DNA of 64,000 bases from Candidatus Staskawiczbacteria bacterium RIFCSPHIGHO2_02_FULL_43_16 (GTDB taxonomy: Bacteria; Patescibacteriota; Minisyncoccia; Minisyncoccales; Staskawiczbacteraceae), in NCBI GenBank assembly GCA_001821935.1, contig MHOU01000003.1, positions 11,873 to 75,872 on the forward strand. The letters are read 5' to 3'. This document shows positions 1 to 64,000 of the stretch, piece after piece (positions within the stretch are counted from its first letter, which is position 1; each line of letters opens with the position of its first letter). Made by a program: the position numbers and the translations under genes. The notes under the pieces were generated by a model. It saw only the letters and a program-made list of their open reading frames with translations, was not told the DNA's origin and made no database searches.

Positions 1-2
1 TT

Positions 3-125
3 GTATTAAATAATAGTGAGCATAAAGATATTAGATGGTTTAGTAGAGAAGATTTGGATAAACCGGAGTTTAATCTTAATGAAGCTGTTAAGTTATATGC
101 AAAAGAGGCGATGAATAGAACTTAA
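3..125 (+). CDS. C-terminal fragment of an upstream gene (partial, hypothetical)
   Basis: Frame 3 from the window edge is open to TAA at 123-125 (…VLNNSEHKDIRWFSREDLDKPEFNLNEAVKLYAKEAMNRT*). No start in window; no recognisable family. Confidence 0.2.
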   Translation, partial: VLNNSEHKDIRWFSREDLDKPEFNLNEAVKLYAKEAMNRT

Positions 126-265
126 CACCAAATTAGATAATTCTATTTTATTTCGTTATCGTCAATCATATAAGGGATTCCACCTCTTCTTCAATATAGG
201 TTCTAATCTGGTCTAATCCCTTCCACAGAATTGAATTTTGACGAAAATTAAGCTAGTATCATTGA

Positions 266-1843
266 ATGATAAAGAAGAAAACTGCTTCGGCAGTCAAGCC
301 CAAAAAGACAAAGGCTCAAGTAATTCCGGAAACGCCGAAAAAACCAATTGAACCCGTCATCAAACGCCCGCCGGTGGTGGTGGTTTTGGGGCACGTGGAT
401 CATGGAAAATCTTCCCTGCTTGAAGCCATCAGAGATTTTAAAATTACCGCCAAAGAGTCCGGCGGAATCACCCAGCATATTGGAGCTTATGAAGTGGAGC
501 AACACGGCAAGCATATCACCTTTATTGATACTCCCGGCCACGAGGCCTTTTCCGCCATGCGTACGCGCGGCGCCAGTGTGGCTGACATTGCGCTTTTAGT
601 GGTTGATGCCGCCCAATCTGTGCAGCCCCAAACCAAAGAGGCCATCAGTGCCATAAAAAATGCTGGTATTCCCATGATTGCGGTGCTAAATAAAATTGAC
701 TTACCCAGCGCCAACCCCCGTAAAATAAAAGAAGAACTTTCGCGCGCCGATGTGTTTGTGGAATCATTGGGCGGCACCGTGCCCTGCGTTGAAGTTTCTG
801 CCAAAGAAAAAACGGGTATAGACGAATTGTTGGAAATTATTTTACTGGTGGCCGATTTGCAGGATTTGACGGCCGATATAAAAAGCCCGGCCGAGGCCCT
901 GGTGATAGAATCGTACATGGACAGCTTAAAAGGTCCCGTGGCGACGGTAATTGTGCAAAAGGGCATTCTGCTTGCCAAAGATATTGTCGCCACCCAGACG
1001 GCCATGGCCAAGATAAAACTGTTGCAAGATTTCCAGGGTAAAACCGTGGAAAAGGTCATGCCCGGATCGCCCACCATTATATTGGGGTTTGAAAAGGTGC
1101 CGGGAGTTGGTGAAGTGTTAAAAAGTTACCCCAGCATGGAAGCGGCCGGCGCGGCTATCAAAACGCATGGCGATAAAAAAGAAATTAATTATGGCGGGGC
1201 GGCAGAGGGTGATGGCTCAAGGAAAACCGCCAATATTATTTTAAAAGGCGATGTCTTCGGGTCACTGGAAGCGATTGATGGCATGTTAAAAACTTTGCCA
1301 AGTGACCAGGTAACCCTGCGCGTCATTAAAGCCGAAGTGGGGGATATCAACGAAAGTGATGCCAAGCTGGCCGAAACCACCGGCGCCCATATCATTGGCT
1401 TTCGGGTGAAAATCAACCCGGGCGTGCTGGCCCTGATGCGCAATGACACCCAAAAAAGGGTGCGCATCAAAACCTTTGATATTATTTATGAACTAATCCA
1501 AGAGGTGCGCAATGGCATGGAAAAATCATTGGACGCCGAAAATGTACGCAAAGAAGTGGGGAAATTGAAAACCATTTTGGTATTCTGGGCTGAAAAAAAC
1601 CGCCAAATTGTGGGCGGAAAAATTACGGAAGGTGAATTGAAAAAAGGCTTGAAGCTGGACGTGGTGCGCGCCGATGTAAAAGTGGGCGCAGGCCGGATTG
1701 TTAATTTACAGCGCGACAAAAAAGATATTGACTTGCTTAAAAAAGGGGACGAGGCCGGGATTTTATTTGAAGGCAACATCAAAATTGAACAGGGGGATAT
1801 TCTGGTGGCGTACGTTGAGGAACGGCAAAAAGGAATACTCTAA
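266..1843 (+). CDS. infB: Translation initiation factor IF-2 (short form lacking the long N-terminal region)
   Basis: G-domain motifs VVVLGHVDHGKSSLLEAIR, DTPGHEAF, NKID. Domain order and length match IF-2. rbfA follows, as in the classical infB-rbfA arrangement. Confidence 0.9.
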   Translation: MIKKKTASAVKPKKTKAQVIPETPKKPIEPVIKRPPVVVVLGHVDHGKSSLLEAIRDFKITAKESGGITQHIGAYEVEQHGKHITFIDTPGHEAFSAMRTRGASVADIALLVVDAAQSVQPQTKEAISAIKNAGIPMIAVLNKIDLPSANPRKIKEELSRADVFVESLGGTVPCVEVSAKEKTGIDELLEIILLVADLQDLTADIKSPAEALVIESYMDSLKGPVATVIVQKGILLAKDIVATQTAMAKIKLLQDFQGKTVEKVMPGSPTIILGFEKVPGVGEVLKSYPSMEAAGAAIKTHGDKKEINYGGAAEGDGSRKTANIILKGDVFGSLEAIDGMLKTLPSDQVTLRVIKAEVGDINESDAKLAETTGAHIIGFRVKINPGVLALMRNDTQKRVRIKTFDIIYELIQEVRNGMEKSLDAENVRKEVGKLKTILVFWAEKNRQIVGGKITEGELKKGLKLDVVRADVKVGAGRIVNLQRDKKDIDLLKKGDEAGILFEGNIKIEQGDILVAYVEERQKGIL

Positions 1844-1887
1844 TTTGAAATTTACAATTTAAAATTTGAAATCAATTTGAAATATTT
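1842..1887. repeat. 45-nt AATTTGA-heptamer element; near-identical inverted copy at 63245..63290
   Basis: aatttgaaatttacaatttAaaatttgaaatcaatttgaaatatt matches the reverse complement of 63245-63290 with one substitution. Both copies lie immediately 3' of a gene (infB here; the pilB-like gene there), in the same orientation relative to that gene. Confidence 0.7.
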
Positions 1888-1899
1888 GAATTTTCAAAT

Positions 1900-1928
1900 G
1901 AGAAAAACCCAGATATCACTACCTGGGT
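1900..1928 (-). terminator. Rho-independent terminator hairpin for the minus-strand small ORF
   Basis: Plus strand has aaaaACCCAGatatcactaCCTGGGT. On the minus strand the stem CCCAG/CTGGG is followed by a T-run (TTTTTCTCATTT). Confidence 0.5.
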
Positions 1929-1949
1929 CTCGACAAACTCACGCGGGCT

Positions 1950-2180
1950 TTATTTAGCCTTGACGGTATTGCGATCATGCACCCGAAAAACCTTCTTGCC
2001 GCCATTTCCCTCCACGGGCTTGCCGCCGGGCCAGTAGAGCCTGCGGCACAAGGGGCATTCACACACATCGATTACAGTCCAATAGCCAGGATTAGCATTG
2101 GCAAGATTGGCCAACACCCCTTTGATATTGGTAATATCTACTTGGCCACTGCAACCAAGTTCCACGCAGGGCTTGAGCAT
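1950..2180 (-). CDS. Hypothetical small Cys-containing protein (76 aa)
   Basis: ORF with CECPLC pair. A terminator hairpin plus T-run lies immediately downstream on the same strand. No recognisable family. Confidence 0.35.
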   Translation of the reverse strand: MLKPCVELGCSGQVDITNIKGVLANLANANPGYWTVIDVCECPLCRRLYWPGGKPVEGNGGKKVFRVHDRNTVKAK

Positions 2181-2249
2181 AGAAATGCCCCTTTCTCGCT
2201 AAGGTGTGGTTTCCCAAAACTAATGGAATATTAATAAAAACTAGTAGCA

Positions 2250-2591
2250 ATGTCAACACGTATTGAAAAAGTGAATTCACTCCTGCAACACGAAATCAGC
2301 AAGATTTTGGCTGCGGATTTTGGGTTTAGCGGGGCTTTGGTGACGCTGACCCACGTTGATACTTCGCCCAATTTAATCCAAACTAAAGCCTATATTTCTG
2401 TCATGCCCGAAGAAAAAACCGACCATGTTATTGGGGTGCTCAACAGAGGCGTCTATGATGTGCAAAAAAAAATTAACAAGATGGTCAACATGCGCCCGGT
2501 GCCTAAAATTATGTTCGTGCGCGACAAAGAAGTTGCGGAAGCTTCACGAGTGGAAGAATTGTTAGAAAAAATTAAGGAAATTGAAAAGTAG
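2250..2591 (+). CDS. rbfA: Ribosome-binding factor A
   Basis: 113 aa. N-terminal RIEKVNSLLQHEISKIL… matches the RbfA pattern. Position after infB is the conserved operon order. Confidence 0.85.
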   Translation: MSTRIEKVNSLLQHEISKILAADFGFSGALVTLTHVDTSPNLIQTKAYISVMPEEKTDHVIGVLNRGVYDVQKKINKMVNMRPVPKIMFVRDKEVAEASRVEELLEKIKEIEK

Positions 2592-2618
2592 CGAAAAGGT
2601 GATAATATAATACCCATT

Positions 2619-2690
2619 GGCCTAGTAGCAAAGTAGTAATGCAAGGGACTGCAAATCCCTTATACGTGGGTGCGATTCCCGCCTAGGCCT
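2619..2690 (+). tRNA. tRNA-Cys (GCA)
   Basis: Cloverleaf read by hand. Acceptor GGCCTAG/CTAGGCC. Anticodon stem AGGGA/TCCCT with loop CTGCAAA (anticodon GCA). T-arm contains GTTCGATTC-like loop (GCGATTC). Confidence 0.75.
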
Positions 2691-4485
2691 CAAGTTGTAA
2701 TTTTTGCCCGGGTGGCGGAAAGGCATACGCGCGACACTTAAAATGTCGTGAGTTTCGACTCATGTGGGTTCGAGTCCCACCCCGGGCACAAGGAGCAACA
2801 AAACGAGTTTCAAAACGGCTTTCAAGCGATTGGAAGCCGTTTTTAGCTTTAAAATCAAGTGTTTTGCCGGATAAATTGAGTTCGGAAAATACAATCTTGG
2901 CTAATTCCTCTTTTTCTTGCGGACTGGCTAAATGGTAGGTGGGAAGGGCTTCTTTTAGCAGTTCGGAAAGTTTTATCACTTCTTGGATAGTTTCTATCAT
3001 AGAAGCCCCGGAAGCCTGTTGTACATTATTTAATGCGTTCAAGCTAAGGTTCAAAGTTGCTTCTTCAGAGGCTAGTTTTTCCGGGCTATATGCACGAGAT
3101 TTAAGAAGCGACAATCTATTGGCGTCCATATAGGCTAAGTCTTCAAGGATTTTCTTTTTCTTGCGCTCAGCTTCTTCCAGGTGATTGGTGCGTTTTTTAT
3201 CCAATTCAACGGCATCAGTATTCGCTAGTTTATCCAAACCAGCAAGCTCGTCTTCTGTAAGCAAGAGTTTGCCCATGATTTCTGTAGTTTCTTTAGTAAG
3301 AAAATTCAAATTGAAGTTCTTATTGGGGTTAGTGCAACCCGGAGCACAGCGTGAACCAAAGTAGATAATCCCCTTTTTCACATAAGGAGTGTACAAGCGA
3401 CTACAGTCCGTACAACGTACTATTCCCCGAAATGGGTAATCAATTACTTTAATGTAGTGAGCACTCTTGTTGCTCTTTTTCAGTTGTGCTTGAACCCTAG
3501 CAAAGAGTTCAGGCTTAGCTAATCCTTCATGGCTGGTGCTCTTGATATACTGCCCATCATTACCTCGTATCATGCCCATATAGAACGGATTTATTAGGAT
3601 TTTATGAATACTGTTATAGGTGGGAATACGGGCTATTTGCTCAATTTTTGCCGGATCATCATCCCCATCATCCGCCAGCATTTCTTCTTTTGTTCGGTGC
3701 CGACGAGCAGGCACCATAGTGAATCCTTGCTCAATCGCCCATCTGGAAAGGTCCATCAAGCTCCATTCTCCGGTCGCATACATTTCAAAGAGCTTGGCTA
3801 TAATCGGCGCACGCTGGGGGTCTTTTGGCTTGTGGAGCATATTTCCCTCATTCAGATAGCCAACCGGCGCCTTATTAATACACAAGCCCGCCGCACGGCT
3901 TTTATGAATGGTTAGCATTACTTTTTCCCTAGTAACGCGGGAATGATGGATTGAAAATGTGCCTTCTATGTCCATCTGTAACTCGCCCGAACTTGTTTTA
4001 TCATAAGTAGCCAGCGCAAATTGTACATCAATTCCAGCTCTCATTAATTTTCGGAGTATGGTTTCGTCGCCCTTGTTTCTGCATGCTCTATCATAGCAAA
4101 GGAATATCACTCCTTTAAAATAGCGCTTGTTAAGCCATTCGGCCAACTTATAGAACTTGGGACGCTCAACGCGGTACTGGACGCTATTATTCGCCCCAAA
4201 CACCATGTCAAAGTCTTCCTTAAAGGCAGAGTGTTTTTCGGAAATAACTCCGTCCTTGATAAAGTTGTCCAGAGAAATGGGGGCAATCGGAATCTTTTTT
4301 ACGAAAGCGAACCTGGTATTTTCTGCCAGTTGGTATTTTATAGAATTTTTCTGATTATCTGAGTCGTCCGTGCTTTTACGGTTATAGATGAGGTAATAAT
4401 CACGGTATTTGCCAGCAATGATGTCTTTTTCTATTTGTGTAATTTCCATATGTTTATTTATGGTTAATATTATTTTACAAAACAC
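2683..4485 (-). CDS. Large serine recombinase (resolvase/invertase-family integrase); its 3' end runs antisense through tRNA-Leu and tRNA-Cys
   Basis: N-terminal resolvase domain with the catalytic Ser context (YNRKSTDDSDNQ…SIKYQ) and the DRxxR-like motif (FLCYDRACRN). Recombinase domain follows. Zinc-ribbon (CTDCSRLYTPY…CAPGC) and coiled-coil tail as in large serine recombinases. The last ~35 codons are the reverse complement of the two tRNAs. Confidence 0.85.
   Translation of the reverse strand: MFCKIILTINKHMEITQIEKDIIAGKYRDYYLIYNRKSTDDSDNQKNSIKYQLAENTRFAFVKKIPIAPISLDNFIKDGVISEKHSAFKEDFDMVFGANNSVQYRVERPKFYKLAEWLNKRYFKGVIFLCYDRACRNKGDETILRKLMRAGIDVQFALATYDKTSSGELQMDIEGTFSIHHSRVTREKVMLTIHKSRAAGLCINKAPVGYLNEGNMLHKPKDPQRAPIIAKLFEMYATGEWSLMDLSRWAIEQGFTMVPARRHRTKEEMLADDGDDDPAKIEQIARIPTYNSIHKILINPFYMGMIRGNDGQYIKSTSHEGLAKPELFARVQAQLKKSNKSAHYIKVIDYPFRGIVRCTDCSRLYTPYVKKGIIYFGSRCAPGCTNPNKNFNLNFLTKETTEIMGKLLLTEDELAGLDKLANTDAVELDKKRTNHLEEAERKKKKILEDLAYMDANRLSLLKSRAYSPEKLASEEATLNLSLNALNNVQQASGASMIETIQEVIKLSELLKEALPTYHLASPQEKEELAKIVFSELNLSGKTLDFKAKNGFQSLESRFETRFVAPCARGGTRTHMSRNSRHFKCRAYAFPPPGQKLQLEA
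2706..2788 (+). tRNA. tRNA-Leu (TAA), long variable arm
   Basis: Acceptor GCCCGGG/CCCGGGC. Anticodon stem CGACA/TGTCG with loop CTTAAAA (TAA). Long variable arm tgagtttcgactcat. T-arm GTGGGTTCGAGTCCCAC. Confidence 0.8.
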
Positions 4486-4775
4486 ACATCTTCTTCACTA
4501 ATTTCGACTTCGCAGAATGGGATTGGCGCACATTTGAAAATATTCCACATCTTGCCGCCAGAATATACATAAAGGTATTCCTCAGCAACTAGACGTTTGC
4601 GGATACGCCTTAATACACCGCCAAAAGCAGTGATATTTTTAGTGGCTTCATCATCAAATCCATTTTTAACGCTGATAGCACTATTTTCTATATTTTCATT
4701 CATAAGATTGGGAAATTTAGTATTATTATTACTAATATTACTAAAGTCCCTCACCGCCAATCGGTTAGCGAACAT
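4470..4775 (-). CDS. Hypothetical protein (start chosen at internal Met MFANR…; the ORF track gives 4470..4859)
   Basis: ORF on the element side of the recombinase. Using the longer start it overlaps the upstream ORF by 95 nt. No family recognised. Confidence 0.3.
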   Translation of the reverse strand: MFANRLAVRDFSNISNNNTKFPNLMNENIENSAISVKNGFDDEATKNITAFGGVLRRIRKRLVAEEYLYVYSGGKMWNIFKCAPIPFCEVEISEEDVCFVK

Positions 4776-5145
4776 CGGCTTTGGGAATAACCGGATACTG
4801 TAAGGTCTTGGAGCAACCACTGCTTCCAAAATGTGGGCAGCCGAAGAAAATTCCGGCATCTGCCCTCCTAGTTCGCATAAGCATCTTAACCTTATGGTCT
4901 GGGCATTCTGGGAAAGCCATAACCTCTTTGGGGTTTACTTGTCCACCCATGCTCTTTTCAACGACTTCAATCTGTTCTTTTATCTCTCGGTATAGTTTAA
5001 CGGCACCTTCAACACTTTCTTCATAAAGATTGACCATTATTGATGACCTGATAATTGTGCCATCACTTGCCCGATCTACGGAGTAGTTAACGTGGACTCT
5101 ATTATTTGGATCAAACATATTTTTATTTGATGTATTAAAAAACAC
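4765..5145 (-). CDS. Hypothetical protein with a degenerate topoisomerase-type zinc-ribbon-like C-terminus
   Basis: C-terminal CPDH…FFGCPHFGSSGC resembles the CPxCG…FxGCSxYPxC zinc-ribbon pattern. Otherwise unassigned. Confidence 0.4.
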   Translation of the reverse strand: MFFNTSNKNMFDPNNRVHVNYSVDRASDGTIIRSSIMVNLYEESVEGAVKLYREIKEQIEVVEKSMGGQVNPKEVMAFPECPDHKVKMLMRTRRADAGIFFGCPHFGSSGCSKTLQYPVIPKADVR

Positions 5146-5186
5146 TCCGGACTAGGGAGTGTTGATGATTATTAATCATTTAACGT

Positions 5187-5387
5187 CTATTTTGAACCGC
5201 CAGCCGGTTCACCTTGAACCGGCAGACGAGTAATAGTAATAACTCCTTGGCCGTATTTGACTTCGAACTTACTGCCAATAGAGAAATCTGCCTTGAGCAA
5301 AAAACTATTGGTAATCCTTAGCATAGGTTTGCTGTTATCATCCCCGGGAGCACGTGTGATGGTCATAACTCTTTTTATGTTATTCAT
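5187..5387 (-). CDS. AbrB/MazE/SpoVT-family (swapped-hairpin) DNA-binding protein
   Basis: 66 aa. MLRITNSFLLKADFSIGSKFEVKYGQGVITITRL fits the looped-hinge beta-barrel pattern of AbrB/MazE antitoxins and regulators. Confidence 0.5.
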   Translation of the reverse strand: MNNIKRVMTITRAPGDDNSKPMLRITNSFLLKADFSIGSKFEVKYGQGVITITRLPVQGEPAGGSK

Positions 5388-5608
5388 AATAATGTGAATG
5401 CTTGTGCCAGGCTGGTTCGACTAGCCAGCCAAAGAATATCAGTGGCGTTTTATTTAAAAATATTCCACTTATAAAAGTTGGTAGACCATGGTTGTGCTGA
5501 TGAATGAGTATTGGGCGATAGACATTGGGGGGTCGTTTAGCTAACTTCAAGGCGTGACTTGAGCCTCAGACTGAGAGGAACCGAGAGACGGTTATTTCAC
5601 CACAGGGA

Positions 5609-6076
5609 ATGGGACCCCTTTTGAAACGATCCCCGGTTCAGTCTGAAAATTTTGCGCATTTTTTTTCAAAACGAGGAAAACAGTGGGCTTGTTGTATGAT
5701 TTATGATATGGCATGGAAACCAGATATAGGGCATTTAAAAAGTAAAGAACTGCTAAATCGGCGGAGGTTTTATCGGTTACTTAGCGAACAAAGCAATTTC
5801 GTTGACCATGACTTGGCTCTGATTTTTTATACCGGCTTGCTGGTATTGGTGCATGAGGAACTGCGTCAAAATAAGTTTTGCAGATTACCGGGATTGGGGG
5901 ATTTTGTATCGATGGAACAGAAAAGACGGCCGGCGTGGTGCGGGAAAGCACATTTAGTAATTGAGCCAAGACAAATCATAAAATTTTACCCAGCTGAGCG
6001 CTTAAGACGATACTTTGGCAAGCGTCAAGGGTTTCCGCGCTATAGCGAGGTGATGCCGCCAAAACCAATCCAATAG
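5609..6076 (+). CDS. Divergent HU/IHF-like DNA-binding protein (start uncertain, possibly near 5712 at MAWKPD)
   Basis: C-terminal half CRLPGLGDFVSMEQKRRPAWCGKAHLVIEPRQIIKFYPAERLRR matches the HU/IHF arm pattern (GFGxF…RxGRNPxTGxxIxIxAxxVxxFxxGxxLK). It is divergently transcribed from the AbrB-like gene. Confidence 0.45.
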   Translation: MGPLLKRSPVQSENFAHFFSKRGKQWACCMIYDMAWKPDIGHLKSKELLNRRRFYRLLSEQSNFVDHDLALIFYTGLLVLVHEELRQNKFCRLPGLGDFVSMEQKRRPAWCGKAHLVIEPRQIIKFYPAERLRRYFGKRQGFPRYSEVMPPKPIQ

Positions 6077-6224
6077 CCCCTGTATATCGGAGATTTGAAG
6101 CCATCCTGCGTGCAGGGGAGTTGTGGATATTATCTAGGTATAGCTCAGTAAAAATGGCAATTTGACACAGCTTTGCTCGATTATTCAAAAGCATCCTCTG
6201 GTAGAACAAGCTTAAAAGTACACA

Positions 6225-6261
6225 AAAAGCCCCTATTTCCAGACTAAATATGGGCTTTTTG
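6225..6261 (+). terminator. Terminator-like hairpin after the HU-like gene
   Basis: AAAAGCCCC-ctatttccagactaaatat-GGGCTTTTT: stem plus 3' T-run. Confidence 0.4.
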
Positions 6262-6375
6262 CTTAAATCAAGAATAAAAAGGGACTGAGCTATGATTACA
6301 AATAAGGTATTGCTGAATAAAAAGCAATACGGTCGATAATGATCAAATCATTAACAATAAGTAGTAATAAAATCT

Positions 6376-6558
6376 ATGGATACAAAAGATATAAATGAAT
6401 TATTTATTTTTAGGCGTTCATGCGAAAAGTGTGATCATCAATGGTTTCCTCGTGCAAGTAGTCCCCAAAGGTGTCCACGATGCCAAACCTGGCTCGATAA
6501 GCCTAGTAGCAAGGGAGCGCCGAAAGTAAACGAAGTGCCTGCTGGTAAATTCCAGTAG
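6376..6558 (+). CDS. Small zinc-ribbon protein (CxxC…CxxC)
   Basis: 60 aa with CEKCDHQW…CPRCQTW. It lies just upstream of the replicase gene. Confidence 0.4.
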   Translation: MDTKDINELFIFRRSCEKCDHQWFPRASSPQRCPRCQTWLDKPSSKGAPKVNEVPAGKFQ

Positions 6559-6619
6559 CACTGTAAACAAAACCCCACGCTAGAAACGTGGGGCAATACT
6601 AATTAAATTAATCAATCAA

Positions 6620-9154
6620 ATGTATATAAATTATAGCACAATTCTGTGCGAAGAGATAGAGTTGAGTGAGTGGGTAAATATCAAAATAATTAACCCTTTT
6701 CTTGGCTTTAAAGAAACCTATGGACTTTCCGAGCCAAGCGATGAATACTGGGTAAATTGGCGTCTTGAGATGCGAAATGCCAAAAAAACAAAAGTGCCCT
6801 ATATGCCAAATGGGAAACTAGCAAGCACTACTGATCCGGTGACTTGGAGTACCTTTGACGAAGTAATAGCCGCACAAAGCCGTTTTAGCGGCATTGGTAT
6901 CGTGTTCACAGGTCTATTACTGGGAATAGATGTGGACAAATGCCTTGAAGGCAGGGATATAACGCACGAACAAAGGAAAAAGATAGCAGAACTTATCACA
7001 AGGGCAAATACTTATACAGAAGTATCACCATCTGGAACTGGTTTGCATCTTTTTCTCAAACTTACTGCTCCGCTTAATCTTAAGGCAAATCGCCATGGTA
7101 ATTTTGAGGCTTATACTTTAGGAAGGTACTTCACTGTGACGCAAAACTTCTACCAAGATATAAAGTCTGTTAGGCTAGTGACACCAGAGGAAGCTGAATC
7201 TTTGCTTTCAATCATTGGTTATCCTTGGGAAAAAGGCGAACAGCCCAAAAATACACTCCATAGCCCAACAAGCAAAGAGATTGAATTAAGCGACGATGTG
7301 GTTCTTCAAAAAATGTTTGCTTCTAAGAATGGTTCAGCTATCAAGTTGTTATACAACGGAGATACTTCAGAATTTGATGGAGATGAATCAGTGGCTGATG
7401 CTTCTCTCTGTTCACACCTTGCTTTTTGGGTCGGCAAGGATGCTTCTCGCATAGAATCTTTGTGGCTTGCTTCTCCGCTTGGCAACAGAGAAAAGACACA
7501 ACAGCGCAAGGATTACCGAGACCACACCGTCGAATTTGCTATACAACACTGTACAGGAGTATACGATAATTCGGTTTCTATGGAAAAAATAGAGGGAATG
7601 CTAGAGCAAATACCTGTTGACATGTCAAAATTGAAATTAATGGAGGTGTTGAGTCCCATTTTTCAGGCTCTTATCCATATTGAAAGGACAACTGCAGAAT
7701 TGTTCATTCTGAACAATATTAAAGAACACTTCAGTATCACCAAGGCGGACGCCCAGAAGTATATTCCCCATTTGAATAACCTAAGGTTAAAATCACTGGC
7801 GGCAGACAAAGAGGAGAGGGAAAAGGAAGAAAAACTACCACTGCTGGCTAGGGACATAGACTACGGAGAGGTATTTGATGCTATATCTGAAATAGGTATT
7901 ATCCATGAAAGTACGCTAAAAATAATCACAGCGGTCATTATCTCTTCCCAATTACGATGCAATCCTCCTTTGTGGTTATTTCTCATTGGAGTACCATCGT
8001 CGTTAAAAACCGAGCTTGTTGGTTTATTTAGCGCGACAGATGAAGTCTATACATTGGATACGCTTACAGAGAATGCGTTTGCTTCTGGGTTTGTGCCAAA
8101 AGACGGTAAAGAACCACAGGATTTACTGCCACTCATTGATAACAAGGCATTTATCATAAAGGATCTGAACACTCTCTTTTCATTGAACGAGGAAACGGTA
8201 AAAAAGATCCTTGGCGATCTGACAAGCATCTTTGACGGTAAATTCGAAAAGTTCACAGCCACAAGGGGACTGATTAGCTATAGCTCGTTGTTTTCAATGA
8301 TCGGATGCATCACGCCTTCAATTTTGATTAAACACTATAACTATGCGACACAGCTTGGCCCACGATTTTTGTTCCTGCGACTTCCGGAATTAGACAGTGA
8401 TGAAATGAACCAAAGTTTAGAGAACTTTTGGAATGAGAAAAACAGGAAAGAAAAAATCATAAAAACACGGCAAATAGTGTCCTCCTATTGCACTCAACTC
8501 ATCAAAAAAATCAAACAATACGAACCTGCTGATGAAACTAAGGAAATCCAGGATAAAATTAGTGATATTTCTCTGCTTATTTGCCGGGCTCGTGGCATTG
8601 CTATTACGCAAAAATCAAGTTTTACAGACGAAAAAACAGGGAAAAAGGTGGAATATTATGAAATAAATAACTTTCAGGTAGAGCAGCCCTGGAGAATAAT
8701 CAATCAGCTAAAGTCCTTACTTCAAATCTTGAGTTTTATCAACGGAAACGCTGGTGTGGGCGAAGATGAAATAAATGTTATCAGGCCTGTCATCCTATCA
8801 ACTATGCCGGTAGATAGGTCAGAAGTAATGGGTATTCTTGTGAAAACATGCGGACGTTCGGCAACTGAAATTGGCAAACAAGTCGGAAAATCAGGGAAAA
8901 CCGCGCGTAGAACCCTAAAAGAGTTAGAAGCACTTGGGCTTGTTGACTGGTATCAAGACCCAAGCAATACATCAGGAAAAGCCGCCAAATTATACTTTGT
9001 CTCTGATAAATTTGCTTCTATCCTTCAGGCACCCATGCCCTCCCCGGAGTGTCTGTCCCTTTCAAAGATTGTGGCTGACGTGAATACGGCGATTTTTGAC
9101 GAAGCAGAGTACGAAATAGAAGATACTAACCCCCAACTTCCTGTGAATGGTTAA
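6620..9154 (+). CDS. Prim-pol (archaeo-eukaryotic primase-fold) domain protein, with a primase C-terminal-like region, a degenerate P-loop segment and a C-terminal winged-helix; putative replicase of the element
   Basis: AEP motifs hhhDVD (GIDVDKC) and sxSGxGxH (VSPSGTGLHLFLK). A PriCT-like block follows (DASLCSHLAFWVGKDASRIESLWLASPLGNREKTQQRKDY). Then a GxxxxxKT-like segment (GVPSSLKTE). C-terminal HTH-like region GRSATEIGKQVGKSGKTARRTLKELEALGLV. Confidence 0.7.
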   Translation: MYINYSTILCEEIELSEWVNIKIINPFLGFKETYGLSEPSDEYWVNWRLEMRNAKKTKVPYMPNGKLASTTDPVTWSTFDEVIAAQSRFSGIGIVFTGLLLGIDVDKCLEGRDITHEQRKKIAELITRANTYTEVSPSGTGLHLFLKLTAPLNLKANRHGNFEAYTLGRYFTVTQNFYQDIKSVRLVTPEEAESLLSIIGYPWEKGEQPKNTLHSPTSKEIELSDDVVLQKMFASKNGSAIKLLYNGDTSEFDGDESVADASLCSHLAFWVGKDASRIESLWLASPLGNREKTQQRKDYRDHTVEFAIQHCTGVYDNSVSMEKIEGMLEQIPVDMSKLKLMEVLSPIFQALIHIERTTAELFILNNIKEHFSITKADAQKYIPHLNNLRLKSLAADKEEREKEEKLPLLARDIDYGEVFDAISEIGIIHESTLKIITAVIISSQLRCNPPLWLFLIGVPSSLKTELVGLFSATDEVYTLDTLTENAFASGFVPKDGKEPQDLLPLIDNKAFIIKDLNTLFSLNEETVKKILGDLTSIFDGKFEKFTATRGLISYSSLFSMIGCITPSILIKHYNYATQLGPRFLFLRLPELDSDEMNQSLENFWNEKNRKEKIIKTRQIVSSYCTQLIKKIKQYEPADETKEIQDKISDISLLICRARGIAITQKSSFTDEKTGKKVEYYEINNFQVEQPWRIINQLKSLLQILSFINGNAGVGEDEINVIRPVILSTMPVDRSEVMGILVKTCGRSATEIGKQVGKSGKTARRTLKELEALGLVDWYQDPSNTSGKAAKLYFVSDKFASILQAPMPSPECLSLSKIVADVNTAIFDEAEYEIEDTNPQLPVNG

Positions 9155-9178
9155 GAGCTTCATTGCTTAATATCTACC

Positions 9179-9210
9179 AAAAAAGCCACAATACTATCGT
9201 GGCTTTTTTG
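9179..9210. terminator. Bidirectional rho-independent terminator
   Basis: aaaaAAGCCACaatactatcGTGGCTTtttttgg lies between the convergent replicase (+) and the acidic protein gene (-). Confidence 0.6.
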
Positions 9211-9404
9211 GATGAGAATTATTTTCTAACTTTTACAATTAAATCCGTAACCATTTTATCTGTTTTCCTAACAAAAAAATTTATTTCTTTCAGTAGTTTT
9301 AATTTTTCTTTGGGAGAAACGCTGGCTTTATTTAATTTTTCCAATGCCTCTTTAATTGCTTTTTTTGTTAATGTTTTTGCCATAGTTTTTTATTTATTGT
9401 TAGT

Positions 9405-10037
9405 TTATTCTGTCTTATCTTTATACTTTTCATCAAGGTCATTTTTTAGCTTTTTTATTTGATTTTCAGTATCATCTTCTGATGGTAATGCCTCCTCTAC
9501 TTCCTCAACTGGTTGAGCCTCCACGACTTCGCCATCTTCTACTGGCACAGCCTCTTGCGCTTCATTATCTCTTTCAGCTCTTGCCATTTCTTGTTGTTGC
9601 GCCTTTCTTCCCCATCCTAAATAAGCCACGGCTTTGGCAATTCCCCAAAATACTACTCCGCCTAACACCGTGGTAGCCACTTCTTTAATATCTTTGTCGC
9701 CCGATGCCAATTCGCGAATACTTTCACCCACGGTTCCAGCCATAGCAATTCCCGCCAACATATTAACCATAGAATTGGCAGATACATAGTCCTTAATTTC
9801 TTTAATACCTGCCATTAGAACATTCTTTGCTTTTTCGGACAAACTTTCATCGCTTTGCAATTCTTCTAATTCGTCCAAATGCTCATTAAGCTCGCCGACA
9901 CCCTCTCGAAGTTCCGCTTGGACTTCCCTTATCTCCTCCTCTATGCGAGTTTCTTCTGCTTGTTCAATTCCTGCTTCCGCCACTTGTTCTTGTGGAGATT
10001 CTAATTCTTCGCGATTTAAGCCGTCTGGATTTTTCAT
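9405..10037 (-). CDS. Hypothetical acidic coiled-coil protein with a central hydrophobic segment
   Basis: 210 aa, strongly E/D-rich. Central MVNMLAGIAMAGTV…VVFWGIAKAVAYLGW looks like a TM or amphipathic segment. No family recognised. Confidence 0.5.
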   Translation of the reverse strand: MKNPDGLNREELESPQEQVAEAGIEQAEETRIEEEIREVQAELREGVGELNEHLDELEELQSDESLSEKAKNVLMAGIKEIKDYVSANSMVNMLAGIAMAGTVGESIRELASGDKDIKEVATTVLGGVVFWGIAKAVAYLGWGRKAQQQEMARAERDNEAQEAVPVEDGEVVEAQPVEEVEEALPSEDDTENQIKKLKNDLDEKYKDKTE

Positions 10038-10151
10038 ATCTTGATTTTAATTAATGGTATATTTTTTCTTTAAGTAATCATACATTTTAAAAAAGAAAAG
10101 AAAAAGACCTCGAGGGAGCAAAGGTGCTCTTTCGAGGTCATGTTTAGTGGG

Positions 10152-10805
10152 TTATTTCCCCCACTTTTTGTAGTGCTTGTCTTTGACGGCCTGTTCAACG
10201 AACGGCCACATAGCCAGTCCGCCTTGCACGAAACAGCAGAGGATAAGGTGAAGACGCAACTTCACCCCAAGCCACGCTTGGCCACTCATCGGGTACTCCT
10301 TCCGAGAGTCATTAAGTAACATCTCGCCACCCGCCTGAGCGATCTCATTGCGGACCTCGTCCTGAACGCCACGGCGCTCTTCTTCCAGCCATTTTGCCGG
10401 ATCGAAATCCTTGGGCGCCTTGAAGACGGTGATGCTGTAGGTGATGTGACTGGAAACAAAGTCCATCAGCCAGGAGAAGAAGCCGTATCCTCCGTAAGAA
10501 GGGTCATGAATCGTCTTTTCCACGATGCATCCCATGTTCTGGATGCCGAGACGGTTGAGCGTGTCGTTGAGGGTTCTGTCCCACAACGCACTCGTTTCTC
10601 CGAGCAAGACCCCCTGCCTGTCGAAGACATAGAAATCTCCCTGCGCCTTCACGGTGGCCAGATTCACTCTCGACACCTTGACTTCGCAGGTTTTCCTCTC
10701 TTTGACAATCCTTGTCAAAAAGGGAAACTCTTGGAAGAACGCGGCGATCTTCTCCCTACTCTGATGCTGACACATGACGCACCTCTTTCTGTGGCATCTC
10801 GCCAC
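10152..10805 (-). CDS. Hypothetical protein encoded in a GC-rich segment
   Basis: 217-aa ORF. Local GC is visibly higher than the flanks (for example ccacggcgctcttcttccagccattttgccggatcgaaatccttgggcgcc). No family recognised. Confidence 0.5.
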   Translation of the reverse strand: MARCHRKRCVMCQHQSREKIAAFFQEFPFLTRIVKERKTCEVKVSRVNLATVKAQGDFYVFDRQGVLLGETSALWDRTLNDTLNRLGIQNMGCIVEKTIHDPSYGGYGFFSWLMDFVSSHITYSITVFKAPKDFDPAKWLEEERRGVQDEVRNEIAQAGGEMLLNDSRKEYPMSGQAWLGVKLRLHLILCCFVQGGLAMWPFVEQAVKDKHYKKWGK

Positions 10806-10997
10806 ATTTGGGACTTTAGCATCTCGCCAAAGTCGGATGGATGCCTTTAGCTTCTCGCTAAGAGCAACGTTTCAGAAACTACTTATACCATACACTTTTT
10901 ACAGTTCATTGTCAAATTTTTCGTGTTCTATGCAGTAATTAAAAACCCCAAAAAAGCATCGTGCTTTTTCGGGGTAATGGTAGGCGAAAGTGATCAC

Positions 10998-11702
10998 CTA
11001 CTTTTTGGGGTTGGCTGTTTGTTGAGCCTTTTTGTGTGCTACGACTACTGCCATAGCACCTGGGTAAAAGATCCAAGCGCAGATCCATCCTATGGCCTCG
11101 AATACCTGGAAAACAGGTGACTTTGGCGCTGGCGGAATTTCATCGTCCGCCAGAAGGAATGTCGCCGGGTTCAATTGGTCGAAATTACCCGACTTCATTT
11201 CCATGATGAAACACAAGATGTAGAATACTCCGCCGACGAGTGCAGTCCACATCACCGGACCTCGAAGGTCACCTGTGATAAGGTTCCACACGCACATCAC
11301 GCTGGCCGCGATTCCTACTCCAAAGTAGAATAGGTGCAGGATTCCAGCAAAGCTCACTTTGTCGCGATCGGGAAATCCGTAATCGGGCTTGTGGGCGTTG
11401 CCAAGGCACATCTTCAGGAAGCCCAAGCCACTGACCACGACGATTGGCAGACTCCACCACAAGTTGGTGATGTCTTTGACCGCCAGATGCACAAAGGCGT
11501 TGGTAATCAGCAGAACTCCGATCCCGTCGCCCCAGGTCATTGTCCAGAAGTCTTGGATGTACAGGAACCTCTGCTTGGTCATCGGAATGAATGAGTTGCG
11601 CGACGGCAGATTTCTGTCCACCGCCTGCGCCAGAAGCATCACACCGATGCACGCGACATTGGCGACCATTACCGATGCAAAAATCAGCCAAGAAAATTCC
11701 AC
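10998..11702 (-). CDS. Hypothetical multi-pass membrane protein (GC-rich segment)
   Basis: Six or more hydrophobic helices (LIFASVMVANVACIGVMLLA, WWSLPIVVVSGLGFL, GILHLFYFGVGIAASVMCVW, WTALVGGVFYILCFIM, IGWICAWIFYPGAMAVVVA). Confidence 0.55.
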   Translation of the reverse strand: MEFSWLIFASVMVANVACIGVMLLAQAVDRNLPSRNSFIPMTKQRFLYIQDFWTMTWGDGIGVLLITNAFVHLAVKDITNLWWSLPIVVVSGLGFLKMCLGNAHKPDYGFPDRDKVSFAGILHLFYFGVGIAASVMCVWNLITGDLRGPVMWTALVGGVFYILCFIMEMKSGNFDQLNPATFLLADDEIPPAPKSPVFQVFEAIGWICAWIFYPGAMAVVVAHKKAQQTANPKK

Positions 11703-11803
11703 GATATCCTCCCTTAAAGAACGCCCTTAAACAGATTTAACACCAACAAGGTGAAAAAGAGCTGTTTATTTGTCAAAGTTCACTATACCCTAATTATAGC
11801 ATA

Positions 11804-12658
11804 TTATGGTATAATGTCAATAGTTGAGGGGTGAACGCCCTCTATCCAATTCCTTATGATATTTGCCGTGATTTTGGGTTTTTCTAACGGTAAAAGATGT
11901 CCGCAATTTTTCATAATTTCCAATGTGGAGCCAGATAACTGCTGGCTAAATTCTTGTATTGAATATAGGGGTGCAACTCGGTCTAATTCACCAGCGATTA
12001 TCAAAGATTTTATTTTTATTTTTTTACCAAATGGAATAAGGCTGAATTTATGAAATTCATCAAATAAATCATTGCTCACCTGCGGACTTAATTTTTTAAT
12101 TTCTTCAATATCCCTGATTATTATTTCTGTATGTATTCTTTGGTTGGCTGATTTAAAAATAATCATATCCCCTAATTTTTTACCAAAACCATTAGATATC
12201 ATTATTTTTTGCAAATATTCTGGTAGCATTTCTGTAATTTCAAAGTAGAGCGAAGCAATCCTATCAAGCAATCCCTCAACTTTTAAAACGGGGGCAATAA
12301 GAATAAGTTGCTTAACCTTTTTAGAATAATGATTAGTAAAAATTAAGGCAACTCTTGAACCAAAAGAATGACCAATAATAATCACTTCTTCCACAGACAA
12401 AATTTCCAAAAAATCATTCAACCAATCGCTATAATTTTTTAAATTATGTTTTTTATGCAAGGGTTCTGAAAACCCACAAGCAGGTAAATCGGGTATTATA
12501 AATCTGTAATCACCAAGGTCATTTGCTAAATCAAGCAATCCCCTGTGATTGCCAGGAAAGCCATGCAACAAAACTATGACCTTTTTATGCATATGGTTTT
12601 TCTGCCAATAAAAAAACTTCCTCCCGTTAATCGTAATTACGTTTTTTTTAAATTTCAT
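11804..12658 (-). CDS. Alpha/beta-hydrolase fold protein (start taken at MKFKK; the ORF track extends to 12844)
   Basis: HGFPGNHRGLLDLANDLGD… and the nucleophile-elbow motif IIGHSFGSRVALIF (GxSxG). Typical esterase/lipase/haloperoxidase-family layout. Confidence 0.7.
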   Translation of the reverse strand: MKFKKNVITINGRKFFYWQKNHMHKKVIVLLHGFPGNHRGLLDLANDLGDYRFIIPDLPACGFSEPLHKKHNLKNYSDWLNDFLEILSVEEVIIIGHSFGSRVALIFTNHYSKKVKQLILIAPVLKVEGLLDRIASLYFEITEMLPEYLQKIMISNGFGKKLGDMIIFKSANQRIHTEIIIRDIEEIKKLSPQVSNDLFDEFHKFSLIPFGKKIKIKSLIIAGELDRVAPLYSIQEFSQQLSGSTLEIMKNCGHLLPLEKPKITANIIRNWIEGVHPSTIDIIP

Positions 12659-12662
12659 TTTT

Positions 12663-12798
12663 GTCGCAGTGGATTTGGGAGTACAGAAAAGGCACCTCCC
12701 CTTGCCAATAACACCCTTTCGGATATTATCTCCTATCCTCGCGAATAGGAACCACTGCGACGTGTGGCAGGTAGAAATGCCATCTCTATGTCGCAGTG
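12663..12798. promoter_or_regulatory. Repeated 10-mer GTCGCAGTGG (two direct copies and one inverted copy) upstream of the hydrolase gene
   Basis: GTCGCAGTGG at 12663-12672 and 12789-12798; CCACTGCGAC at 12755-12764. The 12755/12789 pair forms a 10-bp stem with a ~24-nt loop. Possible operator or leader structure. Confidence 0.3.
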
Positions 12799-13059
12799 GT
12801 CTTTGCCATGCTCCGTAAAAATTTACAGAGTTTAGGCAATTCAATTATTAAATTGTTATCTTAATACTAACTCAAAATCATTAAAAAATAAAGAGGTTTG
12901 TATCATTAAAAAGCCCCACGGGATTGGGGACTTTTCACGATATTACTCCCGGATAGTAAGACTAGATAGTGCATTGATGCTATTTCTGATATTATGGATT
13001 TGAGGCAATAGTTCGGAAAGCCAACCTTCTTCGGCACTATTTTGTAGTAAAAAGGTCGG

Positions 13060-13563
13060 TTGAAGTTTAATAGCAAAAAAGAGATGAAATTACTTATTAG
13101 ATTAATTCCCTTGTGGATTATCCTTATTGCCACCTTGGTGCTGACATTTTGGTCAGTGCGGCAATTGGCCGTATCCGTTATAAAAACCACCACAGCCCCT
13201 GAAGCCGCTTCGGTTAAAATGGACCCGTACGCCGGAGGAATGGGCATGGGCCCAGGATATAGCAATTATTGTTTGACACCGCCCATGTACCCTGCGCTAT
13301 CTTCCGCCATGATGCCCGGAACGGTTATGACCAAAGAAGACAAGGCTGCCATGGAAAAGTACGAGAAAGAAATGCAAAAGTATAATGAAGAATACACTGC
13401 CGCTTGCAAGGCAGAACAGCAAAAGCAGGAAAAACTGAAAGAACGAGGGTTGAATTCAGCCTGGTTTTCAAGCGTAGCGGTGTATTCCATTCTTTTCTTA
13501 TTCGGAATATTCGCAACGGCTCTTACGTTATTGGTGATAAAAAAGAGTGAAACAGAGGGATAG
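13060..13563 (+). CDS. Hypothetical membrane protein (N- and C-terminal TM helices, Met/Pro/Gly-rich and coiled-coil middle)
   Basis: LIRLIPLWIILIATLVLTFWSV and AWFSSVAVYSILFLFGIFATALTLLVI. A strong terminator follows. Confidence 0.5.
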   Translation: MKFNSKKEMKLLIRLIPLWIILIATLVLTFWSVRQLAVSVIKTTTAPEAASVKMDPYAGGMGMGPGYSNYCLTPPMYPALSSAMMPGTVMTKEDKAAMEKYEKEMQKYNEEYTAACKAEQQKQEKLKERGLNSAWFSSVAVYSILFLFGIFATALTLLVIKKSETEG

Positions 13564-13573
13564 CTTGTAGGAC

Positions 13574-13608
13574 AAAAAAACCGGGCCGCCCAGCGGCCCG
13601 GTTTTTTT
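13574..13608. terminator. Bidirectional rho-independent terminator
   Basis: aaaaaaACCGGGCCGCccagGCGGCCCGGTttttttt between convergent genes. Confidence 0.75.
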
Positions 13609-14107
13609 AACTTTGCACGATTAACATAGTAGCCCTTCTTGCTCCAAATTCTATTGCTTTTTGTCTTCCCTCTTCTTTATTCGGAAAGAAAATATCCACT
13701 CGATTCTTGCCGGTATACTTTTTGTTCATCCTGTCTTCAACCACGAATTTCTTGTCTCCAAACAATTCGGGGATCATGACAATTGTTCCGAAGGGATAGT
13801 CGTTGGTAGCAATGAACCCGTCGGCCACGTGCTTCCCAGAGGCTGTTTCCCATTCCCTATCGTCAGTTTGATCTTTTGTGTCTGAATATCCGGTAAATAC
13901 CACGCCCTTTATAGTTTTTACCACTTCATAGTGAGATTTATCCAACTTGCAAATGGTAAGGTGTCCATTGTAGACCAAAGTGACTTTTGTGTCACTTGCG
14001 GTGTTATTAGGTTCGGCATGGGTAGTGTTTGGGGCTACGATGGCATATAAGGCGATTCCCACAATAAAGCCCATAAGGATAGATCTAATCAATAAAGATT
14101 TATTCAT
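13607..14107 (-). CDS. Secreted 3D-domain protein (YuiC/MltA-type lytic-transglycosylase-like fold)
   Basis: Signal-peptide-like N-terminus. C-terminal 3D-domain pattern …ASGKHVADGFIATNDYPFGTIVMIPELFGDKKFVVEDRMNKKYTGKNRVDIFFPNKEEGRQKAIEFGARRATMLI. Confidence 0.6.
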   Translation of the reverse strand: MNKSLLIRSILMGFIVGIALYAIVAPNTTHAEPNNTASDTKVTLVYNGHLTICKLDKSHYEVVKTIKGVVFTGYSDTKDQTDDREWETASGKHVADGFIATNDYPFGTIVMIPELFGDKKFVVEDRMNKKYTGKNRVDIFFPNKEEGRQKAIEFGARRATMLIVQS

Positions 14108-14305
14108 AAATTAGGCTTAATAGTATAAAATCCACTAAAAAATGCCCTTCTTTGAGCATGTCTTGATATTAGCATACTCAAGCACCTTTGTCAATAGCTA
14201 TCCCACATTTATCCGCAGGTGTCAAATAGGCGTTTTAGAGGGTAAAATGGCTCAAAAAACCCCAAAAAAAGAGCCTAAAAATAGGCTCTTTTTTGGGGTT
14301 TTGGT

Positions 14306-14379
14306 TGGAGCGGGTATGGGGAGTCGAACCCCACTCATTAGCTTGGAAAGCTAAGGTAATACCGATATACGATACCCGC
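14306..14379 (-). tRNA. tRNA-Gly (TCC), CCA encoded
   Basis: Minus-strand cloverleaf. Acceptor GCGGGTA/TACCCGC. Anticodon stem TTAGC/GCTAA with loop TTTCCAA. T-arm GGGGTTCGACTCCCC. 3' CCA present (TGG on the plus strand at 14306-14308). Confidence 0.75.
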
Positions 14380-14446
14380 CTGCGCCCGCCATATCGGGCT
14401 TCGGCGGGCAATGCCCACTAAGACCGCAAAGGAAGGGGCTCTTTTG

Positions 14447-14517
14447 TCGGGGTACTCGGATTCGAACCGAGATTAAGTCGTCCCAAACGACTCGTGCTGC
14501 CGTTACACTATACCCCG
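14447..14517 (-). tRNA. tRNA-Pro (TGG)
   Basis: Acceptor CGGGGTA/TACCCCG. Anticodon stem AGTCG/CGACT with loop TTTGGGA. T-arm TCGGTTCGAATCCGA. No CCA encoded. Confidence 0.75.
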
Positions 14518-14964
14518 TTTTGCTATCTTAGGTAATTTTTGAAACCGCTGATCGTGATGCCAAACCTGCCCATAATGTATTATTCTGTGACAATTAGCAC
14601 AGACAACAACACATTTTCCAATTTCTTTTTTCACTCTTTCTATCCCAAAATGATTATAGCGCGCAGATCCAATTGAGAACTCCTTATCATTGCCAGTGTG
14701 GTGAAAATCTAGGATTCGATGATCCTTTGTGCCACATTTTATGCACCCACTTTTTATCTTATACCCATCCAATATTTTTTGGTATTTTTCTACAAGCGCC
14801 TTCTTAGTTTTACCATAACAAAACCGACATTTTAAGCGACGGTAGATTTTATCGGGCGTTGAAAGGGCAACCCCAAAATCAGATTCAGGATAATATTGAC
14901 TGCAATATTTGCATAGCTTCATTAGTCTATCATAATATCTTTGGGAGCGGGAATCAAGGTGCAA
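14503..14964 (-). CDS. HNH endonuclease
   Basis: Cys-rich with C-terminal HNH motif (…VVVCANCHRIIHYG…) and zinc-ribbon CxxC pairs. The 3' end overlaps the tRNA-Pro 5' end by ~15 nt. Confidence 0.65.
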   Translation of the reverse strand: MHLDSRSQRYYDRLMKLCKYCSQYYPESDFGVALSTPDKIYRRLKCRFCYGKTKKALVEKYQKILDGYKIKSGCIKCGTKDHRILDFHHTGNDKEFSIGSARYNHFGIERVKKEIGKCVVVCANCHRIIHYGQVWHHDQRFQKLPKIAKRGIV

Positions 14965-15071
14965 ATTACCAAAAACTTAAAAGTAGAATCTGCTTAGGAT
15001 TATATCTCAAAAAATCTTCCTTGTCAAAGGCAAAAAATCATGATAACATCCAAAATAACCCCAGGGGATAT

Positions 15072-15143
15072 GCCCTCGTAGTTCAATGGACAGAACAGCG
15101 CTCTTCTAAGGCGCATATGTGGGTTCGATTCCTACCGAGGGCA
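15072..15143 (+). tRNA. tRNA-Arg (TCT)
   Basis: Acceptor GCCCTCG/CGAGGGC. D-stem GTTC/GAAC. Anticodon stem GCGCT/GGCGC with loop CTTCTAA. T-arm GTGGGTTCGATTCCTAC. Confidence 0.8.
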
Positions 15144-15160
15144 CATGGTTTAAAAATCAT

Positions 15161-15234
15161 GGCGGTCGTAGTGTAGTGGCCTAGCACAGCGCTCTGTGGC
15201 AGCGCTAGCGGGAGTTCGAATCTCCTCGATCGCC
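15161..15234 (+). tRNA. tRNA-His (GTG) with encoded G-1
   Basis: Extra 5' G then acceptor GCGGTCG/CGATCGC. Anticodon stem GCGCT/AGCGC with loop CTGTGGC (GTG). T-arm GGGAGTTCGAATCTCC. Discriminator C. Confidence 0.8.
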
Positions 15235-15240
15235 CATACC

Positions 15241-15270
15241 AAAAGCCGCCCCGTTCGCGGGGCGGCTTTT
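15241..15270 (+). terminator. Rho-independent terminator after the tRNA pair
   Basis: AAAAGCCGCCCCGttcgCGGGGCGGCTTTT. Confidence 0.75.
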
Positions 15271-15296
15271 GCATAGACAGGAGTATAAAAAAGTTC

Positions 15297-15815
15297 TTGA
15301 CATATCAAAAATATTTGTTAGAATATGATTGTCGCCCTTTTCCAACCCACAATCCAGCTACGGAGAATCACATGGTAAGTAAAATTTTTTCCGCGTCTGA
15401 ACAAAGAAAAGAAAGAAAGCTTGAAAGATTCATCAAGAGAAAGAACAAACTAATATCGGCTGCCCAACCGCCCTCCGGCAACACTAAAAATCCCAAGCCG
15501 TGGACATTTTTTTGCAGACTAAATGGCTTAGAAGAAGCACTGCCGCCAGACAAAGAAGGATTTGTGAAAAAACTCGCCCAAATCATGGCGAATGCCAACT
15601 ATCAAAACCTTAATCCCACTATCGTTTACAAGAAGCTTTGCGGGATTCTGGAAATGGAGGTGGCTCAACGGCAAATGATAGGCAAAGCCATAGACCATCG
15701 AGAGTGCAAAAAATGGTCTGTCGGAAAGCACCGCGTATTCTTTGCGGTGGATGAATCCAATCGTATCGTACGCATTTCATTTTTATGGAGAAAAGATGCG
15801 TACGGAGGGCACTAA
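15297..15815 (+). CDS. Protein with a C-terminal RelE/ParE-like toxin domain and a long basic N-terminal extension
   Basis: C-terminus …WSVGKHRVFFAVDESNRIVRISFLWRKDAYG fits the RelE/ParE pattern (yRiiYxvddexxxvxvlrighRkdxY). The N-terminal ~80 aa are unassigned. No separate antitoxin ORF is obvious. Confidence 0.4.
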   Translation: MTYQKYLLEYDCRPFPTHNPATENHMVSKIFSASEQRKERKLERFIKRKNKLISAAQPPSGNTKNPKPWTFFCRLNGLEEALPPDKEGFVKKLAQIMANANYQNLNPTIVYKKLCGILEMEVAQRQMIGKAIDHRECKKWSVGKHRVFFAVDESNRIVRISFLWRKDAYGGH

Positions 15816-15859
15816 CTTCCCAAGGCACCAACCGAAGTTGGTGTCTTTTTTTGTAAACT

Positions 15860-15891
15860 AAAAGCGTCGCGCCTTCGGGCGCGACGCTTTT
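15860..15891. terminator. Bidirectional rho-independent terminator
   Basis: AAAAGCGTCGCGCCttcgGGCGCGACGCTTTT between the RelE-like gene (+) and rny (-). Confidence 0.75.
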
Positions 15892-15894
15892 AGT

Positions 15895-17436
15895 TTATCT
15901 GGCATATTCAATCACCCGGTTCTCCCTAATCACTGTCACTTTAATTTCCCCCGGATATTTCAATTCTTCTTCAATACTGGCGGCAATTTGGCGAGCCATT
16001 TTTGCCACGCCCAAATCATCCACTTTATCGGCCTTCACAAATACCCGGATTTCCCGACCGGCTTGAATAGCATAAGTTTTTTCTACCCCTTCAAAGCGGT
16101 TGGCGATATCTTCTAAGGCCTTCAAGCGCTGCAAGTAATTTTCAATGCTGTCTTTGCGGGCTCCTGGGCGCGAAGCGGAAATGGAATCGGCCACAATGAC
16201 AATGGTGCCTTCAATAGAATCAATAGGGTAGTCACCGTGGTGGCTGCGCATAGCATGGATAATTTCTTCTTTTTCACCAAACTTTTCCAAAATTTTAATG
16301 CCAATCTCAATGTGACTACCTTCCATTTGCTGGTCCAGTGCCTTCCCAATGTCGTGGAACAGGCCGGCGCGTTTAGCCACCTGGGCGTTGGCCCCCAGTT
16401 CTTCGGCAATGGTTTCGGCGATTAAGGCTACTTCCATGGAATGTTGCAATACATTCTGGCCATAGGAAGTTCGGTAATGCAGCCGGCCCAAAATTTGCAC
16501 CAGTTTTTCATGGGCGGCCAGCTGGTTCATTTCAAACATAGTTTTTTCCCCGGCCTTTTTAATTACATCGGCAATTTCTGCCGTGGCTTCCGCGATTTTT
16601 TCTTCAATTTTGGCGGGCTGGATCCTGCCGTCGGCGATCAATTTATCCAGTGCCATTTTGGCAATCTGCCGGCGAATGGGGTTAAAACAGGAAATAACCA
16701 CCGAATCGGGGGTTTCATCTAAAATCAGTTCAACCCCGGTCAGTTTTTCAAAAGTTTTAATGTTTCTGCCTTCTTTGCCGATGATTCTGCCTTTTAAATC
16801 TTCGCTAGCCAGGGTGATGGTGGTGGTGCTTAATTCCAGCGTGTGAGCCACGGCGCATTTTTGGATGGCCAGGGTTACAATTTCCCGCGCCTTGGTTGCC
16901 AGCGCATCCTGGCCGGATTCTTCCATTTTACGCATGCGCTCTAATAAATCTTTTTCTGAATCTTTTTCAACCAAGCCCAATAATTCTTTTTTGGCATCTT
17001 CGCGCGTAAGGCTGGCTACTTTTTCCAGTTTGCCCTCAGCTTCAAGACGCAGTTTGTCTAAGTTTTCTTTGACTTCTTTTAATTTCTCCACTCTCTGGCC
17101 AAGGTCTTCTTCTTTCTTTTCAAACCCGGTTATTTTTTCTTCCAGCAGTTTTTCTCGGTCTAAAATAAGTTGCTGGGCTTTCAAAAACTCTCTCCGCCTA
17201 TCATCAACTTCTTTTTGGGAATCTTGTAAAATCTTTGAAGATTTTACTTCGGCTTCTTTTATTAACTTTGCCGTTTCTTCTTTGGTGTCCTGTACCTTTT
17301 TGACCAGTTTCGCTTCTAAAGAGCCAGCCCGTTGCTTGGCAATGGATTGGCGGATATAGTAGCCCACAATAGTTCCGCCACCCAGCGCTAATGCCAGGAG
17401 CAGTGATAGTATAATAGTGTCCATGTTTTTTAACAT
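15895..17436 (-). CDS. rny: Ribonuclease Y
   Basis: N-terminal TM helix, long coiled-coil, KH domain, and HD domain (…LFHDIGKA…HHGD…). 513 aa. Confidence 0.9.
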   Translation of the reverse strand: MLKNMDTIILSLLLALALGGGTIVGYYIRQSIAKQRAGSLEAKLVKKVQDTKEETAKLIKEAEVKSSKILQDSQKEVDDRRREFLKAQQLILDREKLLEEKITGFEKKEEDLGQRVEKLKEVKENLDKLRLEAEGKLEKVASLTREDAKKELLGLVEKDSEKDLLERMRKMEESGQDALATKAREIVTLAIQKCAVAHTLELSTTTITLASEDLKGRIIGKEGRNIKTFEKLTGVELILDETPDSVVISCFNPIRRQIAKMALDKLIADGRIQPAKIEEKIAEATAEIADVIKKAGEKTMFEMNQLAAHEKLVQILGRLHYRTSYGQNVLQHSMEVALIAETIAEELGANAQVAKRAGLFHDIGKALDQQMEGSHIEIGIKILEKFGEKEEIIHAMRSHHGDYPIDSIEGTIVIVADSISASRPGARKDSIENYLQRLKALEDIANRFEGVEKTYAIQAGREIRVFVKADKVDDLGVAKMARQIAASIEEELKYPGEIKVTVIRENRVIEYAR

Positions 17437-17508
17437 TTAATAATTTTACAAACAAATAAACCCACCAACGTAGTGGGCCCGTACATGACACATGATATTT
17501 TTGAAAAT

Positions 17509-18093
17509 CTACTTAGTTCCCTCTATGACTTCGTCAATCAGCCCGTACTTTTGGGCCTCAACGGCTGTCATATAAAAATCGCGGTCGGTGTCTTTTTCAA
17601 TCGTGGCCATGGGTTGGCCCGTTTTACCGGCCAGAATCTCGTTGATCTTACCTTTGATTTTTATAATCTGCTTGGCTGCAATTTCAATTTCCGTTGCCTG
17701 TCCCTGGACTCCGCTGGCCACCTGGTGAAGCATGATTTCGGCGTTAGGCAAGGCAAAGCGTTTGCCTTTTGAACCGGCTGCTAAAAGCACTGCTCCCATG
17801 GAAGCCGCAAGACCCACGCAAATGGTGGAAACGGGGCATTGGATGAACTGCATCGTGTCATAGATTGCTAAACCGGCAGTTACTGAACCGCCAGGGCTGT
17901 TAATGTAAAGCTTAATATCTTTTTTGGGGTCCTTGCTAACCAAGTAAAGCATTTGCGCTATCACCACATTTGCGTTCATATCGGTTACCGGCCCAGCCAA
18001 AAAAATAATACGCTCTTCTAAAAGCCTAGAAAATATGTCGTATACGCGCTCACCGCGCTGCGTTTTTTCTACAATAGTTGGTACTATTGGCAT
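17509..18093 (-). CDS. clpP: ATP-dependent Clp protease proteolytic subunit
   Basis: [19 protein letters not shown]…[33 protein letters not shown], the ClpP catalytic-triad context. Position after tig is conserved. Confidence 0.9.
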
Positions 18094-18106
18094 CTTTTAA
18101 TTTTTA

Positions 18107-19438
18107 CTATTTTGCCTCGCCCGTTTGGCTACGGCCAAGGGAAAAACTCTCTAATTTTTCAAACACTTTCTCGTTAAACTTCGCTCCTTTACTATACTCC
18201 CTTAACTGCCCCATGTCAATTTTCTCTAACTGCTCTTTACTGTAATTTTTGACGGCTTTGTTCATCTCCTCTTGCAACTCCGCCGTTGAAACTTCCACCT
18301 TTTCAGCCTTGCCAACCTGGCGCAATACCAAAAAATCTTTAATGCGCTTTTCCGCTTCTAACTTGAAAGAATCTTTCACTTCTTGTTCGGTTTTTTTCAC
18401 GTTCTGCAAGTATTGCTCCAGTGTCATCTTAAACCGGCTAATTACGCCATTTTTCATGTCTTCAAATAACCTTTCCTGTTCATACTGGACCATTTTTTCT
18501 GGTAGTTCAAACTTAACTTTTTCAGCAATTTTGTTTAATAATTCACCGCGTTTGCGTTGTTTTTCGGTTTCTTGTTTTTCAGCTGTAATGCCTTCTTTTA
18601 AATTTTCTTTCAAAGCCACCAGGCTCTCAAATACGCCTAGCGCTTTAGCAAAATCATCATTAATCTCCTGTAATTCCATGGTTTGCACGGAAATCATTTT
18701 CACCTTAAAATCTCCCATCTTACCACCAAGGTTATTTATAGCATTGTCCGGAAACTTAGCGGAAAATTCTTTTTGGTCACCCGCCTTCATTCCCAAAACA
18801 TTATCTTCAAAGTCTTTCAAAAACCCTCCTTCACCCAAAATAAACCGGTCCTTGACGGTTTTACCTTCATTGATATCTTTGTTAGTATATTCAATTTCCA
18901 CAAAGTTTTTATTTGCGGCCGGGGCGTCAACTTGGGAAAACTTGGCCCGGCTTTTTTGCAAATATTCCAGCGTTTCCTGGATTTCCTTGTCATACACCGC
19001 CACTTCATTGCTTTTTATACCCTTGGCAATTTCTTTGTAATCAGGCAATTCAATTTCCGGCAACACGGCAACGGTTACTTTAAACAAAAAGGGATTTCCT
19101 TTGGCAATTTTTACAATTTGCACATCCGGGTCGCCAATGGGTTCCAGTTTATTTTCTGCCACAAATTTGCTATACGTTTTTTTCACCGCCAATTCTCCCG
19201 CTTCCATCAGCACATTTTCCGCCCCCGCCTTTTTCTCAACCATTTCCAAAGGCACCTGCCCCTGCCTAAAACCATCCATTTTCACATGGCCTTTTAAATG
19301 TTCCAGTGCCTTTTGCCAATATTCCGCAAACTCTTTTTCATCTAACTCAAAGTTAATCTCTACTTGCGACTTTGGCAATTTTTTTAGTTCTGCTTTCATG
19401 AATTTATGGAGCGAAGCTAAGGGAGCCTTGGCGAACAC
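18107..19438 (-). CDS. tig: Trigger factor
   Basis: N-terminal ribosome-binding region with the GFRQGQVP motif, PPIase-like middle, C-terminal arm. tig-clpP synteny. The C-terminus ends …SLGRSQTGEAK (see the in-frame repeat finding). Confidence 0.85.
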   Translation of the reverse strand: MFAKAPLASLHKFMKAELKKLPKSQVEINFELDEKEFAEYWQKALEHLKGHVKMDGFRQGQVPLEMVEKKAGAENVLMEAGELAVKKTYSKFVAENKLEPIGDPDVQIVKIAKGNPFLFKVTVAVLPEIELPDYKEIAKGIKSNEVAVYDKEIQETLEYLQKSRAKFSQVDAPAANKNFVEIEYTNKDINEGKTVKDRFILGEGGFLKDFEDNVLGMKAGDQKEFSAKFPDNAINNLGGKMGDFKVKMISVQTMELQEINDDFAKALGVFESLVALKENLKEGITAEKQETEKQRKRGELLNKIAEKVKFELPEKMVQYEQERLFEDMKNGVISRFKMTLEQYLQNVKKTEQEVKDSFKLEAEKRIKDFLVLRQVGKAEKVEVSTAELQEEMNKAVKNYSKEQLEKIDMGQLREYSKGAKFNEKVFEKLESFSLGRSQTGEAK

Positions 19439-19606
19439 TTATCCCAGACTTTTATTTTTTATAATAAAATGGGATTTGGAAATTCACCTCGAAAATGGGG
19501 TTTGAGGGAGCGTAGCGACACTCAGTTCGCATTTTGTAAAAAATGAGAACATACCATTCCCTTGTGACCCCATTTTCGCTGGATACCTTGCTACGCTTTT
19601 TATTCT

Positions 19607-19930
19607 TTATATATTATCTATCTTTGCCGCCATTATAAAATCATTTTCCGACAACCCGTTTACAAAATGGGTCCAAAGCGTAATTTCCACTTTACTATAA
19701 TTGATTGCAATATCCGGATGATGCCCCTCTTCTTCTGCCAACACGGCTATTTTATTTACAAACTCCATTGCCTTTACAAAATCTTCAAATTTGAATTCTT
19801 TTACAATTTTTTGAGTCTCTAAAAACTCCCATCTCTCTTTCAATTCAGAAAGATAACCTTTAATTTCGTGCTCGCCAAGCAAAACTAATTTATCATGAGG
19901 CAAACATTTCTTGTTAAGTAAATTTTCCAT
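19607..19930 (-). CDS. Pterin-4a-carbinolamine dehydratase (PCD/DCoH family)
   Basis: 107 aa. …EEGHHPDIAINYSKVEITLWTHFVNGLSENDFIMAAKID matches the PCD signature (EGHHPxI…THxxGGLSxxDF). Confidence 0.75.
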   Translation of the reverse strand: MENLLNKKCLPHDKLVLLGEHEIKGYLSELKERWEFLETQKIVKEFKFEDFVKAMEFVNKIAVLAEEEGHHPDIAINYSKVEITLWTHFVNGLSENDFIMAAKIDNI

Positions 19931-20152
19931 AAGTTTATTTGGGGATGTAAAGTATTTAATATGGACGTCGCCTGCCTGCCGGTAGGCAGGGGCGTCTACG
20001 CTATTTTACTCGGTACCGTGAATTTAACGACCGTGAGATTTATGGTACTTTTTATTTAAAATGGTGGCTGTTCCCATTCTGTCCCCATTTTCACTTGCTT
20101 TTTATTATTTCTCAAATACAATTAAATCAGTTCCCCTTCAAAAGGAGGCTTT

Positions 20153-20353
20153 ATGCCAAGCAGACTGACGATTCACTGGTTTGTAGCGATTATACTGATA
20201 ATCGCATTTGCGCTTGTCTATTCAAATCCCTCGGTGGGACAATGGATAGAAGAAATCTTCGGCCAGGGAAGCCGAAATATCCTGGCATTCGCCATCGTTG
20301 TCATCACGGCCATTCTTGCCCTCGCTTTCAACACAAACTGGAGAAAGCAGTAA
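20153..20353 (+). CDS. Small two-helix membrane protein
   Basis: 66 aa with two hydrophobic helices. A terminator follows immediately. Confidence 0.4.
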   Translation: MPSRLTIHWFVAIILIIAFALVYSNPSVGQWIEEIFGQGSRNILAFAIVVITAILALAFNTNWRKQ

Positions 20354-20357
20354 TCGC

Positions 20358-20394
20358 CCAAGCCCAACGACGCGTCGTTGGGCTTCTTTTTTTA
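20358..20394. terminator. Bidirectional rho-independent terminator
   Basis: GCCCAACGACGcgTCGTTGGGCttcttttttt. It also sits at the 3' end of the convergent pyrophosphatase gene. Confidence 0.7.
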
Positions 20395-22422
20395 TACTAA
20401 GAAAGCAACGATCAACAACGCCACGATATTCAACACCTTAATCATAGGATTTATTGCGGGTCCCGCTGTATCCTTATAGGGATCGCCGACGGTATCTCCG
20501 GTAACCGCTGCCTGGTGGGCAAAACTGCCTTTTCCGCCCAGGTTTCCTTCTTCAATGTACTTTTTAGCATTATCCCAAGCGGCGCCTCCAGTGGTCATAG
20601 AAATGCCCACAAAGAGTCCTGTAACAGTAGCTCCAATTAACAATCCCCCCAGTGCTTCAACTCCCAAAAACATACCCACCAAAATTGGGGCAACTACCGG
20701 AATTAATGCTGGAATCATCATTTCTTTAATGGCGGCTTTGGTTACAATATCAACGCACTTTCCGTATTCTGGTTTGACAGTGCCTTCCATTAAACCTTTG
20801 ATGTCGCGAAATTGTCTGCGAACTTCTTCAACCACTTTACCGGCAGTTTTTCCAACCGCACCCATCAAAAAGCTTGCAAACAAGTAGGGAAGCAAACCTC
20901 CAATTAACAAACCAACAATCACTTTTGGGTTAGACAAATCAAATACCAGCATTCCGCCGCCCATCCTGCTTGAAACTTCTTGAGTGTAAGCAGAAAACAA
21001 TACCAAGGCGGCTAAACCAGCCGAAGCAATGGCATAACCTTTGGTTACGGCTTTGGTGGTGTTTCCAACAGCATCAAGGGCATCGGTAATTTTTCTGATT
21101 TCCGGTGGCATTCCACTCATTTCAGCAATTCCACCGGCGTTATCGGTGATTGGGCCATAGGCGTCAACACCAACTACAATTCCTGAAATGGATAACATGC
21201 TGACTACGGCCAGTGCCACTCCGTAAATGCCCGCGAAATAAAAGCTCAGCATGGTTCCGGCGGCAATTAACAAAACCGGGAAAGCGGTTGATTGCATACC
21301 CAAACCAATTCCTCGGATAATGTTGGTGCCATGGCCAGTTTCAGAAGCTTTGGCGATTGAACGCACCGGCGTAAACTTTTTAGAAGTGTAATATTCTGTG
21401 ATAACAAACATTCCAACCGCAATTACCAAACCAACTAAGGTTGATAAGTACAAATTCATAACGGTAATATCTTGGCCTACCATCATTTTGCTGATAAGTG
21501 GATAAAAAGCGATGGCTGAAAGCACCACTGAAACTGCTAAGCCTTTATACATAGAGCCCATGATTGATTTGCTTTTGCCAAGCCTTACAAAGAAGCTTCC
21601 AATGACGCTGGTTAACATTGAAACGCTGGCCAACATTAGTGGCAGTAAAATAAACTGTGGGCTTCTTGGGAATAATAGGGCGCCCAAAATCATAGTGGCT
21701 ATCATGGCAACCGAATAGGTTTCAAAAATGTCTGCGGCCATACCTGCGCAGTCCCCCACATTGTCACCAACCTGGTCAGCAATTGTGGCCGGGTTTCTTG
21801 GATCATCTTCGGGAATGTTTTTTTCAACTTTTCCCACCATGTCGCCTCCCACGTCGGCGGCTTTGGTGTAAATTCCGCCTCCAACTCTGGCAAATACGGA
21901 AATCAAGCTAGCTCCAAAACCTAAACCAATCAAACCTTCAATTCCGGTGGCAAAATAATATCCGGCAACGGCAATCAATCCTAAGCTCACCACCATTAAA
22001 CCGGTAATTAATCCCCCTTTAAATGAAATGTCTAAGGCGTGGTCCATACTGCGTTCAGCGGCTTTAGCAACTCTGGTATTCGCTTGTGTTGAAACAATCA
22101 TACCAATAAACCCTGAAAGTCCTGACAATACTGCTCCCAATAAGAATCCAATGGCTATTTCCCAACCTAAGAAAATCCAAAGCGCTATAAACAAAATTAC
22201 CGCAACCACAGCCACGGTTTTATACTGACGTTTTAAGTAAGACATTGCGCCTTCTTGAATCGCTTGAGTAATAGCAACGGCTTTATCTTTGGCAGCTGGA
22301 GATTTTTGAATCTGCATTACCAAAAACACCACAAACGCGATGGTAAACAACGAAACGATAATTGGGAAATAAGTTATGAGAGCCATGAATTGATGAGCGA
22401 AGCGAGGAAATTCACTTCGCAA
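20392..22422 (-). CDS. hppA: Membrane-bound proton/sodium-translocating pyrophosphatase
   Basis: 676 aa, many TM helices. Signature motifs [18 protein letters not shown] and [18 protein letters not shown]. Confidence 0.9.
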
Positions 22423-22512
22423 ATCAGGCTGAAATTTTTATATATAATATTCAGCTAGGCCTAATTTGCGTTGCGACACCTTACTTGCTATTAATTATTT
22501 TTATTAATTTTA

Positions 22513-23223
22513 TTATTTTGTAATTTTAAACGTGGAAAGTATTCTAGTATTTAAATCTTCTAATTCAAAAAAGTCAGAGTAATCTTTTCTTTTTAATTTC
22601 TCAATGTCTATCTCTTTATTTCCTAATATTGATAATACTATTGATCCATTACCATACTTTATAATCGTTGCGATAGTAGGAGTAAGTGAATAATAGGAAT
22701 AAACATTTTCTTCTTTTATTATATCTGTTTCTTTATAATCTTTTGCTATATATTTGGAATCTACCCTTTCGAAAGACAATGCTTCTACATTCTTTGTATT
22801 CTGATTTAAAACTCTTTGAAAATATACATATCCACCCTTTACTGCAAATGGATCGTTCATTTCACCAGTCACAGCAACATTAAATGGGCTGGGCTCATTG
22901 CACATCTCGCATATATTTAATCTCAAAGAGAACAACCTAATACTATCGTTATCAATATTCTTCTCAAAAAAGACATATGGCGAATCATTATCTTCGATTG
23001 TAAAATATTCTGGATATTTTATTTCAAATTTATAGCCCCCAAAAAATTTATTACTTTCACTTCTATACGTTTTCCAATTGGACATTTCATTTTGAAATTT
23101 TGCATTGTCATTTCGATTTTTGATATTTGCATTTTGCATTATCAAAAAACCCCCGCCAAACAATACTATTGCCGCGACCAGAATAATTAAAATTCCCTTG
23201 GACGTTAAAATTCTTTCTTTCAT
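22513..23223 (-). CDS. Hypothetical membrane-anchored protein
   Basis: N-terminal TM (ILIILVAAIVLFGGGFLIM) then a ~200-aa Asn/Tyr-rich domain. No family recognised. Confidence 0.5.
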   Translation of the reverse strand: MKERILTSKGILIILVAAIVLFGGGFLIMQNANIKNRNDNAKFQNEMSNWKTYRSESNKFFGGYKFEIKYPEYFTIEDNDSPYVFFEKNIDNDSIRLFSLRLNICEMCNEPSPFNVAVTGEMNDPFAVKGGYVYFQRVLNQNTKNVEALSFERVDSKYIAKDYKETDIIKEENVYSYYSLTPTIATIIKYGNGSIVLSILGNKEIDIEKLKRKDYSDFFELEDLNTRILSTFKITK

Positions 23224-23229
23224 TTATTT

Positions 23230-24753
23230 TTAATTTTGAATGTATCTGATGCCGACGTATTCATTGGAAGATATTGTCTGATTTTTAACTACCTGACCTT
23301 TCGCCACGGTGATCCCAGAAAGCCTACCAAGCTGATTTTTCAGTCGTTCATATAATGCCTCTATTTTTTGATCATCGGGAGTATTTATAAAATCTTCTTG
23401 CCCATGACTTATTGCGGCCACCAGGCGAACTTGGCCGGTTTTAAAATCATATTCTTTAATTTTTATCGCGTAAGCACCCGCATCGCCAAAAGTCCATCTC
23501 ATATATAATTTATTTAGAGCGGGATCGTAACCAACGATAGACGGGAAATCAATGTTTTCTGCTAATATTTTCCCCTGTTTTGAAACCAAATCGTACTGCC
23601 AAAGAGTTAATCTGCAATCTGCCATATAATAATTGCAATTTTCCCCAGAAAGATAGTACAAAATATCTTTGTAAATAAAGAAGTCATTTATTACGTCATC
23701 AGGTAACGTGGATTTTTGTGCACGACGAACCCCTGGCAAATCAATACTTTCAATTTGCTTTGACAAAAGATCGATAGAAGAAAGTTGCCCATACAAATCC
23801 ACGAAGTAGGCCTTGTTTCCCACAAGCTGCATTTGAGGCTCAGAGTTACTATACAAGTCAAGGTAAGCCATAACCTCTTTGTCACCGCCTTGATCCTTAA
23901 AAATTAAAACTGTTTTTGTTTTTGCCCATTGCGGATCACCACTGAAGCCCACCGAGTTAAAAATTACTTCTGTTTGAATTAATCCATTTGATTCTGGAGT
24001 AATAGAATACAGCGAACTAGATAAGTTAATTCCACTCGTTAGTAATGCGAGAAAGTCATTCGTACAGTCGCCATCAATAGCTAGTCCGTTTTCATGCAAC
24101 ACCAAACTATTCTGGCTGTCTTTTTGGGGGAAATGATTTATATACACACCAATATTTTTAGTTCCGCCACCATTTTGATTTCTTTGCCAAAAAGAGGTAA
24201 TCCGAAAATAACTGTCTGACAGATAAATATCCTTAGTTTCCTTCTCAAAAAAATCTCGCGTAGATTCATCGAGATGATAATCGTAGTTGCTGCTTAACGC
24301 TTCAGTATCTAGTTTTCCATAAGAAAGCATGCATCCAGAAGAATGTTTTAACTGCAAGGGCATATTTTTGTCGCTTGTGTTAATGGCAGACCATTTTCCA
24401 TTATAATTTATTTTAAATCCATACTCATTATTGGTATATGTTTCCCAGTGGGAAACAATTTTAGCAGTCCTGTAATCTTGGTACATAAAGGTTCCAACTG
24501 CAATAATGGGTAAAAGTATCATGATAATTGCTAAAATCGGAAAAACTTTTTTTTCATTCTCTCTCCGTAATGCGAAAGTTGAAAGAACAAAAGTGGTAAC
24601 TGCAAGAAAGATAAATAAAATAATGAACACCAAGTAGGTAGAAATTTCTACAGAATCAGTGGCACTAAGCGGGGAAGTAAGAGGGAGAACAAAAAACAGA
24701 ACAATGGGAAAGAGAGCAATAGCCAACGCCGTAATCCCTAATTTATTTTTCAT
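23230..24753 (-). CDS. Hypothetical membrane protein with a large extracytoplasmic domain
   Basis: Three to four N-terminal TM helices then a ~400-aa domain. Co-directional with the preceding gene, and both lie downstream of nusA. Confidence 0.5.
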   Translation of the reverse strand: MKNKLGITALAIALFPIVLFFVLPLTSPLSATDSVEISTYLVFIILFIFLAVTTFVLSTFALRRENEKKVFPILAIIMILLPIIAVGTFMYQDYRTAKIVSHWETYTNNEYGFKINYNGKWSAINTSDKNMPLQLKHSSGCMLSYGKLDTEALSSNYDYHLDESTRDFFEKETKDIYLSDSYFRITSFWQRNQNGGGTKNIGVYINHFPQKDSQNSLVLHENGLAIDGDCTNDFLALLTSGINLSSSLYSITPESNGLIQTEVIFNSVGFSGDPQWAKTKTVLIFKDQGGDKEVMAYLDLYSNSEPQMQLVGNKAYFVDLYGQLSSIDLLSKQIESIDLPGVRRAQKSTLPDDVINDFFIYKDILYYLSGENCNYYMADCRLTLWQYDLVSKQGKILAENIDFPSIVGYDPALNKLYMRWTFGDAGAYAIKIKEYDFKTGQVRLVAAISHGQEDFINTPDDQKIEALYERLKNQLGRLSGITVAKGQVVKNQTISSNEYVGIRYIQN

Positions 24754-24770
24754 AAATTATAATTTGTTCT

Positions 24771-26171
24771 TTATTCCGCTGATTTTTCCTCAGCTGGCTT
24801 TTCCTCTACAGAAGTTTCCTCGGCAGGGGACTCTTCCGAAGGCGTGCCTTCGTCCACCGAAGCTTCAGCGGAGGCGGATTCCTCCTCCTTAACTTTTTTT
24901 GCTCTTTTCTTTTTTGCCTCGCCCGTCTGGCTACGGCCAAGGGGCTTTTCCCCAGTAGTAGAATCCATGGATTCACTACGGGGCTGCGCTTCGCTTGCTT
25001 CTTTTGCTTCTTCTCCTTCCGCGGCCTTTGGCTTATCAGCTGTCTTAATATCTATTTTCCAACCGGTTAATTGGGCGGCTAATCTTACATTCCTGCCCTC
25101 TTTTCCAATGGCAAGCGAAAGCTGATCTTCTGGCACAAAAACCGTGGCGGAATTATTTTCTTGAATTTTTACCGCGGCTATTTTAGCGGGGGACAGCGAG
25201 TTACCAATAAACTTTTCCGGATCTTCATTCCAAGCAATCACATCAATTTTTTCTCCGCCCAATTCATTGATGACCGCCATAATGCGCGTTCCGCGCTGGC
25301 CAACACAGCTACCAATTGGATCAATGCGCTCTTCCGTTGAAGCCACTGCCATTTTGGTGCGATAGCCCGGTTCGCGGGCGATGGATTTAATCACCACAAT
25401 TCCACTGGCAATTTCCGGCACTTCAAGTTCAAATAATCGTGAAACCAATTTTGGATATGCGCGGCTCAAAAGCACGGCCGAGCCTTTCGGGGTATCTTCC
25501 ACTTTTACAATGTAAAATTTCAAGCGCTGGCCTTGTTTGTAAAATTCACCGGGAATATGTTCTTCGCGGTTTAAAATGCCCAGGGTTTTGCCAATGTCCA
25601 CCAATACCGTACTACCCTCAATACGCTGAATAATTCCGGAAATAATTTCACCTTCTTTGCTTTTGTATTCGGCGGCAATCACCCCTTTTTCCGCCTCGCG
25701 GATTTTTTGCAAAATCACCTGTTTGGCGGTTTGGGCGGCGATACGACCGTAATCTTGCTTTGAAACCAGGGGAATTTCCAGTTCTTCACCCAGCTTGATA
25801 TCCGGATTTTTTTTCCGGGCCTCGTCAATCATAATGTGCTTTTCCGGGTTAAAAACCACTTTTTTGGGCGCCTCCTGACCTTCTTGCAAACGGTCAAAAT
25901 CTTCGGCCGGCACCAATTTTTGGGCTTTTAATTCTTCAATTTCTTCTGGTGTGTACAACATAGATTCATCAACCACTAATTTTAATTGCCAAAACTGCCC
26001 GTCACCGGACACCTGGTTGAACTTGGCTTTGATTTTTTGCCCCTTTTGCCCGTAATCTTTTTTATAGGCGGTTGCCAAAGCCGCTTCAATCGTTTCTATG
26101 ATTGATTCGGGTGAAATTCCGCGCGCCTCCGCAATTTGGGCCAACGCCCGTTGAAAAGATTTTATGTCCAC
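24771..26171 (-). CDS. nusA: Transcription termination/antitermination factor NusA with an acidic C-terminal extension
   Basis: N-terminal domain, S1-like domain, and KH domains (…PIGSCVGQRGTRIMAVINELGGEKIDVIAWNEDPEKFI…). The C-terminal tail is E/S/A-rich and contains PLGRSQTGEAK. Confidence 0.85.
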   Translation of the reverse strand: MDIKSFQRALAQIAEARGISPESIIETIEAALATAYKKDYGQKGQKIKAKFNQVSGDGQFWQLKLVVDESMLYTPEEIEELKAQKLVPAEDFDRLQEGQEAPKKVVFNPEKHIMIDEARKKNPDIKLGEELEIPLVSKQDYGRIAAQTAKQVILQKIREAEKGVIAAEYKSKEGEIISGIIQRIEGSTVLVDIGKTLGILNREEHIPGEFYKQGQRLKFYIVKVEDTPKGSAVLLSRAYPKLVSRLFELEVPEIASGIVVIKSIAREPGYRTKMAVASTEERIDPIGSCVGQRGTRIMAVINELGGEKIDVIAWNEDPEKFIGNSLSPAKIAAVKIQENNSATVFVPEDQLSLAIGKEGRNVRLAAQLTGWKIDIKTADKPKAAEGEEAKEASEAQPRSESMDSTTGEKPLGRSQTGEAKKKRAKKVKEEESASAEASVDEGTPSEESPAEETSVEEKPAEEKSAE

Positions 26172-26186
26172 AACTTTTGCTCCGCA

Positions 26187-26290
26187 AAAGAAACTCTAAA
26201 TTCTAAACACTAAACTCTAAACGTCTTAAGGCTTAGAATTTTGGATTTGTTTAGGATTTAGGGTTTCGGATTTAGGATTTTAAAAAAAGA
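26187..26290. repeat. Inverted arrays of telomere-like heptamers (CYCTAAA x4 then TTTAGGN x4)
   Basis: aaactctaaattctaaacactaaactctaaacg … tttggatttgtttaggatttagggtttcggatttaggatttt. An imperfect long palindrome built from heptad repeats, between yraN and nusA. Confidence 0.6.
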
Positions 26291-26312
26291 TGTCCGCTTT
26301 CAGACGGACATG
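26283..26312 (-). terminator. Rho-independent terminator downstream of yraN (minus strand)
   Basis: Plus strand aaaaaaagATGTCCGctttcagaCGGACAT. On the minus strand the hairpin is followed by a T-run. Confidence 0.55.
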
Positions 26313-26363
26313 AGTTAATTCAGCATTAATTAATTATGAGTTTAGCAGAATGCAAGTCCGATG

Positions 26364-26762
26364 TCAAACATCTTGGACTGCATTAGGGAAATAATGGAGC
26401 TTGGCATTGCGGGTGGCTTCATTGACCAAAATGCCAATGACGTCAATTTGATAGGGGATATCTTGGGGATAGTTGTTTTTTTGCAGCCAAATCTGGGCCA
26501 TATTGCGCAACTTGCGCTGTTTTTTATAATCCACCCGCTCTTCGGGGAAAAAATCCTGCTGGCCGTTGCCCATAATGGCTTTCACTTCAACAAAATGGAT
26601 GGTTTTATCAAAGCGCGCAAAAAGCTTTTGCTTTTTGCGCGCGATAATATCAATTTCTCCAAACTTTATACTATAGTTTTTCCCCAAAATCTTAAACCCC
26701 TTCTTCACAAGATACTCACAGGCTATGCGCTCACCAAGCGCGCCTAATTCTTTAGTGGTCAT
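26364..26762 (-). CDS. yraN: YraN-family (UPF0102) endonuclease
   Basis: 132 aa. …GERIACEYLVKKGFKILGKNYSIKFGEIDIIARKK…HFVEVKA… matches the UPF0102 pattern. Confidence 0.8.
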   Translation of the reverse strand: MTTKELGALGERIACEYLVKKGFKILGKNYSIKFGEIDIIARKKQKLFARFDKTIHFVEVKAIMGNGQQDFFPEERVDYKKQRKLRNMAQIWLQKNNYPQDIPYQIDVIGILVNEATRNAKLHYFPNAVQDV

Positions 26763-27787
26763 TTCGCCGGATTAGTGATGGGCGGATAGAGCTGCTTATC
26801 AATGGTCCGGTCAAAACAGACCCGGCCGGCGGCATGGTCAAAGTTTTGCGAATACGCGTCGTAATAACCTGCCGGAACCGGCGCAGTTTTGGGATTATTG
26901 GCCATAGCCGCGGTTTCAAAGGTGGCACATAGTTCAAAACTCAAATTAGTCGCATCTTTGACAGTATACTCATATGGCAATTTAGTTTTGGGGTCAACGG
27001 GTACGGCGTAGCCGGAAATCGGATCATTTAAATCTTTCAAGTTGGTTGGCAATGCCTGTTTGCGCTGCCAATAATTGACTACTTGGTATTGAATACCCTG
27101 TAAATCATTAACGCGCTGCTGGTCAACCCTTGCCAAACCGGCGTTCATGGGAGAGCCGATAATAAAGAACGAACCAATAATGGCCAATGCCACCACCAAT
27201 GAAGAAACCCAAGCAAAATATTTGGCTGATGGCGAAGAAATATTCCTTCTGACATCATCTAAATAATAGCCAAAGATCGCCCCGGCTACCATGATAATGG
27301 AAAGAGCTTTTAAAATAAACCGTATGGTAACTTCGCCGTTTAAAAAGGTGTTAATGACAAACACCAGGTCACCAATGATGACCAGCGCAGCCACAAACAA
27401 GGTTAAGTAAATGAGCCACTTGCGGATTTTGCTTTCGCGCACGGCCGATTCTTTGGCGTAAATCCGGTTTAAAAACCAGGAAGACAAAATAAAAATTGGG
27501 AAAACAATAATGAGCGATGAAACGGCAAATCGCATAGACCCGGTTACACCCATGTAGCCATAATTTATAATATCCGGGAAAAAATAATTTAATGCTTCGT
27601 GGCACAGGGTAATAAAACTGATGGCTGACCAGTACAGGGTTACCATGGCCAGAAGATGCAAAAACACATCACGGGGCAAGTTTCTTTTTACCTCGCCCAT
27701 AGGCTCGCCCGTCGGGCTATGCCCCAAGGGGCTACGGCCGAGGGGGCCAGCTGTTAATTCGTTACTTGGAGTGATATTATTTTCCAT
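26759..27787 (-). CDS. Hypothetical polytopic membrane protein with a Pro/Gly-rich N-terminus
   Basis: About six TM helices. N-terminus …GPLGRSPLGHSPTGEPMGE… is encoded by a diverged, duplicated copy of the in-frame repeat. Confidence 0.55.
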   Translation of the reverse strand: MENNITPSNELTAGPLGRSPLGHSPTGEPMGEVKRNLPRDVFLHLLAMVTLYWSAISFITLCHEALNYFFPDIINYGYMGVTGSMRFAVSSLIIVFPIFILSSWFLNRIYAKESAVRESKIRKWLIYLTLFVAALVIIGDLVFVINTFLNGEVTIRFILKALSIIMVAGAIFGYYLDDVRRNISSPSAKYFAWVSSLVVALAIIGSFFIIGSPMNAGLARVDQQRVNDLQGIQYQVVNYWQRKQALPTNLKDLNDPISGYAVPVDPKTKLPYEYTVKDATNLSFELCATFETAAMANNPKTAPVPAGYYDAYSQNFDHAAGRVCFDRTIDKQLYPPITNPAK

Positions 27788-27913
27788 ATTTTTATCTCTT
27801 TAATGATATATATTGATTTTACCATACCATTTTTAACAATTAAATGCTATGATAGGGCATATAGGCAAAGGTCGCAGTTGCAATTCTAAAAAAATTAAGT
27901 TTTACTTAAAAAT

Positions 27914-28093
27914 ATGGACGAAGCACAAAAAGCTAAATTAGAAGCCACCTGCTCTTGCGGCTCCGGCAAAATGTACGGAGTTTGCTGTGGCAAAGAAGAA
28001 ATGTGTTTTTGCGGGTCAGGCAAAGCGGTCAAAGACTGCTGCATGGTAGCCCCAGAAGCGCACGGAGTTGATCCAAGCGCCGTTAAAGAATAA
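27914..28093 (+). CDS. Small SEC-C-motif (zinc-binding) protein, 59 aa; below the ORF-track length cutoff
   Basis: Two SEC-C-like repeats CSCGSGKMYGVCCG and CFCGSGKAVKDCCM (SecA C-terminal metal-binding motif, CxCGSGKKYKxCCG). ATG at 27914, TAA at 28091. A strong terminator follows. The annotated antisense 73-aa ORF is less plausible. Confidence 0.55.
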   Translation: MDEAQKAKLEATCSCGSGKMYGVCCGKEEMCFCGSGKAVKDCCMVAPEAHGVDPSAVKE

Positions 28094-28114
28094 GCCTTTC
28101 GCAACAAACAACAC

Positions 28115-28140
28115 AAAAAACCGCCTCGGCGGTTTTTTGT
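28115..28140. terminator. Bidirectional rho-independent terminator
   Basis: aaaaaaCCGCCtcgGCGGtttttt. Confidence 0.65.
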
Positions 28141-28145
28141 TTTTC

Positions 28146-28523
28146 TTAAAATTTGAATAATCGTTTCAGAAATCCTGCAAGCGTTTTCTTGGGGGCGGGC
28201 GCTGATTGAATAAATTTTAATTTGGGAGATCTTTTCAGCAAATCTTTTTCTACCTCAAGGGCATTTTCTTCTTGGCCTTCTCCCATTGCCCTGTCTAATT
28301 CTTCATACATTTCTGGCGGAATCTGAGGCACTTTTATCCTGGCTATTTTTTCTTTTTCTTCTAGTTCTTTCAATTCTTCGGGAGTTAAAACTTCAAACGG
28401 ATTGCCGTAGCGCGTTCCGTCTTCGTTTTTATCATCGGTTTCTCTTTCTTCAATGGGGCGCACAACAGGATTTCCCCCTGCCCCTTCCCTGTCTAGCCAT
28501 CGCTCCTTAAATTTTCCGATCAT
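28146..28523 (-). CDS. Hypothetical acidic protein
   Basis: 125 aa, E/K-rich. No family recognised. Confidence 0.45.
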   Translation of the reverse strand: MIGKFKERWLDREGAGGNPVVRPIEERETDDKNEDGTRYGNPFEVLTPEELKELEEKEKIARIKVPQIPPEMYEELDRAMGEGQEENALEVEKDLLKRSPKLKFIQSAPAPKKTLAGFLKRLFKF

Positions 28524-28524
28524 A

Positions 28525-28710
28525 TTATTTTTTGTAAAGACTCTCTATTTGTTTTTGAGTAAAATAATTACCCTTTTTAATTTCTTTTTTTGCCAGTTTC
28601 AATTTAGCAAGTAAAGTAGCGTCTTTGGAGACTGAATCATCCGAAACCGGTTTTTTAATTTGCATAAAAAGTATTGACAATAAGATTTTAATATAATAGC
28701 ATAGCCTCAA
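28525..28710 (-). CDS. Hypothetical small protein (start uncertain)
   Basis: 61-aa ORF abutting the previous gene (4-nt gap). K-rich helical C-terminus. Confidence 0.25.
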   Translation of the reverse strand: MRLCYYIKILLSILFMQIKKPVSDDSVSKDATLLAKLKLAKKEIKKGNYFTQKQIESLYKK

Positions 28711-28724
28711 GGAAGATGCTCTTA

Positions 28725-28797
28725 GCCTCTGTGGTCCAATTGGTCAGGACGCTACCTAGTCACGGTAGAGGTATAGGTTCGAATCCTATCAGGGGAG
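28725..28797 (+). tRNA. tRNA-Asp (GTC) with a G1-A72 mismatch
   Basis: Acceptor GCCTCTG/CAGGGGA (G1-A72 mispair, T4-G69 wobble). D-stem GTCC/GGAC. Anticodon stem CTACC/GGTAG with loop TAGTCAC (GTC). T-arm ATAGGTTCGAATCCTAT. Confidence 0.6.
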
Positions 28798-28822
28798 TTT
28801 CAAAAACCAGAACATCATTCAA

Positions 28823-28862
28823 AGGCCTTGCTATTCTTTCAGCAAGACCTTCTTTTTTTGCA
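28823..28862 (+). terminator. Terminator-like hairpin plus T-run after tRNA-Asp
   Basis: GGCCTTGCTattctttcAGCAAGaCCttcttttttt. Confidence 0.5.
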
Positions 28863-29010
28863 AAACGAAGCGAGGGTGTATTGTTCAAGGGACGCTTCGG
28901 AAGCGATTTTGCATGGTTCGCCGATGAGGCGAAAAATCGCTGAGACGCGAACTGTGATTTTGCGCTGGCAAAATCAACAGTGACCCTTGAGCAATATACC
29001 CGAGCGCAGC
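28863..29010. other. Highly structured intergenic segment (three consecutive stem-loops); candidate small RNA or complex terminator region
   Basis: GAAGCG…CGCTTC; AGCGATTTTgcatggTTCGCCgatgaGGCGAAAAATCGCT (nested); ACTGTGATTTTGCgctgGCAAAATCAACAGT. No protein-coding potential seen. Confidence 0.3.
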
Positions 29011-30479
29011 TATTTCACCCAATATTTCTTCTTAGTACTCTCATCTTGCTCCGTCTGCACTTCTGATTTTTCTTCTTTGCTCTTTCCAGCTAACTCTTTT
29101 AACTTTTTATCATCTATCGCACCCAAAGCTAAAATTTCTTTTTCTAACAATACCTTAGTGTTTTTTTTAGGGTCGTCTAACACATAACCTAATAGGACAT
29201 CTAATATTTGTCCTATCTTCGGTCCGGGTTCTATCTTTAATACATCCATCACGCTTTTTCCATCAACTTTTAGCATTTTCACTGAAATAGGATCTTTGGA
29301 AACCTTTTCTATAATGTATTTTAAGTGGCGCAGTTTATAAGGTTCTGCCTTGGGCACCCCGCTGCCAATTCTATCCGCCTCACGAAGCTGTAAGAGTTCT
29401 TCCATATTTTCCGGACCCATATTTTTTACCAGGCGCCGCACCGAAGATTCTGAAACTTCGTCCACATTGTAATAAAACATGTGGTATTTTATCAGCTTTA
29501 CAATCTTTTCAATATCTTTTTTGGAGAATTTCAAACGATCTAAAATAGTATAAGCCATTTTTGCCCCCACCACTTCATGGTTGTAAAAGGTAGACTCTTT
29601 GCCATCGCCAACCTTCACCCTGGGCTTGCCAACATCATGCAAAAGCGCTGCAAGCCGTACCTGCATATTGAATTTCTTTTTTGCGGTGTATTCCAAGGCC
29701 TTTAAGGCGTGTTGGTAACAATCATAAATGTGATGCTTATTCTGGCCAACACCGTAATTTTCCAGAAGCTCCGGCACGATAAATTTCAGTAAATCCATTT
29801 GGCGCAACAGCTCAACACCATCGGCGGCACGGTCAGCCATAATGGTTTTTACGAATTCATCCCGGATTCTTTCTTGTGAAACTTTTGCCAGCCACTGGCT
29901 GTGTTTTTTAATGGCCGTGGCAGTTTCCGGCTCAATTTCAAAATTCAACACGGTAGCCAGCCTTACCGCCCGCAACATCCGCAAAGCATCTTCAGAAAAT
30001 CTTTCATCCGGATTTCCCACGGCCCGAATTATTTTCTTTTTTAAGTCTTCCTTCCCTTCAAACAAATCCGTTATTTCTTTTTTCTCATTCATTGCCATGG
30101 CATTTACCGTAAAGTCACGGCGAGCCAAATCTTCTTCCAGTGTTTTTGCGTACTGCAATGTATCGGGGTGTCGTTTGTCTGAATATTCAGCTTCCAGGCG
30201 ATAGGTAGTCACCTCAACAATACCAATATCTGTTTGCACTCCAACCGTCAGAAAATTATTTTCATAAAAACTATCAGGAAATACTTTTTGGATTTCTTCG
30301 GGCTTGGCATTGGTAGTTACGTCCCAATCGTTCGGCTCCACCCCAACCAAAAAATCGCGGACACAACCGCCCACAATGTAAGCTTCAAAGCCCGCCTTTT
30401 TTAACTCTGTCAAAATATTTTTTACTTCTTTGGGAATAACCATTATGGTTATGCTATCGTAAAAATTGATTAATTTCAA
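29010..30479 (-). CDS. cca: CCA-adding tRNA nucleotidyltransferase with C-terminal HD domain
   Basis: Pol-beta-like head GGCVRDFLVGVEPNDWDVTT, HD motif LLHDVGKP. 489 aa. Confidence 0.85.
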   Translation of the reverse strand: MKLINFYDSITIMVIPKEVKNILTELKKAGFEAYIVGGCVRDFLVGVEPNDWDVTTNAKPEEIQKVFPDSFYENNFLTVGVQTDIGIVEVTTYRLEAEYSDKRHPDTLQYAKTLEEDLARRDFTVNAMAMNEKKEITDLFEGKEDLKKKIIRAVGNPDERFSEDALRMLRAVRLATVLNFEIEPETATAIKKHSQWLAKVSQERIRDEFVKTIMADRAADGVELLRQMDLLKFIVPELLENYGVGQNKHHIYDCYQHALKALEYTAKKKFNMQVRLAALLHDVGKPRVKVGDGKESTFYNHEVVGAKMAYTILDRLKFSKKDIEKIVKLIKYHMFYYNVDEVSESSVRRLVKNMGPENMEELLQLREADRIGSGVPKAEPYKLRHLKYIIEKVSKDPISVKMLKVDGKSVMDVLKIEPGPKIGQILDVLLGYVLDDPKKNTKVLLEKEILALGAIDDKKLKELAGKSKEEKSEVQTEQDESTKKKYWVK

Positions 30480-30515
30480 ATATTCTGGTAAAATAACACA
30501 ACGGTTTGATTTCCC

Positions 30516-30587
30516 GCTCCCGTGGTGAAATGGATATCACGACAGGCTTCGAACCTGTTATTGGGAGTTCGAATCTCTCCGGGAGCA
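30516..30587 (+). tRNA. tRNA-Arg (TCG)
   Basis: Acceptor GCTCCCG/CGGGAGC. Anticodon stem ACAGG/CCTGT with loop CTTCGAA (TCG). T-arm GGGAGTTCGAATCTCTC. Confidence 0.8.
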
Positions 30588-30615
30588 CCCTTCGATAAAC
30601 TCAGGGTAAACCATT

Positions 30616-31134
30616 ATGAAAAAAATTTTACCAATATTTTTACTATCATTCGCCTTTTTGTTTTTACTTTCCACCACAAGCTACGCGGCCAATTTGTGCG
30701 ATGAATCGGTAAAGCGGGGATCAAACGGAATTGTCCCATGCGGACGCGGCGGTTGTTTTGACCCTGCTACCTGCGTCAACCCAAATACTGGCGAAGTGGC
30801 TGCCTGCGACACCCCTGGGGCTGTTTACAAAACCGTAACTTGCAGCGCCGAATTCACCAGAAAATGCAATTGCACAATAGACCACTTCTTTTTAATGGTA
30901 AGAAGTATTTACATATTCATCACCTGGTTTTTAGCTATCCCGCTGGCGGGACTATTGATTGTCATCGGAGGAGTCATTATGCTGGTTTCTGGCGGTAACC
31001 CGGGGATGTTTGATAAAGGAAAAACTGTCTTGTGGGGGGCCGCCTGGGGGCTTATCTTGGTCTTTGGCGCCTGGTTGGTAGTCAACATTATTTTCATGGC
31101 GCTGGGATACGCCGGTTCGTGGTTCGCGTTTTAA
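30616..31134 (+). CDS. Secreted Cys-rich protein with two C-terminal TM helices; VirB2/TrbC-pilin-like topology
   Basis: Signal peptide, Cys-rich ~70-aa domain, then LAIPLAGLLIVIGGVIMLVSGGNPGMFDKGKTVLWGAAWGLILVFGAWLVVNIIF (two helices separated by a short charged loop). Sits between two tRNAs. Confidence 0.45.
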   Translation: MKKILPIFLLSFAFLFLLSTTSYAANLCDESVKRGSNGIVPCGRGGCFDPATCVNPNTGEVAACDTPGAVYKTVTCSAEFTRKCNCTIDHFFLMVRSIYIFITWFLAIPLAGLLIVIGGVIMLVSGGNPGMFDKGKTVLWGAAWGLILVFGAWLVVNIIFMALGYAGSWFAF

Positions 31135-31139
31135 GACAG

Positions 31140-31212
31140 GCCTCCATAGCTCAACTGGTAGAGCAGGACCCTCTTAAGGTCAAGGTTTCAGGTTCGAGCC
31201 CTGATGGAGGCA
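31140..31212 (+). tRNA. tRNA-Lys (CTT)
   Basis: Acceptor GCCTCCA/TGGAGGC. D-arm TAGCTCAACTGGTAGAGCA. Anticodon loop CTCTTAA (CTT). T-arm TCAGGTTCGAGCCCTGA. Confidence 0.8.
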
Positions 31213-31279
31213 CACATTTTGCTGGACAATTAGGGTAAAATATATTATACTAGCCCTATCAATAATTAAATTAATCATT

Positions 31280-31549
31280 ATGTCGCTAAAAAAGGAAAAA
31301 AAGATAAAAATTATCAAAGACTTGGCCATTAACGAAAAAGATACTGGTTCAGCAGACGTGCAAGTCGGGCTGCTTTCCGAAGAAATGGAAAAATTGGTTG
31401 GCCACTTAAAAGACCATCCCAAAGACCTGCACTCAAAACGGGGATTGATTGGCATGGTGGTAAAACGGAAAAAACTGCTGGCTTATTTGAAGAAAGACAA
31501 CGAAAAAAGATATAACGAAGTCATCAAAAAAATCGGTTTGAAAAAGTAA
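31280..31549 (+). CDS. rpsO: 30S ribosomal protein S15
   Basis: 89 aa. …TGSADVQVGLLSEEMEKLVGHLKDHPKDLHSKRGLIGMVVKRKKLLAYLKKDNEKRY… is the S15 signature. Confidence 0.9.
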   Translation: MSLKKEKKIKIIKDLAINEKDTGSADVQVGLLSEEMEKLVGHLKDHPKDLHSKRGLIGMVVKRKKLLAYLKKDNEKRYNEVIKKIGLKK

Positions 31550-31558
31550 GCACTTTTA

Positions 31559-32086
31559 GTGCTTCTTTTTGTTATTAAAGATATGGCCGTAAAACCAAAA
31601 GAACAACGAGTGGAAATATTGATAGACGTGCAGAATTTGTATTATTCGGCGCGAAATTTGTATTCCAAAAAAGTAAATTTCGGCAAGGTGCTGGAAGAGG
31701 GCGTGGCAGGAAGAAAGTTTATCCGATCATTTGCTTACGTGGTGCGAACTAAAACCGGCGAAGAAAAGCCTTTTTTTGAAGCGCTTACTAAGTTAGGCAT
31801 TGAAACCCGGGTGCGCGATTTGCAAGAATTTTATGACGGCACCAAAAAAGCGGATTGGGATGTGGGAATTGTGATTGACGCCATTAGGACAGCATCAAGT
31901 TTAGATGTGATTGTGCTGGCTTCCGGCGATGGTGATTTTATTCCCCTGGTTGAATATTTAAAAAACCAGGGCAAGCGGGTTGAAGTAATGGCATTTGGCA
32001 AAACCACCTCATCAAGATTAAAGGAAGCGGCTGACGAATTTATAGATTTGGATTTTGGACTAGAAAAGTTTTTATTAAAAAAGTAA
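31559..32086 (+). CDS. NYN-domain (LabA-like) protein
   Basis: ILIDVQNLYYSA… and LASGDGDFIPLVEYLKNQGKRVEV, the NYN/LabA acidic-residue pattern. Inserted between rpsO and pnp. Confidence 0.65.
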   Translation: MLLFVIKDMAVKPKEQRVEILIDVQNLYYSARNLYSKKVNFGKVLEEGVAGRKFIRSFAYVVRTKTGEEKPFFEALTKLGIETRVRDLQEFYDGTKKADWDVGIVIDAIRTASSLDVIVLASGDGDFIPLVEYLKNQGKRVEVMAFGKTTSSRLKEAADEFIDLDFGLEKFLLKK

Positions 32087-32094
32087 TTAATCGG

Positions 32095-32165
32095 CGATCC
32101 TAATTTACGAATAGCATCCGAATGCTCCGAATACATTATTCGGATAATTCGGATGAAGATTCGGA
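32095..32165. repeat. Inverted arrays of heptamer repeats (TCCGAAT x3 then ATTCGGA x3)
   Basis: tttacgaatagcatccgaatgctccgaatacattattcggataattcggatgaagattcggatcatt, 3' of the NYN gene. Confidence 0.6.
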
Positions 32166-32188
32166 TCATTAGCCTCGCTTCAAAATAA

Positions 32189-34306
32189 ATGCAAAAGGAT
32201 GTATTTGAGTTAGAAATTGGGGGCAGGCTGATGAAAATCAAGATCACCGACTGGGCTTCGCAGGCCTCGGGGTCTTGTTTGATTAGTTATGGAGATACCG
32301 AACTGATCGCCACGGCAACCGTGAGCAATAAAGACGTTTCGGGACAAGATTTTTTCCCGCTAAGCGTGGACTACGAAGAAAAGTTTTACGCCGCCGGAAA
32401 AATTTATGGCAGCCGTTTTTTAAAACGCGAAAGCCGGCCAACCGATGATGCCATTTTAACTTCACGAATGATAGACCGAGCCGTGCGGCCACTTTTCCCT
32501 AAAGATTTCAAAAAAGAAGTTCAGGTTATTACCACCTGCCTTTCGTGGGACGGCGAAAACGATCCTGATCTTTTTGGCATGATTGGTGCTTCGTTTGCTC
32601 TGGCAAGCTCGCCTATTCCGTGGAACGGCCCACTGGCCGCGGTGCGTGTGGGCAAAGTAGGTGGAAATTTTATCATCAACCCAACGTACGCTCAGCGCGC
32701 CGAAGGCTCTATGGACCTAACCCTGGCCGCATTGGAACGCGATGGCAAGGTGCTCATCAACATGGTTGAAATGGGCGCCAAAGAAGTGATGGAAGAAGAT
32801 GTGGTGGCGGCCATGGAATTTGCCGGAAAAACTCTGCACCAGATTATTGAATTCCAAAAAGACATTGTCAAAAAAATCGGTAAAGAAAAAGTGGTCTTTG
32901 AAGCGGCGGTTCATTTGGATGTGCAAAAAGATATTGAAGATTTGCTGGGCAATCGGTTGGAGCAGGCCATTACGGGGGCACCCAAAGGAGAAAAAAATAT
33001 GGACGGCGTGGACGCGCTTAAAAAAGAGTGCGTGGACATGGTCAAAGAAAAATACCCGGACCAAGGCAAAGAAAAACAGGTATTATATTTTTTTGAAAAG
33101 GAAACAGAAAAAATACTTATCCACAATATTTTAGAAAAAAACCAGCGGCCCGATGGCAGAACTCCGGAAGAAATCCGTCCCCTGTGGTGCGAAGTGGCCG
33201 TGTTGCCGCGCACCCACGGCAGTGGAGTCTTCCACCGTGGACTGACTAAAATTTTGTCTATTTTAACCCTGGGCGGCCCGGGAGACCAGCAAATTTTAGA
33301 AGGCATGGAAATTGTGGGCAAAAAACGCTTCATGCACCACTATAATTTCCCGCCATTCTCCACCGGTGAAACCGGCTTTATGCGCGGTCCAAAACGGCGT
33401 GAAATCGGCCACGGCCACTTGGCGGAAAAAGCCTTGCTGCCATTAATCCCCGATCCGAAAGATTTCCCCTATACTATCAGAATTGTATCCGAAGCTTTGA
33501 GCAGTAACGGATCAACTTCCATGGCTTCCGTGTGCGCCGCTTCCATTGCTTTGATGGACGCGGGTGTGCCCATCAAAGAACCGGTAGCCGGCATTTCCAT
33601 CGGACTGGCCAAAAACGAAGAGACGGGAAAATATAAAGTTTTGACCGACATCCAGGGCCCGGAGGACCATTTTGGCGATATGGATTTTAAAGTGGCTGGC
33701 ACCAAAAACGGTATTACCGCCATTCAGATGGATGTTAAAATTGACGGCATCAATATGGACATTGTCAAAGAGGCTTTACAAAAAGCAAAAGATGCAAGAT
33801 TTAAAATTCTTGATATAATAAAGCAGGGCATTGCCGAGCCGCGCAAAAACCTTTCGGTGTACGCGCCCAAGATGCTTTCCCTGCAAATTAATCCGGCCAA
33901 GATTGGCGAAGTAGTGGGCCCTAAGGGAAGTGTAATCAATAAACTGATTGAGGAATTTGGCGTGACCATTGATATTGAAGACTCCGGTCTGGTGTTCATC
34001 ACCGGCGACAAGCAAGAAGGTGTTGATGGCGCGGCAGACAAAATCCGCAGCATCGCCCGCGAAATTGTGATTGGCGAAGTCTTCCAGGGAACGGTGCGCA
34101 AGATTATGGAATTTGGCGCCTTTGTTGATATTTTACCGGGACAATCGGGCTTGGTGCATATCTCAAAATTTGTGCCGGGCAAAATTAATAGCGTCAAAGA
34201 TGTGGTAAAAGAGGGCGATATCATCCCGGTAAAAGTGGTTGAAATTGACGCCATGGGCCGCCTGAACTTATCAGCCATTGACGCGGGGTTTAAACCTAAG
34301 AAATAG
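32189..34306 (+). CDS. pnp: Polynucleotide phosphorylase
   Basis: 705 aa. Two RNase PH domains, then KH and S1 domains. rpsO-pnp synteny. Confidence 0.9.
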   Translation: MQKDVFELEIGGRLMKIKITDWASQASGSCLISYGDTELIATATVSNKDVSGQDFFPLSVDYEEKFYAAGKIYGSRFLKRESRPTDDAILTSRMIDRAVRPLFPKDFKKEVQVITTCLSWDGENDPDLFGMIGASFALASSPIPWNGPLAAVRVGKVGGNFIINPTYAQRAEGSMDLTLAALERDGKVLINMVEMGAKEVMEEDVVAAMEFAGKTLHQIIEFQKDIVKKIGKEKVVFEAAVHLDVQKDIEDLLGNRLEQAITGAPKGEKNMDGVDALKKECVDMVKEKYPDQGKEKQVLYFFEKETEKILIHNILEKNQRPDGRTPEEIRPLWCEVAVLPRTHGSGVFHRGLTKILSILTLGGPGDQQILEGMEIVGKKRFMHHYNFPPFSTGETGFMRGPKRREIGHGHLAEKALLPLIPDPKDFPYTIRIVSEALSSNGSTSMASVCAASIALMDAGVPIKEPVAGISIGLAKNEETGKYKVLTDIQGPEDHFGDMDFKVAGTKNGITAIQMDVKIDGINMDIVKEALQKAKDARFKILDIIKQGIAEPRKNLSVYAPKMLSLQINPAKIGEVVGPKGSVINKLIEEFGVTIDIEDSGLVFITGDKQEGVDGAADKIRSIAREIVIGEVFQGTVRKIMEFGAFVDILPGQSGLVHISKFVPGKINSVKDVVKEGDIIPVKVVEIDAMGRLNLSAIDAGFKPKK

Positions 34307-34380
34307 GTGTTAGGTAATAGGTGTTAGGTGTTAGCCGAACGCGGCGCACTAATACCCAACACCAAGCACCCAACACCCAT
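34307..34380. repeat. Inverted arrays of heptamer repeats (TAGGTGT x4 then ACACC-type x4)
   Basis: taggtgttaggtaataggtgttaggtgttagcc … taatacccaacaccaagcacccaacaccc, immediately 3' of pnp. Confidence 0.6.
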
Positions 34381-34971
34381 ATGGAGCCACAGGGCAAAAT
34401 TTTGTTCAAAAGAACCGATATCGTCACCATGCGAAAGGACATTAAGATGTTGCGGGAATTTGATACGCAAAAAGAGGCTGAAAAAATTGTTACGCCCGCA
34501 TCTGCAAATCCGGCAGAGGCCATGGAAATAGAAAAACAAAGAGCATTCACCCTGAAAACAGAAAAGGAGCAGGTGGAAGCTACATTAAAGCAGCTTGAAG
34601 CTAGCAAAGAATCTGTGTTGACCAAAGAAAAAGAACAGCCTGCGGCAGTGTCAAAAAATGTACAGTTAGACGAAATGGAAAAAAGGCGCTGGGCAGCCGA
34701 ACGAAGCGCCCTGGAAGCGAAAAAGCGAGCCAATGAAGTGGAGGCAAAAAACAAAGAAGCAGAACGCCAAAAAATCCAGCTTCAGGAAAAAATCGCTCAA
34801 ACCAACGATGCTTTGCAAGCAGCCAGCGCCGCTATCAACAAACAAAAAAACCAGCCCGCCCAGCCTGTCCAGCCTGCTTCTAGTCCTGCTCCGGTTGGCG
34901 AAAACGAGCGCCGAAAAAAATTCATGGAAGACATTGAAGCTTGGGCGAATTCCGCGGATAAAAAATCTTAA
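34381..34971 (+). CDS. Hypothetical coiled-coil protein (start taken at MEPQGK, downstream of the repeat array)
   Basis: E/K/Q-rich helical protein. The annotated longer start would translate the heptamer repeat array. Confidence 0.5.
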   Translation: MEPQGKILFKRTDIVTMRKDIKMLREFDTQKEAEKIVTPASANPAEAMEIEKQRAFTLKTEKEQVEATLKQLEASKESVLTKEKEQPAAVSKNVQLDEMEKRRWAAERSALEAKKRANEVEAKNKEAERQKIQLQEKIAQTNDALQAASAAINKQKNQPAQPVQPASSPAPVGENERRKKFMEDIEAWANSADKKS

Positions 34972-34980
34972 TATAAAAAT

Positions 34981-35361
34981 ATGGATACAAAACTCATTGA
35001 AGAATTAACACTAAAATTAAACCACCAAAAAGCCAGCCTGGAAAAAGAATTGGCCAGTTTTGCGGTGGAAGATAAAAAGGTGAAGGGCAACTGGGACGCC
35101 AAACGCGTCAACAATGAAGATTCCGATATGGAAGAAAAAGCCGATGAAGTGGAGGAATATGATAATTTGTTAAGCCTGGAACACAGCCTTGAATTAAAAC
35201 TGAAAAACGTGAACGCGGCTCTGGAAAAAATTACCCGTTCAACAAGCTCAGGGCAGGCCGCGGGCAGCTACGGCACATGTGAAAAATGCGGCAAACAAAT
35301 TGAAACAGATAGGCTGCAAGTGGCTCCGGAAGCACAATTATGCATGAACTGCAATAAATAA
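34981..35361 (+). CDS. DksA/TraR-family C4 zinc-finger protein
   Basis: Coiled-coil N-terminus and C-terminal CEKCGKQIETDRLQVAPEAQLCMNC (CxxC-x17-CxxC). Confidence 0.65.
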   Translation: MDTKLIEELTLKLNHQKASLEKELASFAVEDKKVKGNWDAKRVNNEDSDMEEKADEVEEYDNLLSLEHSLELKLKNVNAALEKITRSTSSGQAAGSYGTCEKCGKQIETDRLQVAPEAQLCMNCNK

Positions 35362-36882
35362 ATGCCAAGCAAAGTTTTTTCAGCGGCTATCGCGGGGCTG
35401 GACGCCAAGTTGGTGGAAATTGAAGTGGATGTTTCAAAAGGGTTACGTTCATTTACCATTGTCGGGCTGGCCGACAAAGCCGTGGAAGAATCCAAAGAAC
35501 GCATAGAAGCCGCCATTAAAAGCGCCAAACTGTTGTCACCCCATTCGCGGACTTTCAGGATTTTAGTCAACCTGGCGCCCGCCGATTTAAAAAAAGAAGG
35601 CTCTCTCTACGACCTGCCAATTGCCTTGGCTTTTTTAATGGCTTCGGGGCAGACAAAGCTCAATTCCCAAAAAAAATTATGCCTGGGAGAACTTTCGCTA
35701 GACGGAACACTGCGGCCCATCAAAGGAGCCCTCTCATTTGCCCTGCTGGCTAAAAAACTGGGCTTTACCGAAATCATTTTACCCAAGCACAACGCCCGGG
35801 AAGCGGCGCTCATCAAAGAAGTAAACATCATCGGAGCCGAAACCCTGGGCCAGGCGCTGGCCCACCTTGAAGGTAGGAACGTTATCGCGCCACTGGTTTT
35901 AGACCGGGAAGATTTACAAAAGCATGGTAATGATTCCGTTGATATCAGCTGGATCCAGGGCCAAGAATACGCCAAGCGAGCTTTGGAAATCACTGCCGCC
36001 GGAGCCCATAATTTATTTTTCTTCGGCCCGCCCGGGGGCGGTAAAAGCCTGTTGGCCAAATCATTACCTTCCATTTTACCTTCGCTGACCTTTGAAGAAT
36101 CACTGGAAGTGACTAAAATTTACAGCGTGGCGGGATTATTGCAAGATGGACAAACATTGGTTAGTCACCGGCCGTTTAGAATGCCTCACCACGTTTCCAG
36201 CGATGTGGCGCTGGTGGGCGGTGGCAGCCCACCACGACCAGGGGAAATAACCCTGGCTCACCGGGGCGTGCTGTTTTTAGACGAATTCCCAGAATTTCAC
36301 CGCGACGTTTTGGAATCACTGCGCCAGCCCATTGAAGACGGCAAAATCACCATTTCCCGCGCCAAACATTCCTTTAGTTTCCCCAGCCGCTTCATGCTGG
36401 TAGGAGCCAGCAACCCCTGCCCTTGCGGATATTTAAACAGCCCTGACATTGCCTGCACCTGTTCCAATGCCCAAATTTCCATGTATAAACGCAAGCTTTC
36501 CGGGCCGCTCATGGACCGGATGGATATTTTTATTGAAGTGCCGGCGGTAAAATTTGAAAAATTGATTTCCACCGGCATTGACGGCCGCAGCACCGCCATG
36601 AAAGAAAATATAGAGAAAGCCAGAACCCTGCAAACGGCGCGGTTTGCGGGGTCAAAAGTGCTGGTAAATGCTGAAATGCAAATTCCGGAAATTAAGAAGT
36701 ATTGCGCCTATGATTCCCAATCTGAAAGCTTGTTGAAAAAATATGTGGATTCAGGAAAATTATCAGCCCGGGGATACCATCGGATTTTAAAAGTAGCCCG
36801 AACCATTGCCGACCTGGCAGCCTCGTCCAATATCAAATACGACCACATTGCCGAAGCCTTAATGTATAGGATTAAGAGTTAG
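35362..36882 (+). CDS. comM: YifB/ComM-family Mg-chelatase-like AAA+ ATPase
   Basis: N-terminal Lon-like domain (MPSKVFSAAIAGLDAKLVEIEVDV), Walker A FFFGPPGGGKS, C-terminal ChlI-like region. Confidence 0.85.
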   Translation: MPSKVFSAAIAGLDAKLVEIEVDVSKGLRSFTIVGLADKAVEESKERIEAAIKSAKLLSPHSRTFRILVNLAPADLKKEGSLYDLPIALAFLMASGQTKLNSQKKLCLGELSLDGTLRPIKGALSFALLAKKLGFTEIILPKHNAREAALIKEVNIIGAETLGQALAHLEGRNVIAPLVLDREDLQKHGNDSVDISWIQGQEYAKRALEITAAGAHNLFFFGPPGGGKSLLAKSLPSILPSLTFEESLEVTKIYSVAGLLQDGQTLVSHRPFRMPHHVSSDVALVGGGSPPRPGEITLAHRGVLFLDEFPEFHRDVLESLRQPIEDGKITISRAKHSFSFPSRFMLVGASNPCPCGYLNSPDIACTCSNAQISMYKRKLSGPLMDRMDIFIEVPAVKFEKLISTGIDGRSTAMKENIEKARTLQTARFAGSKVLVNAEMQIPEIKKYCAYDSQSESLLKKYVDSGKLSARGYHRILKVARTIADLAASSNIKYDHIAEALMYRIKS

Positions 36883-36887
36883 CGCGC

Positions 36888-36926
36888 AACAAAAAAGTGG
36901 ACGCCCGACGTCCACTTTTTTGTTGC
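36888..36926. terminator. Bidirectional rho-independent terminator
   Basis: caacaaaaaaGTGGACGcccgaCGTCCACttttttgttg. Confidence 0.75.
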
Positions 36927-36935
36927 TAAGAAATT

Positions 36936-38021
36936 TTACTTAAAGGTGACAGGAGTATGCAACAATAGAGATGTTAGAAAGTTTTTTGCCCCCCTTACTT
37001 CAAAGTGAAGATGGCATCCCGTTGCGGCCGTTCCTGTTTTTCCCATCAACCCAATTCTTTGGCCCACGCTCACCGGGTCCCCAGACTTTACTTCCAGAGT
37101 CTGTAAATGACCAGAATAAGTAGAAACGTTGCTAGAATGAGCAATTATAACAAAATTTCCATACAGCCTATTAAATTGCGCTCCCTTTACCACTCCGGCG
37201 GCTGCGGCATACACTGGGGTTCCGCACTTGTTGGCAATATCCACTCCTCTGCCACCAACGCCATGAGCCCGTTGGCTAATTTCCCCATTGGTAGGATTAA
37301 TAAAGAAGGTATTTGGTAATATATTCTGAATACCAATAGACGCAGCAATTGATGTTTTTGGAGCTACCGTACCGCCTGGAACTATAGCAATATCTCCGAC
37401 AAAAATATTTCCATCAGAAAAACCATTAATTTCAATAATGTCTTCTGCTTTGGCTTTATAGGTTTTGGCAATACTTTCAACCGTATCTCCAGATTTTACA
37501 ACGTGTAGTGCACCATCTACCGGTAGGATGGCCAGTGATTGGCCAGTTTTTAAGACGGTGTTTTTGGTAATATCATTGGCTAACAATAAGGTGGTTAGTG
37601 AAATATTAAAATCGCTCGCAATGCTGGCGGAGCTATCGCCCGGCTTTACCTCATAATCAATAATCTCATTGCGGTTTTGATCTTGATTGGCGCCCCCCAT
37701 AATAGCCCCCAGTGTTTGAGGGCTAACTATGCTGGGAGTGGCAACGCCGTACACAAAACTATCGGCTATCTTTAACTCAGGGGTTTCCATGGCAACGGCG
37801 CCTTGCTGGGTAAAATATAAATCGCCGTTATCGGGCGTGTTTTCAGGAGAAATATCGGCCAGCACCATCAGCTTATTGCTATCCAACTGGGCCAATGTGC
37901 CGGAACCAAAAAACAGCATGCCCAGCAATATCATTGATATGCTGCCAAAATATAAAAAAGGATTTTTGTGAAAATCCCCAGAGTTTTTCTTTATGTGTTT
38001 TTTACCGGAAAATATAGACAA
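36936..38021 (-). CDS. LysM-domain M23-family peptidoglycan endopeptidase
   Basis: LysM (HVVKSGDTVESIAKTYKAKAEDIIEINGF) and C-terminal M23 motifs (…GVDIANKCGTPVYAAAAGVV…GHLQTLEVKSGDPVSVGQRIGLMGKTGTAATGCHLHFEV). Confidence 0.8.
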   Translation of the reverse strand: MSIFSGKKHIKKNSGDFHKNPFLYFGSISMILLGMLFFGSGTLAQLDSNKLMVLADISPENTPDNGDLYFTQQGAVAMETPELKIADSFVYGVATPSIVSPQTLGAIMGGANQDQNRNEIIDYEVKPGDSSASIASDFNISLTTLLLANDITKNTVLKTGQSLAILPVDGALHVVKSGDTVESIAKTYKAKAEDIIEINGFSDGNIFVGDIAIVPGGTVAPKTSIAASIGIQNILPNTFFINPTNGEISQRAHGVGGRGVDIANKCGTPVYAAAAGVVKGAQFNRLYGNFVIIAHSSNVSTYSGHLQTLEVKSGDPVSVGQRIGLMGKTGTAATGCHLHFEVRGAKNFLTSLLLHTPVTFK

Positions 38022-38119
38022 TTCGTCAAGAAACCTTATCTGTTACAAAATGTTAATATTACATTAAAAATATCATTTCCAAGCACCTCGGTCAATAGGT
38101 ACTACAACCCTTTTTATTT

Positions 38120-38989
38120 TTGTCAAATCTGCTATACTCAACCCAAATGAATCTTCTTCCCCCATCACAAATCAAAGAATTATTGGCAAGCCATGGCGCC
38201 GTGCCCTCAAAACGGCTGGGGCAGAATTTTTTAATAGACAAAAATGCGCTGGCCAAGGTTGTGGAAGCGGCAAATTTACAACCAACTGACGTTATTTTAG
38301 AAATTGGCCCCGGTATCGGCACCCTAACCCAAGCCCTGGCTCAAAAAGTGAGAAAGGTGATTGCCATAGAGAAAGATGCCGGCATGGTGGATATATTGGG
38401 GAAAACCCTGAAAGACTTTAAGAATATTGAAATTGTCCAAGGCGATGCCTTAAAACTAGACCCTAGCCCCTATACCCTAGCCCCTTACAAGGTTATCGCC
38501 AACATTCCCTATTATATTACATCTCCATTGATTAGAAAATTTTTGGAAACACCAAGGCAACCGGAACACATGGTGCTCATGCTGCAAAAAGAAGTGGCTC
38601 AACGCATCGTGGCTCGCCCGCCAGACATGAGTATTTTAGCAGTTTCAGTGCAATTTTATGCGGAGGCTAAAATAGTTTCTTACGTTTCAAAAGGCTGTTT
38701 TTGGCCGGTGCCGAATGTGGATTCTGCCATCATTGCCATAAGATCGCGGAATGACGCAAAACCAAGCGGAAAAATTAACACTGATTTATTCTTTAGAATT
38801 GTAAGGGCCGGCTTTTCCCAACCAAGAAAGCAACTAGGTGGGAATTTGGTAAAAGAATTAAAGGGGAATAAAAAGGGGATAACCGAATGGCTTTTAGCCA
38901 ATAATATTCAACCCACCCAGCGGGCAGAGACCTTGAGCCTCAAAGACTGGCAAAACCTAACCAAAAATTCACCCTTAGGTGAAAATTGA
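38120..38989 (+). CDS. rsmA: 16S rRNA (adenine1518/1519-N6)-dimethyltransferase
   Basis: LGQNFLIDKNALAKVV… and SAM-binding EIGPGIGTLTQAL. Length as for KsgA. Confidence 0.85.
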   Translation: MSNLLYSTQMNLLPPSQIKELLASHGAVPSKRLGQNFLIDKNALAKVVEAANLQPTDVILEIGPGIGTLTQALAQKVRKVIAIEKDAGMVDILGKTLKDFKNIEIVQGDALKLDPSPYTLAPYKVIANIPYYITSPLIRKFLETPRQPEHMVLMLQKEVAQRIVARPPDMSILAVSVQFYAEAKIVSYVSKGCFWPVPNVDSAIIAIRSRNDAKPSGKINTDLFFRIVRAGFSQPRKQLGGNLVKELKGNKKGITEWLLANNIQPTQRAETLSLKDWQNLTKNSPLGEN

Positions 38990-39419
38990 ATATTTTTGGC
39001 TAACGTGCTATTATTTCATCATGGATACTCTTCCGTTAATACAGTATTGGGAGAAATCTTCAAAAAACGATTTTGCGGTAGCGCAGTATCTTTTCAAGTC
39101 TAAAAAATATTCCTACGCCTTGTTTTTCTGCCACCTCTCATTAGAAAAATTGTTAAAAAGTTTTATCGTCAAGCACAGTAAAAAGTCAGCGCCACTAGAG
39201 CATAATTTAGTGCGACTTGCCAATAAAGCTGGCTTCACCTTAAGCGGAGAACAAAAAGACTTATTATCAGAAATCACCACGTTCAATATCAAGGCCCGAT
39301 ATGACGATTACAAAACTAATTTTTATAAAAAAGCTACTCGGGTATATGCTCAAAGCTACATTACTGAAACAAAAAATCTCATAACATGGTTAAAAAAAAA
39401 TTACCCGCACATATCTTAA
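38979..39419 (+). CDS. HEPN-domain protein (probable start at MDTLPL, ~39000)
   Basis: …YALFFCHLSLEKLLKSFIV… matches the HEPN helix pattern. Paired with the downstream nucleotidyltransferase. Confidence 0.55.
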   Translation: MKIEYFWLTCYYFIMDTLPLIQYWEKSSKNDFAVAQYLFKSKKYSYALFFCHLSLEKLLKSFIVKHSKKSAPLEHNLVRLANKAGFTLSGEQKDLLSEITTFNIKARYDDYKTNFYKKATRVYAQSYITETKNLITWLKKNYPHIS

Positions 39420-39712
39420 AAACCGTGAATGAATTCAAAAAAACCTTGCAGGCGTCGGGAATGACGGTTGATTTTTTGATTGTGTTTGGATCCTACGCTA
39501 AAGGATTGGCCCGGGCCGATAGCGACATTGACGTGGGCGTTGTTTCAAAAATGTTCGGCAAAGACGATGTTGTGGAAATGCAGGAGCTTTTCAAAAAAGC
39601 TTCGCGGGTCAATACTTTTATAGAACCCTATCCCCTCAATCCCAAAGACCTAAAAGACACCTATAATCCTATTATCCAGGAGATTCTCAATACGGGTGTG
39701 GCGGTTTATTAG
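39386..39712 (+). CDS. Minimal nucleotidyltransferase (MNT; polymerase-beta-fold)
   Basis: LIVFGSYAKGLARADSDIDVGVV (GS…DxD). Overlaps the HEPN gene by ~30 nt. Confidence 0.7.
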   Translation: MVKKKLPAHILKTVNEFKKTLQASGMTVDFLIVFGSYAKGLARADSDIDVGVVSKMFGKDDVVEMQELFKKASRVNTFIEPYPLNPKDLKDTYNPIIQEILNTGVAVY

Positions 39713-39723
39713 ACTCTACTCTT

Positions 39724-39756
39724 GGGCCGAACTTGCGCGGCGGTTTTGCCGCGGCA
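39724..39756. terminator. Perfect GC-rich palindrome / terminator after the MNT gene
   Basis: GCGCGGCGGTTTTGCCGC|GGCAAAACCGCCGCC. Confidence 0.5.
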
Positions 39757-39901
39757 AAACCGCCGCCACTCCATTTTCCGCAAAAAATTAATCAATAATT
39801 TAACTAAAAAAATTACAATGGGGGAAGCTGCGCTACTACTTGGTTCTTTAACAATCCAGACCTCCCCCAACCCCTAGACACACTACACCAAAATCGGCCT
39901 C

Positions 39902-39929
39902 TTGACACCAGGCCTTGATGTGATAAAAT
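39902..39929 (+). promoter_or_regulatory. Sigma70-type promoter (TTGACA-16-TGaTAAAAT, extended -10)
   Basis: cTTGACAccaggccttgatgTGaTAAAATg at the head of the VirB-like cluster. Confidence 0.45.
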
Positions 39930-39961
39930 GAAGGCAGTACAAAAAGGGGCTTTGTCGCCCT

Positions 39962-40138
39962 GAGACGAGAATTACGAAACCCCTCGGCGGTATTTTCCCA
40001 AAATTTAGAGATAGAAGTTTGATAGAATTTTTAGGCTTAGCCAAAGGCTCCGCCTAAAAATTATAGCGAACTTATAGCCTAAATTTTGGGAAAAGACCCC
40101 GAAACTCTTTTAAAATGGGGTTTCGTAATTCTCGTCTC
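39962..40138 (+). other. Structured ~180-nt leader with nested inverted repeats (22-bp outer arms); candidate riboregulator or MITE-like insertion
   Basis: Outer arms GAGACGAGAATTACGAAACCCC (39962-39983) and GGGGTTTCGTAATTCTCGTCTC (40117-40138). Inner pairs CCCAAAATTT/AAATTTTGGG and TTTTTAGGC/GCCTAAAAA. Confidence 0.4.
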
Positions 40139-40184
40139 CCGAAATCACAGTTCTTTCACCTCCTCATTCGAAAGGGGAATTTCC

Positions 40185-40490
40185 ATGGCCATCGGCACCG
40201 CCTCTGTGCCCCAAAAAACTGGGCAAACCGATCAACTTGTCGACCTGTTCGCCAAAGCCGTGCTTTTCGCGAAAAAGCACTGGATTGCCTTCGCCTTTCT
40301 GGCGATTGCGCTCTTGTTCGTAGGCATTCCCGTCGCGGGAACAGCCACCTACTTCGGCGTCAAGGCTTTCGCGGACACGAAAGCTACCAGCCCAGAAGGA
40401 AGGGAAAAAACCCAGCAGATTGAACAAGAAGTCATGGATGGCTACAACAAAAATGGAGACAACTTGGCAAACTCGTTTAGGGTTCCATAG
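40185..40490 (+). CDS. Small single-pass membrane protein (start at MAIGTASVP; the ORF track's longer start would translate the structured leader)
   Basis: AGGGG-type RBS 8 nt upstream of ATG at 40185. TM helix WIAFAFLAIALLFVGIPVAG. First gene of the cluster. Confidence 0.4.
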   Translation: MAIGTASVPQKTGQTDQLVDLFAKAVLFAKKHWIAFAFLAIALLFVGIPVAGTATYFGVKAFADTKATSPEGREKTQQIEQEVMDGYNKNGDNLANSFRVP

Positions 40491-40503
40491 TGGAACTGCT
40501 CAA

Positions 40504-40536
40504 TAAAGACTTTGACGCCCAATCAAAGTCTTTTTT
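40504..40536 (+). terminator. Rho-independent terminator or attenuator
   Basis: AAAGACTTTgacgcccaatcAAAGTCTTTTTTC. Confidence 0.55.
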
Positions 40537-40595
40537 CATACTTAAAAATAAAAATTTCTTGCTAAAGGCTATTGCTGTGGATTACCTGTTAATTA

Positions 40596-40620
40596 TTGAC
40601 ATTCAAATTCATGATATAAT
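40596..40620 (+). promoter_or_regulatory. Extended -10 promoter (TTGACA-13-TGaTATAAT)
   Basis: aTTGACAttcaaattcaTGaTATAATg, just upstream of ATG 40619. Confidence 0.35.
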
Positions 40621-42892
40621 GAAAAAATGTTTTATGTATAAATTCCCTTCATTTATCTATCAAAATAAAAAAGCACCCCTGTTTGCTGTTTTATTATTTT
40701 TTACTCTTATAGGTCTTGTGATGCCCAACATTTCAAATGCTGCCCCTGAAGATTGCGGCGTTTTAAATGCTGTTAGTTGCAATATAGGTTATGCAGTAAA
40801 AGGACTCATTTCGCTACTTGGATATCTAGTCTTAATTGCCCAAGTGATCGTAAATCAAACACTTAAATGGATTATTGGGTTTACAATAGATCGCATTAGC
40901 TATACTAGCCTTGACCCAGTTGAAAATTCAGCAGTTGCTTTGGGGTGGCCCATCGTAAGAGATTTTGCCAATATCCTTGTGGTGCTTGGCTTTATTGCAA
41001 TAGCGCTAGCCACCATATTGCGCTTTAAAGAATATGAAGCAAAAGCCCTGTTGGCAAAACTCATAATAGCTGCTCTCTTAATCAATTTCTCTTTGATAAT
41101 ATGCGGAGTTGCAATTGACGCATCACATATAGTTATGAAAAATTTCCTAGATGTGAATCAAACATTTATGGGAGAGTTCCAGTCCTCCGCTGACGCCTTA
41201 AGTAGGGGTGTAAATAATAATGGTAGCGTCGAATCTGGCGGCGTAAGTGTAATGAGTTTTGCCTTAGTAGTTTTGTCTATGGCGGTTGTAGGAATACTAA
41301 AAACAGCCGCTTATGGCTTGTTTGCTATTTTATTTCTCTTCCGAATGATGGCACTTTGGATATTGGTCATTTTATCACCCCTGGCTTTTGTATGCTATGT
41401 TTTTCCTGCAACAAAGAAAGTATGGGATATGTGGTGGAGTAATTTTTCGCAGTGGGTCTTTATTGGTATTCCTGGAGCTTTTTTCCTTAATCTTTCTGGT
41501 CAATTAGTGGTAGCACAACTCAATAGGCCCGCTCCCTTAAATTTCACGGGGAATGGCCTTGCTGGACTTGGCAATAGCGTTGCAAATCTTTTAGGGTTTT
41601 TAGTGCCGGGAGTATTTTTAATCATTGGTTTTATTTTCTCGCTACAAATTTCGGCTATGGGTGGAACAATGGCAATTTCAACAGCCAAAAAGGTTGGTGG
41701 ATGGACCGGTAAATTTGCAACAGATAAAACACAACTAACAAGATTAAAAAATTCAGTAGTAGATAGAGCAACCTCTTTTGGCGAGAGAATAGGCGCCATA
41801 GATCAAGGAACCACCAAAGCAAGACAGGGGAATAGGCTAGAAGAGGCGAAGAAGCGACTAGCTTATGCAAAAGATGATCATGAAAAGCTTGCAGAAATTG
41901 CAGCAACGCCAATAGGAAGAATGACTTCTGAGAAAGTGCGAGAGGAAAAAGCGGCGGCGGCGGCCATGCTGGCCAAAGAGAATAAATTCAATATGATTGA
42001 TGTCAGCGAGAGAGAATCTGTTGCATCCCATGCCGTTGCTTATGGGGCCAGCAAAGATGCTATTACAAAAAATAATCCCGAACTCTTAACGGGAGCAAAA
42101 GATAAAAATCCAATATCACAGGGAATACTAAGAAAGGTGCCGGGGCTTAAAGGTGTTATGGGAAAGAAAAGATCGGCCGCAGAACAAACTGCAGAGCAGT
42201 CGCTCGTATTAGAAGAAAGAGCAACGCTGGAGGCAGCGGGAACCAGCCCGGAAGAAGCAAAAAGATTGGCAGAACACCGCACGTTCTCTGATCTTGAAGT
42301 TAAAGTAGCTCAACAGAAAATACACGAAAACACTGTCAGGCAGAGGGCTTTAGGATATTCTCCAACATCCGAAAAAGAAGTACGTAACAAAGCTATTGAT
42401 GATAGGCTGGAGAACGAAAAAGATGGCATGAAAAATGTAGTAAGACTTCAAAATGTTGGTGCCACAGATAAGCAGGTGGAAATTTTGCTAGAGGAAGAAA
42501 TAGCAAGAAAGAAGAAAGAATACCAGCAAACATACATCCCATCTGCTTCAGCCACTATACAAGCCAAGGAACATGCTATCAAAGAAAAGGTAGCGAAAAC
42601 AGTAGGGAAATTATCCCCCTCCAAAGCTGCAGAGCTTCCTAAAGAGGCAATATCAGCCCAGGTGCTCTCAGTTCTAAGCGACAGCCAGATAGAACAAATT
42701 GGAAAGCGAGGTGGACCAAACCTAGTTAGCGAGATTAAAAAATATGTACGAGATACAAGCAAGTCACTCGCAGACCAGTCTCAAGAGTTTAAAGATATTC
42801 GAGCTCTGCTTTTAACATTGCCCGCCGGCTCACCAGAACGCATGCGTATTGGTGAAATCATGAGAAAAATACGACGACCTGACTTTAAGTAA
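40619..42892 (+). CDS. Large polytopic membrane protein with a long C-terminal coiled-coil; VirB6/TrbL-like candidate (start at MKKCFMYKF)
   Basis: Signal-peptide-like N-terminus, then at least six TM helices spread over ~400 aa (for example ILVVLGFIAIALATIL, LIIAALLINFSLIICGVAI, ALWILVILSPLAFVCYVF, VPGVFLIIGFIFSL). Hydrophilic K/E-rich tail. Similarity to VirB6/TrbL is by topology only. Confidence 0.45.
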   Translation: MKKCFMYKFPSFIYQNKKAPLFAVLLFFTLIGLVMPNISNAAPEDCGVLNAVSCNIGYAVKGLISLLGYLVLIAQVIVNQTLKWIIGFTIDRISYTSLDPVENSAVALGWPIVRDFANILVVLGFIAIALATILRFKEYEAKALLAKLIIAALLINFSLIICGVAIDASHIVMKNFLDVNQTFMGEFQSSADALSRGVNNNGSVESGGVSVMSFALVVLSMAVVGILKTAAYGLFAILFLFRMMALWILVILSPLAFVCYVFPATKKVWDMWWSNFSQWVFIGIPGAFFLNLSGQLVVAQLNRPAPLNFTGNGLAGLGNSVANLLGFLVPGVFLIIGFIFSLQISAMGGTMAISTAKKVGGWTGKFATDKTQLTRLKNSVVDRATSFGERIGAIDQGTTKARQGNRLEEAKKRLAYAKDDHEKLAEIAATPIGRMTSEKVREEKAAAAAMLAKENKFNMIDVSERESVASHAVAYGASKDAITKNNPELLTGAKDKNPISQGILRKVPGLKGVMGKKRSAAEQTAEQSLVLEERATLEAAGTSPEEAKRLAEHRTFSDLEVKVAQQKIHENTVRQRALGYSPTSEKEVRNKAIDDRLENEKDGMKNVVRLQNVGATDKQVEILLEEEIARKKKEYQQTYIPSASATIQAKEHAIKEKVAKTVGKLSPSKAAELPKEAISAQVLSVLSDSQIEQIGKRGGPNLVSEIKKYVRDTSKSLADQSQEFKDIRALLLTLPAGSPERMRIGEIMRKIRRPDFK

Positions 42893-42910
42893 AAATAGAA
42901 TAATTTAATC

Positions 42911-43849
42911 ATGCAAGAAAATAACGAACAAAAAATAGTATTTCCAGATAATACTTCGGGGATAATTTCAGATATCCTAAGAAAACACGGCATCAAAGAT
43001 ACCGATCAAGAAATTGAGGATAAACTATTTGGAGAAAATAATGAGCCCTTGAAAGAAGAGGCTATATTAAATTCGGCGATAGAGGTTATTAACGGAAAAA
43101 CACAAAAGGAGAACTTGGCTACTTTATTACAAAAAGAATTAAAGGTGCCATTGCCAACAGCAGAGGATATAGCGAAAGTTATAGAAGAAAAAATCATTAA
43201 CCTGTCTAAAAGAGTTTCTGCGGAAGAATGGGCAAAGGGGAGATTAAAAGATACTATATATAAAGAAGAATCAGACGAATCGTTAAATGCAAAGATAATT
43301 TTTGAATTGCCAGAAACTACCATAATAGAGAAAATTATCAATGAAATACTAAAAGATAATAATTTAGAAGAAAGCAGTGATGAAGCTTCAAGAAAATCAA
43401 CGCAAGGTGGTGAATCAAGGGCAATTATATTGAAAGATACTATCTCGGTTGTTTTACAGAAAAAAATACCTGATGAAAAATTAGTTGAATTTTTAGTAAA
43501 ACATCTTGAAATCTCTGAAGAGGTTGCTATGAAAATAATACGGGCCATACACGAAAAAATCATTACTTTTGCAAAAATAACGAATGCAAATGAAGAAAAT
43601 TCTGTTTACGATAAAGAAAAATATAAGGAAGCGTTATTAAATAAAATACGTGGAAATAAAAGCACTGCTGGTGCAAATAAAGAAGCGTCTGCTATGCCCT
43701 ACAAAAAAAATCCTAGCATTACTGATGTAGAAGATAATGCTGAAGCCATGCAAAAAGAAAATAAGTTGATCATTCCAAATAGTGAAAAACTAGCACCTCA
43801 GCAGAAACAGGAGAAACAACCAGACCCATACAAAGAAGCTATTGAATAG
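42911..43849 (+). CDS. Hypothetical acidic coiled-coil protein
   Basis: 312 aa, E/K/I-rich. No family recognised. Confidence 0.5.
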   Translation: MQENNEQKIVFPDNTSGIISDILRKHGIKDTDQEIEDKLFGENNEPLKEEAILNSAIEVINGKTQKENLATLLQKELKVPLPTAEDIAKVIEEKIINLSKRVSAEEWAKGRLKDTIYKEESDESLNAKIIFELPETTIIEKIINEILKDNNLEESSDEASRKSTQGGESRAIILKDTISVVLQKKIPDEKLVEFLVKHLEISEEVAMKIIRAIHEKIITFAKITNANEENSVYDKEKYKEALLNKIRGNKSTAGANKEASAMPYKKNPSITDVEDNAEAMQKENKLIIPNSEKLAPQQKQEKQPDPYKEAIE

Positions 43850-43864
43850 CATTTATAAATAAAG

Positions 43865-43893
43865 AAAGGTTGGACTTATGTCCAACCTTTTTG
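43865..43893. terminator. Bidirectional rho-independent terminator
   Basis: aaAGGTTGGACttatGTCCAACCTttttg. Confidence 0.75.
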
Positions 43894-43895
43894 CG

Positions 43896-45131
43896 TTATT
43901 TCCCCCCTTTCAAATCAAACAATTCATCTTCATCATCATCGTCATCGTCGTCATCCTTGGGTGGTCGCGGTTTTTGGCCTCCCTTTTTGCCTTTGCGATT
44001 CTTTCCACCGCCCTGGTTTTGGCCACCTCCAGACCCACCGACCAAAATGCCCGTACCACCAGTTCCACCCCCAACAACTGCGGTGGTAGCGTTTTCAAGC
44101 CCCTTGATGTGGACTTGTTGATATCCGGGAGTCTTGGCAAGAGACCGCTGACGAAGCTCTTCCTGCTTTTCACGAATCTGGTCTGGAGTAGCATTGGGGT
44201 GGGCTTCCCGCCAAGTTTTCAAAGCTTGGTTGGTGTCATCAAACAATATGGCGCTTGCTTCTGCTTGATGTTTAGCGGCCTCTTTCTCTCTCTGCGCTTT
44301 GTAGGGCGCGAGAGTGGTGGCACGCCAATCTGGTGGTGGGTCAACATTTCGAAGTTGGACTGACTTGATTTTGATACCGTAAAGATTAAGTAGTCCGTCC
44401 AAAACCGAATCCTTGTCACCTTCCTTGTTGTTCAGTCTTTCCCACAAGCGCGTAGAGAAAGTTTGCAGTTCCTGCTCCTCCTTCTTATTCCGCCCAACGA
44501 TATCATCGTCATACGAAACTTGAGCCAGAACGTTGCGGAAGCAAGGCATGACCTCGCTGTTCACAATTGAGTACCAGTCGCTTGCCTTAAAAAAGGCCTT
44601 ACCGTAATCCTCAATAACACCAATGACCGCCAAAGTGCCGGACAGGGGCAAGCCATGGCTATCCTCTTCATCTTGAAAGGGGAGAGCGTAGGGGTAGTCA
44701 GTAGTCTTAAAGCTACTGATGTCCGGGTCATCATGAGGCTCGGCTTGAGCCCTGCCGTCTTTGTCAGTCACACTCTTGAAAAACGTCATCTTGCGTTTGT
44801 AAAGAGAGTGGGTGCCGGGCAGACCAATCCATCTCAGTCCGGGTCCAATGGTTTTTCCATAGTCTCCCCAGACCAGAACAATCTTACACCAACCTTTGTC
44901 CACGATGGTCCACAGGATGTTTGCTTTGGCTAGGAAAAAAACAAGGTAATATCCTGCCCCAGGAGCAATCAACCCAAGCGAAAAGATGAGCCAACCGAGC
45001 CAGGTGAACGAATCCCAGTCGACGATGAAAATCACCGCTAAAAGGATTGCAAGAACTGCCACAAAAGACCAGAAAGTTACCGACCGAAGAATGGAGCGAA
45101 ACATGGCTATTTCCTTCCAGAAAATTCCCAA
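43896..45131 (-). CDS. SPFH/band-7 (stomatin/prohibitin/HflK-like) domain membrane protein with a Gly-rich, poly-Asp C-terminal tail; GC-rich gene
   Basis: Two N-terminal TM helices. SPFH core …IKSVQLRNVDPPPDWRATTLAPYKAQREKEAAKHQAEA…. Tail …GGGTGGTGILVGGSGGGQNQGGGKNRKGKKGGQKPRPPKDDDDDDDDEDELFDL. Base composition is visibly GC-richer than the neighbours. Confidence 0.65.
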   Translation of the reverse strand: MGIFWKEIAMFRSILRSVTFWSFVAVLAILLAVIFIVDWDSFTWLGWLIFSLGLIAPGAGYYLVFFLAKANILWTIVDKGWCKIVLVWGDYGKTIGPGLRWIGLPGTHSLYKRKMTFFKSVTDKDGRAQAEPHDDPDISSFKTTDYPYALPFQDEEDSHGLPLSGTLAVIGVIEDYGKAFFKASDWYSIVNSEVMPCFRNVLAQVSYDDDIVGRNKKEEQELQTFSTRLWERLNNKEGDKDSVLDGLLNLYGIKIKSVQLRNVDPPPDWRATTLAPYKAQREKEAAKHQAEASAILFDDTNQALKTWREAHPNATPDQIREKQEELRQRSLAKTPGYQQVHIKGLENATTAVVGGGTGGTGILVGGSGGGQNQGGGKNRKGKKGGQKPRPPKDDDDDDDDEDELFDLKGGK

Positions 45132-45312
45132 TTAAATGTTCTGCCCCAAGCAGAGTTTAATGGGAAAAGATAGTTTTCAAAGGACGACCCAGAACATCTG
45201 GGTTAATACTTAACCATATCATACTCATACGCCCTTGTCAATAGTGAATAATCTGTGCGCTTGCCAAGTGTTTTAATATGCTATAATTATCTATTAATTA
45301 GGAAATAATAAC

Positions 45313-45352
45313 GTAGCCGCCTAGACCCTAACCCCTAGACCCTACACCCTAA
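45313..45352. repeat. CTAGACCCTAACCCCTAGACCCTAYACCCTAA-family intergenic element (copy 1)
   Basis: cgcctagaccctaacccctagaccctacaccctaagc. Related copies at 48858-48900 (inverted), 49266-49306, and 52025-52062 (inverted, adjoining (TTTAGGG)6). Confidence 0.65.
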
Positions 45353-45355
45353 GCA

Positions 45356-45781
45356 ATGCCTCAATATCCCATTCCACAATTTATAGAAGAAGAGGGCAAA
45401 ATCATTTCCTTCCTCACCTTCCGGCAGTTTTGGTGGCTGGTGGGTGGCGGGGCGGTTATTGTTTTACTGTATTATATTTTGCCGTTTTATTTTTTCATTT
45501 TGACGGCACTTTTGGTGGCGGCCCTGGTGGGCACCATCGCCTTTGTGAAAATTAACAACATGTCACTGATAAAAATATTTTTGAACTTTTTAGGGTTTAG
45601 CCTGGGCGCCAAAACCTACACCTGGGAACGCAAAGAAACGCCGCGGAATAACGCAGAATCTTACGCGGAAAAACGCGGAATAAAAAACATCCCAGAGACT
45701 CTTGCGCGACCGCCCTTAAACTCAACTTTACGACCCAGCAGATTACAACAGATACAGAAAATAGTAGAAACAAAGCGATAA
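45356..45781 (+). CDS. PrgI/VirB3-like small membrane protein
   Basis: MPQYPIPQFIEEEGKIISFLTFRQFWWLVGGGAVIVLLYYIL… matches the PrgI-family N-terminal pattern (IPxxxxxxxKIxgxfTxRQfxxL). Two TM helices. A VirB4-like ATPase lies downstream. Confidence 0.5.
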   Translation: MPQYPIPQFIEEEGKIISFLTFRQFWWLVGGGAVIVLLYYILPFYFFILTALLVAALVGTIAFVKINNMSLIKIFLNFLGFSLGAKTYTWERKETPRNNAESYAEKRGIKNIPETLARPPLNSTLRPSRLQQIQKIVETKR

Positions 45782-45847
45782 TTTGATTATCGCCGCGAAA
45801 CGAAGCGAAATCTTACGCGGAAAGACGCGGAATAAAACGAATACAAT

Positions 45848-46246
45848 ATGTTATTATATGAAAAAGAGTCATATAAAATTAGGAAGGCAGTATTTAATGT
45901 TTACAAAGAATTGGGATGCGGCCACAAAGAAACCGTTTATCAAAAAGCGTTTTACATAGCGCTACTAAAAGAAGAATTAAAAATAGAAAAAGAAAAACGC
46001 CTGCCAGTAATATTTGATGGCGCCAATGTCGGCACATATATTCCAGATTTCCTTATTGAAGAAGCCATTATTGTTGAACTAAAATCCAAATCATTTATTA
46101 CCAAAGAAGACACATTGCAATTCTGGCAATATCTTAAAAGCACAAACTATAAGTTAGGTTTTTTAATAAATTTCGGCATACCCGGCAAAGCACAAATCAT
46201 TCGGCGCGTGTATGATACAGCAAGAAATAATTCACTAAACTATTAA
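45848..46246 (+). CDS. GxxExxY-family (PD-(D/E)xK-like) protein; cassette flanked by inverted CGCGGAAT repeats
   Basis: …LPVIFDGANVGTYIPDFLIEEAIIVELKSKSFITKEDTLQFWQYLKSTNYKLGFLINFG… matches the GxxExxY family. Flank 45815-45845 is tcttacgcggaaagacgcggaataaaa (a direct copy also lies at 45656-45690 inside the upstream CDS). Flank 46250-46300 is ttccgcgtgattccgcgttaatttccgcgcgattccgcg (inverted). Confidence 0.7.
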   Translation: MLLYEKESYKIRKAVFNVYKELGCGHKETVYQKAFYIALLKEELKIEKEKRLPVIFDGANVGTYIPDFLIEEAIIVELKSKSFITKEDTLQFWQYLKSTNYKLGFLINFGIPGKAQIIRRVYDTARNNSLNY

Positions 46247-46303
46247 AGGCTTTCCGCGTGATTCCGCGTTAATTTCCGCGCGATTCCGCGAAAATCCATC
46301 ATC

Positions 46304-46966
46304 ATGGATTCCGCTACACAGGATTTTTTAGAAATCAAAGACATCCGCGAGGGGGTTTTGGTGTTGAAAAATAACGGCTTGCGGGGAATTTTGATGGTTT
46401 CTTCCTTGAATTTCGCCTTAAAATCTTCCGAAGAACAGTCTTCCATTATTTACGCCTATCAGAGTTTTTTAAATTCCCTGGATTTTTCCTGCCAAATTGT
46501 CATCCAATCACGCAATGTCAACATCACCCCCTATTTGGACACGGTTAAAAACTTGGCAGAAAAACAAACCAATGAATTGCTGAAAGTGCAAACTTCTTCA
46601 TACGCGGATTTTATCAAAGAACTGGTACAGGGTGATAACATCATGACCAAAAGTTTTTACGTGGTGGTCCCCTACACCTTGACCGAGGCGTTAGGGGCGG
46701 GGGCGGCCCTTAATAAATCTGGCTTATTTGATATTTTTAAAAAAAATAAAAACAAAAACCAACAGCTGGGCGATGAAGATTTTGAAAAATGCAAAAACCA
46801 GCTGTGGCAAAGGATGGAATTCTTGGCTATGGGACTAAAACGCTGCGGGCTGGATGTCATGCCCCTGACCACCCCGGAACTGATTGAACTGTTTTGGGCC
46901 ATGCACCACCCCGACCAAGCAGAAGTGGGATATTACCCGGAAATACTGCCTGAATTATTGAAATAA
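46304..46966 (+). CDS. Hypothetical protein resembling the N-terminal region of VirB4-type ATPases (no NTPase motifs)
   Basis: LEIKDIREGVLVLKNNGLRGILMVSSLNFALKSSEEQSSIIYAYQSFLNSL… parallels the N-terminus of the next gene (IINIRDIIAPPYIGIGQDSIKLGEK…FFIFSYPRYLNTGWLSPAINL…). Confidence 0.45.
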   Translation: MDSATQDFLEIKDIREGVLVLKNNGLRGILMVSSLNFALKSSEEQSSIIYAYQSFLNSLDFSCQIVIQSRNVNITPYLDTVKNLAEKQTNELLKVQTSSYADFIKELVQGDNIMTKSFYVVVPYTLTEALGAGAALNKSGLFDIFKKNKNKNQQLGDEDFEKCKNQLWQRMEFLAMGLKRCGLDVMPLTTPELIELFWAMHHPDQAEVGYYPEILPELLK

Positions 46967-46968
46967 AT

Positions 46969-47077
46969 TTTTAATTTCCAATTTTTAAATAATTTTTTAA
47001 TGTTAAAATTTATAAAATACCACGCGCTTAAAAATTAGCAAATTAAAATATTATTTAAAAATTGGAAATTAAAAATT
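46969..47077. repeat. AT-rich palindromic element, core TAATTTCCAATTTTTAAATAAT with its inverted copy ~55 nt away; second locus at 60433..60500
   Basis: tttttaatttccaatttttaaataat … attatttaaaaattggaaattaaaaatt. The same 22-nt core and inverted partner occur at 60433-60500. Confidence 0.65.
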
Positions 47078-47084
47078 AATAGCT

Positions 47085-48872
47085 ATGGCATTTTTTAAGA
47101 AAAAAATTGAAGCTGAAGAAAAGATTTTTGAGCAGGAGACCATCAACATCCGCGACATCATTGCCCCGCCCTACATTGGTATTGGACAGGATTCCATAAA
47201 ACTGGGCGAAAAGATTGCCAAGTCTTTTTTCATCTTTTCGTATCCGCGCTACTTAAACACGGGCTGGCTTTCACCTGCCATCAATTTAAATGTGCCCATG
47301 GACATTTCCTTTTTCATCCACCCAGTTTCCAGCCAACTTATCTTAAAAAAATTACGTTCAAAAATTACCCAGGTGTCTTCAGAATTAATAGAGCGGCAGG
47401 AAAAGGGGTTGATCCGCGATCCCGCTCTTGAAACCGGCTACCAAGACATTGAAAACCTACGGGATAAAATCATCACCGCCCAGGAAAAAATGTTCCGCTT
47501 CGGGTTGTATATTACGGTTTATGAAGATACTCCGGAAAAGTTAAAAGAAACCGAAAGCACCTTCCGGTCTATTTTTGAATCGCGGCTGATTTACATCAAG
47601 CCAGCTATCTTTAAACAAAAAGAGGGCTTTATATCCACCAGCCCTTACGGCATGGATTTGCTGGACGTAAACGTGCCCATGGACACCGAACCGCTTTCCA
47701 CCACCTTCCCATTCGTTTCCTTTGACCTAAGCAGCAATGAAGGCATTTTATACGGCATCAACCGCCACAATAATTCCTTAGTGTTATTTGACCGTTTCAC
47801 GTTAGAGAATGCAAATATGGTTGTCTTCGCTAAATCAGGATCCGGTAAGAGCTACGCCATAAAATTGGAAATTTTGCGCTATTTGATGTGGGGCGTAGAT
47901 GTGATTGTCATTGACCCGGAAAACGAATATGAATTTTTGGCAGACGGGGTGGGGGGTGACTTCTTTAAAATTTCCCTTACTTCGGGCAACCATGTCAACC
48001 CCTTTGACCTACCGGTGCCCGGCCCGGACGACAGCCCCGAAGATATTTTGCGCTCAAACATCATTAACCTGGTGGGGCTGCTGCGCATCATGCTGGGCGG
48101 CTTAACCGCCGAAGAAGACAGTATTTTAGACCAAGCCATCACAGAAACTTACGCCGTACGTGACATTACCCCGCAGAGCGACCCGGCCAAATGGCAGGAG
48201 AACATTCCCATCATGTCTGATTTTGCCGAAGTGTTGGAAAACATGACCGGGGCCGAAAGCCTGGCCCGACGCCTTAAAAAATTCACCACCGGAACCTTTG
48301 GCGGATTCTTCAACCAAAGGTCAAACCTTAAAATTGATAAGAATTTTATTGTCTTTGGCATTCGTGACATGGAAGAATCGCTCAAAACCATCGCCCTGTA
48401 TATCATTATGCGCTATGTTTGGAACATTGTGCGCACTAATTTGAAAAAGCGAATTTTGGTGGTGGACGAGGCTTGGTGGCTAATGCAATCTGAAGATGGC
48501 GCTTCATTTTTGTTTGGTCTGGTCAAGCGCGGCCGCAAATATTGGCTGGGGGTTACCACCATCACCCAAGACATTGAAGACTTCATGCGCTCAAGCTACG
48601 GCAAAGCCATTATTACTAATTCTTCACTGCAACTATTACTTAAACAATCTCCGGCGGCCATTGAAATACTGCAAAAAACCTTTGACCTGACCGAACAGGA
48701 AAAAATGCTTTTGACCGAGGCTTCGGTAGGCGAAGGGCTCTTTTTTGCCGGCAAAAAACATGTCTTTATGAGTGTTAAAGCCAGCTACACCGAAGACCAG
48801 ATTATTACCACCAACCCCGGTGAAGTGGAAAAAATCAAAGAAGCGCGAAGACAATTAGGGTCTAGGGGATAG
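47085..48872 (+). CDS. VirB4/TrbE/PrgJ-family type IV secretion ATPase
   Basis: VirB4-type N-terminus. Walker A VVFAKSGSGKSYAIK. Walker B RILVVDEAWWLM. C-terminal …GKKHVFMSV…. 595 aa. Confidence 0.75.
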   Translation: MAFFKKKIEAEEKIFEQETINIRDIIAPPYIGIGQDSIKLGEKIAKSFFIFSYPRYLNTGWLSPAINLNVPMDISFFIHPVSSQLILKKLRSKITQVSSELIERQEKGLIRDPALETGYQDIENLRDKIITAQEKMFRFGLYITVYEDTPEKLKETESTFRSIFESRLIYIKPAIFKQKEGFISTSPYGMDLLDVNVPMDTEPLSTTFPFVSFDLSSNEGILYGINRHNNSLVLFDRFTLENANMVVFAKSGSGKSYAIKLEILRYLMWGVDVIVIDPENEYEFLADGVGGDFFKISLTSGNHVNPFDLPVPGPDDSPEDILRSNIINLVGLLRIMLGGLTAEEDSILDQAITETYAVRDITPQSDPAKWQENIPIMSDFAEVLENMTGAESLARRLKKFTTGTFGGFFNQRSNLKIDKNFIVFGIRDMEESLKTIALYIIMRYVWNIVRTNLKKRILVVDEAWWLMQSEDGASFLFGLVKRGRKYWLGVTTITQDIEDFMRSSYGKAIITNSSLQLLLKQSPAAIEILQKTFDLTEQEKMLLTEASVGEGLFFAGKKHVFMSVKASYTEDQIITTNPGEVEKIKEARRQLGSRG

Positions 48873-48900
48873 GGTTTAGGGTCTAGTAAAACCAAAAACG
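48858..48900. repeat. CTAGACCCTAA-family element (inverted copy), left flank of the four-helix-bundle cassette
   Basis: aattagggtctaggggatagggtttagggtctagtaaaac. Confidence 0.6.
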
Positions 48901-48910
48901 CAACATCCTG

Positions 48911-49267
48911 ATGTTAAAATCACATAAAGAACTTATTGTTTGGCAAAAATCTATTAAATTAGTAAAGGAAATTTATATTCTTACTAGTAACTTTCCTCAA
49001 AATGAGATTTATGGACTATCTTCTCAAATGAGACGCGCGGCGGTATCTATACCATCAAACATTGCCGAAGGATATTCAAGAAAGAACATAAAAGAGTATT
49101 TACAGTTTTTAAGGATCAGCTTTGGATCTTCCACAGAACTGGAAACACAAATAATTATTGCAAAAGATTTATACAAAAGCGTGGATTATAAGCCCGCCGA
49201 ATTATTACTAGAAGAAGTATTGAAAATGTTAAATACTATGATAGAAAAATTAGAAAATAACGCGTAG
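48911..49267 (+). CDS. Four-helix-bundle protein (the family formerly called '23S rRNA intervening-sequence protein')
   Basis: …WQKSIKLVKEIYILTSNFPQNEIYGLSSQMRRAAVSIPSNIAEGYSRKNIKEYLQFLRISFGSSTELETQIIIAKDL… matches the family consensus. Confidence 0.7.
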   Translation: MLKSHKELIVWQKSIKLVKEIYILTSNFPQNEIYGLSSQMRRAAVSIPSNIAEGYSRKNIKEYLQFLRISFGSSTELETQIIIAKDLYKSVDYKPAELLLEEVLKMLNTMIEKLENNA

Positions 49268-49306
49268 CCGTCTAGACCCTAACCCCTAGACCCTATACCC
49301 TAAAGC
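49266..49306. repeat. CTAGACCCTAA-family element, right flank of the four-helix-bundle cassette
   Basis: tagccgtctagaccctaacccctagaccctataccctaaagc. Confidence 0.6.
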
Positions 49307-49310
49307 AGAG

Positions 49311-49742
49311 ATGAAAAATTTGACGTCGCCAGAGGCAATTTTAATACTACCCATAGCAGTGGTGCTAGATTTGGTGGGTTTTATTATATTTTGCCTGGGA
49401 ACTTGGGTTGGCATTGACGACTATGGTATACTTGAAATAATCGGGGGGGCGATTATTGGGCTATGGATGATATTGCGGGGCAGCGGCAGTTCCGTGGGCC
49501 AGCAAAAAAGTGCAGAGCCCCAAGAAAAACCGGTGCCGCCCAAAAAAGAACTATCAACGGATAAAAATACCCTGGCGCCTAAAGCTAAAACCCTGCAAGC
49601 GAAAGATTTGGTAAAAAATCCAAAGGAATTCGCAAAAAAAACCTTTAAAACCTTTATTTGGAATTATATTGTAGAGTTAATTCCTTTTGTCGGGGGATTT
49701 TGGCCGGGGTGGACCATTATTGTTTATAAAACACTAGATTAA
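49311..49742 (+). CDS. Hypothetical membrane protein (three to four TM helices)
   Basis: ILILPIAVVLDLVGFIIFCLGTWVGI, ILEIIGGAIIGLWMIL, C-terminal ELIPFVGGFWPGWTIIVY. Confidence 0.5.
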   Translation: MKNLTSPEAILILPIAVVLDLVGFIIFCLGTWVGIDDYGILEIIGGAIIGLWMILRGSGSSVGQQKSAEPQEKPVPPKKELSTDKNTLAPKAKTLQAKDLVKNPKEFAKKTFKTFIWNYIVELIPFVGGFWPGWTIIVYKTLD

Positions 49743-51436
49743 TGAAGAGAAATTATTCAATATATATCTTGTTATTTGCGGCAACCATGTTGCTGGTTTC
49801 AATGGCTCAACCGGCGCTGGCACTTGAAGTAACTTATCCTAAAATAGGGACTTTTGAAATAACCTCAGACTCAACCCTGCTTCAATATATAGAATATTTT
49901 TTTGCTTTTGCCATTGCTATATCCGGCATACTGGCAGTTGTTATTTTGGTTATTTCCGGCCTGCAAATACTGGTATTTGCGGGCAGCCCGGAAAAAATAA
50001 ATGAAGCCAAAGAAGGCTTATGGGCCGCAGTTTTGGGGATTGTCCTTTTATTTGCTTCTTTTATTATTATGATGACGATTAATCCCAACCTTGTTAACCC
50101 CAGCACCCAAGCACTACCCCAATCTGACCCTGATGGGGTATTTTTAGATGTTCAATATACTCAGATAACATTTGAAGGTTTCCCTAATCCTGGGCGCGGC
50201 CCCTGCACTGAAGCTCGGTGCAAAAAAACATTTCTCGCCCCGCAAGAGAATCCAAGCATAGGAGAAACCACAGATTTTTCATACAATACCGGTGTTTCAG
50301 CATTTGGCATGGCGACAATGCATGGCGATACTGCAACAAGCCGTATTAGATATAGGTGCACCCCGCCCACCAGCGGCAAAGATGGCACCAGGCTTATGGT
50401 TTCGGTATATGCTAACAAAAATTTTCAAATAGATCGAATTGCCAATGGGGTTGGCGGCAATGTAAGAACATATTTTTTAAAATGCAATAAGAATGACAAT
50501 AATTTTGTCATTGTAGATGCAGGTGTTGTAGAATCTTATAAGTGGGAATATGAAAAACCTGGCGTTTATTTTTATTTAAAAGAAAATTGCCAGGAAAACC
50601 CGGTAACCACTGGACTTACAAGTGCCACGGGCGCGAGCTATACCAGCATAAACTCTAAATTATATACTGGAAGTTCAATAATAGAGCCTTTTGATTGCGA
50701 AGTTGGTGGAGGTGGTGATGATTGGGGCGAAGGGAATGATACTAATACGAACACGTGTCAACCCAGACAAGGCGTACTCCAGGTGCCCACCTGCATGAGA
50801 ATTGTAAATAGTGAACAAGAACAATACGGGACTATTTTAAACCAAAGCGAAGCGGCTGTTGGAGCGTGTACCGAACCTATTTTAAATAAAGATATTCCCA
50901 CTGGTAATGAAATAATAAAAGAAGTTTCTAAGCCTGTACCAACTTTTAATGAATCGCCGAATAATGAGGGTCCCAAATTTGCCTATGTGTTCAAGCATGT
51001 TCCGGCAGATAAATACCCATCCGGAGAAATCAGGTTTGAAAGCGCAGCTACCTATAATGAAGTACTGCCGAATGACTTCACGCTCGAAAACAAGCGCCTT
51101 TACCATTTGCCTGATCTTTATGGTGGAAGCCTTAATTATTTTATTAAAGCAGGGTATCTCCTAAATCCCAACACCACCCCCCTTCCAGAAGAATGTGATA
51201 CCAGTAAAGAGTGTTTGAAATTTATAAGGTCACCCCGTACCGGAGCTTTCAGAACAGTGCTTTATAGTGAAGATGAAAACGGTTTTCGCGATAATGTTTG
51301 CCAAGTGTATACTTGCCAAGAAAATAACTTTGGTGAATTTGTATCAAACAATAATCGTTGGATTTTCAATTCCAGAAGAAAGGTATATGACATGTTTATT
51401 ATTCCCATGCCCAAGCAAACTTGCGACAGGTCATAA
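49742..51436 (+). CDS. Large secreted/membrane protein: signal peptide, two pilin-like (VirB2/TrbC-like) TM helices, then a ~430-aa Cys-containing extracellular domain
   Basis: MKRNYSIYILLFAATMLLVSMAQPALA. Then FFAFAIAISGILAVVILVISGLQILVFAGSPEKINEAKEGLWAAVLGIVLLFASFIIMMTI. Large hydrophilic domain. A strong terminator follows. Confidence 0.5.
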   Translation: MKRNYSIYILLFAATMLLVSMAQPALALEVTYPKIGTFEITSDSTLLQYIEYFFAFAIAISGILAVVILVISGLQILVFAGSPEKINEAKEGLWAAVLGIVLLFASFIIMMTINPNLVNPSTQALPQSDPDGVFLDVQYTQITFEGFPNPGRGPCTEARCKKTFLAPQENPSIGETTDFSYNTGVSAFGMATMHGDTATSRIRYRCTPPTSGKDGTRLMVSVYANKNFQIDRIANGVGGNVRTYFLKCNKNDNNFVIVDAGVVESYKWEYEKPGVYFYLKENCQENPVTTGLTSATGASYTSINSKLYTGSSIIEPFDCEVGGGGDDWGEGNDTNTNTCQPRQGVLQVPTCMRIVNSEQEQYGTILNQSEAAVGACTEPILNKDIPTGNEIIKEVSKPVPTFNESPNNEGPKFAYVFKHVPADKYPSGEIRFESAATYNEVLPNDFTLENKRLYHLPDLYGGSLNYFIKAGYLLNPNTTPLPEECDTSKECLKFIRSPRTGAFRTVLYSEDENGFRDNVCQVYTCQENNFGEFVSNNNRWIFNSRRKVYDMFIIPMPKQTCDRS

Positions 51437-51450
51437 AAATGTTGGTGACT

Positions 51451-51487
51451 AAAAGCGCTCCGATGCCCATCGGAGCGCTTTTTTATT
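51451..51487. terminator. Bidirectional rho-independent terminator
   Basis: aAAAGCGCTCCGATgcccATCGGAGCGCTTTTttatt. Confidence 0.75.
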
Positions 51488-51499
51488 ACTGATTTGGTT

Positions 51500-51976
51500 T
51501 CACTTGGGGGTAATCACCACCCGCCGATCAAGGCCTTCCCCCTGGCTTTCCGTGGCCACGTCATCACGCCCGGCAAGTTCGGCGTGAATGATCCGGCGTT
51601 CATAAGAACTCATAGGAGGCAGGGTTTTGCTGATTTTGGTGAGTGAAACCTGGTCGGCCAACTCGTTGGCTGTTTTTTTCAAGTAAGCCAATTTTTGGGC
51701 CTGGTAGTTATTAATATCAAGCAGAATGTGGCAGGCCCGGCCAAGCTTTTTGGTGGCCAGCATGCGCAAGGTGCGCTGAAGGTCTAACAGGGTTTTGCCG
51801 TTTTCGCCTATTAAAAACTGGGGTTCTGAAAGCGTAACACGCACCTGAGCCGAGTCAACAGTTTCATCGGCCGCCACACCCTCCACCACATCCAGAGTAA
51901 AACCATCCACGGTCATATTGGTCAACAGTTCTTGCGTTAAACCTTTTATTATTTCCAATTCCTCTTTGGTAATCAT
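51500..51976 (-). CDS. jag: Jag/SpoIIIJ-associated RNA-binding protein (KH plus R3H)
   Basis: 158 aa. C-terminal R3H-like …IHAELAGRDDVATESQGEGLDRRVVITPK. Position downstream of yidC in the rpmH-rnpA-yidC-jag cluster. Confidence 0.75.
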   Translation of the reverse strand: MITKEELEIIKGLTQELLTNMTVDGFTLDVVEGVAADETVDSAQVRVTLSEPQFLIGENGKTLLDLQRTLRMLATKKLGRACHILLDINNYQAQKLAYLKKTANELADQVSLTKISKTLPPMSSYERRIIHAELAGRDDVATESQGEGLDRRVVITPK

Positions 51977-52062
51977 AGTTAGGGTTTAGGGTTTAGGGTT
52001 TAGGGTTTAGGGTTTAGGGTTTTACTATACCCTAGACGCTAGCCCCTAGACCCTATCTTTTT
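51977..52062. repeat. Telomere-like tandem heptamer (TTTAGGG) x6 followed by an inverted CTAGACCCTA-type element
   Basis: gttagggtttagggtttagggtttagggtttagggtttagggttttactataccctagacgctagcccctagaccctatc, between yidC and jag. Confidence 0.75.
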
Positions 52063-52765
52063 GTTTGAGAATGAAGTATTGCTGGACAATGGAAAAAGCG
52101 CCGCTGATAATCCAGTACAAACCAAGGGCAGAGGGGAGTTTCCATAAAATAATGACGGTGATGAAGGGGAAAAAATACACCATCTGTTTTTGCATCATGG
52201 TGGCCATGGTGGTGTCTTTGGGCTTAGATTTATCCTGGGCCGGCAACAGCATTTTTGTCTGGAAAAATTGTAACAGCCCTGCCACAAAGGCCAGGGGAAT
52301 GTTTGGCTTTGCTAAATCCACCAAACCAACAAACATGGCGTTAATCTGGCCCGGGTTTGCCACAAAGCTGTACAAATGATCCAGGGCCTCAGGGCGCAGG
52401 CCATGCCAGAACACTTGATAAAGGGCAATGAGAATAGGAATTTGCACCAGCGCCAACAATAAGCCGCTAAACGGGTTTATCTTTTCTGTACGGTACATTT
52501 CTAAGGTTTCCTTGGCCTGTTTTTCTTTATCATCTTTATACTTTTTTTGTATCTCTTGCAGCTTGGGCTGAAGGGCCTGCAAAGCTTTCTGGGAATGCAA
52601 AGCCTTTACGGCAACCGGGTACAAAATAACCCTGATAATCAGGGTCAGTAAAATAATGGCCAGGCCGAAGTCATGGCCGGGCAGGTAATTATAAATAAAA
52701 ATCAGGGAATTAAAAAGCGGGTAGTATAGGGCGGCGTTAAAAATATCAGCAATAAAACCAAACAT
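52046..52765 (-). CDS. yidC: Membrane protein insertase YidC (short form)
   Basis: 239 aa, five TM helices. …YPLFNSLIFIYN…, conserved Oxa1/YidC C-terminal region. Synteny with rnpA and rpmH. Confidence 0.85.
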   Translation of the reverse strand: MFGFIADIFNAALYYPLFNSLIFIYNYLPGHDFGLAIILLTLIIRVILYPVAVKALHSQKALQALQPKLQEIQKKYKDDKEKQAKETLEMYRTEKINPFSGLLLALVQIPILIALYQVFWHGLRPEALDHLYSFVANPGQINAMFVGLVDLAKPNIPLAFVAGLLQFFQTKMLLPAQDKSKPKDTTMATMMQKQMVYFFPFITVIILWKLPSALGLYWIISGAFSIVQQYFILKQKDRV

Positions 52766-52767
52766 TA

Positions 52768-53094
52768 TTATAGTTTCTTAAATAAATGATCCACACTTTC
52801 TTTTAACTCAAAAAGCTCTTTTTTTTGTATTCCCGGCAGGGCGATAAACACAACGTCGGCGGGCGGGGTTGTTTTTGTGGCAGCAGAAATAATACTGCGC
52901 AGTTGGCGCTTAACCTTATTGCGCACAGTGGCCTTATTGGAAACTTTCTTGCTGACAATGAACCCAAACCGGCTTTCTGGCAAATTACTGTCCAAAACTT
53001 TGGCGATTAAAAAATTCCCCTTAATACTTTTGCCCGCGCCAAACACCGCGTCAAAATCTTTTTTTTTGGTTAACCGATTTTGTTTGGGGAGCAT
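52768..53094 (-). CDS. rnpA: Ribonuclease P protein component
   Basis: MLPKQNRLTKKKDFDAVFGAGKSIKGNFLIAKVL…, the RnpA pattern. Immediately downstream of rpmH. Confidence 0.85.
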   Translation of the reverse strand: MLPKQNRLTKKKDFDAVFGAGKSIKGNFLIAKVLDSNLPESRFGFIVSKKVSNKATVRNKVKRQLRSIISAATKTTPPADVVFIALPGIQKKELFELKESVDHLFKKL

Positions 53095-53098
53095 AAGG

Positions 53099-53233
53099 TT
53101 AAACAGTCAGCTTTGCCCTTCCTTTGGCCCGCCTGCGCGCCACCACCTGCTTACCGCTTTTGGTTTTTTTACGCTTCAAAAAACCGTGGGTCCTGGCCCT
53201 TTTCTTCTTTTTTGGGTTATAGGTGAAGCTCAT
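53099..53233 (-). CDS. rpmH: 50S ribosomal protein L34 (44 aa; below the ORF-track cutoff)
   Basis: Minus-strand ATG at 53233. Translates [44 protein letters not shown], the canonical L34 sequence. TAA at 53099-53101. Confidence 0.8.
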
Positions 53234-53337
53234 AGTTGTTGTATTTAATATTAATTTTGTATAATATTGTTAGTGTACTAGAAAATGCGCCCTTGGTCAA
53301 ATGTATTGTGCGTCTGCCCAAAAACACTCCACACAGG

Positions 53338-53346
53338 TTATCCACA
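53338..53346 (+). promoter_or_regulatory. DnaA box (TTATCCACA) upstream of dnaA
   Basis: Perfect consensus 9-mer in the rpmH-dnaA intergenic region. Confidence 0.6.
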
Positions 53347-53451
53347 GCTTAATAACAGATGGGGGCATTTTCCCCTCATTTGACTCTTGGCTTTAAGATT
53401 GATATTTTTATATATACTATTATTTTTGCGCGCTTGGCGATAACCGTATCC

Positions 53452-54816
53452 ATGAACAATAACGAACTCTGGCAATCAGTGCTGGCCCAAATGCAACTTT
53501 CCATATCTAAGGCCAATTTTGCCACTTGGTTTCAAAATACCGAAATTTCCCAAAAAGAAAATGAAAAAGTGGTTATTTCGGTTCCCAATGCCTTTTCTAA
53601 AGAATGGCTGAGCAACAAATACTATAAAATCATGCTCAAAACCATGCGTGACATTGATGGGGGTATTAAAGAATTGGAATTTGTAATAAACCCACAAGCC
53701 CTGCGAAGCCTGCCCACCCAAAGCCAGCCCCAAAAAGAGATTGAAAAAATAGACGCGGAGCAGTTAAAATTTGACGAGTTTAAAGTTAATAAAGAAACCA
53801 ATTTAAACCCCCGGTATACCTTTGAAAATTTTGTGGTGGGCTCTTTTAATGACCTGGCTTACGCCGCCGGCCAAGCGGTTTGTGAAAATCCTGGATATGC
53901 CTATAATCCACTGTTTATTTACGGCGGGGTGGGGCTTGGTAAAACCCACCTTATGCAGGCTATTGGCAATAAAATAGCCGGCGACCCTAAAAAAAAGAAG
54001 GTAAAATACATTCCTTCTGAAAAGCTTATTTCAAACATTGTGGCGGCGATCAGGTCCAACACCATGGAAGCATTTAAGGCCAGCCTGGCCCCTATTGATG
54101 TCTTAATTATTGACGACGTCCAGTTTATTGCCGGAAAGGTCAAAACCCAGCAGGAATTTTTCCATGCCTTTAATTCCCTTTACGAAAAAAACAAGCAAAT
54201 TATCCTATCTTCCGACCGCCAACCTAACGCCATCCCAGAGCTTGAAGAGCGCCTGCGGTCACGCTTTGAAGGAGGGATGATTATAGATGTTAACTTACCT
54301 GATTATGAAACCCGGCTGGTAATATTAAAGCAAAAATTACAGGAAAAAAACCTGAAACTGCCCGAAGAAATTTTAGAATACATCGCCTCTCATGTAAAAA
54401 AGAATGTCAGGGAATTGGAGGGGGCCCTCAATAGTGTACTGATTTACTATAAAATTAACAGTAATATCCCCACCCTGGATGTGGCCAAAAAACTGCTCAA
54501 AAGCTTTATTTTTTCACCCTTTGACGTGACTAATTATAAAAAAATCATTGAAGTGGTTTCTAAATTTTACAACCTTGAAGAAAAACACCTCTTTGATGTT
54601 ACGCGGCGCAAAGAAATAGTAAAGCCCCGCCAAATTGCCATGTTTTTGTTGCGCAAAGAATTAAAATACTCATTTCCCGCCATCGCCCGCAAATTCGGCG
54701 GTAAAGACCACACTACCGTAATTTACGCCTACAAAAAAATCTTGCGGGAAGTGGAAGAAAACAATAAACTAACCGAAGAAATAAACTTAATAAAGCAGCG
54801 GGTATATAGTGGATAA
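53452..54816 (+). CDS. dnaA: Chromosomal replication initiator DnaA (start at MNNNELWQ)
   Basis: N-terminal W…ATWF pattern. AAA+ Walker A GGVGLGKTHL. Walker B LIIDDVQF. C-terminal DNA-binding helix …FGGKDHTTVIYA…. Confidence 0.9.
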   Translation: MNNNELWQSVLAQMQLSISKANFATWFQNTEISQKENEKVVISVPNAFSKEWLSNKYYKIMLKTMRDIDGGIKELEFVINPQALRSLPTQSQPQKEIEKIDAEQLKFDEFKVNKETNLNPRYTFENFVVGSFNDLAYAAGQAVCENPGYAYNPLFIYGGVGLGKTHLMQAIGNKIAGDPKKKKVKYIPSEKLISNIVAAIRSNTMEAFKASLAPIDVLIIDDVQFIAGKVKTQQEFFHAFNSLYEKNKQIILSSDRQPNAIPELEERLRSRFEGGMIIDVNLPDYETRLVILKQKLQEKNLKLPEEILEYIASHVKKNVRELEGALNSVLIYYKINSNIPTLDVAKKLLKSFIFSPFDVTNYKKIIEVVSKFYNLEEKHLFDVTRRKEIVKPRQIAMFLLRKELKYSFPAIARKFGGKDHTTVIYAYKKILREVEENNKLTEEINLIKQRVYSG

Positions 54817-54900
54817 TATAGGGGATAACTTGAAGGTATTTTAAAAAAGAAAAAACTCACCCCTTTATTCCCCTAACTGGTTATACATATAAAAAACACC

Positions 54901-54909
54901 TTATCCACA
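54901..54909 (+). promoter_or_regulatory. DnaA box (TTATCCACA) in the dnaA-dnaN intergenic AT-rich region
   Basis: Perfect consensus. The adjacent 54930-55020 is extremely AT-rich (candidate DNA-unwinding element). Confidence 0.6.
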
Positions 54910-55029
54910 ATTTATAGGTAAAAAAATTAATCCTACTTTGGGATTAAAAAAGATTAAAAATAGATTAAAAAGCCATTAATAATAACAATAATAATATATT
55001 AAATATATTATTTACTATTATAGGGTTGG

Positions 55030-55038
55030 TGTGGATAA
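55030..55038 (-). promoter_or_regulatory. DnaA box (TTATCCACA, reverse orientation)
   Basis: tgtggataa on the plus strand, just upstream of dnaN. Confidence 0.6.
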
Positions 55039-55049
55039 TATAACTTATT

Positions 55050-56177
55050 ATGAAGATTGAAATATTGAAAGAAAATTTAAAATCGGGAATTAATGTAGTG
55101 GAAAGGGTAGTGGGGAAAAATATCTCATTGCCTATTTTAGATAATATGTTAATGACAGCCGAAGACACTTTTTTAAGCTTGGTTTCCACAGATTTGGAAA
55201 CCGCCATTAAACTTTGGATATTGACCAAAATCATTAAAAAAGGAAGTGTGGTGGTACCGGCAAAATTCCTTTCCAGTCTTATTACCTCGCTGCCTAATGA
55301 AAAAATTACCATTGAGGCCAAGGGCCAGGATTTATCTGTGGAGTCCAGCGCCATAAAAACCCAAATAAAAGGTTTTAATCCTGAAGATTTTCCTATCATC
55401 CCGGAATTTAACCGGGACGAATTTTTAGAAGTGGATAACAAGATTTTTTTTGAAGGGCTGGGGCAGGTTATTAATATTGCTTCGCCCTCACAAAGCCGGC
55501 CGGAAATTTCCGGTATTTATTTTCATTTTTTGAAAAATATTATTACCATAGCGGCCACAGACAGTTTTAGGTTGGCGGAAAAACATATCACCCTCAAAGA
55601 GCCGGTCAAAAAAGAATTTTCTTTTATTTTACCACAAAAACCAGCCCGTGAATTAATGGCTATTTTAGAAAATCAGGAAGGGATTCTGAAAATATTTTTT
55701 TCCCAAAACCAAGCCCTTTTTGAACTGCCTATGAAAGAAACCAACCACCCCAAAGCCCAAATTACCTCCCGGCTCATTGACGGCGAATACCCCAACTACC
55801 AGGATATTATCCCCGCCAAATTTAAAACCAATGCCGTGGTGAAAAAAGATGAATTTTTAACTCAGATAAAAACCGCTTCGCTGTTTTCGGGCAAGGTGAG
55901 CGAGGTGAAAATCGCCCTGAATGCCGAAAAAAAAGAGCTGGAAATTTTTTCTAAAAATCCGGATATTGGTGAAAACCGGTCCAGTATGCCCATTCAAATA
56001 AGCGGCCAGTCCATAGAAGTTTCTTTTAATTATAAATATATTATTGACGGGCTGGCTAATATTAAAGGTTCAGAAGTGATGTTTGATGTAAGCAAGGAAG
56101 AGGGTCCCTGTATTTTGCGGCCGGTGGGAGATGGCAGTTACATGTATGTGGTCATGCCCATTAAATCAATGCAGTAA
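55050..56177 (+). CDS. dnaN: DNA polymerase III beta sliding clamp
   Basis: 375 aa. MKIEILKENLKSGINVVERVV…, three-domain clamp length. dnaA-dnaN synteny. Confidence 0.9.
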   Translation: MKIEILKENLKSGINVVERVVGKNISLPILDNMLMTAEDTFLSLVSTDLETAIKLWILTKIIKKGSVVVPAKFLSSLITSLPNEKITIEAKGQDLSVESSAIKTQIKGFNPEDFPIIPEFNRDEFLEVDNKIFFEGLGQVINIASPSQSRPEISGIYFHFLKNIITIAATDSFRLAEKHITLKEPVKKEFSFILPQKPARELMAILENQEGILKIFFSQNQALFELPMKETNHPKAQITSRLIDGEYPNYQDIIPAKFKTNAVVKKDEFLTQIKTASLFSGKVSEVKIALNAEKKELEIFSKNPDIGENRSSMPIQISGQSIEVSFNYKYIIDGLANIKGSEVMFDVSKEEGPCILRPVGDGSYMYVVMPIKSMQ

Positions 56178-56227
56178 TAATAGTCCAGCAAAAAAGCCCC
56201 GCGGGGCTTTTTTGCTGGACTGCGATC

Positions 56228-58483
56228 TTAAAGCGGTAATGATATGGGGATTGGTGTCGGGGTTGGCGCAGGGGTGGGTGAGCTGTTTGGTGGCTGGGTT
56301 TGGTCTGGTTTTGGTGGCAAAGTTCCCAGGTAATTTTGTACCGCCGCTTCCCAAAATAAGTAAAAAGGGTCTTTGCTTGGATCTTGGGGCGTTGGCCCTA
56401 GAGGGTTGTTCTTATCAACGTAATGTAAAATACTATGCGGAGGGTCTTGGAGCGGAGTTTGGCCCACCAGCGCCGGATTTGGGGCTTTAGGGGGCTCTGG
56501 TGCGGTGAAGTTTTCCTCCGGATGATCTTTTAGTATTTTTTCCATCACTTTTCTCCACACAGGGGCGGCAAGCCCAATACCGGTTTTTTTATTAGTTGAG
56601 GCGTTGTTGTTGTTGCCAACCCACACTCCCACCGCAGCAAAGGGACTATAACCCATAGTCCAGGCGTCATTGTAATATTGGGTGGTACCGGTTTTTGCCG
56701 CCACCTGGTAATTATTAAAATACAGGGCGTTGTTGGTTCCAAAAATCGGCGCGCGCGCTGCATTATCGGAAAGGATACTGTTAATTTGGCGCGCCACCTG
56801 GGTGCTAAGTACCTTGGTTGACTCGTTGGCATTTTCTTCAATAACCACGCCGCTTGAATCCTCTATTTTTAAAATGCTCACCGGGTCTGTTTTAAATCCT
56901 TCGGTGGCAAAAATTCCATAAGCCGAGGTCATTTCCAATAAGGTTACTTCGCCGCCACCCAACACCAATGACAGCCCGTAGCGTTCGGGTTCGTTTAGGG
57001 TGGTAATACCCATATCCTGGGCTACTTTCAGACTATCTTTCAGCCCGGCCAAATACAGCAATTCTACCGAAGGAATGTTAAGTGATTGGGCCAGCGCCGA
57101 GCGCAGCGAGGTTTTCCCCCGGTAAAGCCCGTCGTAATTTTGCGGGTTATAGCAGGCAGATCCATCGGCGCCCCTGAGGCTGTTGCCGTCCGGGCTGCAG
57201 CTGGTATTAAATTCCGTTTTTACGTCCCAGAGCACCGTGTCAGGTGTATAGCCTTTTTTAAAGGCGGTAGCGTACACAAATGGTTTAAAGGAAGATCCTG
57301 GTTGACGTTGGCCAATAGTGGCCACATCATAGTTGGGGTCAAACAAGCAGTTGCCATTGGTTTTTTTGTCACAGCCGGCCGGATAAGATTCTGCGAAATA
57401 ATCTTTTGAACCAATGAGTGACAATATTTCTCCGGTTTTAGGATCAATCACCACCATGGCGGTATTGTTGGCGTTAAATTGCATATTGGTTTTGTCGGCT
57501 TCCTGGACCGTTTTTTGGGCATATTCTTGGAGTTCCCAGTCTAAGGTGGTATAGACCCGGAGCCCCTTTTCTTTTAAAAAATCTTCCCCATATTTTTCTT
57601 CCAGGTATTTTTTCACATACATGACAAAATGGGGGGCTTTGATCGGGGTGGCCGAATCGGCAAAATCCAGCACCTCTTCTTTGGCGTTTTTGGCCTGGGT
57701 GCTGTCAATAAACCCGGCCGCCAGCATACTGGCAATGACGTAATCTTTGCGCCCGAGCAGTTGGTCTTTATGGGAGCCGTAGGGCGAGTAATAGCTTGGC
57801 GCCGGCAACAGGGCGGCCAGGGCCGCGGCTTCGGCGATAGAAACATCGGCAGCGGGCTTGTTAAAGTAGGTTTGGCTGGCGGATTCAATGCCGTAGGCGT
57901 TTTCCCCGAACGGAACCTTATTTAAATACCAGTCAAATATCTGGTCTTTGGAATAGCGGCGTTCCAACTCTATACTCAACACAATTTCGCGGATCTTCCT
58001 TTCCAGGGTTTTTTGGCGGGTAAGATAGACCGACCTGATAAGTTGCTGGGTGATGGTGGATGCTCCCTGTTTCGCTGATTGTAGTTTTAAATCAACCAAA
58101 ATAGATCGTATAATAGAAACAATATCAATGCCCCCGTGCTGGTAAAAGCGGGCATCTTCAGAGGCCAACACCGCGTGTTTTACGTTGTCGGAGATTTTAT
58201 CAAACGGCACAATGGACCGCTTCTCTTCCCCGTAAATATCATAGAGCAGCACTTTTCCGGTGCGGTCGTATATTTTAGTTGATTGGATGAACGGGTTTTC
58301 AGTGAACTTTTCCGGCCGGGGTAAGTTATAGGTATAATAAAAAAATAAAAACAGCAGGGCGCCGCAGCCTATTAAAACCAAAAAAAGCAGGTATTTGCCG
58401 GCCAGCAAAGCCAGTTTCATTTTTTTGCCTTTCAGGTAGGCCGGAATTTTTTTGAAAAATCCTATCGCGTGTTTGTGTGCCAT
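56228..58483 (-). CDS. Class A penicillin-binding protein (glycosyltransferase GT51 plus transpeptidase) with a Pro-rich C-terminal tail
   Basis: GT51 motifs (…LASEDARFYQHGGIDIVSIIRS…). Transpeptidase SSFKPFVYATA (SxxK), SxN, and KTG. N-terminal TM helix. Confidence 0.85.
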   Translation of the reverse strand: MAHKHAIGFFKKIPAYLKGKKMKLALLAGKYLLFLVLIGCGALLFLFFYYTYNLPRPEKFTENPFIQSTKIYDRTGKVLLYDIYGEEKRSIVPFDKISDNVKHAVLASEDARFYQHGGIDIVSIIRSILVDLKLQSAKQGASTITQQLIRSVYLTRQKTLERKIREIVLSIELERRYSKDQIFDWYLNKVPFGENAYGIESASQTYFNKPAADVSIAEAAALAALLPAPSYYSPYGSHKDQLLGRKDYVIASMLAAGFIDSTQAKNAKEEVLDFADSATPIKAPHFVMYVKKYLEEKYGEDFLKEKGLRVYTTLDWELQEYAQKTVQEADKTNMQFNANNTAMVVIDPKTGEILSLIGSKDYFAESYPAGCDKKTNGNCLFDPNYDVATIGQRQPGSSFKPFVYATAFKKGYTPDTVLWDVKTEFNTSCSPDGNSLRGADGSACYNPQNYDGLYRGKTSLRSALAQSLNIPSVELLYLAGLKDSLKVAQDMGITTLNEPERYGLSLVLGGGEVTLLEMTSAYGIFATEGFKTDPVSILKIEDSSGVVIEENANESTKVLSTQVARQINSILSDNAARAPIFGTNNALYFNNYQVAAKTGTTQYYNDAWTMGYSPFAAVGVWVGNNNNASTNKKTGIGLAAPVWRKVMEKILKDHPEENFTAPEPPKAPNPALVGQTPLQDPPHSILHYVDKNNPLGPTPQDPSKDPFYLFWEAAVQNYLGTLPPKPDQTQPPNSSPTPAPTPTPIPISLPL

Positions 58484-58520
58484 GAGTTTATAGTTCCATA
58501 ATTTTCAGTAAAAATCAACC

Positions 58521-58550
58521 AAAAAAGCCGCCCGCGGGCGGCTTTTTTGG
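58521..58550. terminator. Bidirectional rho-independent terminator
   Basis: aaaaaAGCCGCCCGcgGGCGGCTtttttgg. Confidence 0.7.
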
Positions 58551-58560
58551 GTTATGGGTT

Positions 58561-58737
58561 ATTCCTCTTCAATAGGGTTGTCATCCAAATCATCATCCCC
58601 TTCTTTGTCATCGTCTTTTTCTTCTTCGTCTAATTCTTCCTTCTCTTCTTCATCGTCGTCGCCAAGGATGACGGCGTCGTCATCAAAGTCATCGGCTTGG
58701 TTCATGGCGTTTTTTACAAAATCCTCCTCCATCTTTT
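58561..58737 (-). CDS. Small highly acidic protein (58 aa; below the ORF-track cutoff)
   Basis: Minus-strand ATG at 58737. Translates MEEDFVKNAMNQADDFDDDAVILGDDDEEEKEELDEEEKDDDKEGDDDLDDNPIEEE*. A terminator follows. The listed plus-strand ORF over the same bases is low-complexity Ser-rich. Confidence 0.25.
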
Positions 58738-58744
58738 GAAAACT

Positions 58745-58830
58745 CGAAACTCGAATTTCGAAATTCGAAACATATTTTGAATTTGTTTCGTATTTCGGAT
58801 TTCGTATTTCGGATTTAATTTTTATTAACT
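58745..58830. repeat. Inverted arrays of heptamer repeats (NCTCGAA x4 then TTTCGNA x4)
   Basis: actcgaaactcgaatttcgaaattcgaaacatattttgaatttgtttcgtatttcggatttcgtatttcggattt. Confidence 0.6.
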
Positions 58831-58888
58831 TCTACCATTATATTTTTTCAGGCACTATTGTCAAGGGCTCGTTCGTCCACAGGGGCTT

Positions 58889-59161
58889 GGGAGTGCGGGA
58901 TCCGAACTAAAATCATCTTGAGAAGCGCAAAAATGAGATCAGTTTTTCGGATTTTTGAGAAGGCGATGTTGCAAGACATCGCCGCCGATAAAATTTGAAG
59001 AAATGAGCCATTTTTGCGCTTCCCTCCAGGCGTCAAGATTTTGCCTCATCTGCGCGCGTTTTGCTCGTCAGCGATGTTAAAAACATCGCTTCCTCACAAG
59101 AACCCGCGCATCTAAAGCAAAATCTTGACGCTCAATCGATTTAGTTCGGATCCCGCACTCC
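58889..59161. mobile_element. MITE-like ~273-bp element with perfect 22-bp terminal inverted repeats and internal hairpins; right end overlaps the last codons of ruvC
   Basis: Terminal inverted repeats GGAGTGCGGGATCCGAACTAAA (58889-58912) and TTTAGTTCGGATCCCGCACTCC (59140-59161). Internal GGCGATGTtgcaagACATCGCC and AGCGATGTTaaaAACATCGCT hairpins. No ORF of its own. Confidence 0.45.
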
Positions 59162-59665
59162 TAACACTGCACAGAGCGCGATTCCCAGGGCATCGGCCGC
59201 GTCATCTTTTTTACGGCCCTTGGTTTTATGGTCAAAACCATCCATGTCCAGCAGCTGCTTGGTCATTTCTTGCACCTGTTTTTTTTCCGCCCGGCCATAG
59301 CCCACCACAGTCATCTTTACTTGCAACGGGGTAAATTCCATAACCGGGATCTTCTTTTGGGCTGCCGCCAACAAAATAACCCCCTTGGCTTGGCTCACCG
59401 GCATGGCGGTTTTTAAGTTCTTAAAGAAGAAAAGGCTTTCAATAGATATTAAATCCGGTTTATGTTTATCAATCAACTTTCCGATTTCTTTATGAATAAT
59501 ATTCAACCTGTCTCCGGGCGAATCAAATTTTGTAGTAGTAATGCATCCAAAATCAATCACTTTGGGTTTTTCGTTTCTATCCTGGCGCAGGTGTTTGGAG
59601 ACGTTGGTTTTGATAATCGCGTATCCCATCAAGGCCACGCCCGGATCCACGCCTAAAATGATCAT
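59141..59665 (-). CDS. ruvC: Crossover junction endodeoxyribonuclease RuvC
   Basis: MIILGVDPGVALMGYAII… (catalytic Asp). 174 aa. yebC-ruvC synteny. Confidence 0.9.
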   Translation of the reverse strand: MIILGVDPGVALMGYAIIKTNVSKHLRQDRNEKPKVIDFGCITTTKFDSPGDRLNIIHKEIGKLIDKHKPDLISIESLFFFKNLKTAMPVSQAKGVILLAAAQKKIPVMEFTPLQVKMTVVGYGRAEKKQVQEMTKQLLDMDGFDHKTKGRKKDDAADALGIALCAVLGVRDPN

Positions 59666-60396
59666 ACCTTGAGATTGGAGTAAATATTTTGCACCGCGTC
59701 ATTGTCATCAAGCATTTCAAATAGTTTTTCCGATTTTTCTTTGTCTTTGTCGCTAATCATCACCTCTTCTTTGGGGACCCAATCCAGCGATCCCGATTCG
59801 GTTTTTATCCCTTTTTGTTCCAGGGATTTTTTAACCGCCTCCAGGTCTTCGGGCTTGGTGTAAACAATATTTTCGCGTATGTCATCTGCCCCCGCTTCAA
59901 TGGCGGTCTCTTCTAAATTTTCTTGCCCTGAGCCTGCCTGCGGTGAGCCTGTCGAACCCGTCGAAGGGTCGGCCACAATAACCCCTCTTCGCTCAAACAT
60001 CCAGCGCACCGCTCCTTCGCCTGCCATTTTTCCTTCATATTGCCCTAAAATGCCTTTTATTTCGCCTAGGGTCCGGTTTTTGTTGTCTGTAATGCCTTCA
60101 ATAATCAAGGCAATGCCGCCCGGGCCGAAGCCTTCAAATGAAACTTCTTGAAGATCTTCGCCCACCAATTCGCCCGTGCCTTTTTTAATGGCGCGTTGAA
60201 TATTTTCGTTGGGCATATTAAACTCGCGCGCTTTTTCAATCAAAGCTTTCAATTGGATGTTGCTGGTAACATCGGCCCCCTTTTCTTTTACGGCAATAGT
60301 AATAACCCTTCCCATTTTGGAAAAGATTTTACCCTTTTTGGCGTCGTTGGCATTTTTGGTGGCCGCGACGGTTTTTGCATGGCTATGGCCTGACAT
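59662..60396 (-). CDS. yebC: YebC/PmpR-family transcriptional regulator (start at MSGHSHAK)
   Basis: MSGHSHAKTVAATKNANDAKKGKIFSKMGRVITIAVKEKG… is the YebC N-terminus. ~245 aa. Confidence 0.85.
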   Translation of the reverse strand: MSGHSHAKTVAATKNANDAKKGKIFSKMGRVITIAVKEKGADVTSNIQLKALIEKAREFNMPNENIQRAIKKGTGELVGEDLQEVSFEGFGPGGIALIIEGITDNKNRTLGEIKGILGQYEGKMAGEGAVRWMFERRGVIVADPSTGSTGSPQAGSGQENLEETAIEAGADDIRENIVYTKPEDLEAVKKSLEQKGIKTESGSLDWVPKEEVMISDKDKEKSEKLFEMLDDNDAVQNIYSNLKV

Positions 60397-60432
60397 AATG
60401 TGAATTTTTAATTTTGTAATTTCCAATTTTTA

Positions 60433-60500
60433 AATAATATTTAAAACATGCCGTAAATTTAGGAATTATTTAAAAATTAAAAATTGGAAATTTAAAATTA
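60433..60500. repeat. Second locus of the TAATTTCCAATTTTTAAATAAT palindromic element
   Basis: ttttgtaatttccaatttttaaataat … aattatttaaaaattaaaaattggaaatttaaaatt. Confidence 0.65.
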
Positions 60501-61514
60501 TTTCTTTAACTTTAATACAAGAAATGCTATTCCAGAAACAATGGCTATTACCCCCGCAACCGCAAAGAGCAACCAAGGGTTTTGGCCACCGCCTTTTAGT
60601 GGCCCGGAAAGTCCGGCAGTGGCCAAGTTTGCCAAATAATCAGTGCTTGTTGATGCCGCTGTTGTTTTATTATCAGTTTTTCTGGCTTTTAGCAAGGTTT
60701 TTGGTTTTGCCGCTACCACGGTAATTTTGTTTGGGTTTGATGGCGTGGGCGTGGTGCTCCAGCTCCAGCCCGATCCTGTTTTGTTGTATGATTGTTTGGC
60801 GGGCGCGCTGGTATAGGAAGTGGTGTCGGCGGTTTGGCCGTTGGGAAACAACAGCGCTATTTGGTCAGTATCGTTGAGCAGAATTTTAGTGACGGGCCGG
60901 GCCAGTGTTAAATATCCGCCCGCCGCCATGGTGGTGTTCGGGAAAGTGTAGGTGGCCTGGGTTCCTTGGGTGTCTTGCAATTTCCAGCCGGTCAGATTAA
61001 TGTCACCACCACTGCCATTATAAAGTTCAATAAATTCATTGGTTTCATCGGCGCCGTCCGGACTGGGTAAGATTTCATTAACAATAACTCCCACAGGGTA
61101 CGTTTTTGGTGTTTCGGGATTTGATATTATTTCGGATTTGCCAGACGCGAGAGTTGCCGGCTTTGCCGGAACTCCCGTCTCCGGATTTTGAGTTTCGAAT
61201 TTCCCTGGCGAGGCCTGGGCTACGGTGGCTAACCCCTGATCCTTTATATTTTGCAAGGTTTTCTCTCCAATACCCTTCACTTTCAGCAAATCATCAATTG
61301 AAGAATATGGCCGGGCGTCAATAATTCTTTGGGCCAGTGTCGGCCCAATCCCCACAATTTCATCTAATTGCCCAAGAGGAGCCGTATTGATATCAACCCT
61401 TTCGGCTGCCAATATAAAAACCGGCCAAAAAAGAAATATTAAAAATAAGAATAAAGACCTCTTCATATTAAATAAGTGGACCCTGTTTAGTATATTTAAT
61501 CCCCAAATGGTCAT
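60498..61514 (-). CDS. comEA: ComEA-like helix-hairpin-helix DNA-binding protein fused to a lamin-tail domain, with a C-terminal TM anchor
   Basis: HhH …VDINTAPLGQLDEIVGIGPTLAQRIIDARPYSSIDDLLKVKGIGEKTLQNI…. Lamin-tail domain …VIVNEILPSPDGADETNEFIELYNGSGGDINLTGWKLQD…. Confidence 0.7.
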   Translation of the reverse strand: MTIWGLNILNRVHLFNMKRSLFLFLIFLFWPVFILAAERVDINTAPLGQLDEIVGIGPTLAQRIIDARPYSSIDDLLKVKGIGEKTLQNIKDQGLATVAQASPGKFETQNPETGVPAKPATLASGKSEIISNPETPKTYPVGVIVNEILPSPDGADETNEFIELYNGSGGDINLTGWKLQDTQGTQATYTFPNTTMAAGGYLTLARPVTKILLNDTDQIALLFPNGQTADTTSYTSAPAKQSYNKTGSGWSWSTTPTPSNPNKITVVAAKPKTLLKARKTDNKTTAASTSTDYLANLATAGLSGPLKGGGQNPWLLFAVAGVIAIVSGIAFLVLKLKK

Positions 61515-62511
61515 AGGCTAATTTTGAAGCCACTCGGCCCTTTGGCGAGCGCTGCAAAAATCCCAGTTGCATCAAATAAGGTTCATACATATCTAAAATG
61601 GTATCCTCTTCTTCAAGGGCGGCGGCGGCCAGTGACTGCAGGCCAACCGGGCCGCCGTCAAATTTTTCAATTAAGGCCAGTAAAATTTTGATGTCGCCTG
61701 GTTCAAGGCCCATTTCATCAACTTCCAGGCTAGCCAAAGCATGTTCGGCAATTTGGCGGGTGGCAATGCCGGTGCTTTTGACTTCGGCAAAATCGCGCAC
61801 CCGTTTTAACAGGCGGTTGGCCACACGCGGGGTAAAGCGCGAACGCGCCGCAATTATTTTTACGGCATCTGGTTCAATGTTGACCCCCAGCAACTTGGCG
61901 GAGCGTTCAATGATTTTTTCAATATCTTCGGGTTTATAAAAATTCAACTGGAAGGTGGCGCCGAAGCGGTTTCTTAATGGCGAGGAAAGCATTCCCGGAC
62001 GGGTGGTGGCGCCAATCAAAGTAAAACGGGGCAATTTTAATTCCATGGTGCGGGCCATGGGGCCTTTGCCTAAAATTAAATTTAGTTTATATTCTTCCAT
62101 GGCCGGGTAAATATATTCTTCAATGGATTTATGCATCCGGTGGATTTCGTCTAAAAACAGCACGTCACCTTCTTGTAGATTAGTTAAAATGGCCGCCAAA
62201 TCTCCCGCCCGTTCAATGGCCGGGCCGCTGGTCATACGGATTTTTTTGCCCATTTCCAGAGCCACTAATTGGGCCAGGGTGGTTTTACCCAAACCTGAAT
62301 TGCCATACAGCAAAAGATGATCGGGGGAGCCGCCACGCCCCTTGGCCGCGGCGATAATCACTTTGATATTTTCTTTGATATTTTCTTGGCCAACGTAATC
62401 AGCCCAATTTTTAGGGCGCAGGGCGGAATCTATAAATTGTTCATCAGAAGGCGGTTTTTCGGGTAATGGGCTTGAGTCTTCACCCATCTTTTTTGATATT
62501 TCTTGTGCCAT
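61468..62511 (-). CDS. ruvB: Holliday junction branch-migration helicase RuvB
   Basis: Walker A LLYGNSGLGKTTLA. Walker B VLFLDEIHRM. Sensor and winged-helix C-terminal regions. Confidence 0.9.
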   Translation of the reverse strand: MAQEISKKMGEDSSPLPEKPPSDEQFIDSALRPKNWADYVGQENIKENIKVIIAAAKGRGGSPDHLLLYGNSGLGKTTLAQLVALEMGKKIRMTSGPAIERAGDLAAILTNLQEGDVLFLDEIHRMHKSIEEYIYPAMEEYKLNLILGKGPMARTMELKLPRFTLIGATTRPGMLSSPLRNRFGATFQLNFYKPEDIEKIIERSAKLLGVNIEPDAVKIIAARSRFTPRVANRLLKRVRDFAEVKSTGIATRQIAEHALASLEVDEMGLEPGDIKILLALIEKFDGGPVGLQSLAAAALEEEDTILDMYEPYLMQLGFLQRSPKGRVASKLAYDHLGIKYTKQGPLI

Positions 62512-62573
62512 ACTTCTTTGGTTTTGCCAAATCTCATAAAAGACCCATTTTTACCGAAAAGATGGGTGAAGAC

Positions 62574-62602
62574 TTGACATAGTTTCTTGATTATGCTACT
62601 AT
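62574..62602 (+). promoter_or_regulatory. Sigma70-type promoter (TTGACA-17-TACTAT) facing the ruvB-upstream intergenic region
   Basis: cTTGACAtagtttcttgattatgcTACTATtggg. Confidence 0.4.
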
Positions 62603-62608
62603 TGGGAC

Positions 62609-62803
62609 ATTGTCTGTATTGAGACTATTTTCTCTATACTACCACAAAAATACTACCACAAAAAAACAGCTGTGGAGTTGGAGGCCTTATATGGGCTTTT
62701 CTTAGTAATGGATAGTTTTGCTCCGGCTCAACTATTCCTCAGAAAAACCTTTACTGCTATCCCAGATAGCACGCGCCTCCAACTCCAGAGCTGTTTTTGT
62801 TTG
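62609..62803 (+). ncRNA. Candidate ~190-nt structured small RNA (promoter, 19-bp closing stem, then U-run)
   Basis: CAGCTGTGGAGTTGGAGGC (62667-62685) pairs with GCCTCCAACTCCAGAGCTG (62775-62793; one mismatch), followed by TTTTTGTTT. Internal GGATAG/CTATCC stem and direct repeat tactaccacaaaaa x2. No ORF. Confidence 0.3.
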
Positions 62804-62822
62804 AGCTTAGAAAACTAATTAG

Positions 62823-63233
62823 TCACGATTTTGATCTTTTTTGTATTGCGCCAAATTGGTTAACAGATTCTTGGAGATTTGCCCTTGCTCGATCGCTAAG
62901 ATCAAAGTCATTTCGTCCACTCTCATCAAAGTCAGCCTTGGCAATTTTATTATCTTCAACTGTAAAGTTTATATCTATAATTATTCCAAAATCAGTTTCC
63001 CTAAGCTCTGAGTATTTTACCCCATTACTCATTTTTGCAATTTCTCCCGTTTGGGCATTAACGACTGCCACCCTAGAGACTCCGCGGTGACGGTAGGAAA
63101 TATTACCTTGCTTTTCTTCAAGCATCTTAATGTTCCGATCAACAATATCTTCATCAATCTTTATTTCAAGAATTCCCTCTTGTTTTTCTTTCCAATTATC
63201 TGGATTTTCTGATCCCAAAACTTTTTCTCCCAT
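62823..63233 (-). CDS. Hypothetical protein
   Basis: 136-aa ORF. No family recognised. Confidence 0.45.
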   Translation of the reverse strand: MGEKVLGSENPDNWKEKQEGILEIKIDEDIVDRNIKMLEEKQGNISYRHRGVSRVAVVNAQTGEIAKMSNGVKYSELRETDFGIIIDINFTVEDNKIAKADFDESGRNDFDLSDRARANLQESVNQFGAIQKRSKS

Positions 63234-63244
63234 ATTTTTAAATT

Positions 63245-63290
63245 TAATATTTCAAATTGATTTCAAATTTCAAATTGTAAATTTCAAATT
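63245..63290. repeat. Inverted copy of the 45-nt AATTTGA-heptamer element seen at 1842..1887
   Basis: Reverse complement reads aatttgaaatttacaatttGaaatttgaaatcaatttgaaatatt, differing by one base from 1842-1887. It lies 3' of the pilB-like gene. Confidence 0.7.
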
Positions 63291-63300
63291 CCGCGCGCGG

Positions 63301-64000
63301 CTAGTCTGCCTCAACCACCTTCTTCACTTCTTCAAGGGTGGTTTCACCCAGTGCCACTTCAATCAGCCCCGCTTGGTACATGGTGACCATGCCGTTTTTG
63401 ACGGCTTTTTCTTTGAGGGCCGATTCGGCCGGGTTGGTCAAGATAAACCGCTCCATGCTGCTTTCCACCAAAAATACTTCGTAAATTCCTTTTCTGCCTT
63501 TGTATCCGGTCAAGTTGCAAGCGGCGCAGCCGCCTTCTTTGGCTTTGGTAATGCGCAGGCCGGCCAAATCCGGCACCTGGACTTCTTTGGGCAATCCCTT
63601 TAATCCTTTTTTCAGTTCCGCCAATTCTTGGGCGGAGGGCGCTTGCATCAGGGCGCATTCTTTGCAGACTTTGCGTATCAATCTTTGGCCGACAGACATT
63701 TTTAAGGCCGAGGCGATGGAAGAGGGATCGGCGCCCAAGTCCACCAGCCGGGGAATGGCGCCCACAGCGCTGTTGGTGTGCAGGGTGGTTAAAACCAAGT
63801 GCCCGGTCAGCGAAGCTTGCAGGGCAATCTTGGCGGTTTCCAAATCACGGATTTCGCCCACTAAAATCACGTCCGGATCCTGGCGCACAATGCTCCTTAA
63901 ACCTTCTGCAAAACCGTAGCCCTTCTCCGGAGCCACCTGGGTTTGTGACAGGCCGGTGATGTGATATTCAATGGGGTCTTCAATGGTGATGATTTTAATT
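63301..64000 (-). CDS. Type II/IV secretion-system assembly ATPase (PilB/GspE family), partial; N-terminus beyond the window
   Basis: The reading frame is open to the window edge upstream of the GTG start given by the ORF track (…IKIITIEDPIEYHITGLSQTQ…). Motifs TIEDPIE, DPDVILVGEIRD, TLHTNSA, and a C-terminal tetracysteine (CKEC…CAAC) typical of GspE/PilB. Confidence 0.75.
   Translation of the reverse strand, partial: IKIITIEDPIEYHITGLSQTQVAPEKGYGFAEGLRSIVRQDPDVILVGEIRDLETAKIALQASLTGHLVLTTLHTNSAVGAIPRLVDLGADPSSIASALKMSVGQRLIRKVCKECALMQAPSAQELAELKKGLKGLPKEVQVPDLAGLRITKAKEGGCAACNLTGYKGRKGIYEVFLVESSMERFILTNPAESALKEKAVKNGMVTMYQAGLIEVALGETTLEEVKKVVEAD

Follow-up and report, generated by a model that had tools for sequence, protein, structure and literature searches.

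In the 23S rRNA intervening sequence of Coxiella, a stem that bears heptameric repeats closes a loop containing an S23p ORF; RNase III cuts the stem at the first of the repeats, and S23p forms a homopentameric toroid (PMC4990558). Heptamer repeats are also known from intergenic DNA, as GGGAATC in Xanthomonas, with 70-75 convergent pairs per genome (PMC4692102), and as GGGGA(T/C)T in Nostoc, STRR in cyanobacteria, and TAACTGA in Beggiatoaceae, cyanobacteria and Bacteroidetes (PMC4692102, PMC4679880). We describe here two small genes, each between inverted repeats, from an uncultured bacterium of the Parcubacteria (CPR), where they lie in an operon for a secretion system within a 64,000-nucleotide stretch of DNA (the window). 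A first-pass annotation of the window took them for small mobile cassettes without a transposase of their own, and placed their products in protein families known from 23S rRNA intervening sequences. As judged from sequence comparison, both do appear to be mobile cassettes of the intervening-sequence type in an mRNA operon; the link to rRNA intervening sequences holds for the four-helix-bundle gene, at the level of architecture (Coxiella, PMC4990558).

Host operon and cargo genes

The host is a conserved chromosomal operon resembling those of type IV secretion systems (T4SS), and the modules occupy its few-nucleotide spacers. Conservation of the operon (PrgI, split VirB4, pilin) extends across 80 related genomes, where its spacers measure 2-80 nt. 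In the window its forward strand encodes a PrgI-like T4SS protein (45356-45781; PF12666, E 2.9e-8) conserved across related loci, a VirB4 N-terminal, TraC/TrsD-like ORF (46304-46966; NCBIfam matches to VirB4 N-terminal positions) that stands separate in every related locus where the region is present, and a VirB4-type ATPase (47085-48872; NF045971, E 3e-107); a T4SS pilin-like gene (49742-51436) is a neighbor.

Both inserted ORFs, also on the forward strand, are as first annotated. [quoted passage not shown] Residues E28, D67, E77 and K79 are invariant in 35 GxxExxY homologs, and the product appears to be an intact nuclease of PD-(D/E)XK fold with its catalytic residues retained. Its AlphaFold model (pLDDT 92) matches PD-(D/E)XK nucleases weakly. 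Because the product looks like an intact nuclease, the annotated lack of a transposase is uncertain for the GxxExxY module. The FHB protein matches PDB entry 2GSC (E 1.2e-34), which like 2RLD has five chains; a Pfam scan and a PDB search recognized no catalytic domain in it. Values of dN/dS (0.10-0.16 for the GxxExxY gene, 0.10-0.27 for the FHB gene) indicate purifying selection on both proteins.

Family-specific arms

The inverted repeats reported around each gene are real, at corrected coordinates (all given on the forward strand). The GxxExxY left arm (45791-45837) is an array of CGCGGAA-type cores, found upstream of all GxxExxY relatives examined, which lie in other contexts, and the right arm (46251-46294) has four TTCCGCG cores, at 46252, 46262, 46274 and 46284; the design is four CGCGGAA cores per arm at 10-12-10 spacing, and the pair, taken as 39-nt arms, is 72% complementary. 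The FHB left arm (48855-48886; TTAGGGT CTAGGGG ATAGGGT TTAGGGT CTAG) has five TAG cores with a period of 7 nt and faces a right arm (49272-49303; CTAGACC CTAACCC CTAGACC CTATACC CTAA) to which it is 88% complementary over 32 nt; the design here is about 4-5 heptamers per arm, which in the window read TAGGGNN / NNCCCTA. By C-terminal comparison with relatives, the final codons of the VirB4 ATPase (LGSRG-stop) come from the FHB left arm, and the right arm stops 7 nt short of the start codon (49311) of the host gene that follows.

Within prgI, a further direct copy of the GxxExxY left-arm array had also been noted, and it is present, at 45639-45685 (47 nt, forward strand, in frame). This copy is 85% identical to the left arm and 79% complementary to the right, and replaces the ESPYPFKPIK... 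linker, a variable stretch of the PrgI alignment. It is missing from the orthologous GxxExxY cassettes L167 and L171.

The arms lie far beyond chance. Matches to a 24-mer heptad pattern number 9 in the window, where 0.00 are expected, and matches to the CGCGGAA double motif 4, where 0.05 are expected; arm alignment scores exceed those of all 100 shuffles. Nor are they generic elements of gene boundaries, the alternative that the first-pass annotation had itself raised: they are family-specific motif arrays. Cassette genes have a median flanking inverted-repeat score of 44, against 17 among 717 other genes (p = 1.4e-13), and period-7 arrays stand on both sides of 14/21 cassette genes as compared with 30/709 other genes (p = 8e-14).

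Truncated and gene-less forms

By alignment, the forward-strand segment 45295-45352, directly 5' of the prgI start codon, is a second FHB cassette, truncated at its 5' end and missed earlier. It consists of the last ~17 nt of an FHB ORF plus a heptad right arm and is ~90% identical to 49248-49303 (41 nt at 95% identity to 49263-49303), the alignment reaching AATTAG(G/A)AAATAA at the ORF end. Intact FHB cassettes occupy this pre-prgI junction in five relatives (L007, L025, L057, L070 and L071).

The 118-nt spacer separating the two VirB4 ORFs is filled by a gene-less AT-rich hairpin (46963-47080; 53-nt arms, internal period ~7, dG -33.6), probably an ORF-less cassette derivative. In relatives the same junction holds an FHB module (L003, L005, L011, L065), a GxxExxY module (L001) or other solo hairpins (L004, L006, L007), and a similar hairpin is found in the window at 60406-60497 (also given as 60409-60500). 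The jag-yidC spacer contains a gene-less heptad hairpin (51979-52055; (TTAGGGT)x6.3 / CTAGACG-CTAGCCC-CTAGACC, dG -44.5) whose right arm matches the FHB cassette arm in type; in L001 that spacer is only ~37 nt, too short to hold such a hairpin. ORF-less hairpins are common, occurring also at 34304-34380, 26190-26280 and 58736-58818 of the window and at 940-1010 of L171.

That hairpins with the same arm types are so frequent (six in the window, plus the L004 inter-VirB4 spacer and L171) favors a reading that takes the arms for termini of non-autonomous, MITE-like elements, moved in trans by an unlinked recombinase or transposase, with the ORFs as passengers or stabilizing cargo that play no part in mobility. 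The want of a recognizable catalytic domain in FHB agrees with it, as do the inverted heptamer pairs of Xanthomonas, 70-75 in each genome (PMC4692102). We nevertheless regard it as unlikely, if the most serious of the alternatives: arm design is tied to cargo family across phyla, as would not be expected of a random passenger; purifying selection acts on both proteins; no transposase is among the window ORFs scanned; and target-site duplications are not seen at the copies in L004 and L001 described below.

Insertion and copying in related operons

Four junctions of the operon are filled by FHB or GxxExxY modules in different species. Empty junctions measure 2-80 nt, and that between prgI and the first VirB4 ORF is a stop codon, 2-20 nt and an ATG. 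The annotation had pointed to related genomes as the place to look for these genes without their repeats; the junctions proved polymorphic for presence or absence, and every filled one has arms together with the gene. All of the inserted ORFs tested (17/17) match PF05635. L005 has three FHB cassettes, and L004 two identical FHB modules of ~485 nt at two junctions. In L001 a full GxxExxY module is joined by a second copy that has lost 291 nt internally (151/156 and 79/80 identical). Neither the L004 nor the L001 copies show a target-site duplication. The identical pair, the full and deleted pair, and the keeping of arms at unrelated loci show mobility as a unit, and the truncated copy in the window is further evidence of such copying. 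Sequence comparison shows that a module is an insertion, copied whole with its arms to new sites within genomes and at unrelated loci, and that modules decay to internally deleted, truncated and ORF-less hairpin forms.

Could these instead be resident, non-mobile host genes, with arms serving as RNA-processing, terminator or translation-coupling signals and patchiness reflecting repeated loss from a full ancestor? The core of the T4SS operon has more cassettes than expected (21/23 against 38%, p = 1.8e-7), cassettes are co-oriented with the host operon in 23/23 CPR loci, the proteins are under purifying selection, and in this population the FHB module is fixed, without variation: among 24 contigs the exact protein sequence turns up at no other site, the arms do not differ between 10 assemblies, and no ongoing movement is seen within that sample. 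We still consider such residency highly improbable, given the identical duplicates in L004, the full and deleted copies in L001, the hosting at one junction of different FHB subfamilies, or of GxxExxY, depending on species, and the same modules found in other phyla within CRISPR-Cas, nrd, par and kai-like operons. The GC content of both cassettes, ~32-35% in a window of 42.6% and so about 8-10 points under its average, also counts against it.

For the GxxExxY module alone, a free-standing homing-endonuclease gene might be imagined, cutting cassette-free junction alleles and copied by repair from the filled allele, the repeats being incidental or regulatory. Intact PD-(D/E)XK residues would suit this, as would the resolvases and I-Bth0305I, a PD-(D/E)XK-type homing endonuclease, among the weak fold matches, and the position of the gene between conserved operon genes, polymorphic among relatives. 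The idea seems improbable to us on three counts. Copies related to it are found, with their arms kept, at unrelated loci where there is no shared homology for recombinational homing; the L001 deletion derivative either moved to a second junction or persists there; and FHB modules share the lifestyle without a nuclease.

Other loci and phyla

Six further GxxExxY cassettes (54-80% amino acid identity) lie in the T4SS operon, a KaiC-like operon, a response-regulator/PilB locus, a giant-ORF locus and one locus whose neighbors are not recognizable. Their right arms have four cores at 10-12-10 in 6/6 cases, as do most of the left arms, at dS of at least 1 among the cassettes. Flanking inverted repeats above all shuffles accompany 53/68 metagenomic FHB genes, with an arm period of 7 or 14 in 39/53, and inverted heptamer arrays accompany 12/14 FHB genes on plasmids of Cyanobacteriota, Bacteroidota, Gemmatimonadota and Alphaproteobacteria. 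FHB arms have a median length of 29-31 nt, or about 4.1-4.3 units, within a broad spread of 14-100 nt. Neighbors are co-oriented with the cassette gene upstream in 59/65 cases and downstream in 60/73. Across many bacterial phyla, then, modules built to this plan have entered numerous sites. FHB heptamer sequences vary widely among related proteins, so a simple fixed recognition code is unlikely.

RNA folding and proposed explanation

RNA folds pair the arms: 48855-48886 pairs with 49272-49303 in both MFE and centroid folds (z = -4.04), and the whole-cassette z-score of the GxxExxY module is only -1.59. Arm mismatches have no excess of G-U over A-C (47 vs 44 of 2031 positions), so nothing points specifically to selection on sense-RNA pairing.

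We lean toward an account in which both genes ride in self-contained insertion modules, of a kind first met in 23S rRNA as intervening sequences, with a stem that RNase III may cut and arms that the module's own protein may recognize. The module consists of a left arm, one promoterless ORF and a right arm, the arms being inverted family-specific motif arrays. In the operon transcript they are predicted to pair into a stem of ~30 bp around the ORF; RNase III might cut this stem as it does in rRNA intervening sequences, releasing the cassette RNA and leaving the insertion harmless to the flanking cistrons. Each encoded protein may recognize its own arms, with the GxxExxY nuclease as the putative end-cleaving enzyme of its module and the ring-shaped, pentameric FHB protein as a binder of the heptamer array. 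Own-arm recognition, if true, would account for the family-specific arm design and for conservation of GxxExxY arms far beyond synonymous sites. Five heptamers may correspond to a pentamer, a match drawn from a broad arm-length distribution (14-100 nt).

A Pfam scan of 30 window ORFs found no recombinase, reverse transcriptase or transposase, and Rfam gave no matches at gathering thresholds. These results weigh against the idea that the modules are remnants of a diversity-generating retroelement (FHB as Avd) or integron gene cassettes. In favor of that idea, each unit is one promoterless ORF accompanied by inverted repeats that are imperfect, and FHB gives weak sub-threshold scores to Avd models (PF22296, 27.2 bits, cutoff 40; NF033474, 21.5, cutoff 80). 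However, no reverse transcriptase, template repeat, variable repeat or integrase was found nearby, arms flank the ORF on both sides in place of one 3' attC, no cassette array exists, and Rfam adds nothing; we give this idea almost no credence.

Comparison with known systems

The rRNA intervening sequences (in 23S and 16S genes of Leptospira, Coxiella, Xanthomonas and Brucella, and as CPR insertions) have PF05635 in common with the FHB module, and like it have an ORF looped out by a long stem of terminal inverted repeats; that of Coxiella likewise places tandem heptamers at the stem just 5' of the ORF. GC below the host, ORF-less hairpin versions and a sporadic, horizontally acquired distribution (PMC4990558, PMC11270868) are shared as well. 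The modules differ in lying in a protein-coding operon and not in an rRNA helix, in having a full heptamer array for each arm, and in the purifying selection on their ORF, that of Coxiella being reported as decaying. RNase III excision belongs to the rRNA intervening sequences and for the modules is proposed by analogy.

The heptamer repeats of Xanthomonas, Nostoc, STRR and TAACTGA type resemble module arms in being intergenic, with a period of 7 and about 2-6 or more units; they often lie directly 5' of start codons, often form convergent pairs, have a G-rich strand polarity, occur in phyla rich in FHB genes (PMC4692102, PMC4679880), and look like the solo hairpins of the window and its relatives. 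PMC4692102 and PMC4679880 draw no link to FHB or mobile elements, whereas module arrays bracket an FHB gene or are themselves plausibly ORF-less derivatives of such a module. The two may be the same phenomenon.

MITEs and REP/BIME elements are, like the modules, small, bounded by inverted repeats, intergenic, multi-copy and transposase-less, with ORF-less forms. Full-length modules, unlike these, bear a conserved, selected ORF, their arms are periodic motif arrays in place of simple terminal inverted repeats, and they show no target-site duplication; no partner transposase (RAYT or IS) was found. Integron cassettes share the single promoterless ORF, read-through expression and an imperfect palindromic element resembling a recombination site, but have one 3' attC, insert at attI by IntI and form an array, whereas modules have arms on both sides, are scattered through ordinary operons and come with no integrase. 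Free-standing homing endonuclease genes of phage and bacterial operons are, like the modules, small selfish genes, polymorphic among relatives, set between tightly packed conserved genes, and the GxxExxY product is a nuclease; the modules depart from them in FHB, which has no nuclease, in arms that every cassette conserves, and in copies at non-homologous loci.

Two single-gene cassettes within a type IV secretion operon

Two small genes interrupt an operon resembling those of type IV secretion systems (T4SS), where their neighbours are a PrgI-like gene (45356-45781), a VirB4 N-terminal/TraC-like ORF (46304-46966), a VirB4-type ATPase (47085-48872), an ORF of 143 aa and a T4SS-pilin-like gene. 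One encodes a four-helix-bundle (FHB) protein and the other a GxxExxY protein, and each lies between inverted arrays of a short motif (its arms, 32-39 nt long in inverted alignment and 72-88% complementary). No second copy of either family occurs in the window, and the GC content of both cassettes falls about 8-10 points under the window mean of 42.6%. The genes yidC, jag, dnaA and dnaN adjoin the operon (51500-56177); the operon is therefore chromosomal, in an origin-type neighbourhood and not on an obvious mobile island.

The FHB gene (48911-49267) is a clear member of PF05635, 23S_rRNA_IVP (E 7e-36; 123.1 bits, cutoff 33.8), and also scores above cutoff for TIGR02436 (119.5, cutoff 24) and NF008911 (139.3, cutoff 137). 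Its product resembles PDB entries 2GSC (E 1.2e-34) and 2RLD by sequence, both deposited with five chains. The alternative that it is a DGR Avd protein was rejected on scores below cutoff for NF033474 (21.5 bits, cutoff 80) and PF22296 (27.2, cutoff 40), and the FHB neighbourhood contains no reverse transcriptase. The first-pass annotation had placed inverted repeats around this gene, and these are indeed present as a left arm at 48855-48886 and its inverted partner at 49272-49303, 88% complementary, each made of 4.4 heptamers at period 7 (TTAGGGT CTAGGGG ATAGGGT TTAGGGT CTAG). A 24-mer pattern describing the heptads matches nine times in the window, against 0.00 expected from shuffles. The VirB4 ATPase gene ends within the left arm, which supplies its final codons (LGSRG-stop). 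Immediately before prgI lies a second, 5'-truncated FHB cassette (45295-45352, about 90% identical to 49248-49303), consisting of the final ~17 nt of an FHB ORF followed by the right arm. This orphan arm, at 45312, was considered as an orthologue of the FHB cassette upstream of prgI in the related locus L167, a reading rejected because the L167 cassette belongs to the AT-rich "YDLEERT" subtype. The exact FHB protein is confined to one site in 24 contigs and its arms are identical in 10 assemblies, with none of the heptad copy-number polymorphism among strains found in Coxiella; the cassette is fixed in this population.

The GxxExxY gene (45848-46246), whose exact product NCBI annotates as a hypothetical protein, matches PF13366, PDDEXK_3 (E 3.7e-33; 114.8 bits, cutoff 22), and TIGR04256 (E 5e-32; 110.7 bits, cutoff 35). 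The name-giving motif reads G25-H-K-E28-T-V-Y31, the D ... E-x-K core is present, and E28, D67, E77 and K79 are invariant in 35 homologues. A structural model (pLDDT 92) has the alpha-alpha-beta-beta-beta-alpha-beta topology of a generic PD-(D/E)XK nuclease fold; its best Foldseek matches are weak ones to PD-(D/E)XK nucleases (TM 0.4-0.5, E at least 1.5e-3), among them lambda-exonuclease-like proteins, Cas4, Hjc and splicing endonucleases. The bracketing inverted repeats described for this gene are likewise real: CGCGGAA cores make up the left arm (45791-45837) and the right arm (46251-46294), the latter with four cores at 46252, 46262, 46274 and 46284, a 10-12-10 spacing. The double motif matches four times in the window, against 0.05 expected from shuffles. 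As the earlier reading also had it, prgI contains an extra direct copy of the left-arm array; it lies in frame at 45639-45685. This copy takes the place of the usual PrgI linker (ESPYPFKPIK...); it is missing with the orthologous cassettes of L167 and L171, and gene conversion or an earlier insertion are candidate origins.

Relatives of the GxxExxY protein (54-80% identity) are found in settings of five types: the T4SS junction seen here, an operon with KaiC-like and KaiB genes, a response-regulator/PilB locus, a site with no recognisable neighbours, and a gap between giant ORFs. Every one of these relatives has the same arrays, with 10-12-10 cores. Synonymous sites among them are near saturation (dS at least 1), which means that the arms have kept their motif as a sequence and not just their ability to pair. 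A solo CGCGGAA hairpin is present in L171. At the giant-ORF loci (L177-L179, 1486-1951) the cassette lies between, or splits, ORFs with products of up to 4614 aa, with a 4-nt start/stop overlap and with the arms called as coding by the gene caller.

Insertion and decay at operon junctions

Comparison with orthologous operons bears out the view of these genes as cassettes, since their presence varies at four junctions. In 80 related loci, whose VirB4 ATPases are 52-86% identical to that of the window, the backbone PrgI / VirB4-N / VirB4-C / (143-aa gene) / pilin ... jag, yidC is conserved. An empty junction consists of a stop codon, 2-20 nt and an ATG; where a junction is filled, one arm directly follows the stop codon of the gene before it and the other stops just a few nucleotides short of the next ATG. 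Insertions are about 450-690 nt long and differ between species. Upstream of prgI there are FHB cassettes in eight loci (L001, L005, L007, L011, L025, L057, L070, L071) and an FHB pseudogene in L048, with no GxxExxY cassette and no gene-less hairpin noted. The junction from prgI to VirB4-N holds FHB cassettes in L002, L004, L005, L010 and L020 and GxxExxY cassettes in the window and L167-L171, again with no gene-less hairpin noted. Between VirB4-N and VirB4-C are found FHB cassettes (L003, L005, L011, L065), a GxxExxY cassette (L001) and gene-less hairpins (the window, L004, L006, L007). After VirB4-C there are FHB cassettes in L004 and the window, no GxxExxY cassette, and no gene-less hairpin noted. 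All 17 inserted FHB-like ORFs tested belong to PF05635, all 23 FHB hits in related loci are co-oriented with the operon, and cassette ORFs fall within the operon core in 21 of 23 cases, compared with 38% expected by sequence length (p = 1.8e-7).

The gene-less hairpin that fills the spacer between the window's VirB4 ORFs (46963-47080, AT-rich, 53-nt arms) might be taken to have caused the VirB4 split. That reading fails: in all related CPR loci having the region, VirB4 is two ORFs (TraC/TrsD-like N-terminal and ATPase), even where the spacer is as short as 2 nt, and the split is ancestral because the ORFs are separate in every such locus.

The arms are not general gene-boundary elements. Cassette genes have a median flanking inverted-repeat score of 44, compared with 17 in a set of 717 other genes whose 95th percentile is 25 (Mann-Whitney p = 1.4e-13); period-7 arrays occur on both sides of 14/21 cassette genes, compared with 30/709 other genes (Fisher p = 8e-14). 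That the units are mobile, as first proposed, is supported by the GxxExxY relatives elsewhere, which keep their arms, and by duplications within single operons. L004 has two identical FHB modules of about 485 nt at two junctions (TGAAACGAGGGGCTAG ... GCTAGCCCCTAAAAA) and, at a third junction, a solo hairpin with arms related to those of its FHB modules. L001 carries a full GxxExxY module and, at the adjacent junction, a second copy that has lost 291 nt from its interior; the two ends that remain are identical to the full module at 151/156 and 79/80 positions. The boundaries of the L004 and L001 copies show no target-site duplication. Purifying selection acts on both proteins (dN/dS 0.10-0.27; 0.11-0.13 for the least saturated pairs). 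The cassettes are thus discrete, repeat-bounded single-gene insertion modules that have undergone repeated insertion and repeated decay, with an arm architecture specific to the protein family and a build like that of rRNA intervening sequences (IVS).

Two other accounts of the arms were considered. Were they oriented sites in direct order, and not palindromes, their unit variants should not mirror each other, and in the clear cases (L130, L119, L122) the order of variants is mirror-symmetric. The G-rich repeats might instead have been added at a break by a telomerase-like process, which would fit the polarity of the arms; against this, duplicated modules share identical arm variants.

Gene-less hairpins and other elements of the window

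Period-7 hairpins that enclose no gene also occur among housekeeping genes of the window: between nusA and UPF0102 (26190-26280), between pnp and the next ORF (34304-34380), in the jag-yidC spacer (51979-52055, (TTAGGGT)x6.3), between PBP1A and ruvC (58736-58818), and between yebC and a comEA-like gene (about 60406-60500), the last being a sister of the hairpin at 46963-47080. All but the jag-yidC hairpin have about 4.4 units per arm. These are probably ORF-less relatives of the cassettes.

Several other features were seen in passing. The rsmA/ksgA gene holds an in-frame CTA-type heptad array at 38456-38485 (CTAGACC CTAGCCC CTATACC CTAGCCCC; encoding LDPSPYTLAP). The loop to which it corresponds varies in comparison with solved RsmA structures, and the array may have been co-opted from an arm or resemble one by chance. 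Three large, very stable intergenic hairpins lack heptads (39955-40145, 191 nt, -95.8 kcal/mol; 58880-59170, 291 nt, -148.6; 62650-62810, 161 nt, -66.6), the second overlapping the 3' end of ruvC, and none matches an Rfam family at gathering thresholds. Directly behind rsmA, and ahead of the 191-nt hairpin, two overlapping ORFs encode a HEPN domain (38979-39419) and a nucleotidyltransferase (39386-39712), a pair that looks like a HEPN/MNT-type toxin-antitoxin system. Rfam gives a match to LOOT RNA at 12707-12838 on the minus strand (58.3 bits, against a gathering threshold of 46.4), and a mechanically called ORF (11804-12844) shares its 5' part with this match.

Distribution of FHB cassettes across genomes

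Among 68 independent metagenomic FHB genes with enough flank (47-71% identical), 53 have flanking inverted repeats scoring above all shuffles; on each side, 39 of these 53 have an arm with a dominant period of 7 or 14. Left arms take the form (TAGNNNN)n, G-rich on the sense strand, and right arms often start inside the stop codon; median arm length is 29-31 nt, or about 4.1-4.3 units, with a broad spread. Neighbouring genes are mostly co-oriented (59/65 upstream, 60/73 downstream). In the AT-rich "YDLEERT" subfamily the arms are mostly of period 7, with two related cassettes of period 9 and one of period 8. On plasmids, 12 of 14 FHB genes lie between inverted heptamer arrays, in hosts from Cyanobacteriota, Bacteroidota (Riemerella), Gemmatimonadota (Gemmatirosa) and Alphaproteobacteria (Azospirillum); for the two Nostoc PCC 7120 copies arrays are present and their inversion is not clear. 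Several of the plasmid cassettes lie within operons: on cyanobacterial plasmids (L086, L193, L195, L083, L085), FHB cassettes with heptamer arms occur at cas6/cas4 (twice), cas10/cmr3, nrdB/nrdA and parA/parB. Arrays in Pseudanabaena reach 10-15 heptamers. A search for GxxExxY in viral contigs found nothing.

This range of arms bears on two simple explanations. Heptads could act as stop arrays in all frames, as TAG every 7 nt gives stops in three frames in 44/72 left arms; the explanation is not general because many non-CPR arms (TCAGGAG, GGAGGGC, GGACAGA) have no stop. Similarly, the window's FHB left arm has a G-quadruplex motif that the majority of arms (TAGCTTT, TAGAAAA, AT-rich) lack.

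Arm pairing and a proposed mechanism

In predicted RNA folds of both cassettes (MFE and centroid) the arms pair as a closing stem, with fold z-scores of -4.04 (FHB cassette) and -1.59 (GxxExxY cassette). Over 72 cassettes, Watson-Crick pairs account for 1793 of 2031 arm positions despite differing sequences. Arm complementarity is therefore maintained, yet sense RNA is not singled out: an excess of G-U, the expected signature of pairing in sense RNA, is lacking at these 2031 positions (47 G-U, 44 A-C mismatches). Arm polarity is strong, the left arm having G in 456 pairs and C in 132. A promoter and terminator scan of the cassettes gave nothing above chance.

We infer that the operon transcript is processed at the arms by RNase III, which would cut the predicted stem of about 30 bp and thereby make insertions tolerable to the operon. 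Each protein would recognise its own arms; in the GxxExxY module, protein recognition is favoured by sequence conservation and by the constant 10-12-10 spacing of the cores, about one helical turn. A match between five heptamers and an FHB pentamer is only suggestive.

Significance and comparison with known systems

The FHB and GxxExxY protein families are very widespread and multi-copy. The observation made from sequence in the first-pass annotation is confirmed and its interpretation is supported; what is new is the setting in mRNA operons, not rRNA, the family-specific periodic arms and an apparent generality across phyla. The same modules enter ordinary operons (T4SS here; CRISPR-Cas, nrd, par and kai-like elsewhere), move whole with their arms, and leave ORF-less hairpins behind. 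In practice they break up operons, change the ends of genes (here the VirB4 tail, which an arm encodes) and confuse annotation. The model offered is concrete, with a protein that recognises its own arms and RNase III rendering insertion harmless, and if binding proves specific, the modules would constitute natural, exploitable pairs of small protein and repeat array.

Generality across phyla may connect rRNA IVS with unexplained bacterial heptamer repeats, for whose abundance the modules are a possible source. Unexplained intergenic heptamers are known from Xanthomonas, including 70-75 convergent pairs per genome, and from Nostoc (PMC4692102), as well as from Beggiatoaceae, cyanobacteria and Bacteroidetes (PMC4679880); a link to FHB genes is absent from both papers. 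In the open literature searched, we found no account of FHB or GxxExxY genes forming cassettes with heptamer or other repeat boundaries at sites other than rRNA. A bolder proposal, which we put forward tentatively and consider somewhat doubtful, is that FHB and GxxExxY modules form a widespread, unrecognised class of minimal mobile cassettes whose protein, a pentameric ring or a small PD-(D/E)XK nuclease, binds or cuts its own arm ends in a sequence-specific way, with rRNA IVS as one landing site of many and ORF-less derivatives giving rise to excess heptamer repeats and convergent pairs (Xanthomonas GGGAATC, cyanobacterial STRR, TAACTGA).

A MITE or IS-derived element would have terminal inverted repeats, a target-site duplication and a cognate transposase elsewhere; the cassettes have inverted ends, the L004 and L001 copies show no direct duplication at their boundaries, and a scan of window ORFs found no transposase. 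An integron cassette has a single 3' attC, with attI/IntI and an array, whereas here there are arms on both sides; neither an integrase nor a cassette array was found for the window modules. In build they resemble rRNA IVS. The 23S IVS of Coxiella is a stem-loop with an S23p (FHB) ORF in its loop, a stem that RNase III cleaves, and three tandem heptamers (GACAGAT) upstream of the ORF (PMC4990558); Xanthomonas S23p is a homopentameric four-helix-bundle toroid (PMC4990558, citing Lin 2006). The terminal inverted repeats of the window cassettes similarly make a long predicted stem with the ORF in the loop. A match to the IVS repeats holds for the FHB module, which has heptamers next to its ORF as in Coxiella, and not for the GxxExxY module, with its 10-12-10 cores. 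PF05635 ORFs are found in CPR 16S as well as 23S insertions (PMC11270868). Unlike rRNA IVS, which occupy 23S helix 25 or helix 45, or 16S, the window insertions (in a window with no rRNA by Rfam) lie between protein-coding genes.
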